NCBI GenBank assembly: GCA_964459075.1
Contig: CAYWKE010000001.1
Coordinates: forward strand, 4,626 to 68,625
Source of the DNA: an uncultured Candidatus Saccharibacteria bacterium
Lineage (GTDB): Bacteria > Patescibacteriota > Minisyncoccia > Phycocordibacterales > UBA12088
Reading direction: 5' to 3'
DNA length: 64,000 bases
Part shown: piece after piece, positions 1-64,000 of the stretch
How the letters are laid out: every line of letters begins with the position of its first letter
Numbering within the stretch: the first letter of the stretch is position 1
Program-made: the position numbers and the translations under genes
Notes under the pieces: generated by a model
The model's input: the letters and a program-made list of their open reading frames with translations, nothing else
The model's database searches: none
Told to the model about the DNA's origin: nothing

Positions 1-1426
1 CGCGTCTGATGTACGCACCCACCCCGACACAGGCGGCCATGGTAAGCACGAGCGCGAGCGCATCCCCATGAAGGACACCGCGCTCCCACGCAGGTGCCAC
101 GATGTGCCCCAGTGAAAGTACCCCAGGGACCAGAAAGAGGAGCGCAACGCCACGGGTCTCACCATGGGTGAGCAGCAGTCGGGTGAGCACGAGCGCCAGT
201 GTTGCCTCAGCAAGATAGAAAATGGTAAGGGTCGGTCCTTCGGTCTCAAGCGCCGCAGCGACCGACAACAAGACGAGCGCAACGCCTCCGTAGACGAAGA
301 ACGGTGTCCGTCGCCCAGCGAGGTGCACACACGCGAACGAACCCCACGCGAAAACGAGTGACCAGAACACAAAGAGGAGACTCATCCACTCACGCGGTAC
401 CAGGACCCCGATCGTCACGCAGAGGTAGACCGCCACGAGAAGCGCGGTCGTAAGGTAGACACCTCCCCGATTCTCGCGAGGCGCACGCAAGAGAGCCATC
501 GTGCTCGAAGTGACAAACAGCGCGGCACCCAGCGATGCCAACAGCAGGATGAGGTTCTGCTCCTCAGGGCGTGCCTGGGTAAAGGGTGCAATGCTCATGA
601 GCAAGAGGACACCGACCCCAACGGTGCTCAGGTACCCCCACCCAGTGAAGAAGACGATCCAGAGGGTGCCCACCATCACCCCTACGAGGTAAAGCACGTA
701 GAGTGTGGGTGAAGGGTCGGGGGCAGCGGTCAACAGAGGAGCAACGACCGCAAGCAGCATGCTTGCAAGGGCGAGCAGGTGTCGTCTATGGACGATGCTT
801 GCGAACGCGACGAACACGATAGAAGCGAGCATCATGAGAAGCGCTGTGGTGGGAGTAAAGAGGTCGTAGAGCCCACGCGCAACAGAGAGGGACATGATGA
901 TGGTCGTCGAACCAACGACCATGAGGATGCCGGCCTGCTGCTTGTGGGGTGTGGAAAAGCGCAGGTACCCACCCACCATCACGACCGAGCCCGCGACAAG
1001 ACCGATGAGGATGCGGCCGAATTCGCCGATCCAGTTGTTGGCGATGGCGTAGCTCAGGAACCACCCCATACCCAGCAAGAGGAAGAATGCACCCAACTTC
1101 ATGAGCCAGTCACGTTTCAGCCACGCGATGAAGCCGTTCTCGCTGTGGTCTCTCTGTTGTGGGGTATGGGGCACGGACGGCTCATATGCGACCATGCCTC
1201 CGATCGTTCCGGTCTGCGCAACGGGATACGGTGACCCTGTGGACTCACCACCCGCAGGGTATGCACCCTGAGCGGGTAGAGGAGTTGCGTGTTTGGATGC
1301 CTGCTCGTCCTCGCTTCGTACTCGTTGCTCCTCAAGGCGCGTCACACGTGCGGTCAACTCTCCCACGCGTTGGAAGAGTATGATGGTGACCACAATGAAG
1401 CCGATGAGAAGGAGGAATGAGAGCAT
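1..1426 (-). CDS. DUF2339-like polytopic membrane protein, 5' portion (gene continues beyond window start)
   Basis: Absent from the ORF track because it has no stop inside the window. Manual minus-strand translation from the ATG at 1424-1426 gives 'MLSFLLLIGFIVVTIILFQRVGELTARVTRLEEQRV...' followed by >10 hydrophobic helices ('LMKLGAFFLLLGMGWFLSYAIANNWIGEFGRILIGLVAGSVVMVGGYL...'), open to position 1. The ATG sits 2 nt after the TAG stop (1429-1431) of the upstream gene. Confidence 0.55.
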   Translation of the reverse strand, partial: MLSFLLLIGFIVVTIILFQRVGELTARVTRLEEQRVRSEDEQASKHATPLPAQGAYPAGGESTGSPYPVAQTGTIGGMVAYEPSVPHTPQQRDHSENGFIAWLKRDWLMKLGAFFLLLGMGWFLSYAIANNWIGEFGRILIGLVAGSVVMVGGYLRFSTPHKQQAGILMVVGSTTIIMSLSVARGLYDLFTPTTALLMMLASIVFVAFASIVHRRHLLALASMLLAVVAPLLTAAPDPSPTLYVLYLVGVMVGTLWIVFFTGWGYLSTVGVGVLLLMSIAPFTQARPEEQNLILLLASLGAALFVTSSTMALLRAPRENRGGVYLTTALLVAVYLCVTIGVLVPREWMSLLFVFWSLVFAWGSFACVHLAGRRTPFFVYGGVALVLLSVAAALETEGPTLTIFYLAEATLALVLTRLLLTHGETRGVALLFLVPGVLSLGHIVAPAWERGVLHGDALALVLTMAACVGVGAYIRR

Positions 1427-1428
1427 AG

Positions 1429-2478
1429 CTAACCGTCGTGCTGCTCTGCAGCGAATTCGATGTGCTTCTTAAATAAGATAGTATAGATGTCAGCAAGCCC
1501 ATAGAGGAGACTGAGGACAAGTGGCCCCAGCAAAAAGCCGGACGGTCCAAAGAAAGCAATACCCCCAAGTACAGAAACGAGAATCAACAGCGGGTGAATA
1601 CGCGCTCGTGCCCCCAAGAGCTTGGGCATGAGAATGTTGTCGACGAGCCCGACCACAAAACTCCCCCAGAGCGCGAGCCCAATGGCAGCTCCGAGTGCAC
1701 CAGAGAGAAGGAGGAAGAGCACTGCGGGAAAGATGACCGCCGCGGTACCGACACCAGGAACGAGCGCAGCGATCGCCGCTATCGAACCCCAGAGGATAGG
1801 ATTGGGGAGACCGAAGATGAGGAACCCGACCGAGGTGAGCACGCCCTGGATGAGTGCTATGAGGAGCGAGCCACGGATGACCGAGTGGATCGTGTTTCCC
1901 AGTTTATCGAGAATGGTACGATCGTAGCGGTCATCGAGCGGTGAGAGGTTGACGAGGGTACGGATGAAGTGCGGTCCGTCCTTGAGAAAGTAGAAGAAGG
2001 CGATCGAGCCAACGATGAGCGAAAGCACCAACTGGGCAGTACCACTGAAGGCAGTCCCGATGTGGCTCGTGATCCACCGCGCCACATCCCCGGTCACTCC
2101 TTCGACATCGAGCTGAAAGCCGGGAACGTGCACCTGGATGGCTCGTTCGATAGGGATCACGATGGTCGAAACGATATCCTGTCCCTCGCTGGTGAGTGCC
2201 CCCCGCAGCTGCTGCGCTTCCTCAATGAGGAGGCCGGCGATCACCGATAGGGGGATGACCACGACCAGGAGAGCTACCAGCGACGTAGCTAGCGCTGAGA
2301 GCACCTCGTGCTTTAGTCGCATGTGGATCCGCTCGTGGAGTGGGTCGGCCAGCACCGCGAACACCGCAGCGACCGCCAACGTGGGGAGAAATGGTGCGAG
2401 TATCAGGGTCGCGAGTGTGAGGACCCCAATGAATATCGAGATGAAAAAGATCAGTTGAATGCGCGAGTGCTGTTCCAT
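1429..2478 (-). CDS. AI-2E family transporter (PerM/UPF0118-like permease)
   Basis: ORF 1429..2577. The protein is polytopic ('...IQLIFFISIFIGVLTLATLILAPFLPTLAVAAVFAVLADPLHERI...', C-terminal 'LLILVSVLGGIAFFGPSGFLLGPLVLSLLYGLADIYTILFKK'), typical of the AI-2E family. The start was moved to the ATG at 2478 ('MEQHSRIQLIFF') because the ORF-track start overlaps the upstream gene. Confidence 0.75.
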   Translation of the reverse strand: MEQHSRIQLIFFISIFIGVLTLATLILAPFLPTLAVAAVFAVLADPLHERIHMRLKHEVLSALATSLVALLVVVIPLSVIAGLLIEEAQQLRGALTSEGQDIVSTIVIPIERAIQVHVPGFQLDVEGVTGDVARWITSHIGTAFSGTAQLVLSLIVGSIAFFYFLKDGPHFIRTLVNLSPLDDRYDRTILDKLGNTIHSVIRGSLLIALIQGVLTSVGFLIFGLPNPILWGSIAAIAALVPGVGTAAVIFPAVLFLLLSGALGAAIGLALWGSFVVGLVDNILMPKLLGARARIHPLLILVSVLGGIAFFGPSGFLLGPLVLSLLYGLADIYTILFKKHIEFAAEQHDG

Positions 2479-2497
2479 ACCCCGCTCAAAAAGAGCC

Positions 2498-2899
2498 CTA
2501 GCGGAGCGTTTTCTTGGTACGTGCCGCTGCCTTCTTTGCAACCTTCTTAGTAGAGGACGCAGGAGCATCCACCACATCCTTCTTTATCTTACTCCAGTGT
2601 CGCTTCAATTCTGTGCGTAGCTCATCGAGTTCGCTTGTCGTCGTCTTCTTCGCCTTGCCGTACTTGTCGACAACCTGGTCGACCGCCTCTTCGTAGGTAT
2701 CCTTGCTCACCTCACGCATGCCGTCGATCTTCTCCAGCACGTCTGCACGAGCTTTGAGGGTCCAGGTCTTGAGCTCGGTGCGACGCTTCTTTGCCTGTGT
2801 GCCGAGAAAGAAGTAGCTCATCGCTGCTCCTGCTGCGACCGCGCCGAGGATGGTCAACGGGCCTGCGCCTTGCTTCTTTGGTTGTTTCTGTGATGCCAT
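2498..2899 (-). CDS. YtxH-like small membrane-anchored protein (Lys-rich coiled-coil tail)
   Basis: 133 aa with an N-terminal hydrophobic helix ('GAGPLTILGAVAAGAAMSYFFLG') followed by a Lys/Glu-rich helical region ('ARADVLEKIDGMREVSKDTYEEAVDQVVDKYGKAKK...'). ATG at 2897-2899. Confidence 0.55.
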   Translation of the reverse strand: MASQKQPKKQGAGPLTILGAVAAGAAMSYFFLGTQAKKRRTELKTWTLKARADVLEKIDGMREVSKDTYEEAVDQVVDKYGKAKKTTTSELDELRTELKRHWSKIKKDVVDAPASSTKKVAKKAAARTKKTLR

Positions 2900-2926
2900 A
2901 TGTTTTGGTTTTAGTAAGTACTACGT

Positions 2927-3274
2927 CTATTCATCGTCCTCACTCTGGCGCTTCTTGCGACGGGTACGCTTCTCCCCCATTGCTTCCCGCACAGAAGAGA
3001 CCAAAAAGGAAAGCGCTTCGCGCATACCAACACTCGCCACGAATGCTTTGGTTGCGCGGGAGGTGGCGTGCACGGTCGCCTTCACATCTGAGCGCATCTC
3101 ACCGAGATCCTCCACCAGCTCCTCGACCTCGCGCCGAGCTGTGGCTGCTACGTGCGCTATGTCACGCAAGATCTTGATGACGAACGCGAGTACCACGATC
3201 CCTAGCACCGTAAGGATGACGAGCGCAATGGAACTAATGAAAAAGAAGATGTCTGCTTTGATGAGTGAGTCCAT
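2927..3274 (-). CDS. DUF948-like small membrane-anchored coiled-coil protein
   Basis: ORF 2927..3376. The likely true start is the ATG at 3272-3274 ('MDSLIKADIFFFISSIALVILTVLGIVVLAFVIKILRDIAHVAATARREVEELVEDL...'), with a TATACT -10-like hexamer 7 nt upstream. There is one N-terminal TM helix and then a helical domain. Confidence 0.5.
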   Translation of the reverse strand: MDSLIKADIFFFISSIALVILTVLGIVVLAFVIKILRDIAHVAATARREVEELVEDLGEMRSDVKATVHATSRATKAFVASVGMREALSFLVSSVREAMGEKRTRRKKRQSEDDE

Positions 3275-3281
3275 GAACACC

Positions 3282-3287
3282 AGTATA
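3282..3287 (-). promoter_or_regulatory. TATACT -10-like hexamer ('GGGGTATACTGG') 7 nt upstream of ATG 3274
   Basis: The same 'GGGGTATACTGG' string recurs at 11238-11249, about 90 nt upstream of ppsA. Confidence 0.35.
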
Positions 3288-3381
3288 CCCCGGTGTGCCT
3301 CCTGGTCTAGTGTTCGAACACCCCAACGATGAGGAACGCGCCACCCCACAGCATATCCCAGCGTGCTATACTCCACTCACT

Positions 3382-4200
3382 ATGCACGATCGTCGGCCAC
3401 TCCTTATCGTCGTCGCGCTGGTGGGGCTGCTGGTTACCTTCCTGGTGCTGCGACGACTCATCCTCGGTCCGCCTGCCGAGATGCTCGTGGGGCTCACGCT
3501 GCGCGGTGCTGATGCGGTGGCATGGGAAGAGGTCACCCTCGTTATCGATGACGTATGGCTCTCCCAACACGATGGTCGGTGGGTGCGTCTCTCCCGACAC
3601 CCCACTACAGTCACCGCGGGCGAGGTGGCAGAGAACCGGTTTCTACCCATCAGCGAGTCGTGGCGTGGTGCAGGTCGATACGACCGCATCCGCCTTCATG
3701 TTGCTGAGGCCTACGCACGAGAAGGTGGCGGACGCAAAGAGGTACGTCTGCTCTCTGACGAGATCGCACTCTCGCTTCCGATCGAACTCGTACGCGGTGA
3801 GACCTCCTCGGTCACACTAGCGCTGTCCCTCGCTGCATCACTCCGCACCGTCCCCGGAGGTGAGGTAGCCCTCTTGCCGCAGATCAGCGTCGAGAGCAGG
3901 CGCGGCATATCCTACACAAAGAGCGAGAGCGGGCTGCTCGACCTCTCGGGCGGTTCCCTCCTGTTCTCCGGCGTGTTCGGCGTGACTGAGTCGGCTGGTA
4001 TGCGACTGAACTACCGCCTCCCCGATGAGCGCGTGCTGTCGTACGAGAGCAACATACTGTCTGTTATTCCCGAACCACGTACCCGTATCGAGCCCTCTTC
4101 CCTGCGCCCGCGAGCAACCTCGACCCCGCCTGAGGTATCGAGGCCGCCTGAGTCGATCGCACCCACGAGCAGTGCTACTACCACGGCGACCTCTAGCTAG
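3382..4200 (+). CDS. hypothetical signal-anchored protein with Ser/Thr/Pro-rich C-terminus
   Basis: ORF 3295..4200, one of only two supported plus-strand genes. It fills a gap between minus-strand genes. The start is placed at 'MHDRRPLLIVVALVGLLVTFLVLRRLILG' (TM helix), and the C-terminus reads 'RATSTPPEVSRPPESIAPTSSATTTATSS'. No family recognised. Confidence 0.45.
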   Translation: MHDRRPLLIVVALVGLLVTFLVLRRLILGPPAEMLVGLTLRGADAVAWEEVTLVIDDVWLSQHDGRWVRLSRHPTTVTAGEVAENRFLPISESWRGAGRYDRIRLHVAEAYAREGGGRKEVRLLSDEIALSLPIELVRGETSSVTLALSLAASLRTVPGGEVALLPQISVESRRGISYTKSESGLLDLSGGSLLFSGVFGVTESAGMRLNYRLPDERVLSYESNILSVIPEPRTRIEPSSLRPRATSTPPEVSRPPESIAPTSSATTTATSS

Positions 4201-5170
4201 CCACCTCAGCGAGACACTCGTTGTACGCGTGCGCCTCATCATTGTACTCCTCAACGTGTGCACGCTGGCGCGCCAGGAGCTCATTGTAGTTTGCGACGAG
4301 GGTGTTGTACTCCTCGACCTTTGCAATATACGCTTCTCCTGAGGGCTGTGCTGCCTCAAGATCCTCCCGACGCGTGGCGAGCTCTGCTTGCTGTACTTCC
4401 AGAAGAGCGTCCTGTTCCTCAATATCCTCTTTGAGCCCTTGATCGGGTGCGGGACAGACAGAGCGAGGTAACCCAAAGCTCTGTACGGCAACCCAGTTGA
4501 CCTCCCCTTGGAAGGTCGCGCGACGCGCGGCGATACCGATCTCACTGTACTTTTCGTGCAGGATATTTGCTCGGTGTCCCGGACTCTCCATCCATGCTTC
4601 CACTACGTGAGCATCGTCTCGGAAGCCACCATAGGCAAGGTTCTCACCCACCAGAATGTACTGGTACCCTGCTGCCGCGGCTAGTTCCTGGATCCCGTCC
4701 CCCGTCGGGGATTCGTGCTGGAAGTAGTCTCGCGCGATCATGTCAGCGAGCTTGCGCTCTGCCATCTCGGTGAGCTGCGGGTCGACCGAAAACGCGGACA
4801 TCCCGCGTGTGGTTCGCTCGAGGTTCGTCTCACTGAGTATACCTTGGGGCGAAAGTGCAGCCGCACTCTCTGCGTACTCCTCTTGCTGAGGCAGGATCTC
4901 AGAGACGACCGGCACGTCGCGAACACGCTCGACCACGCGCGTGAGGGGACCAGGTGTAGTCGCCGGGGCAGGTACCGACCCCTGCTGCTCCTGAGCTGGC
5001 TCCGCTTCTTCAAAGGTAACAGCGTCCCACAGTCGGACAGCCGGAGCACGTTCTTCTTGTGGCGGCGCGAGCGCGACAGCCCCCTCAGCCGTTGGGGCAG
5101 TCGCCGACTGCGGCAGAGCACCCGAGGAGAACAGGAACGCGAACCCTAACAGGTAGAAGAACACGTGCAT
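4193..5170 (-). CDS. secreted CAP/SCP (PR-1-like) domain protein with coiled-coil C-terminal region
   Basis: Signal peptide 'MHVFFYLLGFAFLFSSGALPQSATA'. CAP-domain motifs are present: 'DYFQHESPTGDGIQELAAAAGYQYILVGENLAYGGFRDDAHVVEAWMESPGHRANILHEKYSEIGIAA'. The C-terminal ~100 aa are helical and Glu/Ala-rich. ATG at 5168-5170 with a TATACT hexamer 8 nt upstream. Confidence 0.75.
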   Translation of the reverse strand: MHVFFYLLGFAFLFSSGALPQSATAPTAEGAVALAPPQEERAPAVRLWDAVTFEEAEPAQEQQGSVPAPATTPGPLTRVVERVRDVPVVSEILPQQEEYAESAAALSPQGILSETNLERTTRGMSAFSVDPQLTEMAERKLADMIARDYFQHESPTGDGIQELAAAAGYQYILVGENLAYGGFRDDAHVVEAWMESPGHRANILHEKYSEIGIAARRATFQGEVNWVAVQSFGLPRSVCPAPDQGLKEDIEEQDALLEVQQAELATRREDLEAAQPSGEAYIAKVEEYNTLVANYNELLARQRAHVEEYNDEAHAYNECLAEVAS

Positions 5171-5178
5171 ACGTCTCT

Positions 5179-5184
5179 AGTATA
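5179..5184 (-). promoter_or_regulatory. TATACT -10-like hexamer (within 'TGGTATACTAG') 8 nt upstream of ATG of CAP-domain gene
   Basis: Minus-strand reading 'TGGTATACTAGAGACGT ATG'. It belongs to a recurrent motif family (see findings). Confidence 0.4.
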
Positions 5185-5211
5185 CCAGAGTCATCTGAGA
5201 TGTGGCGGACG

Positions 5212-5727
5212 TCAGATGATCGAGTCGATGAGCCATCCCACGCTGTAGGCGATCGTGGAAGCTATACCACCCACGAGGAGCATTTCAAGGCCTGAGGTGA
5301 AGAACGAGCGTCGGGTGACCCAGGAACGAGCACCTCCTACCAGAAAGAACGCGAGAAAGGTTGCAGCAATGGAGGCAAGGTAGGGCTCCGGACACCACGT
5401 GGCAGGCAGCATGAACGGGATGAGCGGGATGACACCGATGACGACGAACGCAACGAAGGTGGTCAAGCCGCTATTGAGCGGTGCGTCGTCGGTGGTATCG
5501 CCCCCTGTCACCCGGTCCACGTCGCGCTCTGAGGAGACCGCGAGGTAGCTCGACGAACCCATGGAGAAGCCATCAGCAAAGAGGTTTGCGAACCCGAGAA
5601 TGAGGAAGACCGATACCTCAAGAGAAGCACCCGCAGCGCTCGCTACGATCGCGAATGTGGTGATGAGACCGTCGTTCGCTCCGTAAATGAGATCGGGTAG
5701 GTAGGCAGTGACGAATCGCTTGATCAT
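5212..5727 (-). CDS. VIT1/CCC1-family (vacuolar iron transporter-like) membrane protein
   Basis: 171 aa containing the 'YGANDGLITTFAIVASAAGASL' motif typical of the VIT family, and multiple TM helices. Confidence 0.7.
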   Translation of the reverse strand: MIKRFVTAYLPDLIYGANDGLITTFAIVASAAGASLEVSVFLILGFANLFADGFSMGSSSYLAVSSERDVDRVTGGDTTDDAPLNSGLTTFVAFVVIGVIPLIPFMLPATWCPEPYLASIAATFLAFFLVGGARSWVTRRSFFTSGLEMLLVGGIASTIAYSVGWLIDSII

Positions 5728-6470
5728 GGATCTTCAGGAAGTGCTTCGGGTTCAGGCTGTGGAGAGGGCTCTATCAGCACGTACCCACGTGGGCCGTAGT
5801 CAGGTCGCGGTACCTCTTCTTGGGTGAACCACGCGTCCGGCACTTCGATATCGGCAGCGTACACGTCGCCCACTCGTTCACGTGCTTCGCCGCGGGTAAG
5901 CCCACTTTTGGGCAGTGCTATTGCTAAGATCGCACTTGCTCGTATCGAAGGCCCGACCACGCCCTCGTTCGCATCTATACCTGAAGGAAGATCGAGAGAG
6001 AGAACAGGTCGGCCGCTGTCATTGACCAGACCAATGAGCCGCGCTACTTCACCCCGCACCGCGCCCGCAACCCCATAGCCAAGGAGCGCATCAACAACGA
6101 GATCCGTGCCTCGCAGGAGGTCACGCAGCTCTGCATCGCTCGCCTCTTCTGAGAGACCGACCATGACCGTATCAGGGAGCTGCTCGAACTTGACCTTTGC
6201 GACCGGTTTGAGGAAGAGCTCTGCGCGGGAGAGTACGATGCGCACGTCGTGCCCCTCGTGCGCGAGGATGCGCGCCGCCACCAACCCTGCACCTCCGGTG
6301 TTCCCAGAGCCAATGAGGAGGAGAACGCGGTTGGTCTGTGGGAACTGGTCGTGCACGAGCGCTGCGGTCGCGCGGCCCAGCCGCTCGTGCATGCGCGCGA
6401 GCGGCACTTTGTACTGGTGCACCATGCGCTCATCAAGATCCTGCATGGCAAGCTTAGAAAGAGTGTACAT
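5724..6470 (-). CDS. NAD(P)H-hydrate epimerase (YjeF N-terminal domain)
   Basis: Contains 'VLLLIGSGNTGGAGLVAARILAHEGHDVRIVL...' matching the YjeF_N fold. The ORF-track start (6476) is a GTG, and the ATG at 6468-6470 ('MYTLSKL') is preferred. The TGA stop overlaps the downstream start by 4 nt. Confidence 0.75.
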   Translation of the reverse strand: MYTLSKLAMQDLDERMVHQYKVPLARMHERLGRATAALVHDQFPQTNRVLLLIGSGNTGGAGLVAARILAHEGHDVRIVLSRAELFLKPVAKVKFEQLPDTVMVGLSEEASDAELRDLLRGTDLVVDALLGYGVAGAVRGEVARLIGLVNDSGRPVLSLDLPSGIDANEGVVGPSIRASAILAIALPKSGLTRGEARERVGDVYAADIEVPDAWFTQEEVPRPDYGPRGYVLIEPSPQPEPEALPEDP

Positions 6471-6481
6471 GCTCACACACT

Positions 6482-6487
6482 AGTATA
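6482..6487 (-). promoter_or_regulatory. TATACT -10-like hexamer ('CCGTATACTAGTG') 11 nt upstream of ATG 6470
   Basis: Minus-strand reading 'CCGTATACTAGTGTGTGAGC ATG'. The identical core 'CCGTATACTAG' occurs at 20601-20611. Confidence 0.4.
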
Positions 6488-6544
6488 CGGCTCTGCAGCG
6501 CACGCTGTACAGCGCTTTGTCACCACCACAGTTCAGTTCAAACG

Positions 6545-7726
6545 TTACGAGCGCACCGGCTGTCGCTCTTCAACGATCTCAAGAAGACGATTATACTTGG
6601 CAATGCGTTCTCCGCGCGCAGGTGCGCCCAACTTGAATGCGTCAGCGGCGACCGCAACCGCAAGGTCGGCAATGAACGGATCGTTGGTTTCCCCACTGCG
6701 GTGTGAGACCGCGACGAACCACTTGTACTCACGTGCACGCGCGATCGCATGCAGCGTGTCGGTCACGGTTCCGATCTGGTTGGGTTTGATGATGAGACCC
6801 GTGAGCGCACCGGCCTCTTGGGCTGTGACCATGCGGTGCACGTTCGTCGTGGTGACATCGTCACCAATGACCCGGGTCGTCTCCGGAAGCGCGCTCGTGA
6901 GCGCAGCGTGGTTCGCAAGATCGTCTTCAGTGAACGGATCCTCGAGGTAGCACAGTGGGAACCGCTCAGCAAGACCGCGGTAGGTCTCAACCGAGAGGAG
7001 TGAGGTGTCAGCTACCTCATTCGCTGCAGCGTCCATGCCGTAGCCCATGAACGTGGGCTCAAGCTGCAGTCGGTCGCGCACCTCGTCAAAGAGCGTGAAG
7101 GGCTCGGCGGGGTCCTGGCAGGCGGGTGTGTAGCCGCCTTCGTCACCGAGTGAGGTCGCGTGTGAGCCGAAGCGTTCAACCAGGAGTGTGCCTAACTCGT
7201 GATAGAATCGCGCGGTCATGTGAATGCCGTACTCAGGATGCGCAACCTGCGGTACGATCATGTACTCTTGGAAGGGCAAGCCGGAACCCGCGTGGACACC
7301 ACCGTTGATGAGGTTCGCGAGGAGTTTGGGGTAGCCCGGCGTGGTCCCCGCGAGCTGAGCAAGGTAGCGCCACACCGGCATTCCCTCGCGCGCTGCGAAC
7401 GCCTTCACAACTGCGATCGATACGCCGAGCGTTGTGTTGCCACCCAGCTTCGAGAGGTCGTCCGTGCCGTCAAGCTCGTGCAGGATAGTATCGACACGCT
7501 GGGGATTGTCGAGTACGACCCCCAGGAGCGCATCCTCAATGGTACTCTCGATGTACTGAATGGCCTCGGTGACCGATACACTCTTCACCTCGTGGGAACC
7601 AGCACTCTTCCCTTCAGGCACGGCAGCGCAACCAACCGAACCATCAGAGAGATGGACCGAGACCTCGAGGGTCCACGTGCCGCGACTCGTGAGAATGGGG
7701 CGAGCTGTGAGCTTTGCAATGGTCAT
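6545..7726 (-). CDS. eno: enolase (phosphopyruvate hydratase), divergent
   Basis: 393 aa. Enolase signature elements are present ('SHRSGETNDPFIADLAVAV', 'GAPARGERIAKYNRLLEIEE', N-terminal 'LTARPILTSRGTWTLEVSV'). ATG at 7724-7726. Confidence 0.85.
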   Translation of the reverse strand: MTIAKLTARPILTSRGTWTLEVSVHLSDGSVGCAAVPEGKSAGSHEVKSVSVTEAIQYIESTIEDALLGVVLDNPQRVDTILHELDGTDDLSKLGGNTTLGVSIAVVKAFAAREGMPVWRYLAQLAGTTPGYPKLLANLINGGVHAGSGLPFQEYMIVPQVAHPEYGIHMTARFYHELGTLLVERFGSHATSLGDEGGYTPACQDPAEPFTLFDEVRDRLQLEPTFMGYGMDAAANEVADTSLLSVETYRGLAERFPLCYLEDPFTEDDLANHAALTSALPETTRVIGDDVTTTNVHRMVTAQEAGALTGLIIKPNQIGTVTDTLHAIARAREYKWFVAVSHRSGETNDPFIADLAVAVAADAFKLGAPARGERIAKYNRLLEIVEERQPVRS

Positions 7727-8736
7727 GCACCTACCGCATTCTGTGGTTCACCTGCAAGCACGCTCGCAATGTTGTCGATCGTGGTTTGCATAATGCGCTT
7801 GAGGGCCTCTTCAGTATTGAATGCGCTATGTGGGGTAACAATGACCGACGGGTGGTCGATGAGGATGTGGTTCGCCAATAGGGTTCGCATGTGTTCGGTC
7901 TCGTGCAGGTGGTGCGCCAGGAACGACAACTCATCTTTGACGATACCCTCTTCCTCAAACACGTCGAGTCCTGCGCCTTTCAGCCGCCCTTGGGAGAGTC
8001 CCTCCACGAGCGCCTCCGTCTGGATGATGGGGCCGCGGGACGTGTTGATGATGACCGCACCCTCCTTGACCTGGGTGATGTTCTCGCAGTTGAGCATGTG
8101 GTGGGTCGCCTCCATGTAGGGCACGTGGAAGGTGATGACGTCCGAACTCGAGATCAGTTCCTCGAACGAGGCGTAGCGCATCCCCTGTTCATTCGCAAAC
8201 TCCTCATTTGGGTACGGATCGTAGCCGATGACCTCCATGCTAAAGCCCCTCCCGATCATGACCGCATGCCGCCCGATGTTGCCCGTACCCACGACTCCCA
8301 ACGTGCGGCCCATGAGGTCGAACCCGCGTAACTGGTGAGGGTTGAAACCTCGTCCCTCACGGACCTGCTCGTACCCATCGGTGATACGTTTGGAAAGCGA
8401 GAGGAGAAGTGCGAAGGCGTGCTCGGCGACCGTGTTCGATCCGTACGTCGGCACGTTCATGACAGTGATGGTACGCTCCTTTGCCGCCTCTAAGTCGATG
8501 TGGTCAAAGCCGGTCGAGCGGGTGGTGACGAATTGCAGTCGAGGGAACAGCTCCATCGTCTTTCGGTCGACGACCGAGTCGATAAAGACCGAGATACCTT
8601 CGACCGAGCGATCATCAGGGAGTGCGTCGTGCAGCAGCGGCCCCTTGATGAAGGTCAGTTCATTCCCATCTGCGATAGGCGAGGAGCGTACGAAGTCCTC
8701 TTCCCAGTCCTCAGCAATGAAGAAGGCAATGTGCAT
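7723..8736 (-). CDS. D-isomer-specific 2-hydroxyacid dehydrogenase (D-lactate/hydroxypyruvate reductase-like)
   Basis: 337 aa. NAD-binding 'GRTLGVVGTGNIGRHAVMIGRGFSMEVIGYDPY' and catalytic region '...VIVTPHSAFNTEEA'. The 4-nt overlap with eno suggests an operon. Confidence 0.8.
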   Translation of the reverse strand: MHIAFFIAEDWEEDFVRSSPIADGNELTFIKGPLLHDALPDDRSVEGISVFIDSVVDRKTMELFPRLQFVTTRSTGFDHIDLEAAKERTITVMNVPTYGSNTVAEHAFALLLSLSKRITDGYEQVREGRGFNPHQLRGFDLMGRTLGVVGTGNIGRHAVMIGRGFSMEVIGYDPYPNEEFANEQGMRYASFEELISSSDVITFHVPYMEATHHMLNCENITQVKEGAVIINTSRGPIIQTEALVEGLSQGRLKGAGLDVFEEEGIVKDELSFLAHHLHETEHMRTLLANHILIDHPSVIVTPHSAFNTEEALKRIMQTTIDNIASVLAGEPQNAVGA

Positions 8737-8738
8737 GG

Positions 8739-11147
8739 CTAGTGTGATTTTGCTTCGGTCTCGGCAAAGAGCGGGAGCGACTTGATGACCGTATCGGGTG
8801 AGAGTGAGATACTCTCGATCCCGCGCTCAATGAGGAATGCGGCGATGTCTGGGAAGTCTGAAGGTGCCTGTCCGCAGATGCCGATGTATTTGCCACGATC
8901 CTTGCAGGCAGCGATCGCGACCTCCATCATCTCGAGGACCGCGTGGTTCTGCTCGTTCCCGACCGAAGCAATGGTCGCCGAATCGCGGTCGAGCCCCAGG
9001 ACAAGTTGCGTGAGGTCGTTCGAGCCGATCGACATGCCGTCGAAGCGATCGAGGAATTCGTTCGCCAGGATGACGTTACTCGGGACCTCGCACATGACGT
9101 ACACCTTAAGCTTGTCATCCTTCATGCGATCGAGTCCGTGCTCACTCATGACGAAGAGCACCTTGTCGGCCTCATCCAGGGTGCGGCAGAACGGCACCAT
9201 CGGGACCGCGTTGTCGAGGCCCATCTCGTAGCGCACCTTTGCCATTGCCTTACATTCGAGTCCGAACGCATCCTTGAACGAGTCACTGTAGTAGCGGCTC
9301 GCCCCGCGCCACCCGATCATCGGGTTCGCTTCCTCGGGCTCGTAGAGATCGCCGCCGATGAGCGTGCGGTACTCGTTGGTCTTGAAATCTGAGAAGCGAA
9401 TGATGACGTCGTGGGGGTAGAACGCTGCCGCGATCATGGCGATACCTTCAGCAAGTTCATCCACGTAGTACTGGGTCTTGTCCTCGTAGCCCGGGGTCAG
9501 CCGGTCGATCGTCTCCGCGAGGCGTCGCTGCGCACTGTCCTCTGCGTTCTTCAGTTCTTGGTAGTGGAAGAGTGCATTGGGGTGGATACGGATGTGCGAG
9601 TTGATGATGAACTCCAAGCGCCCCAGACCCACGCCCTTGACGGGAAGGTAGTGGTTCTTGAATGCCTCGTGTGGTGAGCCAACGTTGACCATCATCTTGG
9701 TCTTCAGCTCTGGCACCTCGTCGAGTCGGTGTTCTTCGGTCTCGTACGAGAGGAGGCCGCGCAGGACGCGTCCCTCTTTGCCGGACGAGCAGTCGATCGT
9801 CACCTCGTCGCCATCTTTGAGTGCTGATGTCGCATTGCCACAGCCCACGATGCACGGTATTCCGAGCTCGCGAGAGACAATCGCGGCGTGGCTCGTGCGG
9901 CCACCTTTGTCGGTGACGATGGCGCTCGCGATCTTCATGATGGGCTCCCAGTCGGGATCGGTGATCTCAGTGACCAACACCTCACCTTCGTTGAACGAGC
10001 CGATATCCTTGACGTCGCGAATGACGTTGACCTTCCCTGAGGCGATCTTGGTGCCGACCGCGGTCCCCGACACCATCTGCGGACCCTCTTCCTTGAGCTT
10101 GTACTCAATGACGGTCTTCTTGTCGCCGACGGAGTGGATGGTCTCAGGTCGCGCCTGAACGATGTAGAGCTGACCGGTCTTCCCATCCTTGGCCCACTCC
10201 ATGTCCATCGGTTGGTAGTGCCCATGGTGCTCGGAGAAGTGCTTCTCGATGACCACGGCCCACCGCGCAAGCTGGCTTGCGTCCTCATCCGTGATGCAGT
10301 ACTGGTCGCGCTCTTCCTCGAGCACCCCCACGATGATGCCGCCCTTCTCACCATAGATCATCTTGACCTCTTTGCTGCCTAGGTCCTTGGCGATGAGACC
10401 TGAGAGACCCTTCTCGAGGGAGGGTTTGAAGAGCGTGAATGCGTCCGGGTTGACCTTTCCTTGCACGACCATCTCACCGAGGCCGTAGGAGCCCTCGATG
10501 ATGACGACCTTATCAAAGCCGGTCTCGGTGTCGAGTGAGAACATCACGCCGGAGGCGGCGAGGTCCGAGCGCACCATGATCTGAATGCCGACCGAGAGCG
10601 CGGCATCAGTGTGTGAGAAGCCCTTATCGGCGCGGTAGGAGATAGCACGGTTGGTGAAGAGTGAGGCAATGCACATCTTTGCATGCGCGACGACCGCTTC
10701 CTCGCCAACGACGTTGAGGTAGGTCTCCTGCTGGCCCGCGAAAGAGGCACCAGGCAGGTCTTCCGCGGTCGCACTTGAGCGCACGGCAACATCCTTAGTG
10801 CCGTACTCCTCGGTCAGCTGCGCGTACGCATCCCCGATCTCTCGCTTGAGATCGTCGGGTAGCTTCGCCTCTAGGATCATGGAGCGCACCGCTTGGCCAC
10901 GATCGGAGAGGTCCTGCATGTCGTGGGTGTTGAGCCCAGCCAAGGTCTCGTTGATGCGGTCGCGCAGACCTGCGGAATCGAGGAAGTAATTATACGCGTG
11001 TGCGGTAACCGCGAATCCATCGGGCACGTTGACCCCCAGTTGCTTGAGCCGGGAGACCATCTCTCCCAACGCCGCGTTCTTGCCTCCGACCAACGGAACA
11101 TCCTTGATCGAGAGGTCTGCAAATCGAATGATATGTCGCTCGTCCAT
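8739..11147 (-). CDS. ppsA: phosphoenolpyruvate synthase (pyruvate, water dikinase)
   Basis: ORF 8739..11174; the track start is a TTG, and the ATG at 11145-11147 ('MDERHIIRFADLSIKDVPLVGGKNAALGEM') is preferred. It carries the PEP-utilizing-enzyme motif 'GGRTSHAAIVSRELGIPCIVGCG'. At about 800 aa it has the size of PpsA. Confidence 0.88.
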   Translation of the reverse strand: MDERHIIRFADLSIKDVPLVGGKNAALGEMVSRLKQLGVNVPDGFAVTAHAYNYFLDSAGLRDRINETLAGLNTHDMQDLSDRGQAVRSMILEAKLPDDLKREIGDAYAQLTEEYGTKDVAVRSSATAEDLPGASFAGQQETYLNVVGEEAVVAHAKMCIASLFTNRAISYRADKGFSHTDAALSVGIQIMVRSDLAASGVMFSLDTETGFDKVVIIEGSYGLGEMVVQGKVNPDAFTLFKPSLEKGLSGLIAKDLGSKEVKMIYGEKGGIIVGVLEEERDQYCITDEDASQLARWAVVIEKHFSEHHGHYQPMDMEWAKDGKTGQLYIVQARPETIHSVGDKKTVIEYKLKEEGPQMVSGTAVGTKIASGKVNVIRDVKDIGSFNEGEVLVTEITDPDWEPIMKIASAIVTDKGGRTSHAAIVSRELGIPCIVGCGNATSALKDGDEVTIDCSSGKEGRVLRGLLSYETEEHRLDEVPELKTKMMVNVGSPHEAFKNHYLPVKGVGLGRLEFIINSHIRIHPNALFHYQELKNAEDSAQRRLAETIDRLTPGYEDKTQYYVDELAEGIAMIAAAFYPHDVIIRFSDFKTNEYRTLIGGDLYEPEEANPMIGWRGASRYYSDSFKDAFGLECKAMAKVRYEMGLDNAVPMVPFCRTLDEADKVLFVMSEHGLDRMKDDKLKVYVMCEVPSNVILANEFLDRFDGMSIGSNDLTQLVLGLDRDSATIASVGNEQNHAVLEMMEVAIAACKDRGKYIGICGQAPSDFPDIAAFLIERGIESISLSPDTVIKSLPLFAETEAKSH

Positions 11148-11196
11148 GGTACGTAAAGAACTTAGGTTCCCCAATAAACACTACTACTAAAAGAAC

Positions 11197-12489
11197 TCAC
11201 TCCTTCAGCAACACGTACAGATCTGATACGTTGCTACCAGTATACCCCGTAACCACTCCTTGATGCACCCTGTGGAAGAATGTGAAGGAGTCACAGCGGG
11301 TAAGAAAGTCGTGCGGATCGAGTCCTGCTTCACGTGCTGCCTCCTGCGTCGTGGTATCAGCGATCGCACCTGCGTTATCGGACTTGTCGCGTCCGTCGGA
11401 GGCCACGGTCAATACGAGCTCACCCGCAGTAAGCGCTGGGAGCGCAGCAAGGGCGAGGTGTTGATTGCGTCCACCCTCTCCCTCGCCCGTGATCTCGACC
11501 GTCGTCTCGCCACCGTAGAGCCACACCTCGCCAGGGCCCATACGCTTGAGTTCATGCGCGAACCGCTGCGCGACCGCGTTCGCATCTCCCTCAAGGGTCG
11601 CCGAGACCACTCGCGGTGACAGACCACGTTCACGCGCAACGCGCTCCATAGCCGACAGGGCGGCCTGGTTCGTCAGTGCTAGGGTGTTGCGTGTGGTCGC
11701 AAAGCATGCCGGGTCTTTCGGGGTCTCGAACAGCACAGCGGGGTCGAACCCCTCAGGCGCACACGCGAACGTGGAGAGAACCGAACGCGCATCGGCGACT
11801 GTTGATGTATCAAGAATGGTCGGTCCTGAGGAGATCACGGAAAGGTCATCCCCAGGCACGTCCGAGAAGATGAGTGCCTCCAAGCGCGCAGGGTGGGCTG
11901 CCGCAGCGAGGTGTCCGCCGCGAGCGAGCGAGAGGTGCTTGCGTACGGTGTTCAGCTTGGCGATGGTTACGCCGCACGAAAAGAGTGCGCGGATCAGCTC
12001 TTCCTCAGCCACACAGGTGTGACTCTGCGGTTGGAACAGCAAGGTAGAGCCGCCACCTGAGATGATGAGAATGATCAGGTCGTCCTCGGTCGCGCTCTCA
12101 AGGAGGGTCAGAAGCTCCCTCGTGTGGAGCACGTTGGCATCTGAGGGGTAGGGGTGGGTACCCTCACACGAGCGGATGCGCTTCAGGATACCGCTGTCGC
12201 ACCGCACATCAACGACCACCCCATCGTCAATGCGCTCGCCCAAGATCTCTTCGAGCGCGTAGGCAGCATCGAGCGCACACTTCCCCACACCCCCGACGAG
12301 CAATCGTCGAAATGAGGTTGCTGGATAGCGCCTCCCAGCGATCACGAGCGTGCCGTCCGGCTCACGCGCGACCTGCGCGCGCATGACCGCTCGCGTATCG
12401 ATGGCGCTGAGCGCGGCTTCCACCAAAGCGAGCGCGTGTGCGCGCAGTGGCGTACATGCCAATTCCTCCGCATTCTGCACGTACCCCAT
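11197..12489 (-). CDS. glycerate 2-kinase (MOFRL family / DUF4147)
   Basis: 430 aa. 'GVGKCALDAAYALEEILGERIDDGVVV', 'IIISGGGSTLLF' and 'LSGGTDGIDG'-like regions are characteristic of the hydroxypyruvate reductase-like glycerate kinase family. Confidence 0.75.
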   Translation of the reverse strand: MGYVQNAEELACTPLRAHALALVEAALSAIDTRAVMRAQVAREPDGTLVIAGRRYPATSFRRLLVGGVGKCALDAAYALEEILGERIDDGVVVDVRCDSGILKRIRSCEGTHPYPSDANVLHTRELLTLLESATEDDLIILIISGGGSTLLFQPQSHTCVAEEELIRALFSCGVTIAKLNTVRKHLSLARGGHLAAAAHPARLEALIFSDVPGDDLSVISSGPTILDTSTVADARSVLSTFACAPEGFDPAVLFETPKDPACFATTRNTLALTNQAALSAMERVARERGLSPRVVSATLEGDANAVAQRFAHELKRMGPGEVWLYGGETTVEITGEGEGGRNQHLALAALPALTAGELVLTVASDGRDKSDNAGAIADTTTQEAAREAGLDPHDFLTRCDSFTFFHRVHQGVVTGYTGSNVSDLYVLLKE

Positions 12490-12576
12490 GGTACCGGTAT
12501 GGTACCCCGTGCTGCCTGGTCAATTCAATCGACCTATACACAGGCCCGCACACCAGCGACTGTTTCCTGGGGTAAA

Positions 12577-13257
12577 ATGGAGGTGATGCGCCACGTGATA
12601 TTTCGGCACCGCTACACGATACTGATCGGTGCACCCATTGTGGTGATGCTCGCCACATCGCTCGGGTTCACCACGCAGTTCGATACGCTCACCCTCGAAC
12701 CTTCCCAGCGCTTCATCGCCGTAGGCGCAACCACCTCGATCGCGGTCTCGATCACGACGACCGAACCGGTCAACGTCATTGGGGGCGAGATCACCCTCTC
12801 TGAGGAACTGCGCGTCATCTCGATCGACACCACCGAGACCATCGTCGACCTATGGAGCGATGAACCAGCAGCGAGAGCCCCACGGGTCATCACCTTCAGC
12901 GGCGGGATCATACCGACGGAGGCAGGAGGATTTGAGGGCTCAGGCACGCTCTTTCAGTTCACTGTTGCGGCCGCCAAAGCAGGTTCGGGTCGCATCGAGT
13001 TCACACAGGCTGAGGTACTCGCCCACGATGGGCGAGGCACCAACGTGCTCGACCGACGGGTCCCCTTACGCCTGGTCGTCCATCCCAGCTCACGCCCCTC
13101 CCCCGACCTCGATGCGGATGATCGTGTCTCGCTGCTTGACGTGGGAATGGTCTCACGTCGAATATTCACCTCCTACGATCCACGCTATGATCTCAATACC
13201 GACGGACGTATTTCCTTCAGCGATGTCCTCCTGGTGATGCGCTACCTCGCCAAGTAG
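12577..13257 (+). CDS. small secreted protein with cohesin-like domain and C-terminal dockerin-like segment
   Basis: ORF 12436..13257 trimmed to the ATG at 12577 because the track start overlaps the divergent gene. Signal/TM 'ILIGAPIVVMLATSLGF'. Cohesin-like core '...VNVIGGEITLSEELRVISIDTTETIVDLWSDEPAA...ITFSGGIIP...GSGRIEFTQAEVLAHDG'. The C-terminal 'DLDADDRVSLLDVGMV...YDLNTDGRISFSDVLLVMRYL' resembles a Ca-binding dockerin repeat pair. Confidence 0.5.
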   Translation: MEVMRHVIFRHRYTILIGAPIVVMLATSLGFTTQFDTLTLEPSQRFIAVGATTSIAVSITTTEPVNVIGGEITLSEELRVISIDTTETIVDLWSDEPAARAPRVITFSGGIIPTEAGGFEGSGTLFQFTVAAAKAGSGRIEFTQAEVLAHDGRGTNVLDRRVPLRLVVHPSSRPSPDLDADDRVSLLDVGMVSRRIFTSYDPRYDLNTDGRISFSDVLLVMRYLAK

Positions 13258-13350
13258 TCACGCACGCCGCGCGAAGGTGCGCAGGTGTCATCAGTGATTC
13301 TCAGCGAGTTGGCAGAGAAGCCTCGCGCTCCGCTCCTGCCCTTAGACACA

Positions 13351-15147
13351 CTAGGAGCGCATGCGGGTGATGCGAAGCGGCTGTGGCCTCGCGGCGCTCT
13401 CGATATCCTCGATCTCGTCAATGATGTGCTCCTCACTCTGGGTGAGCTGGCGTGAGAGGTCAAGCAGCACTTGCTCCTCCTCTCGGGTCAGAGGACGTTC
13501 CCTGCTTGCAGCAGTGAGGTTGGCAACGTGCTGAGAGAGCTTTTGTTCGAGTTCTCCGAATGAGGCGTGGACGATATCCTCGGCCTCTCGTGTCTCCACG
13601 CGCACCAAACCACGCGCGCGCCGAACCGCGAGCCAGCCTAACCACAGCACAAACGCCAGAAGGGATACGAGACCGATGAGCGACAACAGGATGGTGAGAT
13701 AGCTCACTGCTACCGAGCCGAACAGCAGCAGCGTCGGTTGCGCAACCGTGACCACAAGGGGCGCGGTGAACAAGCTCGTCGCCCCGCGCTCATCGCGCAC
13801 ACGTGCTCGTATCTCGTAATCCCCACTGCGCGCCAATTCGGTGATCGTCATCACGAAACTTCCTGCGCCATCTGCCTCGACCGTGCGTCGCTCCCACTCG
13901 CCGTCATTGAGGCTATACTCTACCTCGACCAGCGCACCCGGGGGCGCACTGCCGCGCACTGATAGCCGCTCTCCCACATTGACATCGGTCATCGATGCCA
14001 ACTCAGGCATAGGAAGCGGCTCGACCACGAACTGTACCGAACGCTCAATGGTGTTGTCCGCTGCGTCGAACGCGATGACCGTGAGGGTGTGCTCTCCCGG
14101 CTCAATGTCAGACGGAAGGAACGCTCCCTGCTGCGCGTCGTCCACACCCCAGCGCACCGAGCGACCACCGTTGAGCGCGATCTCGTAGTGCGTCACACCT
14201 GACCCCTCATCCACCGTTGAGAATGAGAACCCAACGCGTGGGTCGGTCCGATCTGAGCGGGGGGTCTCGGTGATGGTCAACTCCTCCGGCGGAGTGATAT
14301 CGACACGCAGCGGATAGCTGTACACAGGACCCCACGTGCCAGCCTCACGAAACTGCAGGTGCGCGACATTCTCCCCTTCCGGAAGATCGGGGATCGTCAG
14401 CTGCGGCACCGCGGGCTCGTAGAGTGTGGTTGGTCGTGCCTGAGGATCACGCGAGACGTCGAGCCGAAGGGCGTCAACACTCTCAGGGAGCTCCCAGAAC
14501 AAAAACGCGGTCGTGGTCGCGGCCCACCCGTCTGGATCGGGGTGGGTCGAGGAGCGCAGCGGGCTGTTCGCACTTCTCGCCGGGGTCGAGATGGTCGTGA
14601 TCTCAGGAACGATATCGCGCTGCGTCAGTGTGTAGGTACCAGAGCGAAGGCCCGAGAGGACGTTGCTTGCCTGGCCGTTCGCTGAGAATGCAGCGGCACC
14701 CTGAGAGAACCACACCTGACTTGCTGAAGGACGCAGTGCTCGCAGCGTCAGGGTGAGTACCTCTCCTGCCGCACCCTGGTAGCCCCCGACAGCGGTCGCA
14801 CCCGAGAAGGTCAATCGTCCCGTTGCAGGATCGAGTTGTGGACGTTCGATCCAGGAAGAGACGATGGAGTCATCGGTGTTGACGGCGATCAACTCGACAT
14901 CTTCTTGGGTGAGCGAGAGACTTCCTTCAATGGCGTTGACCAGTTCCCCACCGGTATCGATAAGGACCGCAAGCGTGAACTCCTCCCCGATGGGAATGAC
15001 CGCTGATGGTGGTGACAGGTACAGTGATGCGTCGGCGCTCGCCGTTACCGGAAGTCCCACGACGAGCGCGAGTAGGAGCGTGAAGCACGCGCAACGAACA
15101 CACGCGAGGTGGGTGAGCGAATGACGGATGGTGGTGCTGGTGCTCAT
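13351..15147 (-). CDS. membrane-anchored cohesin-like domain protein (paralog family A)
   Basis: 598 aa. Signal peptide, then a cohesin-like domain ('LYLSPPSAVIPIGEEFTLAVLIDTGGELVNAIEGSLSLTQEDVELIAV...SSWIERPQLDPATGRLTFSGATAVGG'). Next come Ig-like regions with 'RVDITPPEELTI', a TM helix 'LLLFGSVAVSYLTILLSLIGLVSLLAFVLWLGW', and a cytoplasmic coiled-coil tail. Confidence 0.6.
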   Translation of the reverse strand: MSTSTTIRHSLTHLACVRCACFTLLLALVVGLPVTASADASLYLSPPSAVIPIGEEFTLAVLIDTGGELVNAIEGSLSLTQEDVELIAVNTDDSIVSSWIERPQLDPATGRLTFSGATAVGGYQGAAGEVLTLTLRALRPSASQVWFSQGAAAFSANGQASNVLSGLRSGTYTLTQRDIVPEITTISTPARSANSPLRSSTHPDPDGWAATTTAFLFWELPESVDALRLDVSRDPQARPTTLYEPAVPQLTIPDLPEGENVAHLQFREAGTWGPVYSYPLRVDITPPEELTITETPRSDRTDPRVGFSFSTVDEGSGVTHYEIALNGGRSVRWGVDDAQQGAFLPSDIEPGEHTLTVIAFDAADNTIERSVQFVVEPLPMPELASMTDVNVGERLSVRGSAPPGALVEVEYSLNDGEWERRTVEADGAGSFVMTITELARSGDYEIRARVRDERGATSLFTAPLVVTVAQPTLLLFGSVAVSYLTILLSLIGLVSLLAFVLWLGWLAVRRARGLVRVETREAEDIVHASFGELEQKLSQHVANLTAASRERPLTREEEQVLLDLSRQLTQSEEHIIDEIEDIESAARPQPLRITRMRS

Positions 15148-16175
15148 GCTGATTCTCCTGGGTCCGATCGGAAGGGCTCCTGCTCAGCACGTGCTCCTTC
15201 CCTGCGGTAGGCGCGGACAAGTTTGAGTGCGATGAATCCACATGCGGTAAGGAGTACGAGGAGAATGAGCCACCCCACGAGATCGAGAAAGGTGAACACG
15301 CGTCGCAGCTCCTCAGGGGGCTGGAAAGAGACAACCCTCTCGTTCCCTGCTTTATCGACCGCTTTCACTTGAATGGTGCTGTTGAGGGATTGGTCACGCA
15401 GGACGTACGGACTCTTCGTGGTGATCCACTGCGCCTCTCGCGAGACGAACGAGAGGAACCCCCAGCGCTCCGGATCGGTCTCGCGTACCTCGTAGTACGC
15501 GATGCCGCTCTGTTTGTCGGTCGTATTGAAAGCAATGAAGTAGCGCCCGCGCGCGACGTAGGGTTCGGTGTCGAGAATGATCTCGAACAACTCGGGTGCG
15601 GTGATGTCTTGCTTGACCCGAGCGACCCACGCATCTTGCGGTGTCGTCGTGGCGAGACCATCGATAGGTACGGCCTGGCTCTCCAGACGCGCGGGTAGCA
15701 CCGTTCCCTGCCCGTCGTGCCCGTACACCTCAGCCTCATCGATGCGGATAGAGGTCGCGAGCTGTTCGGTCGTGGGCTGCACACGAAAGACAAGCTCGGC
15801 AATGATGTTGGTGAGGCCTGGATCACCTACGACGCGTCCACAGTACCCACCCGGGATACCGCCTGAAAAGGTCACCGATCCGGCCTCTCGGTCGAACTGC
15901 GGCTCCTCGGTCCAGAGTGTGAGAATGGAGCGTCCGCGCGCGACCTCCACGATATCAAGGTGGTCGGTGGTGTAGGAGAAATCCATACGCACCGTATTGA
16001 TACACGCACCTTCTGTGTCGATCCGGACCGGTACGATGAACACCTCGCCAGGCACCACGACCTCGTGAGGATCGATCGAGAGCACGAGCGCTGCAGCAGT
16101 GTGCGGAGCAACACACATAAGGGCGAGCGAGAGGGCTGGTAGTAGGCGGTGCATGGTACTCATTATAGCGTGCAT
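15144..16175 (-). CDS. membrane-anchored cohesin-like domain protein (paralog family A)
   Basis: ORF 15144..16325 trimmed to an internal ATG because the track start overlaps the upstream gene. Signal 'MHRLLPALSLALMCVAPHTAAA'. Cohesin-like 'LVLSIDPHEVVVPGEVFIVPVRIDTEGACINTVRMDFSYTTDHLDIVEV...LWTEEPQFDREAGSVTFSGGIPGG'. 'KQDITAPELFEII' Ig-like region, then C-terminal TM 'FLDLVGWLILLVLLTACGFIAL'. Confidence 0.6.
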   Translation of the reverse strand: MHAIMSTMHRLLPALSLALMCVAPHTAAALVLSIDPHEVVVPGEVFIVPVRIDTEGACINTVRMDFSYTTDHLDIVEVARGRSILTLWTEEPQFDREAGSVTFSGGIPGGYCGRVVGDPGLTNIIAELVFRVQPTTEQLATSIRIDEAEVYGHDGQGTVLPARLESQAVPIDGLATTTPQDAWVARVKQDITAPELFEIILDTEPYVARGRYFIAFNTTDKQSGIAYYEVRETDPERWGFLSFVSREAQWITTKSPYVLRDQSLNSTIQVKAVDKAGNERVVSFQPPEELRRVFTFLDLVGWLILLVLLTACGFIALKLVRAYRREGARAEQEPFRSDPGESA

Positions 16176-16206
16176 GCTGAGGGCGTGGGAGCAGTTATCC
16201 AGTCCA

Positions 16207-17385
16207 TTATCCGGTCCAGGCAAAGAGCATGATAGAGAAATCGGGCAGGCCGACCGTACCATCCTGGTTGAAGTCTGCGATCGCATTCGTGGTCTGCCAG
16301 TTGAAGAGAAAGATAGAGAAGTCAATCAGATCAACCCGACCATCCTGGTTAATATCAGGGGTGATTGATGTGTCAACATCCCGCACGCCGACGTAGAAGT
16401 TGACGAGCTGGCTGTACCCACTCTGTGCAGCGGCAGCTCGGTAGTTCGCCTTTGCGGTATGAAAACTCTCATTGGCAAGGGTCCTGGTCTCGAACGAGAG
16501 GAGCCACGCACCGTTGGCTGCTGAGGTCGTTGTTGCGGACAGATCACCATTGTCGATGAGGGTCGTGACTTGCCTCTCGGGAGGTGCCTCGCCCCGCACG
16601 GTGATCGAGGTACCCAAGGGGACTTGATCAGGTTCCACCGCAATAGTAGGAGGGATAAGGATGCCCGACACATTCGTGACCGCACTCTGGATGATCTCAA
16701 AAGTCGTCGAGAAGGTGATGGAGCGTCGACCCTCAGAGTCCTGGGCCCAGAATCCAAACGTCGTCGCCCCAGGCGTGAGACCGGAGTAGTCCAGGGAGAA
16801 CTCGCCGTCACTGTCCGCCTCAACGACCTCGTCTATCTCGCCATCGAGGAGGATATTGACCGTGGCGCCCGGGTAGGCAATACCGGAGATGAGTACCTCG
16901 GTCGGATCATCGAGGTTGACGGTGCCATCGTCGGTGCCATCTGGGTCGCCGCCTCCACCCGAACTGCCACCCCCTCCGCCTCCGCCACCGGAGCTCTCAC
17001 CCGTTCCTCCTGGGTCAGTTGTTGGGGCAACCTCGTTGTTGCACTCGAAGTCACACAGGTCGCCAGAGACATTGTTCCCGTCGTCGCACTCTTCACCAAA
17101 GAGAACCTGGAGGACACCGTCCCCACAGTACGGACCGAATGAGAGGCAATCACCAGCGCAATCCCGCGTGGAGCTAGACAGCGCGTACTCGCCGTCGTTG
17201 ATCCCATCGTCACAGATCTCGTTCGACTGCACGATAGCATCTCCGCACACGCTCACGTTAAGCGTGGTCGTCGCTTGCTCCGGGCCACCGGCACGCACCC
17301 CAGGCGCGAGGCCACCCAGAATGAGCACTCCTACAAACAGGAGCGTCGTAGGGCGTATGAGGTTGGCAGTCACGATAGGCATCAT
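16207..17385 (-). CDS. secreted protein: Cys-rich (Myxococcus-type) repeats + poly-Gly linker + Ig-like domains + C-terminal dockerin
   Basis: 392 aa. Repeats 'CGDAIVQSNEICDDGINDGE...DCAGDC' and 'CGDGVLQVLFGEECDDGNNVSGDLCDFEC'. Linker 'SSGGGGGGGGSSGGGG'. The C-terminus 'DINQDGRVDLIDFSIFLFNWQTT..ADFNQDGTVGLPDFSIMLFAWTG' is two DxNxDGxVxxxD Ca-loop dockerin repeats. Confidence 0.65.
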   Translation of the reverse strand: MMPIVTANLIRPTTLLFVGVLILGGLAPGVRAGGPEQATTTLNVSVCGDAIVQSNEICDDGINDGEYALSSSTRDCAGDCLSFGPYCGDGVLQVLFGEECDDGNNVSGDLCDFECNNEVAPTTDPGGTGESSGGGGGGGGSSGGGGDPDGTDDGTVNLDDPTEVLISGIAYPGATVNILLDGEIDEVVEADSDGEFSLDYSGLTPGATTFGFWAQDSEGRRSITFSTTFEIIQSAVTNVSGILIPPTIAVEPDQVPLGTSITVRGEAPPERQVTTLIDNGDLSATTTSAANGAWLLSFETRTLANESFHTAKANYRAAAAQSGYSQLVNFYVGVRDVDTSITPDINQDGRVDLIDFSIFLFNWQTTNAIADFNQDGTVGLPDFSIMLFAWTG

Positions 17386-18539
17386 GGACGTTCCCTTCGG
17401 CGCGACAGGTCAACCACCCCGTGTGGACGGGCTTGCTCTGGACGTGGTGGATGGTGTCTCGGCGGTGGCGCCTGTGGTCGCTGGGGCGCCGCGCGACGCA
17501 CGGGCGGGTGCCCACGTGGTGGGCCGTGGTCGTGAGGCATCGGTCTTCTTGGCGCGTGATGCTGTTCGTAGGGCGGTTCATCTCGGTCATCAGGAACAGC
17601 AGTTCTCGGAGGTCGACGGCGACGCGTGGTCAGCCGCAGCACGAGTAGCCCCGCACCAATGAGGATCAGGAGTACGATAGGCGGAAGGATAAGGGTGAGC
17701 TTGTCGCGCAGCGACAACCCTACGAACCCGTACCCACTGTACCCATCGATCGTCCCCTCGGGCAAGACCGAGAGGGTAAGCTCACCAGAGCGTTTGAGCT
17801 CATCATCAAGAAGGATCTTGTAGCGCACCAAGTACCCACTCGGGGGGAGCCAATTGGGCAACTCGGCAGTGACCTGGCTCAGTGCGAAGGGTTCCACGAG
17901 CTCCATGCGATTCGTACTCTCGATCGACGAGAGAAGCACCGACCCACGCTTGTCGTACACATCAAACACCACCGTTGTGGGCGCGACGGGGACGTTACCA
18001 GTGTTCTCAATGTTCATCGCAAAACGCGTCTTACCGGGGAAGGTGAGCCACCACCGTCTGCGTGGCTCCTCTACTTCAGAGAGGCGCACCCGCTGCACAA
18101 TGAAGTCACGGATCTCGTCGTCGACCCCTAGCTCGACATCGATCTGTGCACCGAGCGCGATCGAGACACCCGAGGTTGGATCTGCGGGAATGGTACGGAT
18201 ACGCATCGTTCCTCGGTACGTATCGAGCTCAGCATCTTCTGGGACACGCACGGTCACTTGGATGGGGACCTGTGCCTGCCCACGCGGCAATACGAACTCC
18301 GTACCCCGATCGATAGTTACCCACTCCGAGAACCCGGGGAGGTTGTAGGTGATCTCTGCGCGTAGGTCATCGACAGGGTCCCCTCGCACAATGGTGATGG
18401 TCTGTGTGTACTCTGACCCCGGTGTGAGTCGAGTATTCTGCACGTACGGAGGCGAGATACCGAACCCCGCACGTGCGATCTCAGCTGGTGCAACGAGCAA
18501 GATAAGTGCGACCAACAGTATGTACCAACCCCTAATCAT
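17382..18539 (-). CDS. DUF916/DUF3324-like cell-surface protein, C-terminal TM anchor, Pro/Arg-rich cytoplasmic tail (paralog family B)
   Basis: 385 aa. Signal 'MIRGWYILLVALILLVAPAEIARA'. Beta-rich ectodomain ('...AEITYNLPGFSEWVTIDRGTEFVLPRGQAQVPIQVTVRVPEDAELDTYRGTMRIRT'). TM 'LILPPIVLLILIGAGLLVLRL', then 'RRRRPPRTAVPDDRDEPPYEQHHAPRRP...'. Same architecture as 51057.., 53712.. and 55174... Confidence 0.55.
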   Translation of the reverse strand: MIRGWYILLVALILLVAPAEIARAGFGISPPYVQNTRLTPGSEYTQTITIVRGDPVDDLRAEITYNLPGFSEWVTIDRGTEFVLPRGQAQVPIQVTVRVPEDAELDTYRGTMRIRTIPADPTSGVSIALGAQIDVELGVDDEIRDFIVQRVRLSEVEEPRRRWWLTFPGKTRFAMNIENTGNVPVAPTTVVFDVYDKRGSVLLSSIESTNRMELVEPFALSQVTAELPNWLPPSGYLVRYKILLDDELKRSGELTLSVLPEGTIDGYSGYGFVGLSLRDKLTLILPPIVLLILIGAGLLVLRLTTRRRRPPRTAVPDDRDEPPYEQHHAPRRPMPHDHGPPRGHPPVRRAAPQRPQAPPPRHHPPRPEQARPHGVVDLSRRRERP

Positions 18540-18625
18540 GAAGATATACCGTGCGCCTGACGCACGTAATACTCGCCATTGTACCGCTAAACAAGCCTCT
18601 TGAGAAAACTCTCCTGAGGATAGAC

Positions 18626-18663
18626 CGGGGAAAACGAAAACACAGCTGCGAGTGCAGCTGTGT
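18626..18663 (-). terminator. rho-independent terminator candidate downstream of gene 18685..20571
   Basis: Perfect 10-bp inverted repeat ACACAGCTGC/GCAGCTGTGT (18640-18663) with loop GAGT. On the minus-strand transcript it is followed by 'UUUUCGUUUUCC' (plus 18626-18639). Confidence 0.5.
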
Positions 18664-18684
18664 TCTTGGCTATGGATCTAACGA

Positions 18685-20571
18685 TTACCAGGAGGATGAT
18701 TCACCGACAATTCCAGTGATGGTGTTCAGGCCCCTATAGGTACCAGCAAACGTCACACTCGAAGGAACGCGGATACCCCAGTACGTGGTTCCTTGCGAGA
18801 ACGTGGAAGTGGCGGTGGTTGAGGCGATGTTCACCTCGATGTCACCAGGCGATGAGGTTGAGAAGAGGGTAGTGCCTGTGCCGGTCAGGTAGTTGATGCC
18901 TGAATCCAGTGAGAACTTCTGGTTGAATACGAAGATGGTCGAAGTCGCAACCGGAATACCGTTCGAACAGTTCGGGTAATCCACACACATGTCAGAACCG
19001 GTGACATCCTGGTCAAGTCCTACATTCCCGGTCGCCTGGAGGACGGAGGTCGCATTGAGGGTGCCGGTATTTGCTCCCGGGGCAACCCCGCCATACGCGA
19101 TCTCAGCGTCGACGACATCGAACTGCAAGAACTGGTTGAGCTGGCGTTCAAATGTTGAGGTGGTTGCGGTTGAGGTCGCACCGTTGTCATCGATCACTTC
19201 GACACTAGCAACCCAATGCTCACCTTGGTAGAAGGATGGCTCTATACCCGTGGTCGGCTGCGCGAGGAACCACAAGGGGAATGTGCACTCTACGATCGCT
19301 GTGGAATCACCTGTACCTTGGCAGGTTCCTGCTTGCTGCGCACATGAGATGTTCCAGACCGCGGTTCCGACATCCTGGGGGTAGCAGAACGCTGGGTCGT
19401 ACTCACTCGCCTCGTCACAGTCACCCGGAAGCACCCCAGAGCGATGTACATTGACGATGTAGTTCGCGACCTCATTCCCATCAGATACGTCGTCGCCGTT
19501 CGTATCGATAGCACAACTATTGTCGTCGTTGACATCGAAGACAAGGTTGATACCTGGCGTTTCACCTGCTTCAACGGTCAAGGTTATATCGGTCGAACTA
19601 CCGAGGTCGATATCAGCCGCGGCAACGGTCGGGGTGGCGTTGAGAATATTGTAGAACGAGCTGTTTGCTGCTCCCGTCACCGCACCGGTTGCCAGAAGAC
19701 CAAACTGGTCGACGATGAATACGTACGCGGGCCGAGAGCCGTCGGGCGCTGGAAACGGTATGGAGGTCGATGCTTGCGGGTTGAGCGAGGTGAGAGTAGA
19801 TGTGCCCAATCCCTCACCTGACTCACAGAACCCATTGGAGGTCACGGTATCGGTCGCGCAGACCAACAGGCGGAATGAGGCAGTTCGCAGGACGTCAACA
19901 GTGTCGCTTGCGGTAGCACTCCACGTCACATCGTCATCCGGTAGTGCGCCTCCCGAGTTACTGATAGCGCCAAAGCTGACCGGGTTGTTCACCACGAACG
20001 GTGACTCCTGGCCGGCACCGGTCGAGGTGCCTGTTGAGTAGTCGCTGTTGCAGGATGGGGTGCCGGAATTGTTGTCACAGATGAATGCGAACCAGTTGTT
20101 CTGCTCGGCTTCTACGGGGGAGCCATTTCCTGCGCCGAGCGCAACACGTGAAGCAACTGCGACCGCACCACTGGAGGCTAGTGCCGAGCGTGCCCAGCGG
20201 TTGCTCGAGCCACCATCACACTCAGGAGGATTTCCTGATGTTATGGTCGGTGTGACGTCATTGGTACACACGATGAGGTAGTAATCCTCAAGGTTGGCAT
20301 CGTTCGCGGTGGCTTCCCAGACAGTTGACGTGCCGACGTTGGTCGGTGTCGTGGTCGCTGAAGCGAACCGTTCACGCCCTCGTACCGCCCAGCTTGGCGG
20401 CGTATTGAGTACCGTCACGCTCGTTGTCGCAGAATCAGCGTGAACTTCAGAGATTGAACCCCCTCGATCTACATTGAACAGGAAGGTGAGTGACGATGCG
20501 GCGACCAATGAGAGAATGGTTGCCAGTGTCACTCGCCCTGCTGTTGCCTGTGCTTTGTGTGCGCTATGCAT
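18685..20571 (-). CDS. large secreted Thr/Ser/Gly-rich surface protein (possible WxL-like C-terminus)
   Basis: 628 aa. ATG at 20569-20571. N-terminal hydrophobic helix 'VTLATILSLVAASSLTFLF'. Cys pairs suggest disulfide-stabilised beta domains. The C-terminus 'TTYWGIRVPSSVTFAGTYRGLNTITGIVGESSSW' loosely resembles the WGL-type motif of genes 52277.. and 56504... Confidence 0.5.
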   Translation of the reverse strand: MHSAHKAQATAGRVTLATILSLVAASSLTFLFNVDRGGSISEVHADSATTSVTVLNTPPSWAVRGRERFASATTTPTNVGTSTVWEATANDANLEDYYLIVCTNDVTPTITSGNPPECDGGSSNRWARSALASSGAVAVASRVALGAGNGSPVEAEQNNWFAFICDNNSGTPSCNSDYSTGTSTGAGQESPFVVNNPVSFGAISNSGGALPDDDVTWSATASDTVDVLRTASFRLLVCATDTVTSNGFCESGEGLGTSTLTSLNPQASTSIPFPAPDGSRPAYVFIVDQFGLLATGAVTGAANSSFYNILNATPTVAAADIDLGSSTDITLTVEAGETPGINLVFDVNDDNSCAIDTNGDDVSDGNEVANYIVNVHRSGVLPGDCDEASEYDPAFCYPQDVGTAVWNISCAQQAGTCQGTGDSTAIVECTFPLWFLAQPTTGIEPSFYQGEHWVASVEVIDDNGATSTATTSTFERQLNQFLQFDVVDAEIAYGGVAPGANTGTLNATSVLQATGNVGLDQDVTGSDMCVDYPNCSNGIPVATSTIFVFNQKFSLDSGINYLTGTGTTLFSTSSPGDIEVNIASTTATSTFSQGTTYWGIRVPSSVTFAGTYRGLNTITGIVGESSSW

Positions 20572-20603
20572 GACCCCAACAAAGTTTTTCTAATACATGT
20601 CCT

Positions 20604-20609
20604 AGTATA
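20604..20609 (-). promoter_or_regulatory. TATACT -10-like hexamer ('CCGTATACTAGG') 32 nt upstream of ATG 20571
   Basis: It lies in the 79-nt intergenic region between the permease gene and the 628-aa surface-protein gene. Confidence 0.35.
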
Positions 20610-20650
20610 CGGCGAAACGTGGTACGTGTGCAGGGTCGTTATGTGGAAAA

Positions 20651-21859
20651 CTACTTGTAGCGAATGGCGTCGAGTGGGTTGAGTGCAGCAGCGCGGCGCG
20701 CTGGGAAGACCCCGGTCAGGAACCCGACGACCGCCGAGAACGTCAAGATGAAGAGGAGGAACCACAACGGGAAGGCAAAGAGGGCCATGGCCGTACCGCC
20801 GAAGTTGGTTGCAGCAATATTGACAGCTAAGTTGAGACCTTTCCCAATACCCACCCCAATGAGAATACCAACAATACCTCCCATGAAGCCCACGATGATG
20901 GCCTCCGCGATGAAGAGGATCTTGATGTCGTTACTCGAGGCGCCCAGGGTACGCATGATACCGATCTCGCCTGTGCGCTCCAGGAGGGTGACGGTCATGG
21001 TGTTGAACATACCGATCGCCGAGACGGTGAGCGCGATACCGCCAAATACCGCGAGCACCGCCTGGATACCCTGGAAGATGGCGTTCGCCTGCTCGACGGT
21101 CTTGGAGAGCGCGGTCACCGAGAAGCCCCGCGCAACGATGGCATCCGTGACCTGATCGAGAAGCCCTGCCTCAAGGACACGCACCTGGATACGCTCGTAC
21201 GAGGCGATCGGAACGTGCGAGGAGAGCTCGTCGAGGCGAATGAAGCTCGCTATCTGGTTCTCCTCACTCGTCACCCCGAGAACCGTGTAGCTCTTCTTTA
21301 TCTCGACCTCGTCCGTCTCATCCGTGCCCGAGCGCGGCACGAAAACCCGGAACGTCACCCGTCGACCGATGGCATCCTCGGGGTCTTCAATGTCAAAGAG
21401 TTTGAGCATGGCCGCGGTCAGGATGACCCCATTGCGATCCTCAACCGCGCTCTCCTCGTCAAAGAGCCGCCCGGCAGCTTCCTTGGCACCCACGAACCGA
21501 AAGTACGCCGGGTCAAGCCCTTGCAGGAAGGTGTTACCTGTGAGGTCACCCAGGGTGATGAGTGCCGGGAACGATGCCATAGGCGCGACCTGACGCACCT
21601 CGGGAAATGCACTCAGCTCCTGAACCACCTGTGGGTCGAGCACGACCACGCGCGTGGGAGGATTGGTGACGTTGAGCGAGAGGAGCGTGTCCCCCAGGAC
21701 GATCTGCTCCAGGATGATACCCTGCAGACCAAAGCCCAGACCCACGAGGGTCACGACCGCGCCCGTTCCCACACCCATACCAAGGATGGTCAACCAGGTA
21801 CGCGTCGGGTTGGTCTTGAATGCGCGCGTCGATAGTGCTGCGATGTCTCGTACAAGCAT
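20651..21859 (-). CDS. ABC transporter permease, FtsX/MacB-type (4 TM with large extracytoplasmic loop)
   Basis: 402 aa. N-terminal 'TWLTILGMGVGTGAVVTLVGLGFG', large loop, then a C-terminal three-TM bundle ('...ILFIAEAIIVGFMGGIVGILIGVGIG...FPLWFLLFILTFSAVVGFLTGVFPARRAA'). The stop of the upstream ATPase gene is 6 nt away. Confidence 0.8.
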   Translation of the reverse strand: MLVRDIAALSTRAFKTNPTRTWLTILGMGVGTGAVVTLVGLGFGLQGIILEQIVLGDTLLSLNVTNPPTRVVVLDPQVVQELSAFPEVRQVAPMASFPALITLGDLTGNTFLQGLDPAYFRFVGAKEAAGRLFDEESAVEDRNGVILTAAMLKLFDIEDPEDAIGRRVTFRVFVPRSGTDETDEVEIKKSYTVLGVTSEENQIASFIRLDELSSHVPIASYERIQVRVLEAGLLDQVTDAIVARGFSVTALSKTVEQANAIFQGIQAVLAVFGGIALTVSAIGMFNTMTVTLLERTGEIGIMRTLGASSNDIKILFIAEAIIVGFMGGIVGILIGVGIGKGLNLAVNIAATNFGGTAMALFAFPLWFLLFILTFSAVVGFLTGVFPARRAAALNPLDAIRYK

Positions 21860-21865
21860 AGGCGA

Positions 21866-23356
21866 TTACGCTTCATCAGGTACTCCCTTCTTGTGATGCT
21901 TCTTGTGACGCCAGCGCCACAGAGCGCTGTGTGAGGCGAACTCTGCGGCGGCGGCCTCGGCATCGGCCTTCTTCTTCTCTTCATGCTCCAGCTCCGCCTT
22001 CATGATCTCGAGGTTGTGCTTGCGCTTCTCCTGTACCCGTATCTCAGCGACACCCTGGGCGATGAGCTTCTCGAGGTAGAGGGTGACCTCGTGCGTCAGG
22101 TAGATGTCAAGCCCGACACCTCCTTCTTCGGCTGCGAGGTGGAGCTGTCGCTTGAACTCATCTTTGTCGATGTAGCCCCCCACGCGCGACTCGACCGAGA
22201 CCCGGAGGTGCTTGAATTGCTCCTGGGAGAGCTCAGCCCCACGCTCGTGTACGAGGTGTACGGCGATATCGTCCGCAATGTCGAGCTTCTCCATATCGGT
22301 GACCCCGTGCTCTGAGCCGTGTGCCTTCCGGAAGCGAATGATATCCTTACTCTCCCTAAGGATACGCTCGAGACGCTCAGCAAGCTCGTCCGCGTACTCA
22401 GGGCGCAGCCCCACACCCCCTTCTTCCTGCGGCTTCTTGAGAAAGAGCTGGAACGCCTCGTGAGAGAGCTTTCCTTCAATAGCGTACTCGGCGACCTGCT
22501 GGATGCGAGTGATCTGGTCGAAGGAAACCGATTGGGTGAGGTAGTTGAGCAAGCTCTTCACGCGGATCATCGCCGGCGTATCGTAGGGGTAAATACGGGT
22601 TGCTTGCTCCAGCTCGGTCACGATCGAGGTGCCTGGCCGCAATTTGATGACCTGCTCCTTCTCCGGGTTGGCTACAATACGGTCCATACGTCCGTCCTTC
22701 AGGTAAAAGACCCGGTGCGCGTAGGGTAAGTGCTTCGCGTCGTGGGTCACCAGAAGAATGGTCTTGCGGTCCTGTTCGTTGATCGAGTCGAGCGTGTTCA
22801 TAACGGCCTCCGCAGAGACCGAGTCGAGGTTACCGACCGGCTCATCGGCGATGAGGATCTCGGGGTCGGTCACGAGAGAGCGGGCGACCGATACACGCTG
22901 CTGCTGCCCGCCCGAGAGGTTGGTGGGAAGCTTGTGTGCGACGTGCGAGATGTAGAAGCGGTCCAACAGCTCCATCGCTTTGCGCTCGCGCTTAGCTTGC
23001 GGCACGCCAGCAAAGATGAGGGGGAGTGCCACGTTGTCGAGAACCGTCAAGGATGGGATGAGGTTGAACTGCTGGTACATGATGCCCATCGTGTGGCGCT
23101 GGAACTCCACGAGCTCAAAGGGATCGTAGTCGTAGATACTGTCCCCCTTGACGTAGACCTTGCCCCCTGAGGGAGGCAGGACCCCGAAAATAGAGTACAA
23201 GAGGGTCGACTTGCCACACCCCGACGGACCGAAGAAAATGATGTACTCCCGCGCCGCGATCTCCACGTTCATGTTCCTGAGGGCCTTGAACTCGTTGGAC
23301 TTGCCCTTGTTGTAGGTGATCTCGACCTCTTGTGTGTTAATGATCGCTTTTGCCAT
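21866..23356 (-). CDS. ABC transporter ATP-binding protein (MacB/FtsE-like) with ~260-aa repeat-containing C-terminal extension
   Basis: 496 aa. Walker A 'GPSGCGKST', signature 'LSGGQQQRVSVARSL', Walker B 'ILIADEPVGNLD'. Residues ~240-496 are an extra helical domain with the duplicated motif 'EEGGVGL(R/D)'. Confidence 0.85.
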   Translation of the reverse strand: MAKAIINTQEVEITYNKGKSNEFKALRNMNVEIAAREYIIFFGPSGCGKSTLLYSIFGVLPPSGGKVYVKGDSIYDYDPFELVEFQRHTMGIMYQQFNLIPSLTVLDNVALPLIFAGVPQAKRERKAMELLDRFYISHVAHKLPTNLSGGQQQRVSVARSLVTDPEILIADEPVGNLDSVSAEAVMNTLDSINEQDRKTILLVTHDAKHLPYAHRVFYLKDGRMDRIVANPEKEQVIKLRPGTSIVTELEQATRIYPYDTPAMIRVKSLLNYLTQSVSFDQITRIQQVAEYAIEGKLSHEAFQLFLKKPQEEGGVGLRPEYADELAERLERILRESKDIIRFRKAHGSEHGVTDMEKLDIADDIAVHLVHERGAELSQEQFKHLRVSVESRVGGYIDKDEFKRQLHLAAEEGGVGLDIYLTHEVTLYLEKLIAQGVAEIRVQEKRKHNLEIMKAELEHEEKKKADAEAAAAEFASHSALWRWRHKKHHKKGVPDEA

Positions 23357-23361
23357 ATCGT

Positions 23362-23468
23362 TTTAGTATGAGGGTGAAGTATGAGTATGAGTCGTGGTTT
23401 GTGCTACGCACAACACACGTTCACAAGCGAAGCGTCCCACATACTCATACTGCATACCCATACTCATA
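23362..23468. repeat. imperfect long inverted repeat built from GTATGAG/CTCATAC units between the FN3 gene stop and the ABC ATPase start
   Basis: Left arm 'AGTATGAGGGTGAAGTATGAGTATGAGT' (23367-23394). Right arm 'CATACTCATACTGCATACCCATACTCATA' (23439-23467). A ~40-nt spacer separates them. The right arm abuts the TAA of gene 23469... Confidence 0.45.
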
Positions 23469-24920
23469 TTACCCGCCGATGTTATTGACCCATCCGAACG
23501 CTCCCTCGAAGTTCTCGAGAATGATGTCGATGATGTTCTTCTCTTGCTGTGGAGTGAAGAGGACGAAGTTCTCCGAGCGAGCGGTGTTGTCGGCGAGGTC
23601 AGTACACTCGATCCAAAACTGGTAGACGGTCGCCGGCTGGAACTCGACCACCACCTGCACGTGCTCGGTCGCTGGATCGTCCTTCATGTCAAGCGCGAAG
23701 GGCTCAATGCTCTCCTGAATACCCTGCCGGAAGAACATCTGGCAGAGCGAGAGCTCATCGGTCTCCCAGGTGACGATGGTCTGGATGCGTGCCTCGGCCC
23801 CTGGGAAGAGTGTCGACTCGTTGGTGACCTTGCTGATGAGCGGTGGCTCCTCGTCGATCACGGTCGTGAAGGTAATGGGCTCTGAGAGCGTGGAGTCACC
23901 CTGGTCGTTGGTTGCGCGCACCTGAGCCACGTACGTCGTTCCCAGCGTCAGATCAGAGAGTCGTACCGTGTGCGTCGTCAGCAGCTCGGGACTCCCCTCT
24001 GAGCGCACCTCACCGGTCGCGAGGTTCTCGTGCTCGACCGCACCCGAGGCCGGCAGGTCGGTCGACCACGCCAAGGTCGCTGAGGTCTCCTCGACCTTCA
24101 ACAACTGGATATCGAGGATCTGCGGCAAGCGCGACTTCGTCTCGAAGGTGTTGTCACTCGATACTCCCTCGAGGTCGAACTCATCCACGGACTGAACCTG
24201 GAAGTGGTAGACCGTCGCCGGTGTGAGCCCCGAGAGGCGTACCTCGTGTTCGGTCACCAGCTCATCGGGTATGCCCTGCGTGTCCGAGTAGGACTGATTT
24301 GCTGCGTAGTACGCCTCGCTCGCGTAGGCGACCTGGGAGCCAGCTGCTCGATTGGTGTTCCATGAAATGACCGCAAAGTCCATGCCTACCTCGGCAATGC
24401 GGGCTGCGCCAATGATCGCAGGTGGGCGCAGGATATCCTCCGCTGAGCTCTGTACCTCATCCTGGATGATACGAATGGCGTTGGGATCGGTCACCTGGCT
24501 CACGGCGGAGACCGCCTGGCCAACGAGCGCCTGCTGTTGCTCACTGGAGACGGTCTCGATGTTCTCGATGTTCTCAAACCCTCCCGTGGTAAAGGTGAAG
24601 TCGCCTGAGATGCCTTGGTTGCCAACATCGTCGGTGGCTGTGATACGGAAGTGGTAGGTCGTAGAGGGTTCTAGCGAATCGATGGTGACGGTATGGTCGG
24701 TCACGTTGAGCTGCGGGTTACGCACGATACCGTAGTCGCTGCGCTTGCCGTAGTTGAGCATGCCGATGGCTTCGACGTCGGTCACCCACGTGATCGTGGC
24801 CGCGTTCTCGCTCGTTGAGGCGATCTCAACGCTTGAGATGATGGGGGCCGCAGCACGCACACTACTCCCGCCGAGCGGCAGGATGAGTGAGAGAAGTAGG
24901 ATGACGAGGAACAGATGCAT
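23469..24920 (-). CDS. secreted protein with four fibronectin type III-like domains
   Basis: The ORF-track start (24929) is a GTG, and the ATG at 24918-24920 ('MHLFLVILLLSLILPLGGSSVRAAA', signal peptide) is preferred. Repeated FN3-like units end in '...TTYHFRITATDDVGNQGISGDFTFTT', '...TVYHFQVQSVDEFDLEGVSSDNTFETK', '...TTYVAQVRATNDQGDSTLSEPITFTT' and '...TVYQFWIECTDLADNTARSENFVLFT'. Confidence 0.7.
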   Translation of the reverse strand: MHLFLVILLLSLILPLGGSSVRAAAPIISSVEIASTSENAATITWVTDVEAIGMLNYGKRSDYGIVRNPQLNVTDHTVTIDSLEPSTTYHFRITATDDVGNQGISGDFTFTTGGFENIENIETVSSEQQQALVGQAVSAVSQVTDPNAIRIIQDEVQSSAEDILRPPAIIGAARIAEVGMDFAVISWNTNRAAGSQVAYASEAYYAANQSYSDTQGIPDELVTEHEVRLSGLTPATVYHFQVQSVDEFDLEGVSSDNTFETKSRLPQILDIQLLKVEETSATLAWSTDLPASGAVEHENLATGEVRSEGSPELLTTHTVRLSDLTLGTTYVAQVRATNDQGDSTLSEPITFTTVIDEEPPLISKVTNESTLFPGAEARIQTIVTWETDELSLCQMFFRQGIQESIEPFALDMKDDPATEHVQVVVEFQPATVYQFWIECTDLADNTARSENFVLFTPQQEKNIIDIILENFEGAFGWVNNIGG

Positions 24921-24938
24921 GAGCGACACTGGTGGGGT

Positions 24939-25280
24939 TCACGGCGAATCGTAGTCAAACACGCGACGCATGTACCACAGCAGGATGAGGAGCACGCCCA
25001 GCAGGATGATACCTATCGTCACCTCGTCGTAGTAGTAGTACGTAGCAGGACGGGTACACGCAAAGTGGTCCGAGAACGTTCCGTCACAGTACCGACCACT
25101 CTTGATCGAGAGCAGTCCACCGACCAGTAGGAGGGACCCTACCATCAGTCGGATGTTCTCCATGAAAATGAGGAGGTCGCGCATCACGCCACGACGCGTC
25201 ATCATGAAGAGGTAGCGAAGGGTGTTCCCCGCGCGTATGCGTCCGTGAGCTGGTTTCCCTGAAGTGTGTTCTGTGGACAT
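24939..25280 (-). CDS. small two-TM membrane protein (hypothetical)
   Basis: ORF 24939..25301. A TATACT -10-like hexamer lies inside the first codons of the track ORF, so the start is placed at the ATG at 25278-25280 ('MSTEHTSGK...'). Hydrophobic helices 'LMVGSLLLVGGLLSI' and 'VTIGIILLGVLLILLWY'. Confidence 0.35.
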   Translation of the reverse strand: MSTEHTSGKPAHGRIRAGNTLRYLFMMTRRGVMRDLLIFMENIRLMVGSLLLVGGLLSIKSGRYCDGTFSDHFACTRPATYYYYDEVTIGIILLGVLLILLWYMRRVFDYDSP

Positions 25281-25328
25281 ACGTTCTCTAGTATACGTCA
25301 TACGAGGATTTGCTGCGCGTGGATTTCC

Positions 25329-26000
25329 TCATCCGAGGGCGAGTGCGATGAATTCTGCCTCGATGCGGTCAATGTCCGCAGTGAGCGCTTCAAGCGTGGC
25401 GTAGTGCTCGGTTAGCGCGTCGAAACGCTCCTCAGCATCCCCTGTTTGCTGGTTGATCTCTCCAATGTGCTCGGAAGTGAGCACGCCCTCCTCCTCGATG
25501 ATGCGAGCGACGATCGCGGCGGTCTGGTCAAAGGTCGCCATGAGCTCGCTCGTGATCGCGGTCACGAGCGATCGACGTTCAGCGAGTGCCGCGAGGAGTT
25601 CATCCGCTTTCGGGCGCAGGGGAGCTGGCAGCTCGCGGGCCCGTGCTTCCATTGCTTCGCGCGCCGCAAGGACCTCGGGAGCGATCTCGGTGATCTGCAT
25701 GAGCGATGCCTCGCGCATCGCAAGGTCAGCTGCGGCACGTTGTGCCCTGTCGAGTCGCTCCGGAGCAGACACTTCCCCCACCAAGAGCACGGTGAGATGC
25801 TCGTGGATACGCGCTCGCACTGCCGTGTCCTCGCTCCCTGGCGCCGTGATCCGTACCAACTCCGTATCTGCCAACGCTCGGTACGCACCGTACGCCTCGA
25901 TGAACGGAAGCGAATCCGCCTGTTCGTATCCCCGCGTCAGGTACCACCCTAGCGGTGCGAGCGTGAGCAGAAGAACGGTTGCGATGAAGAGTGTGCGCAT
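25329..26000 (-). CDS. membrane-anchored all-helical protein translationally coupled to the giant ORF
   Basis: ORF 25329..26270 trimmed to the ATG at 25998-26000 ('MRTLFIATVLLLTLAPLGWYLTRGY...'). This ATG lies 1 nt downstream of the giant ORF's TAA (26002-26004). The rest is Ala/Glu/Leu-rich helical ('...LVTAITSELMATFDQTAAIVARIIEEEG...'). Confidence 0.5.
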   Translation of the reverse strand: MRTLFIATVLLLTLAPLGWYLTRGYEQADSLPFIEAYGAYRALADTELVRITAPGSEDTAVRARIHEHLTVLLVGEVSAPERLDRAQRAAADLAMREASLMQITEIAPEVLAAREAMEARARELPAPLRPKADELLAALAERRSLVTAITSELMATFDQTAAIVARIIEEEGVLTSEHIGEINQQTGDAEERFDALTEHYATLEALTADIDRIEAEFIALALG

Positions 26001-26001
26001 G

Positions 26002-29000
26002 TTAGTCCGAGACGGCAAAGAAGGTGTTAATCCCCTCGTGGGTGACCCCGCTGATCCCCGTGGGTATGGTGATGCCCCAGAAGATGTCATCGATGATGGG
26101 TACGGTCGAGGTGGGTTTCGGCAGGTCGAGCTCGAACTGGTTGGAGGTGGTCGCCAGGAAGTTGCAGATCGCGCACGACGCACTGGTGAAGGTCGAGGTG
26201 GCGTAGCGGATGTTGCTCGCGAGGATCTCGCTGCCTGGCGCGGTGAGATTCGAGCCGGCGAGATCGACATCGATAGCGGTGTTGCCAGTGTTGCGCAAGG
26301 TCGAGGAGGCGACCGAACCAGTGGTCGTCCCGAGGGTGAGCGTACCGAAGTCGATACCCTCCGTCGTCAGCGTGATGCCGAAGGTCGTGTCCAGCTCGGT
26401 CGCCAGCGAGGTGGCGGTCGCGACCTCGCCCGACCGATCCTCGACGATGACGTACGAGAGCCAGTGCTCGCCGGAGAACGCACCAATGTCGGTCGGTTCT
26501 GCAAAGAACTGTACGTCTGCGGTGCAGGTGATGTCACACGAGGTACCTGCACAATCGAGCGCACACGACTCATTTCCGAGGCGGTAGCAGCTGTTATCGT
26601 CTGCGGTACACGCTTCTCCTGAAGGCAAGCCCGAGCGGTAGAGCGTCGAGGTTGCCCCGATGATGTCTCCAGAGCCGTTGAGGTCGGTCACCGTACCGGT
26701 CGCGATGACCGCGGTCGTCGTCCCTTCGGTGAGCGTGATGGGGATTACACCATTGTAGTTCCCCGCAAGCGTCCAGTCGCCCAGTACCGGGATCTGCAGG
26801 ACGCGCACCTCGGGCACGCGCGGGTAGCTGTCTAACTCGAGTCCGCCGTCGGTAGTGCGCAGACAGTACGCGTTCTGGTTGGCATTAGCGGTGAACTCGA
26901 GCGCGTACTCGATCTCGGTGAACTCGTTCGCATCAAGGTCCATCGATGTCGACTGGTTGCTTGAGTCCTCTACAAGGTAGCCCGGCACGAACGTGCCCAT
27001 GAAATCAGTATCGAGGAGCTGTGTGGTCGGATCCTGATCAAAGAACTGAGGCGATGCGACCATACAGATCGGCGAGAGACCACATCCAGCGACCGCAGGC
27101 ACATCATCGTACTCGACCGAGGGTACGGCCTCACACGTGCCGAACGACCCCTTCTCCGCGTACTGGAGTCGGAACTGCTGGCCCGTGATCTGTGCCCCGC
27201 TGTTCTCGACAGAGATACGCAGACGGAAGTTCTGTTCGGCCTGCTGTCGCGCATTGACCGTATCCTGGGCAGCGCTCCAGCTTGCACCATCGTTGACCTG
27301 CTCCGTTCCGGTGATGGTCGTCGGCTCGGTTGCCGAGTAGGGGCGCACCGTCACGAAGTCGAACCCGCCGTTCTGGCCCCAGTGGCTGAAGCCAATACCA
27401 CCCTCGCTGGGTGAACCTGCGCTGTAGGAGAAGGAGGCGATCTCGGTATCGGTCGAGTCACGAACCACCGAGACGTTGAGTGTGTCGTTGAGGAGCCAGT
27501 CGATCTCGATGCGGTACCAATCGGTCGCAAAGCTGACCGAGGTCGAGGCTACGACCGTGCCCGAGTCATCGCTCCAATCGACATCCTGAGCCAGGGTGAC
27601 ACGATCACCATTGAAGAACTGATCAAGACACACGGCGTAGTTGTCGCCAAAGCCCTGAACCGCGAAGAGGAAGCACGGCTCATCGAATTCGGCTGTATCG
27701 ACGTACTGGTAGACGCGCAGCGTCTCTCCTGGACCAAACGCTGAGCCCGCAGCATCCTGGGTGATACCCCCGTTTTCGGTCTGCAGCCCTTCTTGGGTGC
27801 TGGCCGCAGCAAGTCCGTAGGCGCCCTGATAGTTGAAGGACGTGCTCAACCCGAAGCGGGTCTTATCGAGCCCCGAGGAGGGTGCGTACTCGTCGAGATC
27901 GTTGTCCTCGAAATCATCAATGAAACTGAATGTTTCTGAGCTGCTCGCGGCACTGCCGACGCCTGCATTCCCGTAGTACACATATATCGGCGTGGTGCCG
28001 CCTGCAGGAATAGTGGGGAGTGTCACCCACACGACAGCCTCGGCGTCATCAACTTTCGATTCGATGTAGTACGGAATAGAGGTCGTCCCGGTCGAGTCCG
28101 TAAAGCGTAGGTCATCGAAGTCAGGCTGCATCTTCCCTACCCCCGGGACGTGGTCGATCGTGACCTGTATGGGATAGTTTGTCAGTGCGCCACCACTATT
28201 TGAGACCGTGATGCGCTTACGGTATCCCCACGACGGATCGAACCACTCCTCGGCAGGCACCCCTTCCCCATCGTTATCCGCACGGAAGCGGTAGTGCGCC
28301 TGCGATACCTCAAGACACGTACTGTCGGCCCACCGAACCGCACCACACAGATCGGTGTCGTTCAGATCATAGTCTTCCCCAGCGAGCACACCGAACTCGT
28401 TGACGAACGTCCAGAAGTTCGCGGTCGTACCCGAGACCGTCACGTTGGAGCCTGTTGCAACCCCAGTTGAGGTCGAGAAGCCGACCTGTGCGAAGAGCTT
28501 GGTGGGGTTTTGATCGAAGGTGCTTGAGGCGACCGTGAGCATCGTACCTCCGTCAGCACTGAGAATGAACTCACCTTGGGTCAGCTGAGAGACAGTGGGG
28601 GCATCTGTGAAGGTGAGTCCCTGCGCATCGAGACCACTGACCGTAAAGCGCTGCATATTGAAGGTACCTCCCGCGATCTCCCACCCGAAGGCCCCACTGC
28701 CCCCTTGCACGTCGATCGTAGTGGTGGCCACGAAACCACTCGCCCCGATGATGTCGAGGGTGCCACCTGTGAAGAGGAGCTGTGAGCCCGAAGCCACACG
28801 CACATCGACCCCGCGTCGGTTCACCCCCGACAGAGCGGTTCCATCAAAATCGATCGAGTGGCGCCAGTACTCGTTCCCACTCGTCCGTTCATAGGTGCCC
28901 CAGATGTAGAGATCGCCGTCCTGATCGAGGTGATCCTGCGAGTAGAGTGATCCTGTTGTGGCCACATCGTAGACAGTCGCTGACGAGCGCCAGAGCGCAA

Positions 29001-32000
29001 CGTCGGTCGTCGAACCGACCTGGAGTGTCGCGTAGGTCTCGACCGCATCGGTTTTGGCACCCACCAGGAAGTTGAGGCCGGAATTGAGGTAGAGCGTTGA
29101 GCCGGCAGCCCACGTGGTCGCTCCACCGATACGGTTCTCAAAGACACCGCCGACCTCGAGTGTCGTCCCCGCGTTCTGGGTGAAGCCCCCCGCCGCCAGC
29201 AGGCGAACCGCGCCCGTGGTTGACGCATTGTCAGTGAGACTCCACGAGCCCGTGCCGTTGACGATGACCTCGTTGAGCAGCGCGCTGTTGGTAGTAATGG
29301 TGTTACCCCCGCCCGCACCGACGAACCGCATCCCTCCTGCCCCAGCGCTGAAGGTCGTCGAGCTTGCGGCAAAGAACGAACCACCTATTGAGAGAGTCGA
29401 AGCAGGTGCGGTGAGCGAGCCACCTAACGCGCGAAGTGAGCCAGTCGTCGTCGCCGCGCTCTCGGCAAAGCTCCACGAGCCGTCACCTGCTGTCGTTAGG
29501 GACGCAAGCGATTGTCCAGCGAGTGTGATCGTCTCTCCTAGATCGCTGCCCACGAGACGCAGCTCCCCCGGCGCGGTCATAGTGCCACCCGACACATCGA
29601 AGGAACCGCCGACCGCGAAGGTGCCCGAGGGGAAGACGGCAGCGCCTGCGCTGAGTGACACATCGCCGGTTGACGTGGCCTGACTCTCGGGGAAGGTGAA
29701 GGTTGACGAACCGACGAAGGTCATGGACGGGGCAGCTGAACCAGCGAGACGGACGTTCTCTGCTCCACTATCTGAGATGAAGCGCCAGGTACTCGTCGTC
29801 GCCGCACTGAAGCTACCTCCCGTGACCTCGAACGAGCCGTTGATCGCGAGGTTCGCACTGGGGAAGGTCACCGCGCCCGCGGCTTGTTCGATATCTCCCG
29901 TCGTGGTCGCTGCGCTCTCAGCGAAGCTCCATCCACCACCCGCGCCGATGAAGCGCACGGTATTGAGTGGTGAGCTGTTGAGGTCGAGGCTCTTGCCTGT
30001 TGTTGTTGCCGTGAACTCAAGGGTCGAGGAAGCCGCCGCGAACGATGCACCACCGTTAACCAGGAAGCTACCACCGATCTGGTAGGTCTCTGTTCCCTGG
30101 GCGGTCAAAAGCGCATCCGCATAGAGGTGGAGTGAGCCGTCCTCGGGCGCTCCTGAGCCCAATGGAGTGAGGGTCATAGTGCCTCCCGGCGCGAATTCCT
30201 TCGACCCCCACACGATGAGCTTGGTCCCCGCAGCAAGGGTGAGCGTATCGGTCGCCGCGTCCTCGGCATCAAAGGGAATGTTCGCGTCATCATCGCTGTC
30301 GTGGTTGGCCATGTTGACGATGGTGATGGGATTCACATCCTCGTGGCGAACGATGACCCTATCCTGGTAGAGGTCCATATCGAGGATGTTGGTCACTGGG
30401 TCAACGGTCACCGTTGCGGCTTGGATGCCACTCGCTCCTTCCAGGTAGACAATGAGGGGATCCCCTTCCGTAAAGCCGATGCCGGTGAAGGTGAAGACTG
30501 CCGGTCCATCCGAGCACGAGGTCGATGTCGCTGGCGCGCCACCCACCACGAGGGTGACGTTCAGTGCTGAGCCGTCGCACACGCTCGAGCCCACAAGTGT
30601 CGTCCCCTCGTCAAGGTACACTCGACCTTGCACAGTAATGAGGGCGTCGCTGTCATCCCAAATGAGGTAGCCAGGGTCACCGCCCGGATCGATGTCGAAG
30701 TCTTCACCCTCGAGTACGCCGACCGCCTGCGGGAAACGCCAGGTCGCGATCGAGGTGCCGGTCGCGATGATGTTGGTACCTGTAGCGACGCCGGTTGAGG
30801 TACCGAAGCGATTGCTGCGGAAGGTTTTGAGCGGGTTGGCATCGATGACCGTACCGCCCACGGTCATGATGGTTCCTGCGTCGATCTCAAGCTCGAGGTC
30901 GTTGTTCTCAAACACGCCGATCGTCGGCGCGCCGGTGAAGGTAAGTCCTGCGGCATCAACACCTCGCAGCGAGGCAAAGCGCATTGAGAAGCTTCCTCCC
31001 GCGACCGAAAGCGCATAGGTGCCTGCACCATCACCCTCGATCGTCGTGGTCGCGGTCGTTGAGCCCAGGACCGAAAGCGACGCGCCTCGCACCACGATAT
31101 CGCTTCCCGAGGCGATCACGACCGAGACCGGGCGACTTGAGGTGGCATCGAGCAGCGTACCGTCAAAGTCGGTCGCGTAGCTCCAGTGGTCGCTCCCCAT
31201 CGTCGGTTGGTACGCGCCCCATATGTAGAGGTCCCCATCATTCCTATCGTGGTCTTGCGAGTAGAGGGATGAGGTCGACCCGACATCGTAGGTAGCGGCT
31301 ACACTATTCCACAGACGCACATCCGTGCCCCCCGATACTTCAAGCTCGTCGTAGACATCACCATCTGAAGAGGAGGCGTTCACGGAGAAGCTCGCCCCGC
31401 CGTAGAGTGCAAGGGTTGACGTACTCCAGTCGGTCGCCGCATCAAGGAGCTCATTCTCGAAGGGCCCCCCGACCGCAATGCGCGTACCCGAGGCAACCGC
31501 GAAGGACGCTGCGTCGGAGAGGTACCAGCCCGCGGTCGCGGTCGCACTCGCAAGCACCGCCCACCCGCCACTTGCTGAGAGGAAGCGAACATTCGCGAAG
31601 GGAGAATCACCCGGCTCGATGGTCTCGCCCGTGTCGGCCGAGTCGAACACGAACGTACTGGTGATCGGTGCCGTGAGCGTTCCTGTGTTGCGGTACGAAC
31701 CGGCGATGCGGGTGTCATTCGCACTCGCAGCGATGTAGGTCGCCGAAGTGGCGATCAGGAAGTCTCCTGCGACGTCGAGGATGGGGTCGTTGGTATTTGC
31801 GGTCACGCTCACGCTTGTTGAGCCATTCCCCACGTAGAGGTCGCGCCCGACGCTGATCGTCGAGGCAGCAAGCGTGTACGTAGGGCTGCCCGCTCCCTCA
31901 GGCGCAAGGACCAGGTCGTGGTAGATGCGCGCGGCAATGACCACCCCGCTCGTGCCTGCATACGTGGTTGTCGCGGTCTGTGCGTTGAAGGTACCGGCAC

Positions 32001-35000
32001 CGGTCAGTACGTTGCCTGAGCCCGTGAGGCGAAGGAGGTCATCGCCCGCATTGAACGTGTGATTCCCCAGAATGGTGAAGGTGCCCGAGATCGTGGTCGT
32101 TCCCGCACCGACCTTGGAGGTCGACGCCGAGGAGCCGTTCCCTAGGGTGAGGTCATGGACGTACCAGTCACTATCGCCACCGAAAGGCCCCTCACCCTCA
32201 AGGTCGAGTGACCCGTCGGTGAGGTTGAGGACACCGTTCCCTGAGAGCGAGCCTACCTCAAGAGTGATGGTCGTTGTGCCGAGAACCGTGCCATCCGTGA
32301 GGGCGATCGACTGGTTCACGGTGAGCGGATCTTGGATGGTCCACTCGCCTCCCGCGCCCTCAAAGGTCATCGTGTAGAGATCATCCGGTGAGGAGATGCG
32401 CTTGCCGGTCGTGGTCGCCACGAAGCGCAGATCGGCGGTCGCGGTCGTGAAGGTCGAGGCGCCATCAGCGATCCAGCTGCCGCCTACGGTGACGGTCTCA
32501 CCTCCGAGCATGGTGAGCGTAGCACTGCCGGCCAGGCGCAGCGTACCATCCTCAAAGAGTCCAGAGCCGCTACTCAAAAGCGTCACGTCACCTTCTGGGG
32601 TGAAGGTCTTTCCGCTCCACACCAACAGCGCAGTATCGTGAGCGATGGTGAGATCGGTAGGGAGGGTGGTCGCCGTGAAGGGAATGTCCGCATCATCAGA
32701 GGAGTCGTAGGTAGCGAGGTTCGCGGTCGTCAGCGCTGCAACATCCTCGTGACGCAGGATGACGTAGCTCTCGTAGAGATCGAAGTCTGCGATCGCGCCC
32801 GTCGGGGTGCGCGATACCGTCGCGGCTCGCTCACCTCCACCTGCGTTGTCGAGGTACGCCATGATGTCGGCGTCGCCTGAGAACTGCACTCCACCGACCG
32901 AGTAGGCACCGGTGACCGGATCACACGAGCCGGTGTACGACGAGCCCCCATCCACCACGACACGTACGACATTCGCGGTCGCACATGCTGAGCTGCCCGC
33001 ACCCGCACCCTCATCTTCGTACACGGTGCCCGATATCGTGACCGTAAAGCCAGAGTCATCCCAGCGAATGTTCCCGGGGTTGCCTCCGGGATCATCATCG
33101 AATGCCTCACCTGCGAACGAACCAGTGGTGTCGCGGAACCACCAGTAGCTTGCGGGTGAACCCGTTGCCGAGACGTTGCTGCCCGTTGCCACGCCTGAGG
33201 AGGTCGCGAAAGACAGGCCGAACCACTGCGAATCCGGGTTCTCATCGATGGTTGTCGCGTCAAGCGAGAGTGAGGTCGCTCCGTCTGTGGAGAGTACGAA
33301 CGCGATCGGCTCAAAGTTCGTGACGGTCGTCGAGGCGAGAAGCTCAAGGCCTGAGGTCGCGGTGTCCGTGAAGGATGCGTATGCCGCGCTCAAGCTCGCA
33401 CCCGATAGAGTGAGGTCGTAGGTACCACTTCCCTGCGCGGCGACCGAGGTCGTTGCGGTCGAGGTGCCGACGATCGAGAGTGCTGCGCTCCCCTGGTACG
33501 TTGCAGACGCGCCGTCAGCAAAGCGCACCGAGACCGGCCTCGCTGCAGGGCCCGCAAGTGGTGTGAAGTCGAAGTCCGTTCCCGCACTCCAGTAGTCGCC
33601 ACCCGATGAGCGCCCGTACGAACCCCAGATGTACAGCTCGCCATCGTTGCCCGAGTGATCCTGCGAGTAGATAGAGCCCGAGGGATCAACGGCGTAGCTC
33701 TGTGCGTCACTGTTCCAGAGACGAATGTCGGTGTTCGGGCCGATGCGTAGAGTACCGTACGATTCGTCCGCAGCCGCCTTGGCGCCTAGCGTGTAGTTCG
33801 TGGCTGAGGTGAGCGCGAGGGTCGAACCACTCCAGACGGTTGCCGCGCCGATGGTGTTCACCAACTCGCCCGCGACCTCAATGCGCGTGCCCGTGGCTGC
33901 CACGAAGGATGCTGCTGCCGCGAGGGTCCAGTCGTTCGTTGAGGTCGCATTGGCAATGACCTCCCAGCCACCCGCGCCGCTGTTGACGGTCACGTCATAG
34001 AAGGGGTTGTCGCCCGGATCGATCGTAAAGCCGGTCGTGGTCGCATCGAACTCAACCTCACCGAAGCCCGCCGTGAACTCACCTCCTGCAGCATCGAAGT
34101 CGCCGCCAACGGTAAGCGTATCGGTCGGGAAGTTCACGAGACCGCTCTCAATGGTGAAGTGGCGGGCCACCTCAGCATCAAGATCAACAAAGGTGCGACC
34201 TGGACGACTCTCTTGGCTGGAGGTAGCCATGAAGGTTGCCGGGGCGTCCTGGTTGTTGTACTCAGTCGCGTACCAGCCTGCAGCGCGCGAGCTTGTTGAG
34301 AAGCGTAGCTCATCGAGAAGCCCTTGGAGTGCCTGACCAGGATCGAAGTTGTACTGCCCAACATCCTGCTCTTGGCCGATGACGAGGTCGTTCGCGGTGA
34401 TCGAGAGGGTGTCGTGGGTCACTCCAGGGTTCTCGGTCTCCTGTACACCGTTGTAGAAGACATTGGAGTCATCTGGATTGTCGAGACGTTCTGAGACGAA
34501 ATAGTTCCACACCCCGCCGTTAGCTGGAGGAGCGATTGGGTAGTTCGCACTGGTACCCACCCCAGCCCCTGTGTACTGCCGATATTCGGATGCACCGTTG
34601 AAGAAGAGCAAGTACTCGTTGTTGTTCCCCGCATTGATACCCGAGACGATCGCGAAGGAGTCTGATTGTGTCGTGTTGACCCACCAGGACGCGATGAGGT
34701 CATCACGTCCATCGACGAGCGAGATGGGGAGGTTGATGAAGTCGCCAGCGTTGCCATCGAACTCCTGACCGCTCCCCAGCTTTCCGCTCTTGCCGGTGGC
34801 ACCTATCCTATCGTCACCATCAAAGCCGTTACCCGTCGAGTCGGTGTAGAGATCGTTGGTCGTGATACCACTCGCATCCTCTTGTAAGTGGAAGACCGCG
34901 AGGTACTCCGCCCACACAGCGTTGCGGCCGTTTTGGTCCGCATCGGCAACCCCGGTGTCATCTGGATTCCCATAGTAGACGTAGAAGCTCGTATCGACCG

Positions 35001-38000
35001 TGCTCGAGAGTGACGGCGCGAGGAAGTGCACCTCACCGGTCCCTGAGGAGGTCGCGATCGCGACAACCTCACGCGGTACGAGGGTGGTACCGTCGTCGGT
35101 CGTGATGCGGATATCATCGCCGTCACCCTGCACGCTATCGAAGAACTCAGCCCCCAGGATGGAGAGGTCGAGGTAGACCGGGAAGTCCGTGACGTTCGTA
35201 TCTACCTGGCTCGCCTGAATGGTGATCTCAGTGCGGTTGAGCCACGCTGTGTCGAGCCAGTCGGCGCCACCCACACCCAATCCAGTGAAGGTGACATCGT
35301 AGAACTCGGAGCCGCCTGCACGCACCGTTTGGGGACCAGCGAGTGTACGAAGGATGACCTCGCCATCGTTGGCATCGAACGAGCCCCCCGCATCGATCGT
35401 GAAGTCGCCCCCGACCGAGAGTGTGTCCGAGGGAAGAATGACGTTCCCTTGCGAGACGAGGAAATCGTCTGACGTGGTCGCGGCACTATCGAGGAAGGTC
35501 CACTCACCCGTGGGGTTATTGAAGCGCAGTTGGTAAAAGTCGGAACCACCAGCCTCAACCTGTTGGCCTACGGTCGCGCTGGTGAGGGTCACCTGTCCAT
35601 TGTTGTGTTGGAATGTGCCCCCCGTATTGCGGAAGGAACCGCCCACGGTCGTGACGCCGGTCGCAAGGGTGACGGTGCCGGTCGCGATGGTGTAGTCGCG
35701 CAGCGCGGTCACGTCTGGCTGTGAGAACGCCCAGTTGCCGCCCACACCATCGAAGGTGACGTCGTAGAATGAGGAGACCCCGGGCGTGATGGTGCGCCCG
35801 GTCGTCGTTGCCGAGAAGAGCACTTCCCCGGTGCGCGGCGTGAAGATACCGCTGTTGAGGAAGTCTCCCTGGACCTCGAGCTGGTTGCCTGCGCCACCTG
35901 CATCCAAAGTCGCTCCCGAGAGAATGCGCACATCGGTGAGGCGAATGTCAGAGCCCATGACCGCAACGCGCCCCGTTCCGGTGATGTCGATAGCGCCGAG
36001 GTCCTGCTTGGGCGTGGAGAAGTCGTTGAACGCGTAGGAGCCAGTGCCATCAAGGGTGGTCGTCGCACTTCCCTTTTGGAAACTGCCGGTACTACTGATC
36101 TGGAATGCGCGCGCGACCGTGGTCGAGGCACTGCCGGGCGAGAAGGTGCCATACGCTATCGCCAGGTTCCCGTTGACATCGAGCGGGGTTGCGAGCGTAA
36201 AGGTCGCATTACCCGAAGCGTTCCCGAACGTGAGGTTGTAGAACGATGAGGTCGCAGCACCGGTGGAGTCGATGCTTTCGGTCGTCGAAGTGGCATCGAA
36301 GCGCACGAGCGAGGTACCCGCGGCAAATCGGCCCTGGTTCTGCCACGATCCGGTGAGCGCAATCGTGTTGCCGTCAGCGATGAGCTCCCCGTCAACAACG
36401 ACGTCGTGGGTCGCGACGTTCCCCGAGCCCGCGCTGTCCGGGCGGTACGTGGTCGAGGCGAGAACGTAGAGGTTCGCATCGACGCAGCCCCCGACCGCGC
36501 AGGTATCCAGATCATTGTTCACATCAACATCGAAGAAGAGGTCGGGATCGCCCGCAACCGAGTTATCGTACTGCTGGAGATCCGCGTTGGTGAAGGTCAT
36601 CAGCTTGTTCGATCCCAGCGTCAGGTGGCGCTGGTAGAGTTCCATGCCCTCCTCGTCCCCGATACCGTCGTAGACCGACACCGCAACCGCACGCGAGGTC
36701 GTTGCCCCACCGTCGACAAAGACGGTCATGACGGTACCAGGCAGCGCGTTGACGTTGGTGAGGGTCCACGTACCATCCGGCTGGATGGTCGCGGTCGAGG
36801 GTTGGATGACCCCGTCGAGTGCTACTCGCACGGTGCCCGAGGTCACGAGCGCGGAGCGATCGTAGGCACGCGCGATACCCGACACCTCGATACCCTCAGA
36901 CCAGGTCACGCTCCAGTCCTCAACGACCGGACAGTCACCCGAATCGGTGCAGGTGAAGGCGGCCACTAGACGGATCTCACTGTACGTTAGGAAGTCGAGG
37001 TCCCCGAGGTCGATGGGTGAGGTGGTCGCCCCGGTTGCGTTGGTAGGAATGTCAGCAGGAGGGATGAGGAACCAGTCAGTACCGGTCGCGTACTCGACGT
37101 AGTAGCGAATGGTACTCGTCGCTGGCGTGACATCCCTCCACGTAACCTCACCCCACTTCGGCCCCGTGCCGTCGGAGAACGTGATGGTCTCTGATGTTGC
37201 GGTACCGGTCAGCGCTTCGTTGATACGCGTGAGCGTGCCCGTCGCCAGCTCGAACGCCAGCACGCCTACCGACTCAGTTCGGTGACCACGAGATCCCCCA
37301 TCACCGTTCTCTTCATCGATCGTTGCATAGATGAGAGCGGATGTTGCGGGAACACTATCGTTATACACTGCCCAACCTCCATCTCCTCCCTTTTCACCGA
37401 GTTGCTGCACAAGGGCCACGAGAGGTGGTCCGTTGGTGAACGGTGCAGTGAAGTTGATCGCGTCAGGATCGCTACCGTCAACACTATCGATGGTCACCAC
37501 GGCGTCGAATTCTCCACCGCTGTTCGTCCCTGTTCCTACGTCGATCGCGATCCAATCGATATCCTCGATCATCGGCGGCGGTGTCTGGAAGCTCGCACCG
37601 AGCGCGACACCGAACTGCGAGTTGGTTGGTTCATTGGCTAGTGCTGCGCCGTCATTGACGAACGTCGTCACCCAGGCTGAGTTGTTCTCGGTCGCGACCG
37701 TCGCCAGCACCACCGGGCTCCCATCGAACGAGATCGGGAACGCGATCGTGCGATACCCATCTGAATCGGAGTACCCATTGCTCTGAATGTCGGTGACGTC
37801 TTCTGCGGTGTCCGCGACGAGCTTCACCGAGCCCGTTTCATTCTCCACACTCCACGTTCCTGACTCCATTGCAATCCAGTCGATCGTGGTCGTGCCTGTG
37901 GGATCGGTCGTACCGTCGTCATTGTCGACCTTGATCTCAAAGCTGTTGGTCGTCTTGTTCCTCACGCGCGCGGTGCGCTGCCGCACGTCAGGTGCGTCGT

Positions 38001-41000
38001 AGCGAACCGAGGCGACCACAACGAGGTCGGAGAAGTCTTGTGAGAGTGTTACCGGTGTCCAGTCAGAGCCGTTCACGTCGATGGTACCGTACTCACCGAT
38101 CACACTCTGTATCTCGAGGTTGTCATTCACACCCGTGATACCAGTGAGCGAGTTTCGCAAGAACTGCTCGTTGGTGGTCTGGTGCCAGGTGGAGACCGCT
38201 GTCGTGCTGGCGATCGTGAAGCTTCGCTCGTCACTCCAGAACGAGAAGAGGTTGTCACCTGCAAGATCACGTGCGCGCACCCGCCACCAGTACGTGTCAC
38301 CGTCGATGAGGTTGATGCTTGAACTTGCGGTGAAGACGATCTCTTCGCCTGAGGTGAAAGGCGAGGTCTCTGGGTTGCCATCAGCACGCGTAAAGGCACC
38401 GAACGGGTCACTGTCTGACGTGAACGAGAGAGTTCCAGACGCAAATGCGGTTGAGGAGGATATCTGGATCTCGTACACCAGCGATTCATTCTGCGGGTCT
38501 ATTGTCTCGAAGAAGAACTGCGTGGTGGACGATGCTACCTGCTCGTAAGGGAAGGGCGACGTTGTGGTTGGTGTCAGCACACCTTCGCGCCACTGTACGG
38601 TCCAGTCGTAGAGGATGGGGCCAGTCGTTGTCGAGGGTGAGGAGAATATGGCCACAGGCCGAATAACATTGTATGTCTCAGTATCCAGATCAATGAGATC
38701 GAACGGTCCTGTCGTGGTACCTGCTTCGTTGCCCGGCAAGTCCTCGTCGGGGATTGGGAGCCATGAAGAGGAGAGGTACTGGAGCTGGTAGGTGATCGAG
38801 CCCGTGGTCTGATCGTCATTCCACGAGAAACTTCCCCACTTGTTGCCGATCGCACCGTCATCAAAGTCTATGGCTGTGCCTTCAAGTGTTCCATCAAATG
38901 CATTCTCAATGGTCCCAGATGCAGCGGAGAACCCAATGACGCTACCCTCCTCATCTGCGTGGCCATTTCGCGTGTTATCAGGTCCGTCCTCATCAACTGA
39001 TCCGTAGAAATCGGTCACCGTCACCGCAACCTCAGTGTCACGGAGCGCCCACGACCCGTTGCCGCCATTCTCACCACCTTGCGCTACGATGTAGACCACC
39101 GGCAGACTCAGGAACTGCCGCGTCCAGGGAATGTTGTGCGTCGGATCATCGAAGATACCATCAAGACCCAGATTGCCGCCGGTGGTCTGGAAGGCGGCAT
39201 CCATCTCGACGCCGGCACTGGTCGTCCCGTGGAACTCCTCGAATGCCACATAGTCGATCTCCTCAGCTGCGGTGTGGTCGTTGTTGGCATAGCTCGTCAA
39301 AATTTGGAGACGCAAATTGGTATCGCTGGGCGGGTCCCCACTGTCGCCATCATCTGCTTTGGTTGCGGCCCACGTGGGGTCGTTATCGGAGGCAAGCGTG
39401 TGGAGTACAACTGGCGTGCCCGAGAAAGCGGGTGCGAAGACCACATTCGCAGGAGTTCCTACTTCTACGGAAGCTCCACCATCCCACCCAAATTGCCCAT
39501 CGGTCGTCTCACTTCCCGCGACCACCCGCACACCACTTCCTCCGTCATTGATGGTCCAGTCCCCTGCTTCCACAGCGAGCCAGTCGACCACGGTCACACC
39601 CGAGGGGGTAGGCGTTTGCGCGTGGTTATCGACCTTGATCTCAAAGCTTGTCTGCCCTTTGTTGCGTACACGGGGACTCCGTGGGTCAACGGTCTCGTCG
39701 TAGCGCGGACTTGCCACGACGACGAGGTCATCGTAGCTACCGGACAGGTTCACGGTCGTCCATTCGTTGTTGTTGAGATCGACGGTTCCAAACTCAGCCA
39801 CGACACCGCCCAGCCGCACTTCATCTGATGTTGAGGCAAACACGCCCCGGAGCGAGTCGGTCACGAATTGCTCCTCGGTCGTCTGGAACCACGTCGAGAC
39901 GTCAATGGTCGTATCGGTCGTGAACGATAACGGAGGATCGGACCACGGTCCCCACTGGTCAGAGCCGCCCGGGTCGCGTGCGCGAATGCGCCAGTAGTGG
40001 GTCACATCGTTGTCCAATGCACTTGCTCCCGGAACAGTGAAGCGGATCGTCTGACCAGCAGAGAATGGCGCCTTGTCACTCGTGTTTGAGATGTTCGTGA
40101 ATGAGAGAGGTGAACCGGTGACCGTCGAATTCACATCAACGAGTGTCGAGGAGAAATCAGTGGTCGTCGCGAGCTGCACCTGGTAGTGCAGGTCGTCGCC
40201 GGCAAGATCGGACGCGGTGAAGGTCAACTCTGGGGTGAGATCTCCGGTCTTTGCATTGTCAAAGGGCGTACGCGCGATCGGCTCATCCGGAGCCGAATTA
40301 GTATCGAGCTGCGGGTAGTTGGCGGGCGAGATCACCGCGGTTCCCCCGACGCCCACCATGCGGAAGCAGTACGAGCTGTTGGTCTCAGGTGCATTCGCTT
40401 CGAGTACCCAGTCAAACTCAAGGATATCGCCTGGAGCATAGTCAACACTCAGTGCAGCTGAGTTGTTCTCTTCTTCATACGTTCCAGCATCTGTAGTACT
40501 GGCTAGCACTGTTGCGGAAATGGCTGACTGTTCTGCGACCGACGCGTTGTCGAATCCTCGCCACGGAGCACTCGACGAGCTTTGCTGCTCGACCGGGTTC
40601 CACGCAAGCGATGATAGGTCACACGAATCACCAATATTTGCTTGGGCAACCTCAAGCGTGAACGCATCGTCGAGGGCTGTGGACGTTGCGTTATTGAGCT
40701 GCATCGAAACACGCAGACGGAGTACATCGCCAGCCGTGATGGCCGCATCACTCCCGATCGAAGCGTTCTCATCCAAGTCTTCTGACCCCAACGGCCATGG
40801 ATCGGTCGGGGTCTGAGCGTCCTCATTGAGGTACCAACGGAAATCCTGCATGTTCCACGCGGGCACGTTGGAGGTCTCCTGCGCACCAAATGCAACAGTA
40901 GGGTGTGGGAAGGCGTACTGCCTGGACTGCGGCGCTGCGATGAAGTTCTGCTCGTCATCATCCGTTTGATCTTCCCATATAGCGTAGAACGGCTTGGGTG

Positions 41001-44000
41001 GCGTGTCGGTGGAGATGATGCGCCAGCCGGGATCGAAGTTCGCACTGTTATCGTCCCCAAAGTACGCTTTTCCTGGGTTCGCACCAGCTGGGGTACAGAC
41101 CCCCGTCGCTTGAACACTTCCGGTTGCGGTGACGATCGCGAGGTTTACCTCACCCGAATCCGGCTCACACGCGACCGCAATGTACGAGCCCGTATCGGTG
41201 AGCATGAACTCGGTCGCAAACTCTTTCTCGGGCCAGTACGAGGTCGCTTCGATTCCGTCACCATCTCGCGACTGCGTACTCATGATGGGCGCAGAGGACG
41301 AAGAGATACGCACAGCGGCGCCATTCCCGTCACCTCCCGACGTACAGTTTCCACTTGCGTCGTACATGGCGGTGACATCCTGACCTGAAACTGAGGCACC
41401 CGTGCCTCCTGAGCAGGTGATCTCGTAGCTCGTGCCCGCCTGCGTCTGGCCCACGCGCGTATCCAGCGAGTTGATACCGTAGAGCTCACGCGTCGTTGCG
41501 GGGTAGAGTGTGATCGCATCACCCGTGTTGAACTCGTACGCGAGGAGGATCGGGGTCGTTGCGATCACCCGAGCAATATCTCCATCAACGATATCCTCGA
41601 CCGGGGAGGCGCCGGTCGAGGTCGCCAAGACCTGCGTCGTAGCAAGCGTGGTGTCGTTGTAGAGCTGTACCGTCGAAGAACCGAATGGTGAGAAGAGGTG
41701 GAACTCGTCGTTCGCGGAACTACCGGTTCGCACGGCGATGGTGAATAGGTCCGTGGCAAAGCTGATCGGCACAAGCGAATCTTGGTTCCCACCACCCTCG
41801 AGCTTTGTCGCGATGGGTCCAAGTGCGCGCACCACCGAGGTCGCGGTGAACGTACCCCCACCATAGGAAATGCTCTCTCCCAGATCGAGAGAGGAGGTTG
41901 CGCCAGTATCAAGCTGGACGACGTTACCATCGATGAGGCTGTACACCTCGATAGTATCGCCGCCGCCGAAGTCGTCGCGCACCACGTGGTGCATATCAAC
42001 AAGTGACGTGTGGGTGAATGGAGCAAACGCATCACTCAATGACGTGGCGAGGCCATTCCCGTAGTAGAGGTACATGGTCGAGGTGCTGTTGGCGGGTATC
42101 TCATCTACCTGGACCCAAATAGCTGTCGTTGAGCCGTTGTAGTCAAAGTACTGCACCCAGTGATCGAGCTCGGTGACCGTGTAGGGATCGTTCACCTCGG
42201 GGGTCGAGGTTGCGTAGAAGTCGGTTGCGGTGGCCATGTTCCGATAGGTCGCCGAGAGCCACCCGTCCGAACGCACGACGCTCGAAACACGCACCATATC
42301 AAGGCGACCATCGAGGGTCAGCTGGCGACCCGGCCGCAGGTCGCCCAGCGTGAACGTGTTCCCAAAGTTCTCATCTCCCGCATTCGTGTAGCTCAAAACC
42401 TGATTGTCGTTCACCTTCACGATCGTGCTCCCTCCCTGAACGGCGGTCGCACTCATGTAGTACCACTGTCCAGTGACCAAATTTGCGGCCGACGACTGAT
42501 TACACGTTGCACTGCTCTGGTAGGCACAGTAGCGCAGCTCATCAGCAGCTCCTCCCGTACCTCCCAGCGTGAACCACGGCGCGTACACACCCCCGCTGCC
42601 CGGAGCAGACGCGAGGATCGTATAGCCATACTGATCCGTACGTCGATCGCCACCACCGTTGAAGCCGATAAGTGCATCGGGATTCACCCACACTTCAACT
42701 GTGTGAGTAGTGGATATACCCAGATCACCGTGACTCACATCATCCTCGAAAAAGTCTTGAGCGTTCCCGAAGCGTCCGTTCGTTTCCGCAGGATTATCGG
42801 AGGACTGCTTGGTACCGTCGTTACTTGACCCGGCACTGTTCTCGATCGTGGAGCTCGTCAGGTCTTCCATGTGGGTCACGAGGGCAAAGTTACTATCCCA
42901 CACATTCACCGCCCCGTTCGCGTCAGTGTCCGCGACCAGTGGTGCTGCGGCGTTGCCGTAGTACACGTAGTAGGTCGTATCGGTCGTGGAGGAAAGCGAG
43001 GTCGCACGGAAGTAGAGCTCACCGGTTTGAGCGGTCGTGGACGCAGACACGATCTCCCGCGGGACCTGGTTTCCGTCTGCGTCTGCAACACGGATGTCCG
43101 CATCGACCGAGGTAGCAATGCCACTAAAGAACGTCGGGCCCAGATCGGCAAGATCAACGTACACAGGGAAATTCGACAACTCCTCGTCTACCTGACTCGC
43201 TTGGATCGTGATCGGAATGCGGTTGGGCCATGCGTCATCGAACCAGTCCGCTTGATCTTCTCCCTGTTCACTCGTGAAGCGAATGTCACCACCATCCTCG
43301 CGCACACTTGCCCAGAAATCTGAGAGGGATTCATCGATCTCGACGTAGATCTGGTACTCAGAGAGATCGTTCGCGTTGCCAAGGTTGTCGATCTCGATCG
43401 GGATGCGGTACTGCCAGAAGCCGTCCCACCACGGGTCGAGGAGGCCGTAGCTTCCCTTCTTGCCGATCGCCTCGATCCAGAACTCGCCCAACGTGCGCGC
43501 AGGGTAGCTGATCTCCATCTCGAAGTAGAGCGTCTGCCCCGGCTCGATGCGGTAGGTATTTTCCGAGCTGTTCTTTACATCAAAGTACTCGGGGACCGGC
43601 TTGCGCGGCAGGCCGCCGCCGAAAAAGTTGGCGAGCCGGCGGAAGTTGCCGATCTCCATGTTGCGCTCACCGGGTGCGACCGAGTGCGCCATCCAGGTGT
43701 CGCGGTAAACCGTCTCTTCACGTGAACCGATACGAGCACGATCATCGACACAGGTGACCCCATCCTCAGAAAGCTCGTCACACCAACGCTCCTCTTCACT
43801 CGAGGCACAGCTGTAGCGTTGGCGCTGCGTGCTGGCTGTGCTGGTCGCCTCGGACTCAGCGCGCTCGGCAAGAAGTGCCTGAAGCAACTCCTCATTCGTG
43901 AGGTCGGGATCGGTGAAGTCGATACTCTCCTCAGGACGCTCGTCTACAGTAGCGGTCTCTTGCGACTCAACACTCGTTGTACTGGTTGCTGGAGTGGGCT

Positions 44001-46299
44001 CCACTGCCACATCTGTCACTTCCGCTTCGAGTTGCGCCCCGTCCGCATCCTCCTGCGCACCTGGTATTGGCGCATCCAATGCGTCGGTCTGCTCGGGTTC
44101 ACCCACAGACTCCGCACCATCGCCTGCAACTGCTACACTCTCCTCTTCTGCAGCCTCCTGCTCAGCAAGGAGTGCTGCCATCTCTTCGTCACTCTCAACT
44201 CCACTCTCACGCGTTCCTCCTTGCTCGCCCAGGGTAGTGGTTGCGGCGGGAGACGTCTCGTCTTGTTCTTCCACGTCTTCGGTATCATCAGCATCGCCAG
44301 GGGCTGTTTGAGGTGTCGTCGTCGGTATCGTGGACTCGGCGTCGGGCGCAGGTGTTTCAGTATCAGCTCCACTCAGTTCTTCTTCATCTTGTGCGTCGGC
44401 AGGTTCGGGCGTGGGTGCTGGCTCAGATGGTGCATCCGTTTCTTCGGAAGACCGCGTGTCAGATGCTTCGATCTCCTCAGACCCATCTGCATCATCGACA
44501 AGCTCCCACCCCGCCTCACAGAAGTAGCCGGTCTGCGCATACTCAGGTATGCGCAGGGTCTTGGGGACGTTGCGCGTCCACTGCTTCAGCGAGGTCACCT
44601 CCCCTTTTGCGTCCGGTAGGTGCAGCATGAGTCGGAAGTCATCCTGCCGTTCGCTCTCATTGGTGACGTTGAAGTACACCGTGGCTTTCGTGAGGCCATG
44701 GTAGGTCCTTCGGTCGCTCTTGATGATGAGGTTCTCGTTGTCATTGCTGTCGGTGAAGGTGAAGTCGATGCGCTCTTCTCCGGTAAGCAAGATGTCTGGG
44801 TGACGCGACGCGTCCTCAGCACGAAGCTCAGGAACGACGTTCTCACCGTCGATGGTCTGATCATCCTGCCATCGCGGCGCATCGTAGGTTGCATCGATCC
44901 ACAGACTCTCGAGGTACACGTTGGTCTCAACGTCACTGTTGCGAACGAACTCGAGCTGCACCACCAACTCATCGAGCTCATCCCACGCATCGATCTCGGG
45001 AAGTGCAAAGAGGAAGTGGCCGCCGTTCTGACTGTTCGAGAGCTCGTTCGTTATCGCGATCTCACCAGCGAGGTACCAGTGGTCGCGGTAGCGATAGCGG
45101 ACGAAGACCTTATCATCCTGGAACGCCTCACCAACACGCTCCGCACCAAGAGAGAGGCGCAGGGCGAGCGTGCGAATATCCTCATCCGGCACGAACGAGC
45201 CGATGGAGAATCCTTCGAACTCGAGGATGTTGCAGGGGGTACCACGCACCTCACAGATGGTTGCGGCCTCATCAGCATGCTCGGGGCGCGCTGGCGTCGT
45301 TTCATCATCGCTCGTATCGGCACCACCACCACCTTCATCGGTGCCAGCATCGTCGTGTGAGTCGCCCGCGGACTCGTCTTGAGAAGCGCCGGATCCAGAG
45401 CTCGCTCCCCCTGCAGATCCCTCAGTCGCCTCCTCAGTACCCTCTCGTGGTGAGGTGGTCGCCGTTGTCGTCGCACGTACTTCTTCCTGCAGGTCTGTTT
45501 CGGGAGCCACTTCCGCGCTTGAGGTCGCCTCGGTGTCCACCGCCACGTCGTCACCCTCATCTACTTCGACCTCATCCGCTACCTGCTCTTCTTCCAACTC
45601 CTCCTCGTTGGATCCACGTGCGGTATCCTCTTCGATAGCTTCGGCTTGATCCTCGACCGGTGACCCCTCGGATGGTGCCTGTGGTGACGACTCGTCCGGT
45701 GTGACGTTCGTATCTGTGTCGGGGTCGAGTGTGTCGGTCTCTTCGATCTCTGGCTCGGGTTCTGGGATGGACTCGGGATCTGGCGTTGGCTCGGGTTCTG
45801 GTTCTGGCTCTTGGGTGGGTTCGGGGTCTGGTGTAGGTTCAGGGTCTGGTGCCGGCTCCTCAGATACGACCGGCTCTGCTGCTGGCTCCTGTGCTCGCGC
45901 GGTGAGGGGCACGAACCGATGCGAGAGTCCCCGCACCACGTGCGGCAGGTACTCGATGAGCGCGGTCGTTGTTCCCTGTACGTCCGATGCTGTTGTGGTC
46001 GGCGTCGAGGTAGGGGTCAATTCAGGTATGTCGTCGATCTCACCTTGGGAGAAACCGATAAATGCCGAGTTCTCTTTCGAGAAATCGCTCAGAATGGCCT
46101 GGCCTGAGAGTTCCTGCGAACGAGCTGCGTCCACGTTCTCCCATCCCGCACCGCGCACATCGCTTGGAAAAATGTGGATGGTCTCTTCTTCGATCGATGC
46201 CCACCCGTACGCACTCCACAATAGGACAGAGCCCACCACGCCTACCAATAAAAGCGCGGCTCTCCAAGCAGCGTTCCTCCTTGAAACGGAAAACCTCAT
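26002..46299 (-). CDS. giant modular cell-surface protein (~6765 aa): signal peptide, acidic Pro/Glu tracts, four DUF2341-like domains (three followed by a LamG-like domain), FN3-like domains, beta-solenoid-like repeats, large internal duplications
   Basis: Single uninterrupted ORF 26002..46347 (20.3 kb). The track start is a GTG, and the ATG at 46297-46299 gives a classical signal peptide 'MRFSVSRRNAAWRAALLLVGVVGSVLLWSAYGWA'. DUF2341-like motifs occur four times ('WQYRIPIEIDNLGN...', 'WPNRIPITIQASQVDEELSNFPVYVDL...YYVYYGN', 'WLNRTEITIQASQVDTNVTDFPVYLDL...FYVYYGN', 'WGYRKRITVSNSGGALTNYPIQVTIDH...IYVYYGN'). Three of them (the second, third and fourth) are followed by a LamG/ConA-like region ('...TVEVWVNPDA...LTLDGRLDMVRVSS', '...LIASWWVNTT...LDELRFS'). 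Codon usage and composition are coding-like throughout. Confidence 0.85.
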   Translation of the reverse strand: MRFSVSRRNAAWRAALLLVGVVGSVLLWSAYGWASIEEETIHIFPSDVRGAGWENVDAARSQELSGQAILSDFSKENSAFIGFSQGEIDDIPELTPTSTPTTTASDVQGTTTALIEYLPHVVRGLSHRFVPLTARAQEPAAEPVVSEEPAPDPEPTPDPEPTQEPEPEPEPTPDPESIPEPEPEIEETDTLDPDTDTNVTPDESSPQAPSEGSPVEDQAEAIEEDTARGSNEEELEEEQVADEVEVDEGDDVAVDTEATSSAEVAPETDLQEEVRATTTATTSPREGTEEATEGSAGGASSGSGASQDESAGDSHDDAGTDEGGGGADTSDDETTPARPEHADEAATICEVRGTPCNILEFEGFSIGSFVPDEDIRTLALRLSLGAERVGEAFQDDKVFVRYRYRDHWYLAGEIAITNELSNSQNGGHFLFALPEIDAWDELDELVVQLEFVRNSDVETNVYLESLWIDATYDAPRWQDDQTIDGENVVPELRAEDASRHPDILLTGEERIDFTFTDSNDNENLIIKSDRRTYHGLTKATVYFNVTNESERQDDFRLMLHLPDAKGEVTSLKQWTRNVPKTLRIPEYAQTGYFCEAGWELVDDADGSEEIEASDTRSSEETDAPSEPAPTPEPADAQDEEELSGADTETPAPDAESTIPTTTPQTAPGDADDTEDVEEQDETSPAATTTLGEQGGTRESGVESDEEMAALLAEQEAAEEESVAVAGDGAESVGEPEQTDALDAPIPGAQEDADGAQLEAEVTDVAVEPTPATSTTSVESQETATVDERPEESIDFTDPDLTNEELLQALLAERAESEATSTASTQRQRYSCASSEEERWCDELSEDGVTCVDDRARIGSREETVYRDTWMAHSVAPGERNMEIGNFRRLANFFGGGLPRKPVPEYFDVKNSSENTYRIEPGQTLYFEMEISYPARTLGEFWIEAIGKKGSYGLLDPWWDGFWQYRIPIEIDNLGNANDLSEYQIYVEIDESLSDFWASVREDGGDIRFTSEQGEDQADWFDDAWPNRIPITIQASQVDEELSNFPVYVDLADLGPTFFSGIATSVDADIRVADADGNQVPREIVSASTTAQTGELYFRATSLSSTTDTTYYVYYGNAAAPLVADTDANGAVNVWDSNFALVTHMEDLTSSTIENSAGSSNDGTKQSSDNPAETNGRFGNAQDFFEDDVSHGDLGISTTHTVEVWVNPDALIGFNGGGDRRTDQYGYTILASAPGSGGVYAPWFTLGGTGGAADELRYCAYQSSATCNQSSAANLVTGQWYYMSATAVQGGSTIVKVNDNQVLSYTNAGDENFGNTFTLGDLRPGRQLTLDGRLDMVRVSSVVRSDGWLSATYRNMATATDFYATSTPEVNDPYTVTELDHWVQYFDYNGSTTAIWVQVDEIPANSTSTMYLYYGNGLATSLSDAFAPFTHTSLVDMHHVVRDDFGGGDTIEVYSLIDGNVVQLDTGATSSLDLGESISYGGGTFTATSVVRALGPIATKLEGGGNQDSLVPISFATDLFTIAVRTGSSANDEFHLFSPFGSSTVQLYNDTTLATTQVLATSTGASPVEDIVDGDIARVIATTPILLAYEFNTGDAITLYPATTRELYGINSLDTRVGQTQAGTSYEITCSGGTGASVSGQDVTAMYDASGNCTSGGDGNGAAVRISSSSAPIMSTQSRDGDGIEATSYWPEKEFATEFMLTDTGSYIAVACEPDSGEVNLAIVTATGSVQATGVCTPAGANPGKAYFGDDNSANFDPGWRIISTDTPPKPFYAIWEDQTDDDEQNFIAAPQSRQYAFPHPTVAFGAQETSNVPAWNMQDFRWYLNEDAQTPTDPWPLGSEDLDENASIGSDAAITAGDVLRLRVSMQLNNATSTALDDAFTLEVAQANIGDSCDLSSLAWNPVEQQSSSSAPWRGFDNASVAEQSAISATVLASTTDAGTYEEENNSAALSVDYAPGDILEFDWVLEANAPETNSSYCFRMVGVGGTAVISPANYPQLDTNSAPDEPIARTPFDNAKTGDLTPELTFTASDLAGDDLHYQVQLATTTDFSSTLVDVNSTVTGSPLSFTNISNTSDKAPFSAGQTIRFTVPGASALDNDVTHYWRIRARDPGGSDQWGPWSDPPLSFTTDTTIDVSTWFQTTEEQFVTDSLRGVFASTSDEVRLGGVVAEFGTVDLNNNEWTTVNLSGSYDDLVVVASPRYDETVDPRSPRVRNKGQTSFEIKVDNHAQTPTPSGVTVVDWLAVEAGDWTINDGGSGVRVVAGSETTDGQFGWDGGASVEVGTPANVVFAPAFSGTPVVLHTLASDNDPTWAATKADDGDSGDPPSDTNLRLQILTSYANNDHTAAEEIDYVAFEEFHGTTSAGVEMDAAFQTTGGNLGLDGIFDDPTHNIPWTRQFLSLPVVYIVAQGGENGGNGSWALRDTEVAVTVTDFYGSVDEDGPDNTRNGHADEEGSVIGFSAASGTIENAFDGTLEGTAIDFDDGAIGNKWGSFSWNDDQTTGSITYQLQYLSSSWLPIPDEDLPGNEAGTTTGPFDLIDLDTETYNVIRPVAIFSSPSTTTGPILYDWTVQWREGVLTPTTTSPFPYEQVASSTTQFFFETIDPQNESLVYEIQISSSTAFASGTLSFTSDSDPFGAFTRADGNPETSPFTSGEEIVFTASSSINLIDGDTYWWRVRARDLAGDNLFSFWSDERSFTIASTTAVSTWHQTTNEQFLRNSLTGITGVNDNLEIQSVIGEYGTIDVNGSDWTPVTLSQDFSDLVVVASVRYDAPDVRQRTARVRNKTTNSFEIKVDNDDGTTDPTGTTTIDWIAMESGTWSVENETGSVKLVADTAEDVTDIQSNGYSDSDGYRTIAFPISFDGSPVVLATVATENNSAWVTTFVNDGAALANEPTNSQFGVALGASFQTPPPMIEDIDWIAIDVGTGTNSGGEFDAVVTIDSVDGSDPDAINFTAPFTNGPPLVALVQQLGEKGGDGGWAVYNDSVPATSALIYATIDEENGDGGSRGHRTESVGVLAFELATGTLTRINEALTGTATSETITFSDGTGPKWGEVTWRDVTPATSTIRYYVEYATGTDWFLIPPADIPTNATGATTSPIDLGDLDFLTYSEIRLVAAFTCTDSGDCPVVEDWSVTWSEGIEVSGIARAYDRSALVTSGTVRVALDGVIQPSTATIQPDGTWTLTNVNALPGTVMTVFVDGGATTSRAVAVSVYDGIGDEEGMELYQRHLTLGSNKLMTFTNADLQQYDNSVAGDPDLFFDVDVNNDLDTCAVGGCVDANLYVLASTTYRPDSAGSGNVATHDVVVDGELIADGNTIALTGSWQNQGRFAAGTSLVRFDATSTTESIDSTGAATSSFYNLTFGNASGNATFTLATPLDVNGNLAIAYGTFSPGSASTTVARAFQISSTGSFQKGSATTTLDGTGSYAFNDFSTPKQDLGAIDITGTGRVAVMGSDIRLTDVRILSGATLDAGGAGNQLEVQGDFLNSGIFTPRTGEVLFSATTTGRTITPGVSSFYDVTFDGVGGNWAFSQPDVTALRDYTIATGTVTLATGVTTVGGSFRNTGGTFQHNNGQVTLTSATVGQQVEAGGSDFYQLRFNNPTGEWTFLDSAATTSDDFLVSQGNVILPSDTLSVGGDFTIDAGGSFDANDGEVILRTLAGPQTVRAGGSEFYDVTFTGLGVGGADWLDTAWLNRTEITIQASQVDTNVTDFPVYLDLSILGAEFFDSVQGDGDDIRITTDDGTTLVPREVVAIATSSGTGEVHFLAPSLSSTVDTSFYVYYGNPDDTGVADADQNGRNAVWAEYLAVFHLQEDASGITTNDLYTDSTGNGFDGDDRIGATGKSGKLGSGQEFDGNAGDFINLPISLVDGRDDLIASWWVNTTQSDSFAIVSGINAGNNNEYLLFFNGASEYRQYTGAGVGTSANYPIAPPANGGVWNYFVSERLDNPDDSNVFYNGVQETENPGVTHDTLSITANDLVIGQEQDVGQYNFDPGQALQGLLDELRFSTSSRAAGWYATEYNNQDAPATFMATSSQESRPGRTFVDLDAEVARHFTIESGLVNFPTDTLTVGGDFDAAGGEFTAGFGEVEFDATTTGFTIDPGDNPFYDVTVNSGAGGWEVIANATSTNDWTLAAAASFVAATGTRIEVAGELVNTIGAATVWSGSTLALTSATNYTLGAKAAADESYGTLRIGPNTDIRLWNSDAQSYAVDPSGSIYSQDHSGNDGELYIWGSYGRSSGGDYWSAGTDFDFTPLAGPAARPVSVRFADGASATYQGSAALSIVGTSTATTSVAAQGSGTYDLTLSGASLSAAYASFTDTATSGLELLASTTVTNFEPIAFVLSTDGATSLSLDATTIDENPDSQWFGLSFATSSGVATGSNVSATGSPASYWWFRDTTGSFAGEAFDDDPGGNPGNIRWDDSGFTVTISGTVYEDEGAGAGSSACATANVVRVVVDGGSSYTGSCDPVTGAYSVGGVQFSGDADIMAYLDNAGGGERAATVSRTPTGAIADFDLYESYVILRHEDVAALTTANLATYDSSDDADIPFTATTLPTDLTIAHDTALLVWSGKTFTPEGDVTLLSSGSGLFEDGTLRLAGSATLTMLGGETVTVGGSWIADGASTFTTATADLRFVATTTGKRISSPDDLYTMTFEGAGGEWTIQDPLTVNQSIALTDGTVLGTTTITLEVGSLSGNGVLNLTDGSLDLEGEGPFGGDSDWYVHDLTLGNGSSASTSKVGAGTTTISGTFTILGNHTFNAGDDLLRLTGSGNVLTGAGTFNAQTATTTYAGTSGVVIAARIYHDLVLAPEGAGSPTYTLAASTISVGRDLYVGNGSTSVSVTANTNDPILDVAGDFLIATSATYIAASANDTRIAGSYRNTGTLTAPITSTFVFDSADTGETIEPGDSPFANVRFLSASGGWAVLASATATAGWYLSDAASFAVASGTRIAVGGPFENELLDAATDWSTSTLALYGGASFSVNASSSDGDVYDELEVSGGTDVRLWNSVAATYDVGSTSSLYSQDHDRNDGDLYIWGAYQPTMGSDHWSYATDFDGTLLDATSSRPVSVVIASGSDIVVRGASLSVLGSTTATTTIEGDGAGTYALSVAGGSFSMRFASLRGVDAAGLTFTGAPTIGVFENNDLELEIDAGTIMTVGGTVIDANPLKTFRSNRFGTSTGVATGTNIIATGTSIATWRFPQAVGVLEGEDFDIDPGGDPGYLIWDDSDALITVQGRVYLDEGTTLVGSSVCDGSALNVTLVVGGAPATSTSCSDGPAVFTFTGIGFTEGDPLIVYLEGASGIQAATVTVDPVTNILDMDLYQDRVIVRHEDVNPITIVNMANHDSDDDANIPFDAEDAATDTLTLAAGTKLIVWGSKEFAPGGTMTLTPLGSGAPEDGSLHLYADALLTAQGTETYQIGGSFLVNGGASFAAASSTLEFTATTTGKSLDLNSSPLNTVRFIGAGGGWSFAESAATTTGDIEQAAGAVTFPSANLAINGSFEVTGGSFSAATTSTWRFISDSGAENVRLAGSAAPSMTFVGSSTFTFPESQATSTGDVSLSAGAAVFPSGTFAVGGSFDVSGGTMTAPGELRLVGSDLGETITLAGQSLASLTTAGDGSWSFAESAATTTGSLRALGGSLTAPASTLSIGGSFFAASSTTFSAGAGGMRFVGAGGGNTITTNSALLNEVIVNGTGSWSLTDNASTTGAVRLLAAGGFTQNAGTTLEVGGVFENRIGGATTWAAGSTLYLNSGLNFLVGAKTDAVETYATLQVGSTTDVALWRSSATVYDVATTGSLYSQDHLDQDGDLYIWGTYERTSGNEYWRHSIDFDGTALSGVNRRGVDVRVASGSQLLFTGGTLDIIGASGFVATTTIDVQGGSGAFGWEIAGGTFNMQRFTVSGLDAQGLTFTDAPTVSQLTQGEFILSADGGTMLTVASSTFDQNPTKLFAQVGFSTSTGVATGSNVTVSGTTANFWTFVNEFGVLAGEDYDLNDTDLCGAVRWADSTCLEVSQAHYRFRADNDGEGVPAEEWFDPSWGYRKRITVSNSGGALTNYPIQVTIDHVPGVGKMQPDFDDLRFTDSTGTTSIPYYIESKVDDAEAVVWVTLPTIPAGGTTPIYVYYGNAGVGSAASSSETFSFIDDFEDNDLDEYAPSSGLDKTRFGLSTSFNYQGAYGLAAASTQEGLQTENGGITQDAAGSAFGPGETLRVYQYVDTAEFDEPCFLFAVQGFGDNYAVCLDQFFNGDRVTLAQDVDWSDDSGTVVASTSVSFATDWYRIEIDWLLNDTLNVSVVRDSTDTEIASFSYSAGSPSEGGIGFSHWGQNGGFDFVTVRPYSATEPTTITGTEQVNDGASWSAAQDTVNARQQAEQNFRLRISVENSGAQITGQQFRLQYAEKGSFGTCEAVPSVEYDDVPAVAGCGLSPICMVASPQFFDQDPTTQLLDTDFMGTFVPGYLVEDSSNQSTSMDLDANEFTEIEYALEFTANANQNAYCLRTTDGGLELDSYPRVPEVRVLQIPVLGDWTLAGNYNGVIPITLTEGTTTAVIATGTVTDLNGSGDIIGATSTLYRSGLPSGEACTADDNSCYRLGNESCALDCAGTSCDITCTADVQFFAEPTDIGAFSGEHWLSYVIVEDRSGEVATATSLATELDTTFGITLTTEGIDFGTLTLGTTTGSVASSTLRNTGNTAIDVDLAGSNLTAPGSEILASNIRYATSTFTSASCAICNFLATTSNQFELDLPKPTSTVPIIDDIFWGITIPTGISGVTHEGINTFFAVSD

Positions 46300-46463
46300 T
46301 GAGTTGTCCACACAGACCGATAGGGTCTTGCGAAACAGACACCCCACAACCCCCGATCTGTACTCTCAGTATCTCACGAAGGGTACCTGCCAACCAGCAA
46401 AAACGTTGCCAAAACTGTGTATTTCTGATTGCTTTTGCGTCCGAGTGCGTACCCGACAACATA

Positions 46464-46491
46464 CACCCCGCACCAGCAAGGGCGCGGGGTG
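46464..46491 (-). terminator. hairpin between the cohesin gene 46511..48007 and the giant ORF (weak terminator or attenuator candidate)
   Basis: 8-bp inverted repeat CACCCCGC/GCGGGGTG with a 12-nt loop. The downstream U-tract on the minus strand is poor ('GUAUGUUGUCGG'). Confidence 0.3.
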
Positions 46492-46510
46492 TATGGTGGC
46501 GTGTGGGTGA

Positions 46511-48007
46511 TTACTTCACGAGCTTGCGCACGTCCTCGATCTCCTTGTCGAGGAGCTCCTCCGAGATCGAAAGCGCGTCTTTCAACCCTTCCAAGAGCTG
46601 TCGTTCGTTGTCGGTCATATTCGGTTTGTGGGCCAGGGTAAGGACCTTCTCCTCTATCTCCTCGCGCAGGACATCGAAGATGCTGACTAGTCGCTCAGAG
46701 GCTTCGATGGCCTCGACCTTGATGCGGTCGTACTCATCGGCGCGTTTTCGACGCTCTATGATGATGATGCCGATCGCGATGGCAAGCAGGATGATGAAGA
46801 TCATGGAAACCCAGTAGACCGGTCCGAAGATGCCCGGACCTTCCTCCTCTTCCTCATCCCCTGGCAGGGTTCCAGTGATGGTGACCGGCGCCTCAACCTC
46901 CGTGGTATTCCCCGCAAAGTCGGTCGCCACGACCGTCACCGTCTTCTCACCCGGTGTCATGTTGCCGACGGTCACGGAACCGCTCTCATCGAGCGCATTC
47001 GGGCTCACCCGATCGACCTCGAGACCATCGAGGAGTATCGCAAAGGTGTCGATGCCGGAGGTGAGATCGGTCGCGCCGGTGATGGTGACGGTGAACTCAA
47101 GATCGCCGCCGACGACGTCGATCTCAAAAGGCTCAGGCGGCGTCGTGTCGATGCGGATGGTCTTCTGTGTCGGGTCGCTCCACCCGTTGCGATTTTGGAA
47201 CGCGAGGAAGAAGTGCCAGACACCGTCAGCAAGGTCTTCGTAGACCGCATTGACCGTCGGCGGCTCGTGATCGGTGTACTCAATGTCTGATGAGGTCGAG
47301 CTCGTACCGATACCCATGCGGGTCGAACCGATGCCGGGGAGGATCTCCCAGTTGAACTCTGCATTGTTGATGGCGTACCACGTATCCTCCTCCTCGTGCG
47401 TCTCCGAATCGATACGTCGAGGCGGCTGCGGTGGTATGCCCCCGCCGCCAGAGCCGATCGCCGAGACGGGCTCCGGCTCGGGCGTTGGCGCGGGTGCCGC
47501 TGCGGTGATGGTGTAGGAAGCACTACCCGAGTCGCCGGTCACATCTTGTCCCGCGCCCGCAAGGATGGTTACCTCGTCGACCGAGACCGCTCCGGTACCG
47601 ATGGCCGTGCCGCGAAAGGTGATGGTCGCAATGTTGCTCGTGCGCGCAAGCGGTGTCGTACCGCCACCGCTGAAGGAAATGGTTCCCGCGCTTGCAGAGA
47701 ACGAAGGTTCTTCGACCCATAGGTTGAAGGCGCTCCCGTTCGTCGACACACTCGTGACCGACAGTACCGACGTATCGTAGCGGAGGGTTCCTTGCGCGGA
47801 GTTGACCGGGTCTCCCTCAGGATTGATGGCGATGTTGACCTGGAACGTACTCCCCTGTGCGTGGGAGCCACTCGATGGTGAGAACTGCAGCGATGCCGCA
47901 AGCGCCGGGTGGGCCCACGCGCCGACGATGCCGAAAGCGAGTACGACCCAAACGAGAGCGACGTACCTGCGGATAGATGAAGTGATCGATAGGTGCGGGG
48001 GGAGCAT
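46511..48007 (-). CDS. membrane-anchored cohesin-like domain protein (paralog family A)
   Basis: 498 aa. Signal 'RYVALVWVVLAFGIVGAWAHPALA'. Cohesin-like 'LQFSPSSGSHAQGSTFQVNIAINPEGDPVNSAQGTLRYDTSVLSVTSV...LWVEEPSFSASAGTISFSGGGTTP'. 'RIDTTPPEPFEIDVV' Ig-like region. TM 'VYWVSMIFIILLAIAIGIIII', then a cytoplasmic coiled coil ('...EAIEASERLVSIFDVLREEIEEKVLTLAHKP...'). Confidence 0.6.
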   Translation of the reverse strand: MLPPHLSITSSIRRYVALVWVVLAFGIVGAWAHPALAASLQFSPSSGSHAQGSTFQVNIAINPEGDPVNSAQGTLRYDTSVLSVTSVSTNGSAFNLWVEEPSFSASAGTISFSGGGTTPLARTSNIATITFRGTAIGTGAVSVDEVTILAGAGQDVTGDSGSASYTITAAAPAPTPEPEPVSAIGSGGGGIPPQPPRRIDSETHEEEDTWYAINNAEFNWEILPGIGSTRMGIGTSSTSSDIEYTDHEPPTVNAVYEDLADGVWHFFLAFQNRNGWSDPTQKTIRIDTTPPEPFEIDVVGGDLEFTVTITGATDLTSGIDTFAILLDGLEVDRVSPNALDESGSVTVGNMTPGEKTVTVVATDFAGNTTEVEAPVTITGTLPGDEEEEEGPGIFGPVYWVSMIFIILLAIAIGIIIIERRKRADEYDRIKVEAIEASERLVSIFDVLREEIEEKVLTLAHKPNMTDNERQLLEGLKDALSISEELLDKEIEDVRKLVK

Positions 48008-48025
48008 GCTAAAACGTGTCGCGGA

Positions 48026-48502
48026 CTACTCGACCCGAACGACGTTCATCTTGAACGCGTTCTTTGAGTGACCCTTCAGGGGAAGCGTCAGTACGAGAAC
48101 CCCGTCTTTCTCTTTCGCATCTGCTTCTTCGGGTTCGATCTCCTCAGGCAGGATGATCTGGCGGTAGAAGTCGCCCCAGCTGCACTCCTCGAGTGAGAAG
48201 TCGCCATGCGCGTTACCAATGAGATCCTCAGGGCGCACCGACGAACCACTGATCGTGATCACATCGTTCTGTCCTCCGATAGAAACATCGAGGGATGCGA
48301 GGTCAACCCCGGCGATCTGGGCGAACACCACGACCTCGTTGTCGGTCTGGAAGACATCGACCGGCAGCTGCAGCGCGTTGTGCACGGGCACCTCGCTCGG
48401 TGCCGCATTCGGCGCTTTGGGATGTGGTGCGGCCTGCTCTTCGCTCGCCGCATCTCCCTTCACTACCCCTTTCCCTTTAAGCTTCTCCATGAACGTCGCC
48501 AT
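48026..48502 (-). CDS. Hsp20/alpha-crystallin family small heat-shock protein
   Basis: 158 aa. ACD-like core 'LQLPVDVFQTDNEVVVFAQIAGVDLASLDVSIGGQNDVITISGSS...KDGVLVLTLPLK'. ATG at 48500-48502. Confidence 0.8.
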   Translation of the reverse strand: MATFMEKLKGKGVVKGDAASEEQAAPHPKAPNAAPSEVPVHNALQLPVDVFQTDNEVVVFAQIAGVDLASLDVSIGGQNDVITISGSSVRPEDLIGNAHGDFSLEECSWGDFYRQIILPEEIEPEEADAKEKDGVLVLTLPLKGHSKNAFKMNVVRVE

Positions 48503-48659
48503 AGCTGGGTCCCTTGGTTACGCGTTGCTAATGTACTCATCCCCCGATACGGTAGCGTGTTCGCCCCCACGGCGTCTGCACGCTGCATCAGACCTATATA
48601 GTATACCGAACAATCGAGTGCTCTGGTGAGTTCGTTTTGTGGATAAAACGTGTACAACG

Positions 48660-50564
48660 CTATCCGCTCCAGCAGAAGAGCATGATGGAAAAATCGGCGA
48701 GCTCGACGAGGCCTGAGAGATTGATGTCAGCAGCGAGGTCAGTCGTGTTCCAGTTGAAGAGGAGAATTGAGAAGTCGGTGAGATCGACGAGGGTGTCCTG
48801 ATTGATGTCAGCACGCTGACACTGATCCCCAACCGGGGCTTGTCCGACACCAATGGGTACTGGTGCGCTCTTGGCACTCTCAAGACCCTCTGCAGGCAAG
48901 CGCGCTCGCGCGAGCAGGTTGTAGGCACCCAGCGAAAGACCGTCGGTTGCGTACGTGAGCGTGTAGGCGCCCGTTCCCGCCGCGGTCGTCGTTGCGGTCG
49001 ATGCGCCTACGATGCGCCTCCCCTCTTGCTCGACGAACACCTCAAGGAGCGATTCGGCAGGAGCGTACCCCGACACACTGATCACGTCACCCGGATCGAT
49101 CTCGTCTTGATCGACCGATATCGTCGGGGGGATGACCACACCTGCGATCGCGTTCTCTGTGTCAGCGCGTAGCGTGATGGTGGTGTTGTAGGTACCGGAG
49201 CGCACTCCACTCGCGTCTTCTGCGTATACAGCGAAGGTGTACGTGCCGCGCTCAAGGCCTGTGACCTCGGTCGAGAAGGTCCCATCACTGCGCGCGGTGA
49301 GCGAACCCACCGAGTCCCCATCTTGCAGAACCGTGACGCGCGAACTGGGGTACGCCCACCCCGATAACGAGACCGATGCCTGTCTGAGGAATTCTCCACC
49401 GTCATCGCTGCCGCCACTACCGCTTCCACCGCCACCACCTCCCGAAGAGCTCCCTCCCGAGCCGCTCGTACCTGGGCCTGAGCCCGAACCACTAGTACCC
49501 CCGCCGGTTCCCGTGCCCGTGCCAGGACCATCCCCATCTCCGGTTCCACCACCGTCGCCACCCCCCGTACCACCGGTCGTTGAGCTGGTCGTTGAGGAGA
49601 ACGTCGTTGAACCGACCGAGCCGGTGGGCCCAGGCCCGATCGGCACAGCACCAATGGTGAAGCGAATAGGAAACTCGGACGTCTCGTTACCATTGAAGTC
49701 ACGACAGATACCAAAGAACTCGTACGTCGTTGTTGCAGCGACGATGAACGGGGGTGAACGGTGGTTGGGCGTGGTCGAAGCATTGTCCGCGATCATTGTG
49801 TAGGTCATGCTCGCGTAGGCGGTCGAGGATGCCTCATCGTACTTACAGATCGCGACATCGTCGGTCAAGAGTGAGAACTCGACCTCCTCGTTGATACCTG
49901 CGACCAGCTCATCAAGTGCCGGGCGCAGACCAAATACCACCGGCGGCTCATTGTCGATGAACCGCGCACCAGCCGTGACCTGCTCGATGATGTAGATCGC
50001 GGCAAGGGTCGTATCGATGGTCACGTCGCTTGCGTTTCTGGTCGCAACCGTCACCAAGACCGGCCCAGTACCCGGATTCACGAGCTGATCGCGTCCGGTG
50101 CCTCCGAAGGTTGCCGTTGTCCCCAACTCGATGCGCACCGTCTCACCTGCATTGAGGCCGAGCGTGGAGCCGAGGTTGAAGATGAGTCGGGTCGAGGAGC
50201 CGTACGTGAGATCTACCCCAACGGTCGATGTGCCCGGGGTCGAGGTAGCCAACACGCGGTCGGTGTAGTTGAGGAGCGAGGACGTGCCGGTGGTCGCTGT
50301 CGAGAAGTCGATGTCCGTGATATCGAACTCGCTCGGCATGAAGAGCCCGTTGCGAAAATCCACCACCACGTCGCCGCCCGGAGGAACCGCAGCGACCGTC
50401 GTAAACAGGATGCGGTGGTTTGCAGGGGTCTCGGGCGCTGAGGTGGAAATGAGGTCACTGACGAACTGGAGCCGGTCAGCGAGCGCCTGCGGCACCGCCC
50501 CGAAGAGTGTCAGCAACACGCAAAGCGTCACGCACGCCAGAACCAGACCCAGGAATGGTCGCAT
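48660..50564 (-). CDS. secreted protein: N-terminal beta domains + long Gly/Ser/Thr linker + Ig-like domains + C-terminal dockerin (paralog of 16207..17385 in its C-terminal half)
   Basis: ORF 48660..50693 trimmed to the ATG at 50562-50564 ('MRPFLGLVLACVTLCVLLTLFGAVPQALA', signal peptide). Linker 'TGGTGGGDGGGTGDGDGPGTGTGTGGGTSGSGSGPGTSGSGGSSSGGGGGGSGSGG'. C-terminus 'DINQDTLVDLTDFSILLFNWNTTDLAADINLSGLVELADFSIMLFCWSG'. Confidence 0.65.
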   Translation of the reverse strand: MRPFLGLVLACVTLCVLLTLFGAVPQALADRLQFVSDLISTSAPETPANHRILFTTVAAVPPGGDVVVDFRNGLFMPSEFDITDIDFSTATTGTSSLLNYTDRVLATSTPGTSTVGVDLTYGSSTRLIFNLGSTLGLNAGETVRIELGTTATFGGTGRDQLVNPGTGPVLVTVATRNASDVTIDTTLAAIYIIEQVTAGARFIDNEPPVVFGLRPALDELVAGINEEVEFSLLTDDVAICKYDEASSTAYASMTYTMIADNASTTPNHRSPPFIVAATTTYEFFGICRDFNGNETSEFPIRFTIGAVPIGPGPTGSVGSTTFSSTTSSTTGGTGGGDGGGTGDGDGPGTGTGTGGGTSGSGSGPGTSGSGGSSSGGGGGGSGSGGSDDGGEFLRQASVSLSGWAYPSSRVTVLQDGDSVGSLTARSDGTFSTEVTGLERGTYTFAVYAEDASGVRSGTYNTTITLRADTENAIAGVVIPPTISVDQDEIDPGDVISVSGYAPAESLLEVFVEQEGRRIVGASTATTTAAGTGAYTLTYATDGLSLGAYNLLARARLPAEGLESAKSAPVPIGVGQAPVGDQCQRADINQDTLVDLTDFSILLFNWNTTDLAADINLSGLVELADFSIMLFCWSG

Positions 50565-50571
50565 GTTCCCG

Positions 50572-51042
50572 TTATACCACGACCTTCCGCTCGCTCGCAG
50601 GGGAGCGCTGTGCAATACGTACGCGCATGTCCCGCCGGGTGCGACGCGCATCGAGGCGGAAGTTGAGCAGAATGAGCGAGAGCAGTGCCACACTCACCAG
50701 CGTGGTATAGAGGAGCGCGAAGGTGTTCCCTGCGTTGCCCGCCCGCGCCGGGAGTGGTGCAGGAGCATCGCGGGTCAGGGTCTGGAGCTCTGCCTCAGCT
50801 GCTGCGACCGCGCGCTCGCGCTCAGCAAGCTCACCCTCGCGGCGGGTGAGCTCAGCCGTGATCTGGTTGAGCTCGGTAGGAGCGACCGCGGCAGAGGTAC
50901 CGATCCCCGCTTGCTGCAGAGAGAGAGTCGAACGGGTAAGGGTCGTCCACGAGAAGGTGAGCGCGAGAGCGCACACGAGAGCGCCGACGAGAGCTAGCTC
51001 CCATCCACCCCGATTGTGCTGTACTCCGTGGTGGCGACGCAT
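50572..51042 (-). CDS. small two-TM protein with central coiled coil (hypothetical)
   Basis: ORF 50572..51288 trimmed to the ATG at 51040-51042 ('MRRHHGVQHNRGGWELALVGALVCALALTFSW...'), because the track start overlaps the upstream gene. Second TM 'FALLYTTLVSVALLSLILLNF'. Confidence 0.4.
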   Translation of the reverse strand: MRRHHGVQHNRGGWELALVGALVCALALTFSWTTLTRSTLSLQQAGIGTSAAVAPTELNQITAELTRREGELAERERAVAAAEAELQTLTRDAPAPLPARAGNAGNTFALLYTTLVSVALLSLILLNFRLDARRTRRDMRVRIAQRSPASERKVVV

Positions 51043-51056
51043 AGTATCACTATACC

Positions 51057-52160
51057 TCAGGAGAAGAAGAGGAAGATCCCCACGAGGACGAGAATGGTCA
51101 GTGACAGGAAGACGAGCATGACCGATGAGAGTCGTGAGGCGAAGGAGACCGGCGCAGGACCCTTCGCGCGGTAGCCGGCTTGCTTGAGCTGTGCACGCAC
51201 GTAGAGACGCGCACCACCCCACACGATGAGGAAGAACAGGAGCAGTCCGCCAAACGCGATACCGAGCTCCTTGGTCGGAATGACCCAAAAGCTGGTCTCA
51301 CGGGTGATGCTCTGCTTGCGGTCGACCCCGTAGGAGACGGTGATGCGTGCATCATAGCGTCCCAGGAAGAAGCCCTCCTCAGGTTCCCACGTTGTTTGGT
51401 AGCGACGCTCCCCGCCGGGCGAGGCCCCACCGCGCCCGCCTGGATTGACCTCGAGCTTGGCGACCTCATTGCCGAGCATGTCCTCAATGGTGAGGATGCC
51501 GACAGGCCGCTGGAGGACCGAGCCGGTGTTCTCCACGACCGTGGTGAAGATCGCAGGTGGGTACTGGTAGAGTGAGCGGTCAGTGGAGAACTGGGTGATC
51601 TTGAGATCCTCAACGATGTCACCATTGATCTGAATGTTCATGAGGGAGGCAACCTGGAACCCTATCCCAGCCCCCGAGCTCTGCACCCGATCGGCTTGAC
51701 GGTCGAGCACAATAGCTCCGAAGTGCCCTCCAGGGGGTGAATTTGCTGGCGGCGAGATCACGTACCCGATACTGTCGCTTTGCCCGGGTGCGAGGGTAAC
51801 CTGGGAGCGCGTGAGCGTCACCCACGAGGCGAGCGTGAGTCCCGTCTCATCATCGCCCGTGGCGAAGCGGGGCTTGCCATCGATGTCGGTCGACTCGACG
51901 TTGCGCGAGAAGAGGTAGTAGGTCTGGGTCTCATCACTGACGTTCGTGACCGTCACCTCGCCCGACAGCGTCTCCCCCGGATCGATACGTTCCTCGATCA
52001 GGGTCGGTTGCATCTGTGCACCGATCTGCTGGGCTTCTACTCGCTCAACACACGCCACGCCGAACGTGCACAGCGCAAGCAGGGCGATAGCGCCAACGCG
52101 CCAAGCCCACGCATGGGCGACGGTGCGAAACGCAAAGGGGGATTCGATCATACCTTCCAT
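51057..52160 (-). CDS. DUF916/DUF3324-like cell-surface protein with C-terminal TM anchor (paralog family B)
   Basis: The ORF-track start (52214) is a TTG. ATGs at 52158-52160 ('MEGMIESPF') and 52149-52151 are preferred. Signal 'AWAWRVGAIALLALCTFGVACVERVEA'. Ectodomain '...VTVTNVSDETQTYYLFSRNVESTDIDGKPRFATGDD...LAPGQSDSIGYVISPPANSPPGGHFGAIVL'. C-terminal TM 'FGGLLLFFLIVWGGARLYV' plus a second hydrophobic segment. Confidence 0.55.
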   Translation of the reverse strand: MEGMIESPFAFRTVAHAWAWRVGAIALLALCTFGVACVERVEAQQIGAQMQPTLIEERIDPGETLSGEVTVTNVSDETQTYYLFSRNVESTDIDGKPRFATGDDETGLTLASWVTLTRSQVTLAPGQSDSIGYVISPPANSPPGGHFGAIVLDRQADRVQSSGAGIGFQVASLMNIQINGDIVEDLKITQFSTDRSLYQYPPAIFTTVVENTGSVLQRPVGILTIEDMLGNEVAKLEVNPGGRGGASPGGERRYQTTWEPEEGFFLGRYDARITVSYGVDRKQSITRETSFWVIPTKELGIAFGGLLLFFLIVWGGARLYVRAQLKQAGYRAKGPAPVSFASRLSSVMLVFLSLTILVLVGIFLFFS

Positions 52161-52276
52161 ATAGTTAGGGACAATATGCTCGCCAGTGTACCCCAGGTCA
52201 ACAACTCGTACCAAGTGGCGCTATACACAAAGACCCGCACGTGTGCGGGTCTGTGTGTCATAAGCGCCAAGCGTCT

Positions 52277-53470
52277 CTAGAAGACCGGAGTTGCAACGTA
52301 CGTAAGTGTTGCAGTGTAGTCGTCTGCTGCTTCCTGCAGCGTTCCGATCTCGATCTTGTAGCCAACGCGTGTGAAGCTCTCCCCTGAGACAGGTGCCGAC
52401 GTGTAGCTGACCGCTTCACTGTTATAGAACACCTCTACCGGGTTGTTCACGAAGTTACCGACGTAACTCGAGGTTCCAACACCGCCAAAGTCAAGCGCGG
52501 TGCCCACATCGTCGTCATCCGAGGTCAAACCCCAGTGACCATACGTGTTGGGTACACCAAAGTTGTTGAGGGGATTCGCCCAGGGCGTACCTACCGGGAC
52601 CTCAGAGCCGTTGTTGAACGGATCGATGGTCGCTGTGTTACCTGCCGTCAGCGTTTGATCCGCCTCGACCGTCACCGTGAAGCCGTTGAGGGCATTGGTG
52701 TCGATCCTGAGCTCCTGCGCGAGGAACCTCGGCTGATTCGTTTGCAAGATGCCGAAGGCAACCGAAGTTGCTGTTGTGGATGCGTACGTCGCGAGAGGCT
52801 CATCGTTGACCGTTGTGCCTGAGGCAACACCAGCGATGGTGAAGGTGAGAATGGTCTCGACCTCTGCGGTCACAGTAACGTCGTCGATGACCGCAACGCG
52901 GGTATCGCCCGAGTCTGCCATGGTCCCAGCGACCTCGATGACGTACGAGTCTGCGACGTTGGGATTGGCGATATAATTGCCGTTCCCTCCGACCACGATC
53001 TGTACGACCGTGCCGGTCGCGATCTCGTCAGGTGGCGTATCTGAGGGACACACCGTGAGTTCAACGGTGTCTGTGACGTTATCAACATCGCTCACGTACA
53101 TCTGGTTCGTTACGCCGTTGTTACACGCAAGGTCGTTCGCGATCTGCGTGATACCTCCTCCCGGTACAGATGCTACCGTCACATCTGAGGTCGAAAGAGA
53201 CCCGAAGTCGAAGTCGAGGTCTCCGTCGACGGGATCGAAGGTGATCACTATCGTCTCACCTGCGTTGATCGCGCTCGAAAGCTCGAACTGGATCGTGTGC
53301 GTTGCCGTCGCGCCCAGATCGGAATCTGAGATCGTGTCGGTCACGTCAATGAGCGCTGCGGCGTCTGCCGTGTGGATCCAGTTGGGCAGGCCAAGCGACC
53401 AAGCGAGTAATGCCGCAATGACCGCAAGGACCAATGCCTTGGAGCGGAACTGCGAAAGATCTGTCGTCAT
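52277..53470 (-). CDS. secreted surface protein with WxL-like C-terminal domain
   Basis: 397 aa. Signal 'ALVLAVIAALLAWSLGLPNWIHTADAAA'. C-terminal ~110 aa: 'TYGHWGLTSDDDD...DYTATLTYVATPVF'. Gene 56504.. has the same arrangement (a W-G-L/Y motif about 70 aa before a '(D/Q)Y(T/S)xx(L/I)xY(V/I)xxP(V/T)F' end). Confidence 0.5.
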   Translation of the reverse strand: MTTDLSQFRSKALVLAVIAALLAWSLGLPNWIHTADAAALIDVTDTISDSDLGATATHTIQFELSSAINAGETIVITFDPVDGDLDFDFGSLSTSDVTVASVPGGGITQIANDLACNNGVTNQMYVSDVDNVTDTVELTVCPSDTPPDEIATGTVVQIVVGGNGNYIANPNVADSYVIEVAGTMADSGDTRVAVIDDVTVTAEVETILTFTIAGVASGTTVNDEPLATYASTTATSVAFGILQTNQPRFLAQELRIDTNALNGFTVTVEADQTLTAGNTATIDPFNNGSEVPVGTPWANPLNNFGVPNTYGHWGLTSDDDDVGTALDFGGVGTSSYVGNFVNNPVEVFYNSEAVSYTSAPVSGESFTRVGYKIEIGTLQEAADDYTATLTYVATPVF

Positions 53471-53506
53471 GCGTAAAATGCTAGCTAGCGTTTCACTTGT
53501 AATAGC

Positions 53507-53526
53507 GAGTTCGCAGCGGCGAACTC
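53507..53526 (-). promoter_or_regulatory. hairpin in the putative 5' leader of gene 52277..53470
   Basis: 8-bp inverted repeat GAGTTCGC/GCGAACTC with loop AGCG, 37 nt upstream of the ATG at 53470. A TATACT element lies further upstream at 53652-53657. Confidence 0.3.
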
Positions 53527-53711
53527 ATGACGAGCGTGATCGACCTCCCAGCGAGGTACGCACCACCGATTACTGAGCAAAGCCCGTTGGGATATCGAGG
53601 TTTGCTTGATGGGGCGCGGGTTCAATCGCTGAAGTATCAAGCTCACAAATTAGTATACGTCCACATGACGCTGTGTGAGAACACGCGCTTGTGGATAACG
53701 CAACTCTGTGG

Positions 53712-55211
53712 TCAGGGGAGGTCGCCCGCCGCTGCAGGCACGAAGCGTCCATCGGGTTCTTGGATCTCTATCTCAAAGTCACGCGAGGGTGCGAAGACCT
53801 CACTGAAAAAGTGTACGCCTGCGATGAAGGTGATCCCGAGGAGAATGAGGAAGAGGAAGAAGTAGCGATACGTCACGAGGAACGTCGCGAAGGAGAGGTC
53901 GGGCTCGTGCGTGTGCTGCGCTTGGTGCTGTGCCGCGCGCTGCGCCCGTGTCGAGCTCGGTTCGCTCCTGATGCCTTCGTGCTTCTTGTAAGGCGCGTGC
54001 TCCACCCTCGCCGCTTCCCCATCTTGGTGCACATCACGTGCACCGAGTGAGCGCCTGAGGTCGACCGCGCCTTGGGTCAAGGGGCGCACGAGGGTTCCCA
54101 GCCGCAGCGATGGCTTGGTGTGCGGCTCCGCGTGCTCCGGTGTGTGTGGTGCCGGTTGTGCTACTCCTGCACGCTCTTCGTGCGTAGGCTTTTTCTCATC
54201 CTGCCGAGGAAGCGTAGGAATACCCAGCCGCTGTGCCTCAAGCCGCAGAGCTCGCCGCACGTACATCCGCACCAGCCACACCAACAGCACGAGTGCGAGA
54301 AGTATGCCACCTCCCACACGCACGATGTCCCATACCGGGACGATCCAGAAGATCGCCTCGCGCGTGACGCTGTGCTTCTCTCCCGAGCCGTAGGAGATGG
54401 TTGCAATGGCTCGGTAGCGCCCGAAATCGTACGTGCTGTCACTTCCCTGCCACGAGAAGGTGAACCGGCGGGTCTGCTCAGGGAGGACGTTGCCGAAGTT
54501 CGTCGCCTGGTTTATGGCTATCTGGCCTCGCTCTTGCCCCCACATGTTCTCAATGGTGATGATGCCTTGAGGACGCAGGTGGACATTCCCCGTATTCTGG
54601 AAGCGCATGGTGAATGACGCAGCTGCTTCGGGAGCAATGAAGGGCTCGGCAAAGAAATCGCGAATGAGGCCGCGCTCCTCGACCTCGCCCGCAACGCGCA
54701 TGAGGATGAGTGACGCGACCGAGCTCGTGATGGTGACCTCCCCGCCTTGGGTGGGCTCAGGGGGCTCGGTCGCGACCAGCAGTGAGGCATAGTGGCCACC
54801 CGGCGAGGCGTCCTCGGGAACCACGATGGAGAACGGTATCCGCTCGGTCGAACCGGGCGGCACCGTGATCTGGCCACTCCCGATGAGGATCCACTCTGGG
54901 AGCGTGAGCCCCCCAGAGCTCTCAGGAGCCGGCACGAGCCGGGGCCGACCGAACTCGTCCTGAGCCTCGAACCCCACTGGCGTGACGTAGAGCGTGAGGG
55001 GGTAATTGTTGCTGTTGACGATAGCAAGCGAGCTCGACCAGGTCTCTCCGGGCGAAACTGACACTTGGTAGAGCGGTGGCGTGACCGTCAGCGCGAGGGT
55101 CTCTCCACTTGTCTGCGCCCCTCCCCAGAGAGGTACCAGCAGACTAAGCGCGAGCAGTGCGGTGAGAGCGAGCCTACGAACGCTTGGAAAGGTGTACGAC
55201 ATGGTGGGCAT
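53712..55211 (-). CDS. DUF916/DUF3324-like cell-surface protein, C-terminal TM anchor with long His/Arg/Pro-rich cytoplasmic tail (paralog family B)
   Basis: ORF 53712..55379 trimmed to the ATG at 55209-55211 ('MPTMSYTFPSVRRLALTALLALSLLVPLWGGAQT', signal peptide). Ectodomain 'LYQVSVSPGETWSSSLAIVNSNNYPLTLYVTPVGFEAQDEFGRPRLVPAP...ITVPPGSTERIPFSIVVPEDASPGGHYASLLVATEPP'. TM 'GGGILLALVLLVWLV'. A second hydrophobic helix 'YFFLFLILLGITFIAGVHFF' lies near the C-terminus. Confidence 0.55.
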   Translation of the reverse strand: MPTMSYTFPSVRRLALTALLALSLLVPLWGGAQTSGETLALTVTPPLYQVSVSPGETWSSSLAIVNSNNYPLTLYVTPVGFEAQDEFGRPRLVPAPESSGGLTLPEWILIGSGQITVPPGSTERIPFSIVVPEDASPGGHYASLLVATEPPEPTQGGEVTITSSVASLILMRVAGEVEERGLIRDFFAEPFIAPEAAASFTMRFQNTGNVHLRPQGIITIENMWGQERGQIAINQATNFGNVLPEQTRRFTFSWQGSDSTYDFGRYRAIATISYGSGEKHSVTREAIFWIVPVWDIVRVGGGILLALVLLVWLVRMYVRRALRLEAQRLGIPTLPRQDEKKPTHEERAGVAQPAPHTPEHAEPHTKPSLRLGTLVRPLTQGAVDLRRSLGARDVHQDGEAARVEHAPYKKHEGIRSEPSSTRAQRAAQHQAQHTHEPDLSFATFLVTYRYFFLFLILLGITFIAGVHFFSEVFAPSRDFEIEIQEPDGRFVPAAAGDLP

Positions 55212-56433
55212 CTGATGGTGGCGCGGACCTGCCCAGAGCGACGGTGTGTACACCGTCAGCGGGTCCCGTACGCTTGTTCGTTTCTGTGCGGCGGACAAGG
55301 TGTTCAGGCGTCGAGGCGCGCACTGGTGTGCGTCCCGTGAGTGCAACGGGCGGGGGTGCAGCAGGTGTCTGTGGTGCACGAGTTGGCGAGAGCGCTACGT
55401 GATGTTCACGGGGTAGTGGCGCAGGAGCCACCGACGCGCCATCCTCCCAGGGTGAAGCGTACTCACCCCCCGCATCCTGCTCGTCATCCTCATCGTACCC
55501 GTAGGAGCGCGGAGACGCTGCCCCAGCGTAGGCAAAGCGGTACGTCAGCTTGAGGTGAACGAGGTAGGTGACCGAACCGATCAGGACCAGCAAGAGGAAG
55601 AATCCGATCATGACCTCGCGCCACGGGAAGACCCAGAAGTACACCGTGTCCTGTACGGTGCCGGTCTGTCCGTACTCGACATCGAGGAACGCCTTGTACT
55701 TCCCGAAGCGACCAGAGGCATCCCAGGCGCTTGCAAGGTGCTGCCGTGAATTGGGCGCGATCGAGGAACCTTGCTCATTCGCTGAGAGGGTGGCCACCTC
55801 CTGGCCACGGCGATTGTAGATACGGATCTCCCCACGAGGGATGAGGGTGCGGTTGCCAACGTTCTCAAGGTTGTAGGTGAATGTCGCGGTGGTGCCCGAG
55901 AAGATCTGCTCGTCGGGGAGGAACATGGAGAGCTGTAGGCGCTCCCGCGCATCGTCCTCGACCTCGACCGTCAGCACGATCTCCTCAAGATCCTTACTCC
56001 CTTGAGCAAGGACGCGATTACTACCGGCGCCAAAGGTCAGGAGTGCGTGGTAGATGCCGGGGCGTGCTTTGAGGTTGATGTGGATGAGGTAGGGCACCTG
56101 CACGCTCTCTTGCGGCTCGAGCTCGATCACACCGCGCGATATCTCGAACCAGTTCGCGAGTGATCCCTCCTTGTTCGCGCCTGGGGGAAGCTGCTCTGAG
56201 TCCGGCCCTGCGGCGGGATCAAAATCGTAGACACTTGCGTACAGACCGATCTTGCGCTCGGTCGTGTTCGTGATGGTGAGCGTGCCCTTGATGATGTCAC
56301 GAGGCTTCCCCTTCTCGTTGAGAATGAGAGGTGCCACGGTGAAGCTGGTCGCTGCCACGGCGGCATGGGGAGCGGACAGGCCCACAAGCACGCCCGCCAG
56401 TACGAGGGTCGCCAGAAAACGCATACTGCTCAT
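55174..56433 (-). CDS. DUF916/DUF3324-like cell-surface protein with C-terminal TM anchor and Pro-rich tail (paralog family B)
   Basis: ORF 55174..56697 trimmed to the ATG at 56431-56433 ('MSSMRFLATLVLAGVLVGLSAPHAAVAATSF', signal peptide). Ectodomain '...GTLTITNTTERKIGLYASVYDFDPAAGPDSEQLPPGAN...LEPQESVQVPYLIHINLKARPGIYHALLTF'. TM 'VMIGFFLLLVLIGSVTYLV'. The 3' end overlaps the next gene by ~37 nt. Confidence 0.55.
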   Translation of the reverse strand: MSSMRFLATLVLAGVLVGLSAPHAAVAATSFTVAPLILNEKGKPRDIIKGTLTITNTTERKIGLYASVYDFDPAAGPDSEQLPPGANKEGSLANWFEISRGVIELEPQESVQVPYLIHINLKARPGIYHALLTFGAGSNRVLAQGSKDLEEIVLTVEVEDDARERLQLSMFLPDEQIFSGTTATFTYNLENVGNRTLIPRGEIRIYNRRGQEVATLSANEQGSSIAPNSRQHLASAWDASGRFGKYKAFLDVEYGQTGTVQDTVYFWVFPWREVMIGFFLLLVLIGSVTYLVHLKLTYRFAYAGAASPRSYGYDEDDEQDAGGEYASPWEDGASVAPAPLPREHHVALSPTRAPQTPAAPPPVALTGRTPVRASTPEHLVRRTETNKRTGPADGVHTVALGRSAPPSDAHHVVHLSKRS

Positions 56434-56503
56434 TGTACGGGTGATACAGGTGGCGCGAAAGGGATGGTCGTGCATAACGGTAAGAACAAAAAGGAACAAA
56501 AAG

Positions 56504-59500
56504 CTAGAACGTAGGGATGATGATGTACTGGATGCTCGTCGAGTACTGACCGGGGGGCTGATCGTCCGACACCTCGACACGGTACACGATGTCGTGGGAC
56601 TCCCCTTCGACCGGCGTTCCGCTGTAGACGACCTCCTCAAGTTCAAGCGAGAACGCTGCGTAGGAGTCGTCGAGCAAGAATCGAGTAGACCCGCCACCGA
56701 GAGTGTTGTCCCCAGCGTGGTACCCCCAGCACCCCGTGAACGCAGTAAGGTCGCACGCGCTGCTCCAGGAAAGTGGCGCAGTGTTGCTTGCGGCCACGGT
56801 CGGGATGACCCCTCCGAGATCGCTCATGAACTGCATGCGCTTGCCGAGGAGGATCTGGTAGCCCCGGGGCGCATTCGTCGAGACCGTGAGGCGCTGCGCA
56901 GCGCGCGACGAGGTGCCGAAGTTGAGGTTCCCGAAGGGCACTGAGGTGGCGCTCGTTTGCACATCGGTCACGATACCCTCGGTCGAGCTACCCGCTGACA
57001 CGCCTGCGATCGAGAATGAGAGAGACGCTCCTTCGGTCGTGAGCGACGGGTAGCTCGAGCTGCCATTGGGAGGAATGGGGGTATTCTGCAGCGTATCGTA
57101 CAGGCGGAAGAAGTACGTGCGGTTCCCCGGCGCACCAGCGTGACGGACGGTGAACTCGTGCTCGGCAGCGGCGTTGGCTTGGATCTCAAAGGTGATAGGG
57201 CCTTCCGCCGAGAGCACGCCTACGTCCGAGGTGGCGAGGTAGCCAACGCGCTCGTTGGTGTGGGTGCGCTCCCCATCGTCGCGCTCGTCGATCGCAAAGC
57301 TCGTTGAGGTAGGAGCCGCGACCTCGTAGCGCACCCAGCCGCCTTCAGCGCCGTTGCGCGTCTGCTTACTCGCGAGAATGAGCGGGTCGCCCATGAACGT
57401 ATCGAAATCGAACGCTTCTGCGTACCACGGAATATCCGTCCACCCGGTGACCAGGGTCGACGTGGTCGCCGCAACGAGGTCGAGGTCGTTATTCCCGAAC
57501 ATCCCCGCATCGAGTGCGACCCACCCGAACACTTCAGGCGCAGCGGGTTCGCGGGTCTCACCATCAGGCACCTCGATGGCGCAGGTGAACTGACCTGCGG
57601 TGACCCCGTACTGGCTCGCGGTCAAAAAGTCGGGGAGAGAGGTGTTGTTGTCACTCTGGAGCGCCGTGAGGAGGACGGGCGGAGCCGTGAAGGCCTGTGC
57701 GAAGGTACAGGTCGCATCACTCGTGCTTACGACCGCATTCCCATAGTACTCACTCAACTCCGCAAGCCCCGCGTCGACCAGCACACCTCCGGGCAAGACG
57801 TAGTCGCCCGCTTCCATGACGAGGTAGCTCACGCGCTCGAGTCCGTGGTCATCGAGCTCGTTGTCGGGCTCTGCGACCCGCACCGTAAAGGAGGTCGCGG
57901 AGGTCGCAGTGATGATCGCGGCAGCGGGGTCATTCGCAGGAGCACCGGTCGAGTCACCGGTGATGGCCTCGGCAATGACGACCGGGTTCTCGTAGGTGCC
58001 GGTGAGGTTTATGAGAACGGGGGTCGCCCCTACGAGCGCCGTGCCGACCTCACCCACGGTCTGGGGCACGAACGAGCGTTCGTTATGGGTGCCGCACCCG
58101 TCGCCTACCCCCGCAACACACGCGTCGGCCTCAGCGAAGATCGCACTCGGGATCGTTTCGTGCTCAACACCCCCGCCGTCTGCGTAGCAGAAGAGCGACT
58201 GCCCCTCAACACACTGGTCGGCATCAACAACATCGAACACCTCGCCCGAGAAGTCCGAGGTCTCCGAGAACTGGAGGCGCGATTTGAGGAACCCAGAAGA
58301 GCCCGAGGTCTCCGCGACCATGATGCGCAACTTGATCTCGTTGTTGTACGTAAGGTCGGTCGGCGCGGTGTTACTCGCCGCAAGCGCAACGGTAGGCGTT
58401 GTGGAGGTCGCATCATCGAACCACTGCCACGACCCTGACTCCAGCGAGAAGCCGCTAGTGTAGAGCGTCGGGTAGTACACGTAGTCGTCGAGTGTCGTTT
58501 GATCCGCACGCACCATGCGGAAGCAGTAGTACGTGGATTCCGTCGCCCCGTTGTTCTGCACGACCCAGTCGTAGACGACGTCCTCACCGATAGCCACCCG
58601 GTATGGATTGACGACCGAGAGTCCATCCTCCTCGTACGTTCCCGCTCGATCACCGACCGAGAGAATGAGGTCCCCTACGGTGGGAGGGTCCCCCGAGAGC
58701 GCCGCGCCATCTGCGGGGCTCGCATTGAAGCCGCGCCAAGGAGCTGATGAAGAGCCGGGAAGCCCAAGGTTCTTCCAGCCCGTTGATGCTGAACACGAGC
58801 CCGCGCGCTCGACCCACTGCAGCCGAAACTGCGCCCCAGCTGCGGTCAGCACACCCCCTGCCACCTGCACGCTCATGCGAATGCGAAGCGTCTGTCCAGG
58901 ACCTGGCGGCTCATCAACGGGCGTGATCGCGGTGAACTCACCCAGGCTCGCCAACCCTTCCGGCCACGCGTCGGTGGGCAGAAGTGCGTCATTGTTCACG
59001 AAGAACTGGTAGTAGTTCTGCGTGAGGGTACGCTGAGCGGTGGGCCACTCAACCACCTCTACGCGGTAGGTGCGCGTCTGGCTGACCGCATCTGAGACGA
59101 AGAACTCGAACTGCGTCGTTGAGATGATGGAGTAGCTGATCATCGGGCGCGGGAAGCGCGATCCTGTTCCCGAGACGCGATTGTTCATGAACATCGACGC
59201 AGCAGTGACCTCGTCAAGGGTCGTGTTGAGCGCACGTGCTTCTTGCGTCGGTGACGTTGGTTCATTGTGGGTATCCTGGAACCGGGTGACCTCCATCACA
59301 TCACCTGAGGCCTGGAGGTTCTCGATGACCCACGCGACCCCCGTGTGCAAACCGGGGTTATCGGCACCCGGCTCCAAGCGAAAGAGTATCTCGGTCGTAC
59401 TGGCGATCCATACTTCTTGCCCGAACTCCTCGAGGTTGGCATCAGTGCCCGAGCGTTTCTGGGTATGGATGAAGGCGCGTGAGGTATCAGTGAGCGAAAT

Positions 59501-62500
59501 CGGCTCGGGCTCATCGACGATATCCGATACGTACGCGTGCTCGATGCGCTGTACACTCCAGTTCGATCCACGAAACTCAACGACCGCAACTGAAACGGCC
59601 GCTGTGTCGCCGCCCGTGAGATCGCGCACCAGCGTTGCTTGGTCCGTTGAGGAAGAGTAGCTCGCGGTGGTCTGCGTGGTGTTGTACGCCGTTCCGGTAT
59701 CATCCCCTGCTGCTGCCGTGATGAAGACAGCTACGTTGTCCTTGTTCGTGATGCTGGTAAGGGGCGGGGTCGAGGTCGAGGTTTGCACTGAGTTCATGGT
59801 CATCGGTGCCGCGTAGTGGACCACTATCTCGTTGTCACCCCCCGTGGGACCGATGTACTCGATGATCTCCCACGCGAGGTAGGTATCATCCACCGTCCCG
59901 AATCGCGCGAACTCGATCCCCGAGGCGAAGTCATTTGGGTTGGTAATGTAGACCGTCACATCATCCACGTTCTGGTTCCCCGTCCCGCCCGTCGAGAGAC
60001 CTGCGCCGGTCTCGTGGGTGACGGTGAGGCGTACGTAGGCGCGCGATGGTGTGCGCGGTACGACGTAGTCGACCCCGGCCACGAGCTGCTTCGTCGTACT
60101 CCCCACATCGATCGTGGTGGTGCCGCGCTGCACGAAGAAGTCTTGGTTAGGCCGAATGGACCCTTGTGCGTACGTGCTATATCCCTCAAGTGGCGAGCCG
60201 GCGTCCGTCAGGCGGAAGCAGTAGTCGGTGTCGAGGTCTGCCTGCGAGGTCGCCTCGATCGAGTACTCAAGCTCAACGAACTCACCCGGCGAGAGTGTGA
60301 GGGCTCCCGTCTCGCTCGTTGACTCACGCACACCTCCGTTGCTCACCTCGAAGTCACCTGAGGGTGGATTGGTGAGTCCGCCGTCCGCCTCGGGGATGTC
60401 GGTCGTGTTCGTTGCCTCAACGATATTGTCGGAGAGCGCCATGTCCCAGTCCCCGCCGGTGTCACCGACATCACTCCACCCCGAGGCCGCTCCACAGCTT
60501 CCCGGATTCTCCGCGTACTCGAGCCGCAGCTGCTTGGGGGCTGACGTGGCAAGCCCGGTGTTGTGTACCCCCACCCGCAGACGGTGCGGCTCGGCGCGCA
60601 CGACGTTGGTGAAGGGCGTGTCTTCGACCCCACCGGTCATCGACGTCGCTCCGGTCTCATTCCCGTCGTCATTGCGCCAGTGGAAACCGAACTGGTCAAG
60701 CGTCTCGCCCTGGATCGTGGTCGCGCCGGGTATCTCGACCGCAACGTTCGGAGCGACCGCGGCACCTCCAGCGTCAACGTCGGTCTGCGGATTCGTGATC
60801 TCAAGCTCGATGGTCTCACCGTTACTCGCCAAGGTGGTGATGTCCATGACCGGGTAGAGACAGATGGCCTGCGTCGAGGATGCTTCGAGCGAATCCGTGA
60901 AGGTCGACACGCCGTTCGGGCCAGAGAAGCCGTTGCCGTCGGTCGCGCCGAACTGCGCTTCGCCCCCACCAAAGCTCTCGCCGGTGCAGTCGTGGGGTGC
61001 AGTGGTATCGAGGTCGTAGTACAGCTCGATGTTCTCCAAACCCGTCGAACCATCGACCGTCCCCGCCTCAGCAAGCGTGATCTCGGTGATGAGATGGCTG
61101 TCACCCGGGGTGGTATCGGTGATGACGAACCCACCGCCTAGGTAGTTCCCGCTCATGCTCTTGTCGAGCGCAGCCACCTGCGTCCCCGTCGCACTAACCA
61201 GAAGGTCGGCGATGATGGTGACCTCGGGGTACGCGTCGTAGACATCAAGCGGCGTACCTCCGCGAGACGCACGGAAGCAGTAGGTCGTTCCCTCGATCGC
61301 GCTTGGGGTCGAGCGTAGCGAGAACTCGAATTCTGCTTGATCATTCGCAGCGAGCGCGAGTGAGCCGGTCTGCGAGGTCTCGTCACGCACGCCGCCGTTC
61401 GCCACCAGGAAGGTTCGGCCATCATCGGAGACGCCGCCAGTCGACGTGCCGATGTTGGTGGTGTTGGTGCCTTCGGTGAGATTGGTGCTCGTCGCGATGT
61501 CCCAGTCGCCGCCGACCGCGCCCACGTCGACCCATCCGATCGATGTTGAGCAGAGGCCGGTATTTGCCGCGTACTCGATGCGGTACGTCGAGGCAGGCGC
61601 GGCCGCGCCACCGGTGTTACCGATCCCCAAGCGCAGTCGCCGCGCACTTCCCTTGGCCAGGGTTGTAAGGGGCGTGTCCTCGACCCCACCCGTGGCTGAA
61701 GAGGCGGTGGTCTCCGTGCCGTTGTCGAGCCGCCAGTGGTAGTGCGCCTGCCTGAGGACTGAGCGCGTGAGAGTGGTCACGCCATCGATAGCGACCGGAT
61801 CGTCCGGATCGACCGCGCCCGCAAGTACACTAACCTCGGTCGAGGGATCGTCGATCGACAGCTCGATTGTTTGGCCATTGCTCGCATTCGACAGAACATC
61901 CACGACCACGTAGACACACATCGTCGAGGTAGTGCTGATGTTCACTGAACCGGTGAAGCTTGAAACACCATCAGGCCCCGAGAAGCCGTTGGTGTCGAGC
62001 GCGCCGAACTGACTGTCGAGCGCGCTGTAGCTCTCACTTGCGCAGTCGTACGGTGCCGAGGTATCGAGATCGTACCGCAACCGAATGTTGTCGAGTGCGT
62101 TCTGACCGTTGACCGTTCCTGACTCCGTGACCGTGATGCCCGTGATCGTCTCGGTGTCGCGACTTGCCGATAGGGCAAAGGCGCCGCCGACGTGGGTTTG
62201 GGTCGATGGAATGGTGATCGAGGTTGTCTGGGTGCCACGCGATCTCACGACGACATCTTCGGGAATGAGCGTGTCGAGTCGGACACCCTGTACCGCGTAG
62301 CGCTCTCCCACGAAGATGGAATTGGGGTCGTTATCCGATGAGAGGTTCGTATTCCTGAGCGAGACCGCGCTTCCCATCGTCAGGCCGTTGAGGAGGATAC
62401 CGTGAGAAGCACCCGCGTCGTTGTCACCAAAGCCGCGTTTGTACTTTCCGAACGAGCCGTACTGGTAGGGCCCTCCATCAACATGCCACGCCCACGAAGG

Positions 62501-63733
62501 ATACTGGCGCACGTTGTTCGTGGTACCGCCGTTGCCCCAGAACGAGCCCAAAAAGAGATAGTCGCCATCGCGCTCGATGGTGACGTTCTCACTATTGCTC
62601 GAGGTGCTGTGCGAGAAGGCTGTCGCGTCGACCTGCTGCTGCGTGTCCCAGGTGATGGGTTCGTTAACCGTGTCAGTGCGCAGTCCTCCGCCCGCTTCGT
62701 AGAGCTGCACGTACTCAGCGGTGTCGGGGAGTTTGGCGATCGAGATCGCTGCCTGGTCTGCCACTGTTGTTATCGCGCCGCACGCCGCACTGCCACACCC
62801 CACCTCAAGCGTGACTACCTGCCCGCTTGAGGTAGCCTCAATGATGCCCACGTAGGTCGCTGCGTGATCCTGTGTGCTGTCGGTCCCGCGAATGTAAGCC
62901 GAGGTCCGCACGCCCGGCAGCTCTACCCCATCTAGAGCGAGTCGCATGTTGTAGATGCGCCTACCCGTACCACTGTTGCGAAACATGACGTTTGCGGTGA
63001 CGAGGTAGTGCCCGGGGTCGGTCAGGGTGATGGCACTCCCCGAGCGAGAGAAGCTTGCAGGATCAAGCTCATCATTCGTGGTCCATACGAGCGGGGTGAA
63101 TGCCGTGGGAACCGTAAGCGAATCGGTCTTGCGAATGCGCGCGTAGTCCCACACCGTATCGAGTCGCAGAATGGTGAGTCCGGCCTCATTTGCGCGACGA
63201 CGCACGGTAGCGGTGTTGGCATCTGTTCGCTGCGCCTGTATGGAGATGGTCTCATTAGCGCCGGTCGTCTCAATGATCGCGGAGGCAGAGACGAGACACT
63301 CGTCTGTACCGTCTGTGCGGCGAATGTAACAAGTGCCCCGCCCATAGGCGATGGGTGAGCCGTTCTGGAGAATGCGACCCTGTATCTCGCTTCGATTGCT
63401 CCCACCGGTCGACTCCACACCGAAGTTGTATAAGACAAGGTAGTGCCCCGGATCAGCGAGCGTCACCGTGTTGTTCGCACCATTGATGGAGAAGCCCGCA
63501 CTCTCAGTGACCGGCGTATCGAAATCGAGAGTGACGTTGCTGGTCCCGATGGTCTCAAGGCCGGTCGCCTCGCGGTAGATGGCGTAGTCACCCACTGCAG
63601 CACGCCCCTCTCCACCCCACACGAAGAGGAGTGCTCCTACAGCAACGAGTGAAACAACGAGAAGACCCACGCCGCTACGGCGTGCTGCATGGGTTGCTTG
63701 GTATCTGCTTATGATCGCCCACGCCCTCCGCAT
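56504..63733 (-). CDS. giant (2409 aa) secreted surface protein with tandemly duplicated beta-domain modules and WxL-like C-terminal domain
   Basis: ATG at 63731-63733. N-terminal hydrophobic segment 'SGVGLLVVSLVAVGALLFVWGG'. Tandem ~350-aa modules each contain '...NI(R/E)L(R/Y)YDLDT(S/T)AP(Y/H)DC...', 'HWR(L/N)D(N/D)G(T/N)ET' and 'YCFR'. The C-terminus is 'GCWGYHAGDNTLGG...QYSTSIQYIIIPTF'. Confidence 0.75.
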   Translation of the reverse strand: MRRAWAIISRYQATHAARRSGVGLLVVSLVAVGALLFVWGGEGRAAVGDYAIYREATGLETIGTSNVTLDFDTPVTESAGFSINGANNTVTLADPGHYLVLYNFGVESTGGSNRSEIQGRILQNGSPIAYGRGTCYIRRTDGTDECLVSASAIIETTGANETISIQAQRTDANTATVRRRANEAGLTILRLDTVWDYARIRKTDSLTVPTAFTPLVWTTNDELDPASFSRSGSAITLTDPGHYLVTANVMFRNSGTGRRIYNMRLALDGVELPGVRTSAYIRGTDSTQDHAATYVGIIEATSSGQVVTLEVGCGSAACGAITTVADQAAISIAKLPDTAEYVQLYEAGGGLRTDTVNEPITWDTQQQVDATAFSHSTSSNSENVTIERDGDYLFLGSFWGNGGTTNNVRQYPSWAWHVDGGPYQYGSFGKYKRGFGDNDAGASHGILLNGLTMGSAVSLRNTNLSSDNDPNSIFVGERYAVQGVRLDTLIPEDVVVRSRGTQTTSITIPSTQTHVGGAFALSASRDTETITGITVTESGTVNGQNALDNIRLRYDLDTSAPYDCASESYSALDSQFGALDTNGFSGPDGVSSFTGSVNISTTSTMCVYVVVDVLSNASNGQTIELSIDDPSTEVSVLAGAVDPDDPVAIDGVTTLTRSVLRQAHYHWRLDNGTETTASSATGGVEDTPLTTLAKGSARRLRLGIGNTGGAAAPASTYRIEYAANTGLCSTSIGWVDVGAVGGDWDIATSTNLTEGTNTTNIGTSTGGVSDDGRTFLVANGGVRDETSQTGSLALAANDQAEFEFSLRSTPSAIEGTTYCFRASRGGTPLDVYDAYPEVTIIADLLVSATGTQVAALDKSMSGNYLGGGFVITDTTPGDSHLITEITLAEAGTVDGSTGLENIELYYDLDTTAPHDCTGESFGGGEAQFGATDGNGFSGPNGVSTFTDSLEASSTQAICLYPVMDITTLASNGETIELEITNPQTDVDAGGAAVAPNVAVEIPGATTIQGETLDQFGFHWRNDDGNETGATSMTGGVEDTPFTNVVRAEPHRLRVGVHNTGLATSAPKQLRLEYAENPGSCGAASGWSDVGDTGGDWDMALSDNIVEATNTTDIPEADGGLTNPPSGDFEVSNGGVRESTSETGALTLSPGEFVELEYSIEATSQADLDTDYCFRLTDAGSPLEGYSTYAQGSIRPNQDFFVQRGTTTIDVGSTTKQLVAGVDYVVPRTPSRAYVRLTVTHETGAGLSTGGTGNQNVDDVTVYITNPNDFASGIEFARFGTVDDTYLAWEIIEYIGPTGGDNEIVVHYAAPMTMNSVQTSTSTPPLTSITNKDNVAVFITAAAGDDTGTAYNTTQTTASYSSSTDQATLVRDLTGGDTAAVSVAVVEFRGSNWSVQRIEHAYVSDIVDEPEPISLTDTSRAFIHTQKRSGTDANLEEFGQEVWIASTTEILFRLEPGADNPGLHTGVAWVIENLQASGDVMEVTRFQDTHNEPTSPTQEARALNTTLDEVTAASMFMNNRVSGTGSRFPRPMISYSIISTTQFEFFVSDAVSQTRTYRVEVVEWPTAQRTLTQNYYQFFVNNDALLPTDAWPEGLASLGEFTAITPVDEPPGPGQTLRIRMSVQVAGGVLTAAGAQFRLQWVERAGSCSASTGWKNLGLPGSSSAPWRGFNASPADGAALSGDPPTVGDLILSVGDRAGTYEEDGLSVVNPYRVAIGEDVVYDWVVQNNGATESTYYCFRMVRADQTTLDDYVYYPTLYTSGFSLESGSWQWFDDATSTTPTVALAASNTAPTDLTYNNEIKLRIMVAETSGSSGFLKSRLQFSETSDFSGEVFDVVDADQCVEGQSLFCYADGGGVEHETIPSAIFAEADACVAGVGDGCGTHNERSFVPQTVGEVGTALVGATPVLINLTGTYENPVVIAEAITGDSTGAPANDPAAAIITATSATSFTVRVAEPDNELDDHGLERVSYLVMEAGDYVLPGGVLVDAGLAELSEYYGNAVVSTSDATCTFAQAFTAPPVLLTALQSDNNTSLPDFLTASQYGVTAGQFTCAIEVPDGETREPAAPEVFGWVALDAGMFGNNDLDLVAATTSTLVTGWTDIPWYAEAFDFDTFMGDPLILASKQTRNGAEGGWVRYEVAAPTSTSFAIDERDDGERTHTNERVGYLATSDVGVLSAEGPITFEIQANAAAEHEFTVRHAGAPGNRTYFFRLYDTLQNTPIPPNGSSSYPSLTTEGASLSFSIAGVSAGSSTEGIVTDVQTSATSVPFGNLNFGTSSRAAQRLTVSTNAPRGYQILLGKRMQFMSDLGGVIPTVAASNTAPLSWSSACDLTAFTGCWGYHAGDNTLGGGSTRFLLDDSYAAFSLELEEVVYSGTPVEGESHDIVYRVEVSDDQPPGQYSTSIQYIIIPTF

Positions 63734-63735
63734 AT

Positions 63736-63981
63736 CTACCCCTCGTTAGGTTCCCCCTCTTCAAGCTTCGTACTGCTTGCGGTTCCGGGGAGCACGGCTG
63801 CACCGGTGTCATCGACCGGCGTGACCGGATCGGGCGCTGGCATGGGGATGGGGGTCAGCGGTATCTCTTCATCGTTCGCCACATCGTAGCCGATGGTCTC
63901 TATGGCACCATCCTCACTGCGGTTATCGATGAGGAGTGCGAAGCGAGGGTTCTCGTACTTCCCGTCCCCACGCTTCTTCAC
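63736..63981 (-). CDS. acidic hypothetical protein (possibly 5'-truncated by window end)
   Basis: ORF 63736..63981 ('MKKRGDGKYENPRFALLIDNRSEDGAIETIGYDVANDEEIPLTPIPMPAPDPVTPVDDTG...'). Its TAG stop (63736-63738) lies 2 nt upstream of the start of gene 56504..63733. The upstream extent is unknown. Confidence 0.3.
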   Translation of the reverse strand: MKKRGDGKYENPRFALLIDNRSEDGAIETIGYDVANDEEIPLTPIPMPAPDPVTPVDDTGAAVLPGTASSTKLEEGEPNEG

Positions 63982-64000
63982 CAGGGAGAAGCGCTCGGTC

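What the first reader, a model, noticed from the sequence alone, without database searches (positions are those of the whole stretch)
40332..40845. A ~170-aa domain with near-identical motifs shared between the two giant proteins
Giant 1 aa ~1835-2005 and giant 2 aa ~1575-1745 (nt 58498-59011) both contain 'LR(L/I)R(V/M)S(M/V)Q', 'SSSAPWRGF(D)NAS', 'AGTYEE(E/D)' and '(S/T)YCFRMV' in the same order and spacing. Degenerate copies, 'FRLRI...FRLQY...C...W...(Y)C(F/L)R', recur at giant 1 aa ~6340-6500 and at least three more times in giant 2 (modules around aa 690-820, 1040-1175 and 2150-2215). The two giants are otherwise built from different modules. I do not recognise the domain. It is a candidate ligand-binding unit exchanged between the two genes. 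I score this 0.55.
Basis: seen in the sequence. Interest (0 to 1): 0.55.

Follow-up and report, generated by a model that had tools for sequence, protein, structure and literature searches.

The report
Unnamed beta-sandwich repeat of giant surface proteins
The motif-sharing stretch is a real ~175-residue beta-sandwich domain absent from Pfam-A and NCBIfam but common in giant surface proteins of ultra-small (Patescibacteria) bacteria; it most likely acts as a rod-building spacer and was not recently swapped between the two genes.

Summary
Both giants lie on the minus strand: g1 at 26002-46347 (6781 aa) and g2 at 56504-63733 (2409 aa). They share a homologous ~175-180 aa domain (BLASTP E=1e-24; family-profile E=1e-43 to 1e-55).

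- **Copies:** g1 has two, at aa 1833-2015 and 6333-6515. g2 has four, at aa 662-839, 1014-1192, 1572-1758, and a split copy (1766-1881 plus 2180-2232) around a ~300 aa insert.
- **Databases:** no match in Pfam-A, NCBIfam or PDB sequences.
- **Distribution:** 2655 cluster representatives match, mostly giant proteins. Named members are Patescibacteria, plus one Chloroflexota. Copy number reaches 21, in tandem arrays with ~8 aa linkers.
- **Disulfide:** two cysteines co-occur or are co-lost, which suggests a disulfide.

The exchange idea is not supported. The two copies are 37% identical in protein and 48% in DNA, with saturated synonymous sites. Their nearest relatives are copies at matching positions in orthologous proteins.

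Best reading: a stalk/extender module that can also serve as a "split" scaffold projecting a lectin-like insert. This is a new member of a known kind, of modest interest.

The parts
26002..46347 (-). Giant ORF g1 (6781 aa). It has a single N-terminal hydrophobic segment at aa 25-50. Its Pfam matches are all to DUF2341; the best stretches are at aa 1391-1444 and 6076-6153.
   Evidence: Full-length orthologs exist: P0051 (6835 aa, 45% identity) and P0098/NBD73424.1 'DUF2341 domain-containing protein [Patescibacteria group bacterium]' (72% identity over 4137 aa).
40303..40851 (-). Domain copy g1-A (aa 1833-2015). This is the copy in the finding. It belongs to the subfamily with the WRGF / YEE / YCFRMV motifs.
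   Evidence: AlphaFold2 model pLDDT 90.5, pTM 0.88.
26803..27351 (-). Domain copy g1-B (aa 6333-6515). It is a divergent subtype with four cysteines and a degenerate first strand.
   Evidence: E 7e-44. The copy is kept at the same position in P0051 (6403-6574) and P0098 (3701-3870).
56504..63733 (-). Giant ORF g2 (2409 aa). It has a single N-terminal hydrophobic segment at aa 18-43 and BclA_C-like domains near the N-terminus.
   Evidence: Full-length ortholog P0012 (2417 aa, 50% identity).
61217..61750 (-). Domain copy g2-1 (aa 662-839), of the 'HWRxDxGxE ... GGDWD' subtype.
   Evidence: E 2.4e-55
60158..60694 (-). Domain copy g2-2 (aa 1014-1192), the same subtype as g2-1. It is part of a ~350 aa super-repeat (g2 501-932 ~ 851-1282).
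   Evidence: E 8e-54
58460..59020 (-). Domain copy g2-3 (aa 1572-1758). This is the second copy named in the finding.
   Evidence: E 1e-43
58091..58438 (-). Domain copy g2-4, N-terminal piece (aa 1766-1881). It matches profile positions 3-107 and begins 8 residues after copy g2-3.
   Evidence: E 2.8e-9. The same split is seen in ortholog P0012. Unsplit relatives of this subtype exist, e.g. P0053 1053-1227.
57197..58090 (-). Insertion of ~300 aa (aa 1882-2179) inside copy g2-4. It holds a likely H-type-lectin-like / phage tail-fibre-tip-like module.
57038..57196 (-). Domain copy g2-4, C-terminal piece (aa 2180-2232). It matches profile positions 124-174 and carries the ExEF ... YFFRLYD ... YPSL motifs.
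   Evidence: E 4.6e-5
39379..39753 (-). g1 aa 2199-2323: a module homologous to the g2 insert. It is a second module type shared by the two giants.
   Evidence: 30% identity, E 1e-7
37348..37941 (-). g1 aa 2803-3000: a second copy of the module homologous to the g2 insert.
   Evidence: 27% identity, E 3e-8 to 1e-10

Best explanation
The shared stretch is one copy of a ~175-residue, all-beta, Ig-like sandwich domain that matches no family in Pfam-A or NCBIfam. It is a building block of giant, N-terminally anchored or secreted cell-surface proteins of Patescibacteria (the CPR bacteria).

**Proposed mechanism**
- Shown: the domain is an independently folding module. In many relatives it is strung head-to-tail with ~8-residue linkers, up to 21 times.
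- Inferred: these arrays form a rod or stalk that extends from the cell.
- Inferred from cysteine co-variation: a disulfide between C77 and C162 (numbering of the g1 copy) staples most copies.
- Inferred: the nearly invariant R-x-R, E-x-[ED] and Y-C-F-R strand motifs form the conserved core and a charge network. The long loops at about residues 100-140 vary between subfamilies.
- Shown: in these two giants, single copies are interspersed with other modules.
- Shown at sequence level, with moderately supported fold assignment: the fourth g2 copy is a 'split domain' whose variable loop hosts a ~300 aa lectin-like insert.
- Inferred: the domain therefore mainly spaces and presents binding modules. 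It is not itself the ligand binder.

**Why the two copies look alike.** g1-1833 and g2-1572 belong to the same old subfamily. They have not been exchanged recently.
For: - **Homology and copy number:**
- **Family size:** 2655 cluster representatives at E≤1e-3 and 1480 at E≤1e-10. Of the 153 related proteins examined plus g1 and g2 (155 in all), 70 exceed 2000 aa and 32 exceed 5000 aa.
- **Tandem arrays with ~8 aa linkers:** P0004 has 13 copies, P0005 has 12, P0006 has 10 and P0007 has 21. Identity within a protein is 47-76%, and up to 92% between neighbours.
- **Array proteins are otherwise blank:** they have no Pfam domain beyond one C-terminal galactose-binding-like domain.
- **Surface location:** each giant has one N-terminal hydrophobic segment.
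- **Disulfide:** the Cys pair is both present in 253 copies, both absent in 129 and mixed in 18 of 400 (Fisher p=1e-84). Both states occur within at least 4 separate subfamilies.
- **Split copy:** conserved in the ortholog. Its insert resembles H-type lectins.
- **Precedent:** Ig-like split domains that project ligand-binding domains are described in RTX adhesins (PMC12077191). Tandem spacing under 35 aa is the published working criterion for stalk domains (PMC8286594).
- **Taxon:** PEP synthase is 70-72% identical to Patescibacteria MAGs. Named homologs come from Patescibacteria, Paceibacterota, Parcubacteria and Kerfeldbacteria.
- **No exchange:**
Against: - There is no experimental evidence for any member of the family.
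- Model coordinates could not be inspected. So the Cys-Cys distance, the position of the termini (needed for a linear rod) and the placement of the conserved charged residues are all unverified.
- In g1 and g2 the copies are mostly solitary (only g2-3 and g2-4 are adjacent), not in long arrays. Their role here could differ from their role in the array proteins.
- The domain is nearly twice the size of classic Ig-like extender domains. It has long, well-ordered loops with conserved aromatic residues (W84, W97) that could form a binding site.
- The lectin-like assignment of the insert rests on a low-confidence model (pLDDT 65.5) and on Pfam hits below threshold.
- The Cys co-variation is inflated by shared ancestry.
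Confidence: 0.6

Rival explanations
1. The domain is itself a ligand-binding (adhesive or lectin-like) unit. Its long subfamily-specific loops and conserved aromatic and charged residues would recognise host-cell surface molecules. Tandem repetition would raise avidity rather than build a passive stalk.
For: - It is a ~175 aa beta-sandwich, the size of many carbohydrate-binding modules.
- W84, W97, R45, R47, E145 and R164 are conserved.
- The loop region at residues 100-140 differs sharply between subfamilies.
- The literature notes that adhesive domains can also occur in tandem, so the stalk/adhesive boundary is blurred (PMC8286594).
- Patescibacteria giants are generally proposed to mediate host attachment (PMC8080830, PMC11809585).
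Against: - Arrays of 10-21 copies with short fixed linkers make up nearly the whole protein. That is typical of stalk repeats.
- One copy is used as a host for a separate lectin-like insert. This points to a scaffold role.
- The most conserved residues sit in beta-strands, not in the variable loops.
Confidence: 0.2
2. This is the first reader's idea: the domain is a cassette recently moved or gene-converted between the two giant genes of this genome.
For: - There are four near-identical short motifs in the same order.
- g1-1833 and g2-1572 are more alike (36-37%) than either is to the other in-window copies (17-23%).
- An exact 18-nt run lies over YCFRMV.
Against: - Identity is 37% in protein and 48% in DNA, with no BLASTN hit.
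- Codon identity at conserved residues equals the codon-usage expectation, 31 against 29.8±3.6.
- Orthologs that are 45-50% diverged keep both copies in place.
- Each copy is closer to dozens of copies in other genomes than to its supposed partner.
- The motifs are subfamily-wide.
Confidence: 0.03
3. The resemblance is a compositional or chance artefact of Thr/Ser/Gly/Ala-rich, low-complexity giant ORFs.
For: Both ORFs are rich in T, G, A, S and D.
Against: - BLASTP with composition correction gives E=1e-24.
- Profile E-values reach 1e-55.
- There are 1480 database proteins at E≤1e-10.
- The AlphaFold2 model is confident.
- The conserved positions are hydrophobic, aromatic, Cys and Arg, not low-complexity residues.
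Confidence: 0.01

Closest known systems
Stalk (extender) domains of bacterial fibrillar adhesins, e.g. the Big/BIg, SpaA/CnaB, CARDB and DUF11-type Ig-like repeats surveyed in PMC8286594
   Same: - All-beta Ig-like sandwich.
- Found in very long surface proteins.
- Repeated head-to-tail with short linkers (~8 aa, under the 35 aa criterion).
- Copies within one protein are 47-92% identical, which indicates tandem amplification.
- Often the only recognisable content of the protein.
   Different: - No sequence match to any Pfam stalk family.
- About 175 aa instead of about 90-110.
- Stabilised, apparently, by a disulfide and not by isopeptide or ester bonds. No conserved Lys exists; the most Lys-rich column is 46% Lys.
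- The hosts are Patescibacteria, a phylum not among the main ones covered in the adhesin survey.
Ig-like 'split domains' that project ligand-binding domains in RTX adhesins (Aeromonas AhLap, Marinomonas MpIBP, Vibrio FrhA; PMC12077191 and references there)
   Same: The fourth g2 copy is interrupted in a loop by a ~300 aa folded insert. It then resumes and completes the fold. The insert looks like a carbohydrate-binding (H-type lectin) module, and the arrangement is conserved in an ortholog.
   Different: - No RTX repeats or other RTX-adhesin hallmarks were found in the Pfam scans.
- The protein has an N-terminal hydrophobic anchor or signal instead.
- The split domain belongs to a different sequence family.
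Giant DUF2341- or FhaB-containing proteins of Patescibacteria (PMC11809585) and giant surface proteins of Vampirococcus (PMC8080830)
   Same: The protein class and phylum are the same. g1 carries DUF2341, and its closest named homolog is annotated 'DUF2341 domain-containing protein [Patescibacteria group bacterium]'. The proposed role in the literature is adhesion or host interaction.
   Different: The passages of those papers that I read list only known Pfam domains and do not describe this domain. Here the domain is delimited, modelled and counted.

Membership tests
Fibrillar-adhesin stalk domain (working definition of PMC8286594) | Copies of the same family occur in tandem, separated by fewer than 35 residues | tested here: met
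   P0004, P0005, P0006 and P0007 have 10-21 copies with ~8 aa gaps. In the window, g2-3 ends at aa 1758 and g2-4 starts at aa 1766.
Fibrillar-adhesin stalk domain (working definition of PMC8286594) | Found in bacterial surface proteins that are not enzymes | tested here: inconclusive
   Each giant has one N-terminal hydrophobic segment. No enzymatic Pfam domains were found. There is a co-varying Cys pair. Localisation itself is not shown.
Fibrillar-adhesin stalk domain (working definition of PMC8286594) | Rod-forming fold with the termini at opposite ends | not testable with these tools
   [not shown]
Fibrillar-adhesin stalk domain (working definition of PMC8286594) | The protein also carries at least one adhesive domain | tested here: inconclusive
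   [not shown]
Split-domain / projected ligand-binding-domain unit of RTX adhesins | An Ig-like domain is interrupted by a complete inserted domain and then completed | tested here: met
   Profile positions 3-107 match g2 1768-1881 and positions 124-174 match g2 2180-2232. The ortholog P0012 shows the same split. Unsplit relatives of this subtype exist.
Split-domain / projected ligand-binding-domain unit of RTX adhesins | [quoted passage not shown] | tested here: not met
   Neither giant has RTX or hemolysin-type Pfam hits. g1 ends in ...FFAVSD, and an N-terminal anchor is present. So this is not a member of the RTX adhesin family. Only the architecture is analogous.
Known Pfam/NCBIfam Ig-like repeat families (CARDB, DUF11/B_ant_repeat, Big_x, SpaA/CnaB) | Sequence match at or above the family's gathering threshold | tested here: not met
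   Five window copies and 52 diverse copies were scanned. The best hits were single-member noise: CARDB E 0.058 and TIGR01451 E 0.013.
Isopeptide- or ester-bond-stabilised pilin/adhesin domains (CnaA/CnaB, ester-bond repeats) | A conserved Lys with Asn/Asp and a catalytic Glu/Asp, or a Thr-Gln-His ester triad | tested here: not met
   No alignment column exceeds 46% Lys or 31% His. Lys makes up 1.6% of domain residues. A Cys pair is conserved instead.
H-type lectin / phage tail-fibre tip (Gp53-like_C); applies to the insert in g2-4, not to the domain itself | Pfam match above threshold, or a confident fold match | tested here: inconclusive
   [not shown]

The most novel reading that the evidence does not exclude
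The domain is not a passive spacer. It would be a previously unrecognised host-recognition module, largely confined to Patescibacteria. In this reading its subfamily-specific loops bind defined glycans or proteins on the host cell envelope, and the repertoire of subfamilies along each giant protein helps set the host range of these episymbionts.
Probability: 0.15. Interest if true: 0.6.

Novelty: new member of a known kind. Interest (0 to 1): 0.33.

Why it matters
Giant surface proteins are the main candidates for how ultra-small, host-dependent Patescibacteria attach to their hosts. Yet they are almost blank in annotation: g1's 6781 residues match only DUF2341 in Pfam.

Delimiting this domain gives a ready seed for a new family model. 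The family has ≥2655 clusters at 50% identity and comes with a confident structural model. Such a model would annotate a substantial part of many of these proteins (a median 34% of residues in the 155 proteins examined).

It would also separate probable stalk regions from probable binding regions, such as the lectin-like insert budding from the split copy. That tells experimenters which pieces to express for host-binding assays.

The finding does not reveal a new kind of biology. Ig-like stalk repeats and split-domain presentation of lectins are established in other bacterial adhesins.

Tried and rejected
- **Word-index homolog search.** It returned only 3-6 short fragments. The exhaustive representative search was needed to see the family.
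- **Genome scan with domain alignments.** With the g1 C-terminus it found nothing. The second scan used PEP synthase and only placed the window in Patescibacteria. None of those 80 loci carries the domain within 10 kb.
- **afdb50 fold library.** It was unavailable.
- **PDB searches.** Sequence searches found nothing meaningful; the best hit was a PepSY propeptide at E 0.012-0.018. Foldseek against PDB found nothing significant.
- **Phage collection.** No match.
- **Self-BLAST of whole giants.** It returned only the identity hit, so I replaced it with tiled queries.
- **Conservation of domain versus rest of protein.** The comparison across g2 orthologs was uninformative because some orthologs are truncated.
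- **Readings considered and rejected.** Recent recombination or gene conversion, a low-complexity artefact, isopeptide-stabilised pilin-type domains, and membership of CARDB/DUF11.
Full report
**1. What is at the coordinates**

The window (60% G+C) carries two very long ORFs on the minus strand. g1 spans 26002-46347 (6781 aa) and g2 spans 56504-63733 (2409 aa). The finding's coordinates, read on the minus strand, give g1 aa ~1835-2005 and g2 aa ~1575-1745. All four quoted motifs are present in both, in the same order. Composition-corrected BLASTP aligns g1 1836-2072 with g2 1575-1835 at 32% identity and E=1e-24. The similarity is therefore not chance.

**2. How many copies, and where**

I started from the two copies and iterated an HMM on the two giants. 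It converged on five full copies:
- g1 1833-2015
- g1 6333-6515
- g2 662-839
- g2 1014-1192
- g2 1572-1758

A deeper 52-sequence family profile gave E-values of 1e-43 to 1e-55 for these five. It also revealed a sixth copy in g2 that is split:
- Profile positions 3-107 match aa 1768-1881 (E 3e-9).
- Profile positions 124-174 match aa 2180-2232 (E 5e-5).
- About 300 residues lie in between.

The ortholog P0012 has the same split at the same place. Relatives of the same subtype without the insert also exist. No other ORF in the window has the domain.

**3. The giants also share a second module**

Tiled BLAST shows that g1 2199-2323 and 2803-3000 are homologous to g2 1908-2141, at E 1e-7 to 1e-10. 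That g2 region is the insert inside the split copy. So the statement that the giants are otherwise built from different modules is not quite right. Both giants also contain large internal super-repeats.

**4. Is it a known family?**

It matches no family in the libraries searched. Pfam-A (2025 copy) and NCBIfam gave nothing for the five window copies, even at E≤10. Pfam gave nothing beyond single-member noise for 52 diverse copies. PDB sequence searches with two profiles gave nothing meaningful. The only Pfam matches in the giants are DUF2341 in g1 and BclA_C-like domains at the N-terminus of g2.

**5. Distribution**

An exhaustive profile search of 1.84 billion cluster representatives found 2655 proteins at E≤1e-3, 1480 at E≤1e-10 and 329 at E≤1e-30. 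I examined 153 related proteins plus g1 and g2, 155 in all:
- 70 are longer than 2000 aa and 32 are longer than 5000 aa.
- Copy number runs from 1 to 21.
- The domain covers a median 34% of each protein.

Several proteins are almost pure tandem arrays with ~8-residue linkers. P0004 has 13 copies, P0005 has 12, P0006 has 10 and P0007 has 21. Identity within a protein is 47-76%, and up to 92% between neighbours. These array proteins have essentially no other Pfam domain.

Where a source names the organism, it is Patescibacteria group, Candidatus Paceibacterota, Parcubacteria or Kerfeldbacteria, with one Chloroflexota. All are annotated 'hypothetical protein' or 'DUF2341 domain-containing protein'. 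The window itself is Patescibacterial. Its PEP synthase is 70-72% identical to those of Patescibacteria MAGs. The closest named g1 homolog is NBD73424.1 from a Patescibacteria group bacterium. The exact sequence occurs in Logan assemblies of SRR7048222 and SRR7048223. No phage record carries the domain.

**6. Structure**

AlphaFold2 on g1 1833-2015 with the 52-sequence alignment gave a confident model: pLDDT 90.5, pTM 0.88, eight beta-strands and no helix.
- Foldseek against PDB found nothing significant (best E 0.024, TM ~0.3-0.35).

The fold class is therefore an Ig-like (E-set-like) sandwich, enlarged by long ordered loops, with no close solved relative.

**7. Conserved features across 400 aligned copies**

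Numbering follows the g1 copy.

| Position | Most common residue | Copies of 400 |
|---|---|---|
| 45 | R | 355 |
| 47 | R | 395 |
| 66 | L | 365 |
| 84 | W | 320 |
| 145 | E | 367 |
| 147 | D or E | 379 |
| 161 | Y | 373 |
| 163 | F | 374 |
| 164 | R | 385 |
| 176 | Y | 363 |
| 180 | P | 328 |

C77 and C162 are both present in 253 copies, both absent in 129 and mixed in only 18 (Fisher p=1e-84). Both states occur inside at least four separate subfamilies, so joint loss or gain happened repeatedly. I infer a disulfide, which fits an extracellular protein.

No column has a conserved Lys or His. This argues against the isopeptide or ester cross-links of pilin-type domains. Each giant has a single hydrophobic segment at its N-terminus, consistent with export or anchoring.

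**8. Was the domain exchanged between the two genes?**

No recent exchange is supported.
- The two best copies are 37% identical in protein and 48% in DNA. BLASTN finds no hit between the genes. The longest exact run is 18 nt, over YCFRMV.
- At the 66 identical residues, 31 use the same codon. Codon usage alone predicts 29.8±3.6, so synonymous sites are saturated.
- The nearest relatives of g2-1572 are copies in g2-type proteins of other genomes (53-60% identity). The nearest relatives of g1-1833 are copies at the equivalent position of g1-type giants (40-48%).
- The two copies rank 68th and 115th of 400 in each other's neighbour lists.
- Orthologs that are 45-50% diverged keep the copies at the same positions.
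- The shared motifs are signatures of one large subfamily holding 152-196 of the 400 copies. WRG[FY] occurs in 99 copies, [TS]YEE in 142 and YCFR in 214. 35 copies in 34 proteins carry RxR, WRG[FY], YEE and YCFR together.

**9. The split copy and its insert**

Pfam gives sub-threshold hits for the insert to Gp53-like_C (phage tail-fibre tip, E 0.0096) and H_lectin (E 0.16). An AlphaFold2 model of g2 1763-2236 from only eight sequences is of low overall confidence (pLDDT 65.5). The two halves of the host domain score 80-90 and the first ~180 residues of the insert score 70-85.

Two weak but independent lines thus point to an H-type-lectin-like fold. [quoted passage not shown] The architecture here is analogous, but the proteins are not RTX adhesins. 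I found no RTX repeats, and the proteins have an N-terminal anchor or signal.

**10. Interpretation**

The best-supported reading (confidence about 0.6) is a stalk/extender and scaffold domain of giant surface fibres. It meets the published working criterion for stalk domains, which is tandem copies less than 35 aa apart (PMC8286594). It has the right fold class. It also serves as a split host for a probable binding module.

The main rival (about 0.2) is that the domain itself binds ligands through its long variable loops. This cannot be excluded without coordinates or experiments. Recent exchange (about 0.03) and a compositional artefact (about 0.01) are effectively refuted.

The literature already proposes that giant Patescibacteria proteins, some with DUF2341, mediate adhesion to hosts (PMC11809585, PMC8080830). 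The passages I read do not describe this domain.

**11. Verdict**

The domain matches no family in Pfam-A or NCBIfam, is widespread, and would merit a family model. In kind, it is another Ig-like repeat of giant bacterial surface proteins. The specific idea of a cassette exchanged between the two genes is not supported. Novelty: new member of a known kind. Interest: about 0.33.

Noticed in passing
[not shown]
   Followed up: partly
window 63161-63529 (-), g2 aa 69-191, with an internal repeat at aa 224-393: The N-terminal region of g2 matches BclA_C, the TNF/C1q-like trimeric tip domain of Bacillus exosporium hairs. When the region is scanned alone it scores 43.7 bits, above the 38-bit cutoff, and it is duplicated. 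This hints that g2 might form a trimeric fibre.
   Followed up: partly
window 26002-46347 (-), g1: g1 contains large internal super-repeats: aa 2023-2590 ~ 2593-3153, and aa 4126-4750 ~ 4927-5550 ~ 5700-6020, at 30-46% identity. The best DUF2341 stretches are at aa 1391-1444 and 6076-6153. Otherwise Pfam finds nothing in 6781 residues.
   Followed up: partly
window 46511-56697 (-): A same-strand run of genes lies between the two giants. It comprises a cohesin-domain protein (46511-48007), an HSP20 (48026-48502), a Big_6 Ig-like protein (48660-50693) and four ORFs of 385-555 aa with no Pfam match. This may be a surface-protein gene cluster.
   Followed up: no
whole of g1 and g2: Lysine is strikingly rare: 50 of 6781 residues in g1 and 15 of 2409 in g2. 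Thr, Gly, Ala, Ser and Asp dominate. Cys is also rare and occurs mostly as pairs inside domains.
   Followed up: no
window 46299-46347 (-): The mechanical ORF start of g1 is a GTG 16 codons upstream of an ATG (MRFSVSRRN...) that directly precedes the hydrophobic segment. The true start is probably that ATG, which would shift g1 residue numbers by 16.
   Followed up: no
window 6545-12489 (-): A central-carbon gene run includes enolase, a 2-hydroxyacid dehydrogenase, PEP synthase and a glycerate 2-kinase. The kinase's best NCBIfam matches are two glycerate 2-kinase models (NF041176 GlyK_Thmprot, NF040791 gly_kin_Thpl), both below cutoff. After Patescibacteria, the PEP synthase's next-best relatives are DPANN archaea (57-60% identity).
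   Followed up: no
P0004 (NCBI MFC1925596.1, 2536 aa): The protein with the cleanest 13-copy array is labelled Chloroflexota, not Patescibacteria. Either the domain occurs outside Patescibacteria or the contig was mis-binned.
   Followed up: no

Follow-up and report, generated by a model that had tools for sequence, protein, structure and literature searches.

A membrane-anchored cohesin and a secreted dockerin protein as a possible anchor for a Pam-like pilus in a Paceibacteria-type Patescibacterium

Introduction

The Pam pilus of the CPR comprises the PamA/B/E pilins, the tip protein PamT, the membrane-anchored chaperones PamC/D, and the anchor PamR. A Pam pilin consists of an N-domain, a linker strand that acts as the donor strand and is highly conserved, and a C-domain. 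PamC and PamD are PapD-like chaperones with a C-terminal transmembrane (TM) helix. In the Saccharimonadia model the proposed anchor is PamR, in which a donor strand at the N-terminus is combined with two FnIII domains and a TM helix. Pam pilins are reported mainly in Saccharimonadia and Microgenomatia, and neither cohesin nor dockerin nor Hsp20 appears in the description of the system (Troman et al. 2026, bioRxiv 10.64898/2026.03.03.709456).

The locus that we describe here also contains a cohesin and a dockerin. The closest cohesin-dockerin systems are the type I cellulosome pairs and the anchoring scaffoldins (for example, Clostridium thermocellum CipA/OlpA/OlpC and C. acetobutylicum CohA2-Doc0917), and the closest non-cellulosomal cohesins are from Archaeoglobus fulgidus (2xdh) and C. 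perfringens (2vo8/2w1n). Chaperone-usher terminators or anchors such as PapH, and the basal pilins of sortase pili, are functional parallels to what we propose: the last subunit joins the fibre, accepts no further subunit, and ties the fibre to the envelope.

Results

A conserved block of four genes

We analyzed a stretch of 64,000 nucleotides (the window) of an uncultured Patescibacterium. The core of the locus (locus 2) is:

48660..50564, minus strand: gene B, 634 aa; signal peptide, pilin-type N-domain with linker strand, Ig-like domain, Gly-rich linker, two Ig-like domains, dockerin
48026..48502, minus strand: Hsp20/alpha-crystallin gene, between B and A
46511..48007, minus strand: gene A, 498 aa; signal peptide, cohesin, two Fn3/Ig-like domains, TM helix, cytoplasmic helical hairpin
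26002..46347, minus strand: giant ORF, 6781 aa, directly downstream of A, with DUF2341 repeats

A sequence-only reading had described A and B as a cohesin/dockerin pair flanking the giant ORF. Both ORFs are present on the minus strand as described, but they lie together on the 5' side of the giant ORF.

The B-Hsp20-A-giant ORF block is conserved across dozens of species of Paceibacteria. Among species representatives, Hsp20 immediately precedes A in 68/69 loci, B (pilin N-domain and dockerin) is upstream of Hsp20 in 53/56 loci, and a gene with a pilin C-domain is found farther upstream of B in 43/47 loci. An ORF of at least 2000 aa lies directly downstream of A in 58 of 63 species loci. L002–L007 have the same gene order as locus 2.

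The Hsp20 gene, which the sequence-only reading did not mention, matches Pfam HSP20 (PF00011) with 38.3 bits (the cut-off is 20.8) and falls below every NCBIfam equivalog cut-off. By hydropathy, its product has no N-terminal hydrophobic segment and no signal peptide. HMM searches of the giant ORF found no dockerin, no cohesin, and no pilin domain, including the pilin C-domain.

Protein A is a membrane-anchored cohesin

The modules of A, all on the minus strand, are:

47504..47896: cohesin, residues 38-168
46874..47413: Fn3/Ig-like pair, d2 (residues 199-286) and d3 (residues 295-378)
46514..46822: TM helix (residues 396-418) and conserved cytoplasmic helical tail (419-498), from hydropathy and AF2

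Residues 46-153 match Pfam Cohesin (PF00963) with 34.3 bits, above the gathering cut-off of 24.1, and precomputed annotations assign PF00963 to most of the 120 homologs listed for A. The AF2 model of A (mean pLDDT 90.7) has an N-terminal helix, a beta-sandwich at 38-168, the two Ig/Fn3-like domains at 199-286 and 295-378, and a TM helix from 396. The sandwich is nine-stranded and superposes on solved cohesins; the best structural matches include PDB 1ohz, 4dh2, and 6kgc. At the C-terminus, the modelled helices span 396-459 and 466-497 and form a hairpin. Hydropathy identifies a signal-like N-terminal segment and a single TM segment (399-417), and the TM helix is followed by ERRKR. A profile search of A found no SLH or LPXTG matches. 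A crosses the membrane once; outside, two Fn3-like domains form a stalk that presents a genuine cohesin, and a conserved helical tail lies in the cytoplasm.

Of the modules of A, this tail is the best conserved (mean pairwise identity 0.57), and tails of this type are the C-terminal module in 200 cluster representatives. Some relatives of A lack the cohesin and have just d2, d3, the TM helix, and the tail, which is the nearest thing to the architecture of PamR. These relatives occur in unrelated gene contexts, outside of pilus clusters, so homology between A and PamR is unsupported.

Protein B combines a pilin-type N-domain with a dockerin

The informative regions of B, both on the minus strand, are:

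49968..50477: residues 30-199, N-domain and the next beta-strand, both with homologous counterparts (N-domain and linker strand) in the pilin-like gene 52277..53470
48663..48812: dockerin, residues 585-634, with FSI(L/M)LF.W after each of its repeats (D586-D597 and D613-D624)

Support for the start of B comes from 17 homologs and from a gene call of 634 aa that is identical to it. Its C-terminus, searched alone, matches Dockerin_1 (PF00404) with 21.7 bits (E = 2.4e-4), just under the cut-off of 22.9; full-length B has no match to this model at E ≤ 0.1. B also matches dockerin_GC (E = 1e-3), and PF00404 is precomputed in 10 of 17 homologs. The first Ca loop is D586-I-N-Q-D-T-L-V-D-L-T-D597, with T at position G6, and the second is D613-I-N-L-S-G-L-V-E-L-A-D624, with S at position D5. 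Across 60 syntenic orthologs of B, the Ca ligands are conserved in both repeats (repeat 1/repeat 2: D1 in 59/60, N3 in 56/54, D5 in 59/57, and D12 in 59/60), and DFSI is invariant after both loops. AF2 assigned pLDDT of 43-52 to residues 580-634, in a model made without Ca and from 18 sequences. B is a secreted protein, and its C-terminus has the duplicated Ca loops of a dockerin. The cohesin and dockerin modules proposed from sequence are real, with core residues that are conserved; in the dockerin, each Ca ligand is retained in at least 54 of the 60 orthologs of B.

The sequence-only reading regarded B as cargo, but B is not just any cargo: its N-terminal part resembles a protein encoded nearby. 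Residues 30-199 (170 aa) align to the pilin-like protein with an hhalign probability of 99.1% (E = 1.8e-18, 157 columns), and the reciprocal HMM matches have E = 8e-10 and 6e-11. The strand motifs are alike as well (VAVIDDVTV and IYIIEQVTA). An HMM search found no strand-accepting pilin C-domain in B. The homology of B's N-domain and strand to the adjacent pilin argues for pilus anchoring rather than cellulosome-like display.

A putative Pam-like pilus cluster adjoins B

Upstream of B are:

51057..52214, minus strand: two-domain beta protein, candidate membrane-anchored pilus chaperone, with C-terminal TM segments; paralogs at 53712..55379, 55174..56697, and 17382..18539
52277..53470, minus strand: pilin-like gene, 397 aa; N-domain, conserved strand GDTRVAVIDDVTVTA, C-domain
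56504..63733, minus strand: 2409-aa protein, candidate tip adhesin, ending in a pilin-type C-domain (about residues 2238-2409)

All components of the cluster have signal peptides. The pilin-like protein matches NCBIfam CPR_Pam_pilin_C over positions 2-148 of 148, with E = 4.2e-7 and 30.2 bits, which is below the cut-off of 55; 3 of 6 pilin-like orthologs match this model at E ≤ 0.01. In an alignment that includes five syntenic orthologs, an invariant GDTRV..VTVTA separates the two halves of the protein. No Pam name appears among the best 120 of 493 matches to the pilin family. The C-terminus of the 2409-aa protein matches the pilin C-domain HMM (E = 1.4e-10) and CPR_Pam_pilin_C (E = 0.0096).

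Hydropathy predicts C-terminal TM segments in all four of the paralogous two-domain beta proteins. An hhalign comparison within this family gave a probability of 100% (E = 2e-63). Their matches to known families are weak and limited to WxLIP/fn3_5, and similarity to PapD/FimC was not detected by sequence.

Paralogs of A and B elsewhere in the window

Related proteins are encoded at two other places:

13351..17385, minus strand: locus 1, with the cohesin-TM proteins 13351..15147 and 15144..16325 and the dockerin protein 16207..17385
12436..13257, plus strand: small adaptor-like protein with a signal peptide, a cohesin (HMM E = 4e-17), and a dockerin (Dockerin_1, 31-36 bits); an ortholog is present in another genome, L008

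A was thought to be the third cohesin protein of the window, but there are four cohesin modules, with the fourth in the small plus-strand gene. In total, the window has four cohesin bearers and three dockerin bearers, and the small protein has both modules. The partner of B could be another cohesin of the window.

Pairwise alignments confirmed that the proteins of locus 2 are true paralogs of those of locus 1 and that the similarity of the cohesins is not compositional. A is 26% identical to 13351..15147 over 374 aa (E = 3e-21), with a separate match to the tail (E = 2e-5), and is 30% identical to 15144..16325 over 109 aa (E = 5e-12). We also searched with HMMs for the modules of A, built from 64 sequences of the A family. 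The cohesin, d2, d3, and TM-tail were all found in the 13351 protein, so the proposal of a shared module order holds fully for this protein; for the 15144 protein it holds only in part, as just the cohesin and d3 were found. The motif at the d2/d3 boundary of A, RIDTTPPEPFEI (DTTPPE), has counterparts in the 13351 protein (RVDITPPEELTI) and the 15144 protein (KQDITAPELFEI).

The proposed resemblance of B to the 16207 protein also stands: the C-terminal half of B is 40% identical to it over 238 aa (E = 2e-43), and the last 50 residues are identical at 33 positions (66%). The C-terminus of the 16207 protein matches Dockerin_1 with 30.7 bits. Its N-terminus is Cys-rich and has no pilin domain, which implies that the dockerins of this genome are not restricted to pilus subunits.

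The idea that the whole pair was duplicated next to the giant adhesin does not fit the comparative data. Judging from the sequences, locus 1 and locus 2 are ancient paralogous blocks and not a local duplication, because the block at locus 2 is conserved in dozens of species and the orthologs of locus 1 are found separately (full-length, in L008).

Discussion

How the locus compares with described systems

Like the Pam system, this cluster has a pilin-like C-domain that matches CPR_Pam_pilin_C (below the cut-off), a large protein that also ends in this C-domain, and three two-domain beta proteins that end in TM segments. In contrast to Pam, the donor strand is on a separate protein, B, which ends in a dockerin, and the candidate tip protein has 2409 aa, while PamT is a single-domain protein. 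A resembles PamR in that two Fn3-type domains precede the TM helix, but in A a cohesin lies right after the signal peptide, where PamR is described as having a donor strand.

The differences from cellulosomes are more extensive. A is anchored by a C-terminal TM helix with a conserved cytoplasmic tail, instead of by SLH or sortase; cohesins occur one per protein; there are no CBMs and no enzymes; and the dockerin bearer B begins with a pilin-type domain. Also, a gene for a cytoplasmic-type Hsp20 is fixed between the pair, and the host is a Patescibacterium. Unlike PapH and sortase pili, the system that we propose has no usher, sortase, or outer membrane, and its joint would be non-covalent.

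A model for pilus anchoring, and the alternatives

The best explanation for these observations, in which we have about even confidence, is that a Patescibacterium of the Paceibacteria type has here a gene cluster for a Pam-like donor-strand-exchange pilus, with locus 2 as its proximal end. On this reading, we infer that B is the basal subunit of the pilus and is docked on the membrane cohesin A. The linker strand of B would be donated to the C-domain of the last pilin. Polymerisation would stop at B, because B has no acceptor domain. The long Gly-rich linker and the two Ig domains would cross the envelope, and the dockerin would plug into the cohesin of A in a Ca-dependent manner, which would fasten the filament to the membrane. 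The tip adhesin would be the 2409-aa protein, whose only pilin domain is the terminal C-domain, and the three two-domain beta proteins with TM anchors would act as chaperones.

A possible but doubtful alternative is a generic system for modular display, in which the cohesins of A, 13351, and 15144 are interchangeable sockets for B, the 16207 protein, and the small adaptor, and the N-domain of B is an exposed adhesive or structural domain that is not part of a filament. The sequence-only reading had suggested a modular system with multiple scaffolds and cargos next to the giant adhesin. Some modularity is plausible, given four cohesin bearers and three dockerin bearers in the window, including the adaptor-like protein with both; nothing shows that the giant ORF is displayed via this pair. 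The 66% identity between B and the 16207 protein in the dockerin makes cross-binding conceivable, and the non-pilin N-terminus of the 16207 protein also fits with display. On the other hand, the strict one-to-one adjacency of B and A in 53 of 56 species and the separate conservation of the block at locus 1 argue for a dedicated pair, and the N-domain and strand of B are homologous to the pilin of its own cluster. A cellulosome-like complex that degrades polysaccharide is very improbable: besides the cohesin and dockerin modules themselves, nothing points to it. The cohesin and dockerin proteins of the window give no signal for glycoside hydrolases, CBMs, SLH, or sortase, each has a single cohesin at most, anchoring is by TM helix, and the genome of the host, a Patescibacterium, is reduced.

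We think it unlikely that the modules of A and B are not partners at all. If so, the EF-hand pair of B might be a Ca-dependent stabiliser or might bind the host surface or peptidoglycan, A's cohesin might take another ligand such as the giant DUF2341 protein, and the adjacency of the genes would reflect co-expression only. Consistent with this, in a mirror-tree analysis the cohesin and the dockerin showed no signal once their shared phylogeny was accounted for (partial r = 0.18), the AF2 confidence for the dockerin is low, and the giant ORF is linked to A (58/63) as tightly as B is. Outside cellulosomes, cohesins and dockerins whose partners are not known are reportedly common, too. However, to our knowledge, all solved dockerins with the duplicated motif bind cohesin, as established for type I-III pairs (e.g., PDB 1ohz, 4dh2, and 6kgc). 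Given the complementary topology and the conserved adjacency, binding of B to A is the simplest reading.

Building on the docking of B on A, we speculate, with little confidence, that the joint is also a trans-membrane coupler. B, as the extracellular base of the pilus, would sit on A, and the co-encoded, cytoplasmic Hsp20-like protein would bind A's unusually conserved cytoplasmic hairpin. The cell might in this way sense or control the assembly or load of the pilus from within, and A might organise the giant DUF2341 protein as well.

Our search of the literature found nothing that links cohesin–dockerin with Pam pili or with Paceibacteria. We suggest that a membrane "socket" (the cohesin) and a secreted "plug" (the dockerin) may serve here to fasten a newly described kind of pilus, and not to display enzymes.

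A and B carry a cohesin and a dockerin

From 13 to 64 kb of the window, every gene is on the minus strand, and the GC content is about 0.60. Named homologs are found in Kaiserbacteria, Nomurabacteria, and Parcubacteria, all of the Patescibacteria/Paceibacteria group. Locus 2 includes these genes:

48660..50564, minus strand: B, a dockerin protein of 634 aa; homologs and an identical gene call agree with its start
48026..48502, minus strand: Hsp20 gene, between B and A; 38.3 bits to Pfam HSP20 (cut-off 20.8), without a signal peptide
46511..48007, minus strand: A, a membrane-anchored cohesin protein of 498 aa; 34.3 bits to Pfam Cohesin (gathering cut-off 24.1)

A is a member of the cohesin family. 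Its AlphaFold2 model (mean pLDDT of 90.7, with 64 homologs as input) has an N-terminal hydrophobic helix, a beta-sandwich (residues 38–168), and two Ig/Fn3-like domains, d2 (199–286) and d3 (295–378). These are followed by a predicted transmembrane (TM) helix that starts at residue 396 and runs on into a long cytoplasmic helix, and by a second helix (466–497). A is similar to both of the cohesin-TM proteins of locus 1, 13351..15147 (26% identity over 374 aa, E = 3e-21, with the TM helix and tail matching separately at E = 2e-5) and 15144..16325 (30% identity over 109 aa, E = 5e-12). Searches with HMMs for the modules of the A family showed that the window has four ORFs with the cohesin (A, 13351, 15144, and a plus-strand ORF, 12436..13257). 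The same HMMs place d3 in A, 13351, and 15144, and restrict d2 and the TM-tail module to A and 13351.

No other part of A is as well conserved as the cytoplasmic tail (mean pairwise identity of 0.57, versus 0.47 for the cohesin), and the search pattern that our scan for A loci chose by itself fell in this tail. The TM and cytoplasmic-tail module (46514..46840, minus strand) is C-terminal in all 200 matching representatives of 50%-identity clusters. Among the homologous proteins P0258–P0403, 37 cluster representatives form a cohesin-less class of about 310–370 aa with d2, d3, TM helix, and tail. At the loci L089–L092, the genes for these proteins have a DinB-like gene on one side and a gene for an AI-2E transporter on the other.

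B begins with a signal peptide, a well-modelled beta domain (33–192), and a second beta domain (210–304). Its C-terminal half has a disordered Gly-rich linker (308–394), two Ig-like domains, the first of which is above the Big_6 cut-off, and a final segment of 50 residues. In isolation, this segment scores 21.7 bits against Dockerin_1 (E = 2.4e-4, cut-off 22.9), and the equivalent segment of 16207..17385, the dockerin protein of locus 1, scores 30.7 bits. B and 16207 are 40% identical over 238 aa (E = 2e-43), and their dockerins are identical at 33/50 positions. The calcium-ligand positions D1, N3, D5, and D12 are kept in both dockerin repeats in at least 54 of 60 syntenic orthologs of B, followed by an invariant DFSI and W, so the similarity is not merely compositional. 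B's own dockerin has a threonine for the loop-1 glycine and a serine for the D5 of loop 2, and both substitutions are common to its closest relatives. By its motif and at the level of the family, we identify this segment as a dockerin; B itself is marginal by Pfam score, and the dockerin is poorly modelled in the predicted structure. Our dockerin HMM found three bearers in the window (B, 16207, and, weakly, the plus-strand ORF) and found no dockerin in either of the window's giant ORFs. Foldseek comparison of the model of B to the PDB gave generic multi-Ig matches only, and no structure of a Pam pilin was among them.

Locus 1 is an old paralog of locus 2

The sequence-only reading described locus 2 as paralogous to locus 1 and proposed that the whole cohesin/dockerin pair had been duplicated. 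The modules and the paralogy are borne out, as is clear from the alignments of A to 13351 and of B to 16207, but synteny in relatives shows separately conserved, old blocks. In the related locus L008, genes for an ABC transporter and FtsX are followed by genes for proteins of 623 aa and 313 aa, a dockerin protein, and then cohesins. The alignment of 13351 to its homolog P0109 spans both proteins in full (E = 7e-73), and 16207 is 41% identical to the L008 dockerin protein (E = 4e-73). Because each block has its own orthologs in other genomes, we ruled out a recent local duplication. The separate conservation of locus 1 argues that the two loci are old paralogous blocks that were not duplicated in this genome.

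The maximal ORF of 15144..16325 overlaps 16207..17385 by about 120 nt, so the true start of 15144..16325 is probably further downstream. The N-terminus of 16207 has Cys-rich DUF4215 / myxococcal-type repeats in place of a pilin-type domain, and the 628-aa protein of locus 1 did not match the pilin family. Near locus 1 is another cohesin protein:

12436..13257, likely start near 12574, plus strand: small protein; signal peptide, cohesin (HMM E = 4e-17), and a match to Dockerin_1 that exceeds the cut-off

The combination of a cohesin and a dockerin in one small protein recalls an adaptor scaffoldin. This ORF is convergent with locus 1 in the window and co-oriented with it in L008 (12399..13172). 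Because this ORF joins a cohesin to a dockerin, and because 16207 has DUF4215 instead of a pilin domain, there may be a broader plug-and-socket repertoire, as the sequence-only reading proposed.

Between the giant ORF and locus 1 (20651..24929, minus strand) are a gene for a secreted protein with multiple Fn3 domains and the genes of an ABC transporter of the MacB type (an ATPase with a long C-terminal extension, and an FtsX permease). This trio is directly after the cohesin gene in L002 and before the locus-1-type block in L008. Also in L008, a gene for an IS200/IS605-type Y1 transposase (6625..7278) is inserted within the locus-1-type cluster on the opposite strand.

Gene order is conserved across species

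The order B, Hsp20, A is repeated in every related contig that we examined, in which A is 34–54% identical. To survey one genome per species, we searched 80 loci from GTDB representatives with HMMs, and we counted only loci with enough flanking sequence. The Hsp20 gene is directly upstream of the cohesin gene in 68/69 loci. Upstream of Hsp20 is a protein with B's N-domain and a dockerin (53/56 loci), and still further upstream is a gene with a pilin C-domain (43/47 loci). The Hsp20 protein has a well-conserved N-terminus, 'M.TFM.KLKGKG', and core, 'EC.WGDFYRQIILPE'. Because A is conserved best in its tail and the position of the Hsp20 gene is fixed, we speculate that there is an intracellular partner. 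A scan for promoters and terminators from 46 to 51.4 kb gave counts at chance level. Directly upstream of the B ortholog, some loci have an FGE-sulfatase-family gene (L002 6727..7542, L004 6615..7460, and L005 6263..7120), which is absent from the window, L003, and L006.

The sequence-only reading also tied the system to the giant ORF (26002..46347, minus strand, 6781 aa). DUF2341 repeats are the only domains that we detected in this protein: HMM searches found no dockerin, cohesin, or pilin C-domain, and hhalign of its last 232 aa to the pilin family was negative. These negative results rule out the giant ORF as a dockerin cargo or a pilin-domain protein. Yet an ORF of at least 2000 aa nearly always begins within 1.5 kb downstream of A (58/63 loci). 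Overall, what that reading observed is confirmed, and its interpretation holds in part. A cellulosome is ruled out because none of the window's cohesin and dockerin proteins has a CAZyme, CBM, or SLH domain.

B is next to a candidate Pam-like pilus cluster

Upstream of B is a candidate pilus cluster:

51057..63733, minus strand: Pam-like pilus gene set, with a 397-aa pilin-like protein (52277..53470), a 2409-aa protein (56504..63733), three paralogous two-domain beta proteins, and 50572..51288

The Pam pilus was described in 2026 in Ca. Mycosynbacter amalyticus (bioRxiv 10.64898/2026.03.03.709456). In its pilins, an N-domain is followed by a linker strand and then by a truncated Ig-like C-domain, and the subunits polymerise through donor-strand exchange; the chaperones PamC and PamD are PapD-like and carry a TM helix at the C-terminus; PamT, the tip, has a C-domain only; and PamR, which has a strand at its N-terminus, then two FnIII domains and a TM helix, is proposed, still as a prediction, to terminate and anchor the filament. 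Pam pilins were found mainly in Saccharimonadia and Microgenomatia, and the paper does not mention cohesin, dockerin, or Hsp20 (bioRxiv 10.64898/2026.03.03.709456).

The single informative match in NCBIfam was NF058581 ("CPR_Pam_pilin_C, Pam pilus system pilin subunit"). It matches 52277..53470 across the whole model with 30 bits (E = 4.2e-7), which is below the curated cut-off of 55, and matches the C-terminus of the 2409-aa protein more weakly. The C-domain HMM of the local pilin family matches that C-terminus with E = 1.4e-10, so the 2409-aa protein ends in a pilin C-domain; its N-terminal domain is BclA_C-like, below threshold. None of the best 120 of 493 matches to the pilin family was named as a Pam protein. 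The paralogous two-domain beta proteins (51057..52214, 53712..55379, 55174..56697, and 17382..18539) have C-terminal TM segments and, judging by these sequence features only, fit the architecture of PamC/D; sequence searches against PDB and Pfam found no PapD-like similarity. The protein encoded by 50572..51288 is small and has a coiled coil as well as two TM segments.

A proposed anchor for the pilus

Profile-profile comparison aligned B (24–199) to the local pilin family (32–201) over 157 columns (probability 99.1%, E = 1.8e-18). The aligned region includes a strand that is near-invariant in the local pilin family, 'GDTRVAVIDDVTVTA', which corresponds to the donated linker of the Pam pilins. 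B's version, 'LAAIYIIEQVTAG', has the same hydrophobic-x-hydrophobic-I-(D/E)-x-V-T pattern. The C-domain HMM did not find a pilin C-domain in B. Beyond the strand, B runs through about 90 residues of flexible linker and two Ig domains to the dockerin, and the gene after next is A, which is a membrane-anchored cohesin on a two-Fn3 stalk.

So, B combines a pilin-type N-domain with a dockerin, A combines a cohesin with a TM anchor, and their genes always occur together; beyond this, we infer the steps of the mechanism. If B follows the Pam model, it would lie at the fibre's proximal end, as a strand donor without an acceptor: it would give a strand and could not take one. B would thereby terminate the filament, and in the simplest mechanism, it would plug the filament into A via its dockerin and A's cohesin. 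The reading with the best support is that in Paceibacteria, a cohesin-dockerin pair anchors a Pam-like pilus, and we think that the full mechanism could equally well prove right or wrong. A crude mirror-tree analysis of 60 syntenic sets gave no signal of cohesin-dockerin co-evolution beyond phylogeny (r = 0.81–0.97 for all modules; cohesin-dockerin partial r = 0.18).

PamR resembles A in architecture only. We considered homology between them via the cohesin-less d2-d3-TM-tail family, and dropped it because that family is not in pilus clusters. In the literature that we searched, we found no description of a cohesin or dockerin linked to Parcubacteria, Paceibacteria, or Pam pili; a cohesin-dockerin pilus anchor would be a new combination of two known kinds.

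Implications

The Patescibacteria account for much of bacterial diversity and presumably live attached to host cells. To our knowledge, almost nothing is known about how they build and fasten their surface appendages. Should a Pam-like pilus in Paceibacteria indeed be fastened by a cohesin-dockerin joint, this would be the first role of the module in pilus biogenesis, and the Pam system would then include another large class of the CPR. The joint would also provide a small, testable pair of domains (about 130 and 50 aa) for biochemistry on uncultivable organisms. A further layer is suggested by the strict conservation of the Hsp20 gene and by the conserved cytoplasmic tail.

What the first reader, a model, noticed from the sequence alone, without database searches (positions are those of the whole stretch)
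51057..63733. WxL-like secreted proteins (one giant) co-clustered with four paralogous DUF916/DUF3324-like TM-anchored proteins
Genes 51057.., 53712.. and 55174.., plus 17382.. elsewhere, share an architecture. They have a signal peptide, a beta-rich ectodomain with repeated '(V/I)T(V/L).P(G/Q).S..(I/V).(F/Y).(I/V)..P..A.PGG(H)(Y/F)' segments, a single C-terminal TM helix, and a Pro/Arg/His-rich cytoplasmic tail. They are interleaved with secreted proteins whose C-termini carry a W-G-(L/Y) motif about 70 aa before a conserved '...Y(T/S)xx(L/I)xY(V/I)xxP(V/T)F' end (52277..53470 and the 2409-aa 56504..63733). From established knowledge this mirrors Firmicute Csc/WxL loci, in which non-covalently wall-bound WxL proteins pair with DUF916/DUF3324 membrane proteins. 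Finding that arrangement, with a 2.4-kaa WxL-like giant, in a high-GC genome that also carries cohesin/dockerin genes is unusual. It may mark a distinct surface-complex system. I score this 0.7.
Basis: partly seen in the sequence, partly recalled or inferred. Interest (0 to 1): 0.7.

Follow-up and report, generated by a model that had tools for sequence, protein, structure and literature searches.

The report
Pam-like pilus operon in CPR bacterium
This is probably a conserved operon for a thin surface filament in a tiny candidate-phyla-radiation bacterium: membrane-anchored chaperones related to the Firmicute "WxL-interacting" proteins, a shaft pilin, a giant probable tip adhesin, and a probable base subunit that may be tethered to the cell by a dockerin-cohesin pair.

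Summary
Three membrane-anchored paralogues, plus a fourth at 17382, are interleaved with a 397-aa and a 2409-aa secreted protein that share a C-terminal domain.

- **Anchored proteins:** they are true homologues of Firmicute WxLIP (DUF916+DUF3324+TM). Evidence: hhalign 98.4 %, the best PDB fold hits are the solved E. faecium WxLIP followed by PapD/FimC-type chaperones, and PF06030 matches 23/37 family members.

All named relatives are Patescibacteria, mostly Paceibacteria. Of the 80 best of 321 related loci, 54 are this operon type and 44 carry all three chaperone classes; their order is fixed: C-terminal-domain-only protein (about 450 to 2400 aa), chaperone C, chaperone B, pilin, chaperone A, small 2-TM protein, pilin-N-domain+dockerin protein, Hsp20, cohesin-TM protein. 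The unit therefore spans 46511-63733.

Best model: a usher-less donor-strand pilus with a giant tip adhesin and a dockerin/cohesin-tethered base. It is a new variant of a known kind; polymerisation and subunit roles are inferred.

The parts
56504..63733 (-). 2409-aa secreted giant and putative tip adhesin. It has a signal/anchor helix, about 2236 aa of beta-rich modules (including a BclA_C/C1q-like region near the N-terminus), and a C-terminal pilin-type domain (aa 2237-2409). It lacks the pilin N-domain and linker.
   Evidence: ORF. BclA_C E 1.8e-7. CTD match to the pilin family HMM, positions 198-386, E 2.9e-20. NF058581 E 0.0096. The orthologous position in 29 related loci is held by CTD-only proteins of about 440-2383 aa. 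The common ~450-aa form equals giant residues ~1756-1887 plus 2180-2409.
55174..56475 (-). Class-C membrane-anchored WxLIP/PapD-like chaperone paralogue (433 aa as called).
   Evidence: BLASTP and HMM paralogy. Gene call. This class sits first after the tip gene in 43 related loci.
53712..55211 (-). Class-B membrane-anchored WxLIP/PapD-like chaperone paralogue (499 aa as called), with a long His/Pro/Arg-rich cytoplasmic tail and a second C-terminal hydrophobic helix.
52277..53470 (-). 397-aa shaft pilin candidate. Layout: conserved signal peptide, N-terminal beta-sandwich (aa ~41-194), an unpaired conserved linker 'IDDVTVTAEVETI' (195-207), and a C-terminal Pam-pilin-type domain (208-397).
   Evidence: 503 homologues, with all named ones CPR. 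AF2 pLDDT 92. NF058581 E 4.2e-7 covering model positions 2-148 of 148. 31/81 family members hit NF058581.
52231..52252 (-). Perfect 9-bp GC-rich hairpin 25 nt after the pilin stop codon. It is a putative attenuator or transcript stabiliser that would set pilin excess over downstream genes.
   Evidence: A perfect stem of at least 8 bp lies within 90 nt of the pilin stop in 34/86 related pilin genes, against 6/430 random segments.
51057..52160 (-). Class-A membrane-anchored WxLIP/PapD-like chaperone (367 aa as called). Layout: signal helix, DUF916-like and DUF3324-like beta-sandwiches, a TM helix and a second C-terminal helix.
   Evidence: AF2 pLDDT 89.5. Foldseek top hits 9i1y/9i25_C WxLIP at E 6e-13, then CfaA, CsuC, Caf1M, FimC and PapD. 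hhalign to Firmicute WxLIP 98.4 %. Always immediately downstream of the pilin (50 cases).
50572..51042 (-). 156-aa protein with an N-terminal TM helix, a coiled-coil-like Ala/Glu-rich segment and a C-terminal TM helix. It is a conserved operon member of unknown role.
   Evidence: Translation. Gene call. Homologue in the same position in 28 of 80 related loci.
48660..50564 (-). 634-aa donor-only subunit and putative filament terminator/adaptor. It carries the pilin signal peptide, N-domain and linker-like 'IIEQVTAGA', then an Ig-like (Big_6) region, a Gly/Ser-rich spacer and a C-terminal dockerin. It has no pilin C-domain.
   Evidence: Pilin HMM positions 16-193, E 4.3e-15. Big_6 E 1.5e-7 and a weak dockerin hit. 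35/39 NTD-only proteins in related loci share the C-terminal part. 21/21 C-termini hit Pfam Dockerin_1, best E 1.5e-13.
48026..48502 (-). Hsp20/alpha-crystallin small heat-shock protein with no signal peptide. It is syntenically conserved between the dockerin and cohesin genes.
   Evidence: Pfam HSP20 E 1.5e-9. Present in the same position in 20 related loci.
46511..48007 (-). 498-aa putative membrane receptor for the dockerin. Layout: signal peptide, cohesin domain (aa 46-153), Ig-like region, TM helix (~aa 405-430) and a cytoplasmic coiled-coil tail.
   Evidence: Pfam Cohesin 34.3 bits against a cut-off of 24.1, E 3.3e-8. Sequence. 31 of 41 dockerin genes with at least 3.5 kb of downstream sequence are followed within 4 kb by a cohesin-like gene.
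17382..18539 (-). Class-D WxLIP-like chaperone paralogue. It belongs to a second, separately conserved operon type (13351-46347), not to the operon above.
   Evidence: HMM E 3e-48. It is the single chaperone class in 15 'type-2' loci.

Best explanation
Window 46511-63733 (minus strand) is one conserved nine-gene operon of a Paceibacteria-type CPR bacterium. It most likely builds a Pam-like, usher-less, chaperone-assisted surface filament.

**Shown**
- The three TM-anchored proteins are ancient paralogues (classes C, B and A) of the WxLIP family. They have a two-domain PapD/FimC-like fold plus a membrane anchor.
- The 397-aa protein has an N-domain, a linker and a C-domain. Its C-domain is related to the Pam pilin C-terminal domain.
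- The 2409-aa protein carries only the C-domain.
- The 634-aa protein carries only the N-domain and linker, followed by a dockerin.
- A cohesin-TM protein is encoded two genes further on.
- The gene order is conserved across many genomes.

**Inferred mechanism**
1. All subunits are exported by Sec.
2. A membrane-anchored chaperone caps the open groove of each C-domain with a donated strand, as solved for WxLIP-WxL and PapD-pilin.
3. The giant, which has an acceptor groove but no donor linker, starts the fibre and ends up at the tip as the adhesin.
4. Pilins are added at the base. The linker strand of each incoming pilin displaces the chaperone from the preceding subunit's groove.
5. The N-domain/linker/dockerin protein, which is donor only, terminates growth.
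6. Its dockerin locks onto the membrane-anchored cohesin protein and tethers the finished fibre to the cell.
7. A hairpin after the pilin gene gives pilin excess over the downstream genes.
For: **Chaperone identity**
- hhalign 98.4 %, E 4.5e-15, over 250 columns against Firmicute WxLIPs.
- Foldseek top hits are solved WxLIP (9i1y, and 9i25_C bound to WxL, E ~6e-13), followed by the chaperone-usher chaperones CfaA, CsuC, Caf1M, FimC and PapD (E 1e-10 to 2e-7, TM 0.5-0.58).
- PF06030 hits 23/37 family members. The best PDB sequence hit is EfmWxLIP1.

**Pilin identity**
- NF058581 CPR_Pam_pilin_C at E 4.2e-7 with end-to-end model coverage; 31/81 family members hit it.
- The AF2 model (pLDDT 92) shows two beta domains joined by an unpaired, highly conserved linker. 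This is the architecture the Pam preprint reports for PamA/B.

**Modular split**
- In 30 CTD-only proteins, 24 HMM matches start at positions 196-199. In 39 NTD-only proteins, 31 matches end at positions 188-199.
- So the donor linker travels with the N-domain and the acceptor with the C-domain.

**Synteny**
- Of 80 related loci, 54 are of this type. 44 have all three chaperone classes, and 43 show the order C-B upstream of the pilin with class A downstream.

**Dockerin and cohesin**
- 21/21 C-termini hit Dockerin_1.
- The cohesin hit is above the Pfam cut-off.
- 31/41 dockerin genes are followed by a cohesin-like gene.

**Hairpin enrichment** after pilin genes is 34/86 against 6/430.

**Literature**
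- WxLIP is predicted, and now solved, to complete the WxL sandwich with a donated strand (PDB 9i25).
- Pam pili assemble by donor-strand exchange with TM-anchored chaperones.
Against: - No filament, polymerisation or strand exchange has been shown for this family. No complex prediction could be run.
- The NF058581 score (30 bits) is below NCBI's cut-off of 55.
- PamA-D sequences and structures (25PZ, 25QA) were not available for direct comparison.
- There is no PamR-like TM terminator.
- Three chaperones for what look like two groove-bearing subunits is unexplained.
- Firmicute WxLIP systems, the closest proven relatives of the chaperones, are not known to form pili.
- Whether 'DDVTVTA' or the following 'ILTFTIAGV' strand is the donated strand is undetermined. 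If it is the latter, the giant would also be a donor and the 634-aa protein would not.
- The dockerin of the window protein itself is degenerate (18.9 bits against a cut-off of 22.9).
Confidence: 0.6

Rival explanations
1. A non-filamentous WxL/Csc-type surface complex. The membrane-anchored WxLIP homologues each hold one secreted partner (the 397-aa, the giant) on the cell surface in a stable 1:1 strand-complemented complex, as proposed for Firmicutes. There is no polymerisation, and the giant is simply a displayed adhesin.
For: - Homology of the anchored proteins to WxLIP is strong.
- The small-plus-large partner arrangement, with both sharing one C-terminal domain, mirrors short and long WxL proteins.
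- The solved 9i25 structure is a stable WxLIP-WxL complex.
- The number of chaperones (three) is close to the number of partner proteins.
Against: - The partners are not detectable WxL domains.
- The partner domain matches the Pam pilin C-domain, for which filaments are solved.
- The pilin has a conserved extra N-domain and an unpaired, strongly conserved linker.
- The clean split into acceptor-only and donor-only proteins is hard to explain without subunit-subunit strand exchange.
- Multiple tandem pilin copies occur in some loci, and a post-pilin hairpin is enriched. Both are typical of a polymerised major subunit.
Confidence: 0.22
2. A cellulosome-like, cohesin-dockerin scaffolded enzyme or substrate-capture complex. 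The beta-rich proteins would be carbohydrate-binding or scaffold modules rather than pilus parts.
For: - Cohesin and dockerin modules are genuine.
- The original Csc clusters were proposed to act in carbohydrate utilisation.
Against: - No glycoside hydrolase, CBM or other enzyme domain was found in any protein of the operon.
- There is only one dockerin and one cohesin per operon.
- The dockerin is fused to a pilin N-domain.
- The cohesin similarity of the pilin model is the generic beta-sandwich level.
Confidence: 0.05
3. Reverse polarity, or a different division of labour within a donor-strand fibre. For example, the dockerin subunit could be distal and bind cohesins on other cells or fibres, with the giant being the cell-proximal anchor. 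Alternatively, the three chaperone paralogues themselves could be structural base components.
For: - The donated strand is not identified.
- The giant has an N-terminal hydrophobic helix that could remain as an anchor.
- The cohesin protein family has several paralogues in the window.
Against: - In both Pam and chaperone-usher pili the acceptor-only subunit is the tip and growth is at the base (and established knowledge of Pap/Fim).
- The cohesin protein has a TM helix and cytoplasmic tail, which fits a cell-side anchor.
Confidence: 0.1

Closest known systems
Pam pilus of Candidatus Mycosynbacter amalyticus (Saccharimonadia, CPR); Troman et al., bioRxiv 10.64898/2026.03.03.709456
   Same: - CPR-restricted.
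[quoted passage not shown]
- The C-domain is related by sequence profile (NF058581).
- PapD/FimC-like chaperones carry a C-terminal TM helix, and there is no usher.
- An acceptor-only subunit is present (PamT there, the CTD-only protein here).
   Different: - Pilins are only sub-threshold to the Pam C-domain model.
- Three conserved chaperone classes instead of two.
- The acceptor-only subunit is a multi-domain protein of about 450 to 2400 aa, not a single domain.
- There is no PamR. A pilin-N-domain/dockerin protein plus a cohesin-TM protein take its position in the logic.
- Hsp20 and a small 2-TM protein are conserved members.
- No ATP synthase neighbourhood is present in the window.
- The host lineage is Paceibacteria/Parcubacteria rather than Saccharimonadia or Microgenomatia.
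Firmicute WxL / Csc clusters (WxLIP = DUF916 + DUF3324 + TM helix; short and long WxL proteins; PDB 9i1y, 9i25)
   Same: - The membrane-anchored two-domain protein is a true homologue across both domains.
- It is clustered with one small and one large secreted protein that share a C-terminal domain of about 170-190 aa.
- That domain ends in a Y-x3-(L/I)-T-aromatic strand.
- The system occurs in a monoderm envelope.
   Different: - Both Trp residues of the WxL motifs are absent.
- The small partner has an extra N-domain and linker.
- Several chaperone paralogues are present per locus.
- The dockerin/cohesin pair is added.
- No LPXTG or CscA-type members are present.
- Firmicute systems are described as wall-bound complexes, not fibres.
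Chaperone-usher pili of Gram-negative bacteria (Pap, Fim, CFA/I, Csu, Caf1)
   Same: - The chaperone fold is shared (Foldseek E down to 1e-10 to CfaA, CsuC, Caf1M, FimC and PapD).
- The logic is shared: acceptor-only tip adhesin, polymerising major subunit and donor-only terminator.
- A post-pilin hairpin is present.
   Different: - There is no outer membrane and no usher.
- The chaperone is membrane-anchored.
- The donor strand is an inter-domain linker rather than an N-terminal extension.
- Subunits have two domains.
Cellulosomal cohesin-dockerin anchoring (e.g. Clostridium thermocellum scaffoldin and anchoring proteins)
   Same: - A canonical duplicated Ca-binding dockerin sits at the C-terminus of a secreted protein.
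- A cohesin sits on a cell-anchored protein encoded nearby.
   Different: - No enzymes or CBMs are present.
- The dockerin is fused to a pilin module.
- The cohesin protein is anchored by a TM helix rather than SLH or sortase.
- The proposed role is tethering a fibre.

Membership tests
Firmicute WxL/Csc cluster | A WxLIP protein: DUF916 (PF06030) + DUF3324 (PF11797) + C-terminal TM helix | tested here: met
   - hhalign 98.4 %, E 4.5e-15, across both domains.
- Foldseek top hits are solved WxLIP 9i1y and 9i25_C.
- PF06030 hits 23/37 family members.
- A TM helix is present in the AF2 model.
- PF11797 itself never scored; the second domain is supported only by hhalign and fold.
Firmicute WxL/Csc cluster | At least two clustered proteins with a WxL domain (PF13731, two Trp-x-Leu motifs) | tested here: not met
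   - PF13731 hits 0/81 at E<=0.1.
- hhalign probability is 0.2-1.2 %, and HMM searches in both directions are non-significant.
- No Trp sits at either motif position (GFxV and LTYV instead).
- Caveat: solved long WxL is itself only E 0.03 to a small-WxL profile, so deep homology is not excluded.
Firmicute WxL/Csc cluster | Non-covalent peptidoglycan binding by the C-terminal domain | not testable with these tools
   Needs a binding assay.
CPR Pam pilus | [quoted passage not shown] | tested here: met
   AF2 model at pLDDT 92: beta domains at 41-194 and 208-397, with an unpaired conserved segment at 195-207. This is predicted, not solved.
CPR Pam pilus | C-domain belongs to NF058581 CPR_Pam_pilin_C | tested here: inconclusive
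   - E 4.2e-7, 30.2 bits, model positions 2-148 of 148, but the curated cut-off is 55 bits.
- 31/81 family members hit at E<=0.01.
- Giant E 0.0096.
CPR Pam pilus | PapD/FimC-like chaperones with a C-terminal TM helix, and no usher | tested here: met
   - Foldseek hits to CfaA, CsuC, Caf1M, FimC and PapD.
- The TM helix is seen.
- No usher-like Pfam hit was found in the window proteins of 200 aa or more that were scanned; the 6781-aa giant was not Pfam-scanned.
- Direct comparison with PamC/D sequences was not possible.
CPR Pam pilus | Acceptor-only tip subunit (PamT-like) and a TM-anchored terminator with a donor strand (PamR) | tested here: inconclusive
   - An acceptor-only protein is present (HMM match starts at position 198), but it is large and multi-domain.
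- No PamR-like protein is present. The donor-only function is carried by a dockerin protein and the TM anchor by a separate cohesin protein.
CPR Pam pilus | Assembly into helical filaments by donor-strand exchange | not testable with these tools
No multimer tool and no experiment were available.
Chaperone-usher pilus | Outer-membrane usher (PF00577) and a periplasmic soluble chaperone | tested here: not met
   No usher domain was found in the window proteins that were Pfam-scanned. The chaperone is membrane-anchored.
Cellulosome | Dockerin-bearing enzymes bound to cohesin-bearing scaffoldins | tested here: not met
   The dockerin (21/21) and the cohesin are real, but no catalytic or CBM domains are present in the operon.

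The most novel reading that the evidence does not exclude
Firmicute WxL/WxLIP clusters and CPR Pam pili may be two branches of one ancient monoderm 'anchored-chaperone, usher-less' donor-strand system. On this reading the WxL domain and the Pam pilin C-domain would be divergent versions of the same strand-accepting fold.

In Paceibacteria this system would have evolved a fibre that carries adhesins of up to about 2400 aa (possibly 6800 aa) at its tip. The fibre would be fastened to the cell by a dedicated dockerin-cohesin lock. That would be a structural, non-cellulosomal use of cohesin-dockerin in pilus anchoring.
Probability: 0.3. Interest if true: 0.8.

Novelty: new variant of a known kind. 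Interest (0 to 1): 0.6.

Why it matters
CPR bacteria are tiny episymbionts whose attachment to hosts is central to their biology, yet most of their surface proteins are unannotated. The Pam pilus was described only in 2026, and mainly for Saccharimonadia and Microgenomatia.

- **Reach.** This locus shows that a related but compositionally distinct operon is widespread in Paceibacteria, the largest CPR class. 321 loci were found among GTDB species representatives.
- **Annotation.** It gives roles to nine 'hypothetical' genes, including giant proteins.
- **Link between systems.** It connects the CPR chaperones to the Firmicute WxLIP family. This suggests that WxL clusters, which are virulence and colonisation factors of enterococci, listeriae and lactobacilli, may work by the same strand-complementation chemistry.
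- **Testable idea.** It proposes that a cohesin-dockerin pair anchors a pilus.

Tried and rejected
- **Direct sequence search of PDB.** The pilin and chaperone A gave no hits. Only profiles worked.
- **AFDB50 fold search.** It would have contained WxL models, but the library was unavailable.
- **Six attempts to link the pilin C-domain to WxL.** I tried Pfam on 81 members, hhalign with a 4-sequence and a 44-sequence WxL alignment, local hmmsearch --max in both directions, and NCBIfam on 31 WxL proteins. All were non-significant. I therefore rejected 'WxL domain' as a label and kept only a motif-level resemblance.
- **Second giant's C-terminal domain.** I tested the C-terminal domain shared by the 628-aa protein and the 6781-aa giant against the pilin C-domain and against WxL. 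No relation was detectable.
- **Source organism.** Cluster look-up to name it gave no name. Taxonomy rests on named homologues and loci.
- **Promoter-like sites.** They are not enriched over shuffles (5 found against 3.5 expected), so I draw no promoter conclusion.
- **Rejected readings.** I rejected a recent tandem duplication of the four anchored proteins. They are 21-32 % identical and correspond to four positionally conserved orthologue classes. I also rejected the idea that cohesin and dockerin are incidental to the genome.

Full report

Yes. All the ORFs lie on the minus strand at the stated coordinates.

The three neighbouring membrane-anchored proteins are clear paralogues (BLASTP):
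- 51057 vs 53712: E 2.5e-40
- 51057 vs 55174: E 4e-21
- 53712 vs 55174: E 2e-20

The distant copy at 17382 is related more weakly by BLASTP (E 1e-6), but convincingly with a family HMM (E 3e-48). The four are only 21-32 % identical.

Each protein has an N-terminal hydrophobic helix, two beta domains, a TM helix and a basic Pro/Arg/His-rich tail.

The 397-aa protein and the 2409-aa protein share their last 170-190 residues, including the terminal Y-x3-(L/I)-x-Y-x3-P-x-F (BLASTP 1e-9; family HMM 2.9e-20).

Gene calls on an identical public contig trim the over-long ORF starts to 51057-52160, 53712-55211 and 55174-56475. They also reveal a 156-aa gene at 50572-51042.

**2.

*The anchored proteins.* Single-sequence Pfam searches give only a sub-threshold DUF916 hit (PF06030, 17 bits against a cut-off of 27.3). 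There is no WxL and no DUF3324 hit. At family level the DUF916 call holds:
- 23 of 37 homologues hit PF06030, best E 2e-8.
- One homologue is annotated 'DUF916 domain-containing protein [Candidatus Paceibacterota]'.
- The family profile's best hit in all PDB sequences is EfmWxLIP1 (E 4.4e-4).
- A profile-profile comparison with four Firmicute plasmid WxLIPs (retrieved) gives 98.4 % probability, E 4.5e-15, over 250 columns spanning both domains.
- The AF2 model (pLDDT 89.5) finds the solved E. faecium WxLIP structures first (9i1y, and 9i25_C 'bound to long WxL', E ~6e-13). Next come the chaperone-usher chaperones CfaA, CsuC, Caf1M, FimC and PapD, and RbmA.

So these proteins are WxLIP homologues with a PapD-like two-domain fold and a membrane anchor.

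*The secreted partners.* The WxL label fails every test I could run:
- PF13731 hits 0 of 81 family members at E<=0.1.
- hhalign against WxL alignments gives 0.2 % and 1.2 % probability.
- Unfiltered HMM searches in both directions are non-significant.
- 31 WxL proteins do not hit the Pam model.

What remains is a collinear motif resemblance. ELRxDTNAxNGFxVTV aligns with DxRGTNxGWxLTV, and A..DYTATLTY aligns with A.TYxSTLTW, with similar spacing. This is suggestive but not evidence.

One caveat applies. Solved long WxL is itself barely detectable with a small-WxL profile (E 0.03), so deep homology is not excluded.

**3. What the partner domain is**

NCBIfam gives one specific match, NF058581 'CPR_Pam_pilin_C, Pam pilus system pilin subunit'.
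- For the 397-aa protein it scores E 4.2e-7 and covers the model end to end, at aa 233-397.
- That score (30 bits) is below the curated cut-off of 55 bits.
- The giant's last 43 residues also match, at E 0.0096.
- 31 of 81 family members hit the model.

The model derives from a 2026 preprint (10.64898/2026.03.03.709456). Its main points are:
- Cryo-EM of Ca. Mycosynbacter amalyticus filaments identified the pilins PamA and PamB.
- The proposed assembly factors are two FimC/PapD-like chaperones carrying a C-terminal TM helix (PamC/D), an acceptor-only tip subunit (PamT) and a TM-anchored terminator (PamR).

The AF2 model of the 397-aa protein (pLDDT 92) has the same plan. It shows beta domains at 41-194 and 208-397. 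They are joined by an unpaired segment, 'IDDVTVTAEVETI', that is among the most conserved parts of the family. The preprint does not mention WxL, DUF916 or DUF3324.

**4. Whose genome, and is the arrangement conserved?**

The 397-aa protein has at least 503 homologues. Every one that carries a name is from Patescibacteria or Parcubacteria. The chaperone homologues are named Paceibacterota, Giovannonibacteria and Parcubacteria.

A scan of GTDB species representatives found 321 loci. The best 80 are Kaiserbacteria, Lloydbacteria, Nomurabacteria, Paceibacteria/-ota, Parcubacteria, Minisyncoccia and generically labelled CPR MAGs. The window is therefore from a CPR bacterium, which explains the 'odd' mix of features. 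It is about 60 % G+C.

In those 80 loci I annotated six-frame ORFs with the two family HMMs and with the window's proteins. 54 loci are of the window's type, and 44 carry all three chaperone classes. The order is invariant:
1. C-domain-only protein
2. Chaperone class C (55174-like)
3. Chaperone class B (53712-like)
4. One to three pilin genes
5. Chaperone class A (51057-like)
6. A ~140-aa two-TM protein
7. A protein with the pilin N-domain that ends in a dockerin
8. Hsp20
9. A cohesin-TM protein

The real unit in the window is therefore 46511-63733, not 51057-63733. The four 'paralogues' are four ancient, positionally fixed orthologue classes.

**5. The modular split**

- **Acceptor-only proteins.** In 24 of 30 C-domain-only proteins the pilin-HMM match begins at positions 196-199. 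This is just after the linker.
- **Donor-only proteins.** In 31 of 39 N-domain-only proteins the match ends at positions 188-199. This is just after the linker (alignments).
- **The window's donor-only protein.** The protein at 48660-50564 keeps the conserved signal peptide, the N-domain and 'IIEQVTAGA'. It then continues into an Ig-like (Big_6) region and a dockerin.
- **The dockerin.** All 21 sampled C-termini of this protein class hit Pfam Dockerin_1 (best E 1.5e-13). They show the canonical duplicated DxNxDGxVNxxD loops.
- **The cohesin.** The protein at 46511-48007 has a cohesin above the Pfam cut-off (34.3 against 24.1 bits), followed by a TM helix and a cytoplasmic coiled coil. 31 of 41 dockerin genes with enough downstream sequence are followed by a cohesin-like gene.
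- **The giant.** It is an expanded form of a normally ~450-aa subunit. The common form corresponds to giant residues ~1756-1887 plus 2180-2409. The giant adds about 1750 N-terminal residues and a ~290-aa insert. Versions longer than 1000 aa occur in 7 of the 80 loci. They include a collinear 2383-aa orthologue in a Kaiserbacteria MAG.

**6. Mechanism**

*Shown:* the homologies, the predicted folds, the module boundaries and the synteny.

*Inferred:*
1. Subunits are exported by Sec.
2. A membrane-anchored chaperone caps each C-domain groove by strand complementation. This is the interaction predicted and now solved for WxLIP-WxL and classical for PapD.
3. The acceptor-only giant nucleates the fibre and becomes the distal adhesin.
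4. Pilins add at the base by linker-strand exchange.
5. The donor-only dockerin protein terminates growth.
6. The dockerin docks onto the membrane cohesin and replaces the chaperone as the tether.

A perfect 9-bp hairpin lies 25 nt after the pilin stop codon (52231-52252). It fits a major-subunit gene. Comparable hairpins follow 34 of 86 related pilin genes, against 6 of 430 random segments.

Weak points:
- No polymer has been shown.
- The donated strand is not identified.
- Three chaperone classes are unexplained.
- The window's own dockerin is degenerate.

I put 0.6 on the pilus model as a whole. I put about 0.85 on 'WxLIP-type chaperones plus Pam-type pilin domain' and about 0.4-0.5 on the tip, terminator and dockerin-anchor assignments.

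**7. Rivals**

- **A non-polymerising, WxL-style surface complex (0.22).** This fits the WxLIP homology. It does not explain the N-domain, the conserved linker, the donor-only/acceptor-only split or the tandem pilin copies.
- **A cellulosome-like complex (0.05).** This lacks any enzymes.
- **Reversed polarity (0.1).** This cannot be excluded without localisation data.

**8. Novelty**

Both parents are known: the WxL/WxLIP clusters and the Pam pilus. New here:
- A distinct, widely conserved Paceibacteria operon type whose pilins fall below the NCBIfam threshold.
- Direct evidence that CPR anchored chaperones are WxLIP homologues, a link the Pam preprint does not make.
- The conserved pilin-N-domain/dockerin plus cohesin-TM pair in place of PamR.
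- Giant variants of the acceptor-only subunit.

I rate this a new variant of a known kind, with interest 0.6.

Noticed in passing
window 13351-46347 (-): A second, separately conserved operon ('type 2') lies directly downstream. Its order is:
1. 6781-aa giant (26002-46347)
2. 313-aa coiled-coil ORF
3. fn3 protein (23469-24929)
4. MacB-type ABC ATPase (21866-23356) and FtsX permease (20651-21859)
5. 628-aa protein (18685-20571) sharing a C-terminal domain with the 6781-aa giant
6. Class-D WxLIP-like chaperone (17382-18539)
7. DUF4215/Big_6/dockerin protein (16207-17385)
8. Two cohesin-TM proteins (15144-16325 and 13351-15147)

The same order is seen in 8 of 8 type-2 loci inspected elsewhere. 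15 of the 80 loci are type 2.
   Followed up: partly
window 16207-16325: In all eight type-2 loci inspected in other genomes, a pilin gene of the 397-aa family sits between the dockerin gene and the first cohesin gene. In the window these two genes abut or overlap and the pilin gene is missing. The window's only copy of that pilin family is therefore 52277-53470.
   Followed up: partly
window 26002-46347 and 18685-20571: The C-terminal ~210-250 aa shared by the 6781-aa giant and the 628-aa protein (BLASTP 2e-8) shows no detectable relation to the pilin C-domain or to WxL by hhalign. It still sits next to a WxLIP-like chaperone, so it may be a further, unrecognised strand-accepting domain. The two giants also share internal modules (E 8e-24).
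   Followed up: partly
window 53360-53470 (pilin aa 1-37) and 50430-50564: The signal-peptide region of the pilin family is itself conserved: W24, G27 and P29 are near-invariant and A37 is invariant. It is shared with the N-domain/dockerin protein, where the HMM match starts at position 16. This is unusual for a plain Sec signal and may indicate dedicated processing or targeting.
   Followed up: no
window 48026-48502 (-): A cytoplasmic Hsp20 gene is conserved between the dockerin and cohesin genes in 20 related loci. Its role in a surface-fibre operon is unexplained.
   Followed up: no
window 50572-51042 (-): A 156-aa protein with two TM helices flanking an Ala/Glu-rich helical segment is conserved after chaperone A in 28 of 80 loci. 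Its function is unknown; it could be a membrane platform.
   Followed up: no
window 51057-52160 and 53712-55211: Chaperone classes A and B carry a second hydrophobic helix at the extreme C-terminus, after the cytoplasmic tail ('VSFASRLSSVMLVFLSLTILVLVGIFLFFS' and 'LSFATFLVTYRYFFLFLILLGITFIAGVHFF'). Classes C and D lack it.
   Followed up: no
window 1429-12489: The left part of the window carries ordinary metabolic genes: an AI-2E transporter, a CAP-domain protein, YjeF_N, enolase, a 2-hydroxyacid dehydrogenase, a PEP-utilising PPDK-family enzyme and a glycerate kinase-like DUF4147/MOFRL protein. This is consistent with a fermentative CPR genome.
   Followed up: no
PDB 9i25_A vs small-WxL profile: The solved 'long WxL' domain is only marginally detectable with a small-WxL profile (E 0.03), and not at all with a 31-sequence, mostly Enterococcus small-WxL alignment. 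WxL domains are therefore extremely divergent among themselves.
   Followed up: partly
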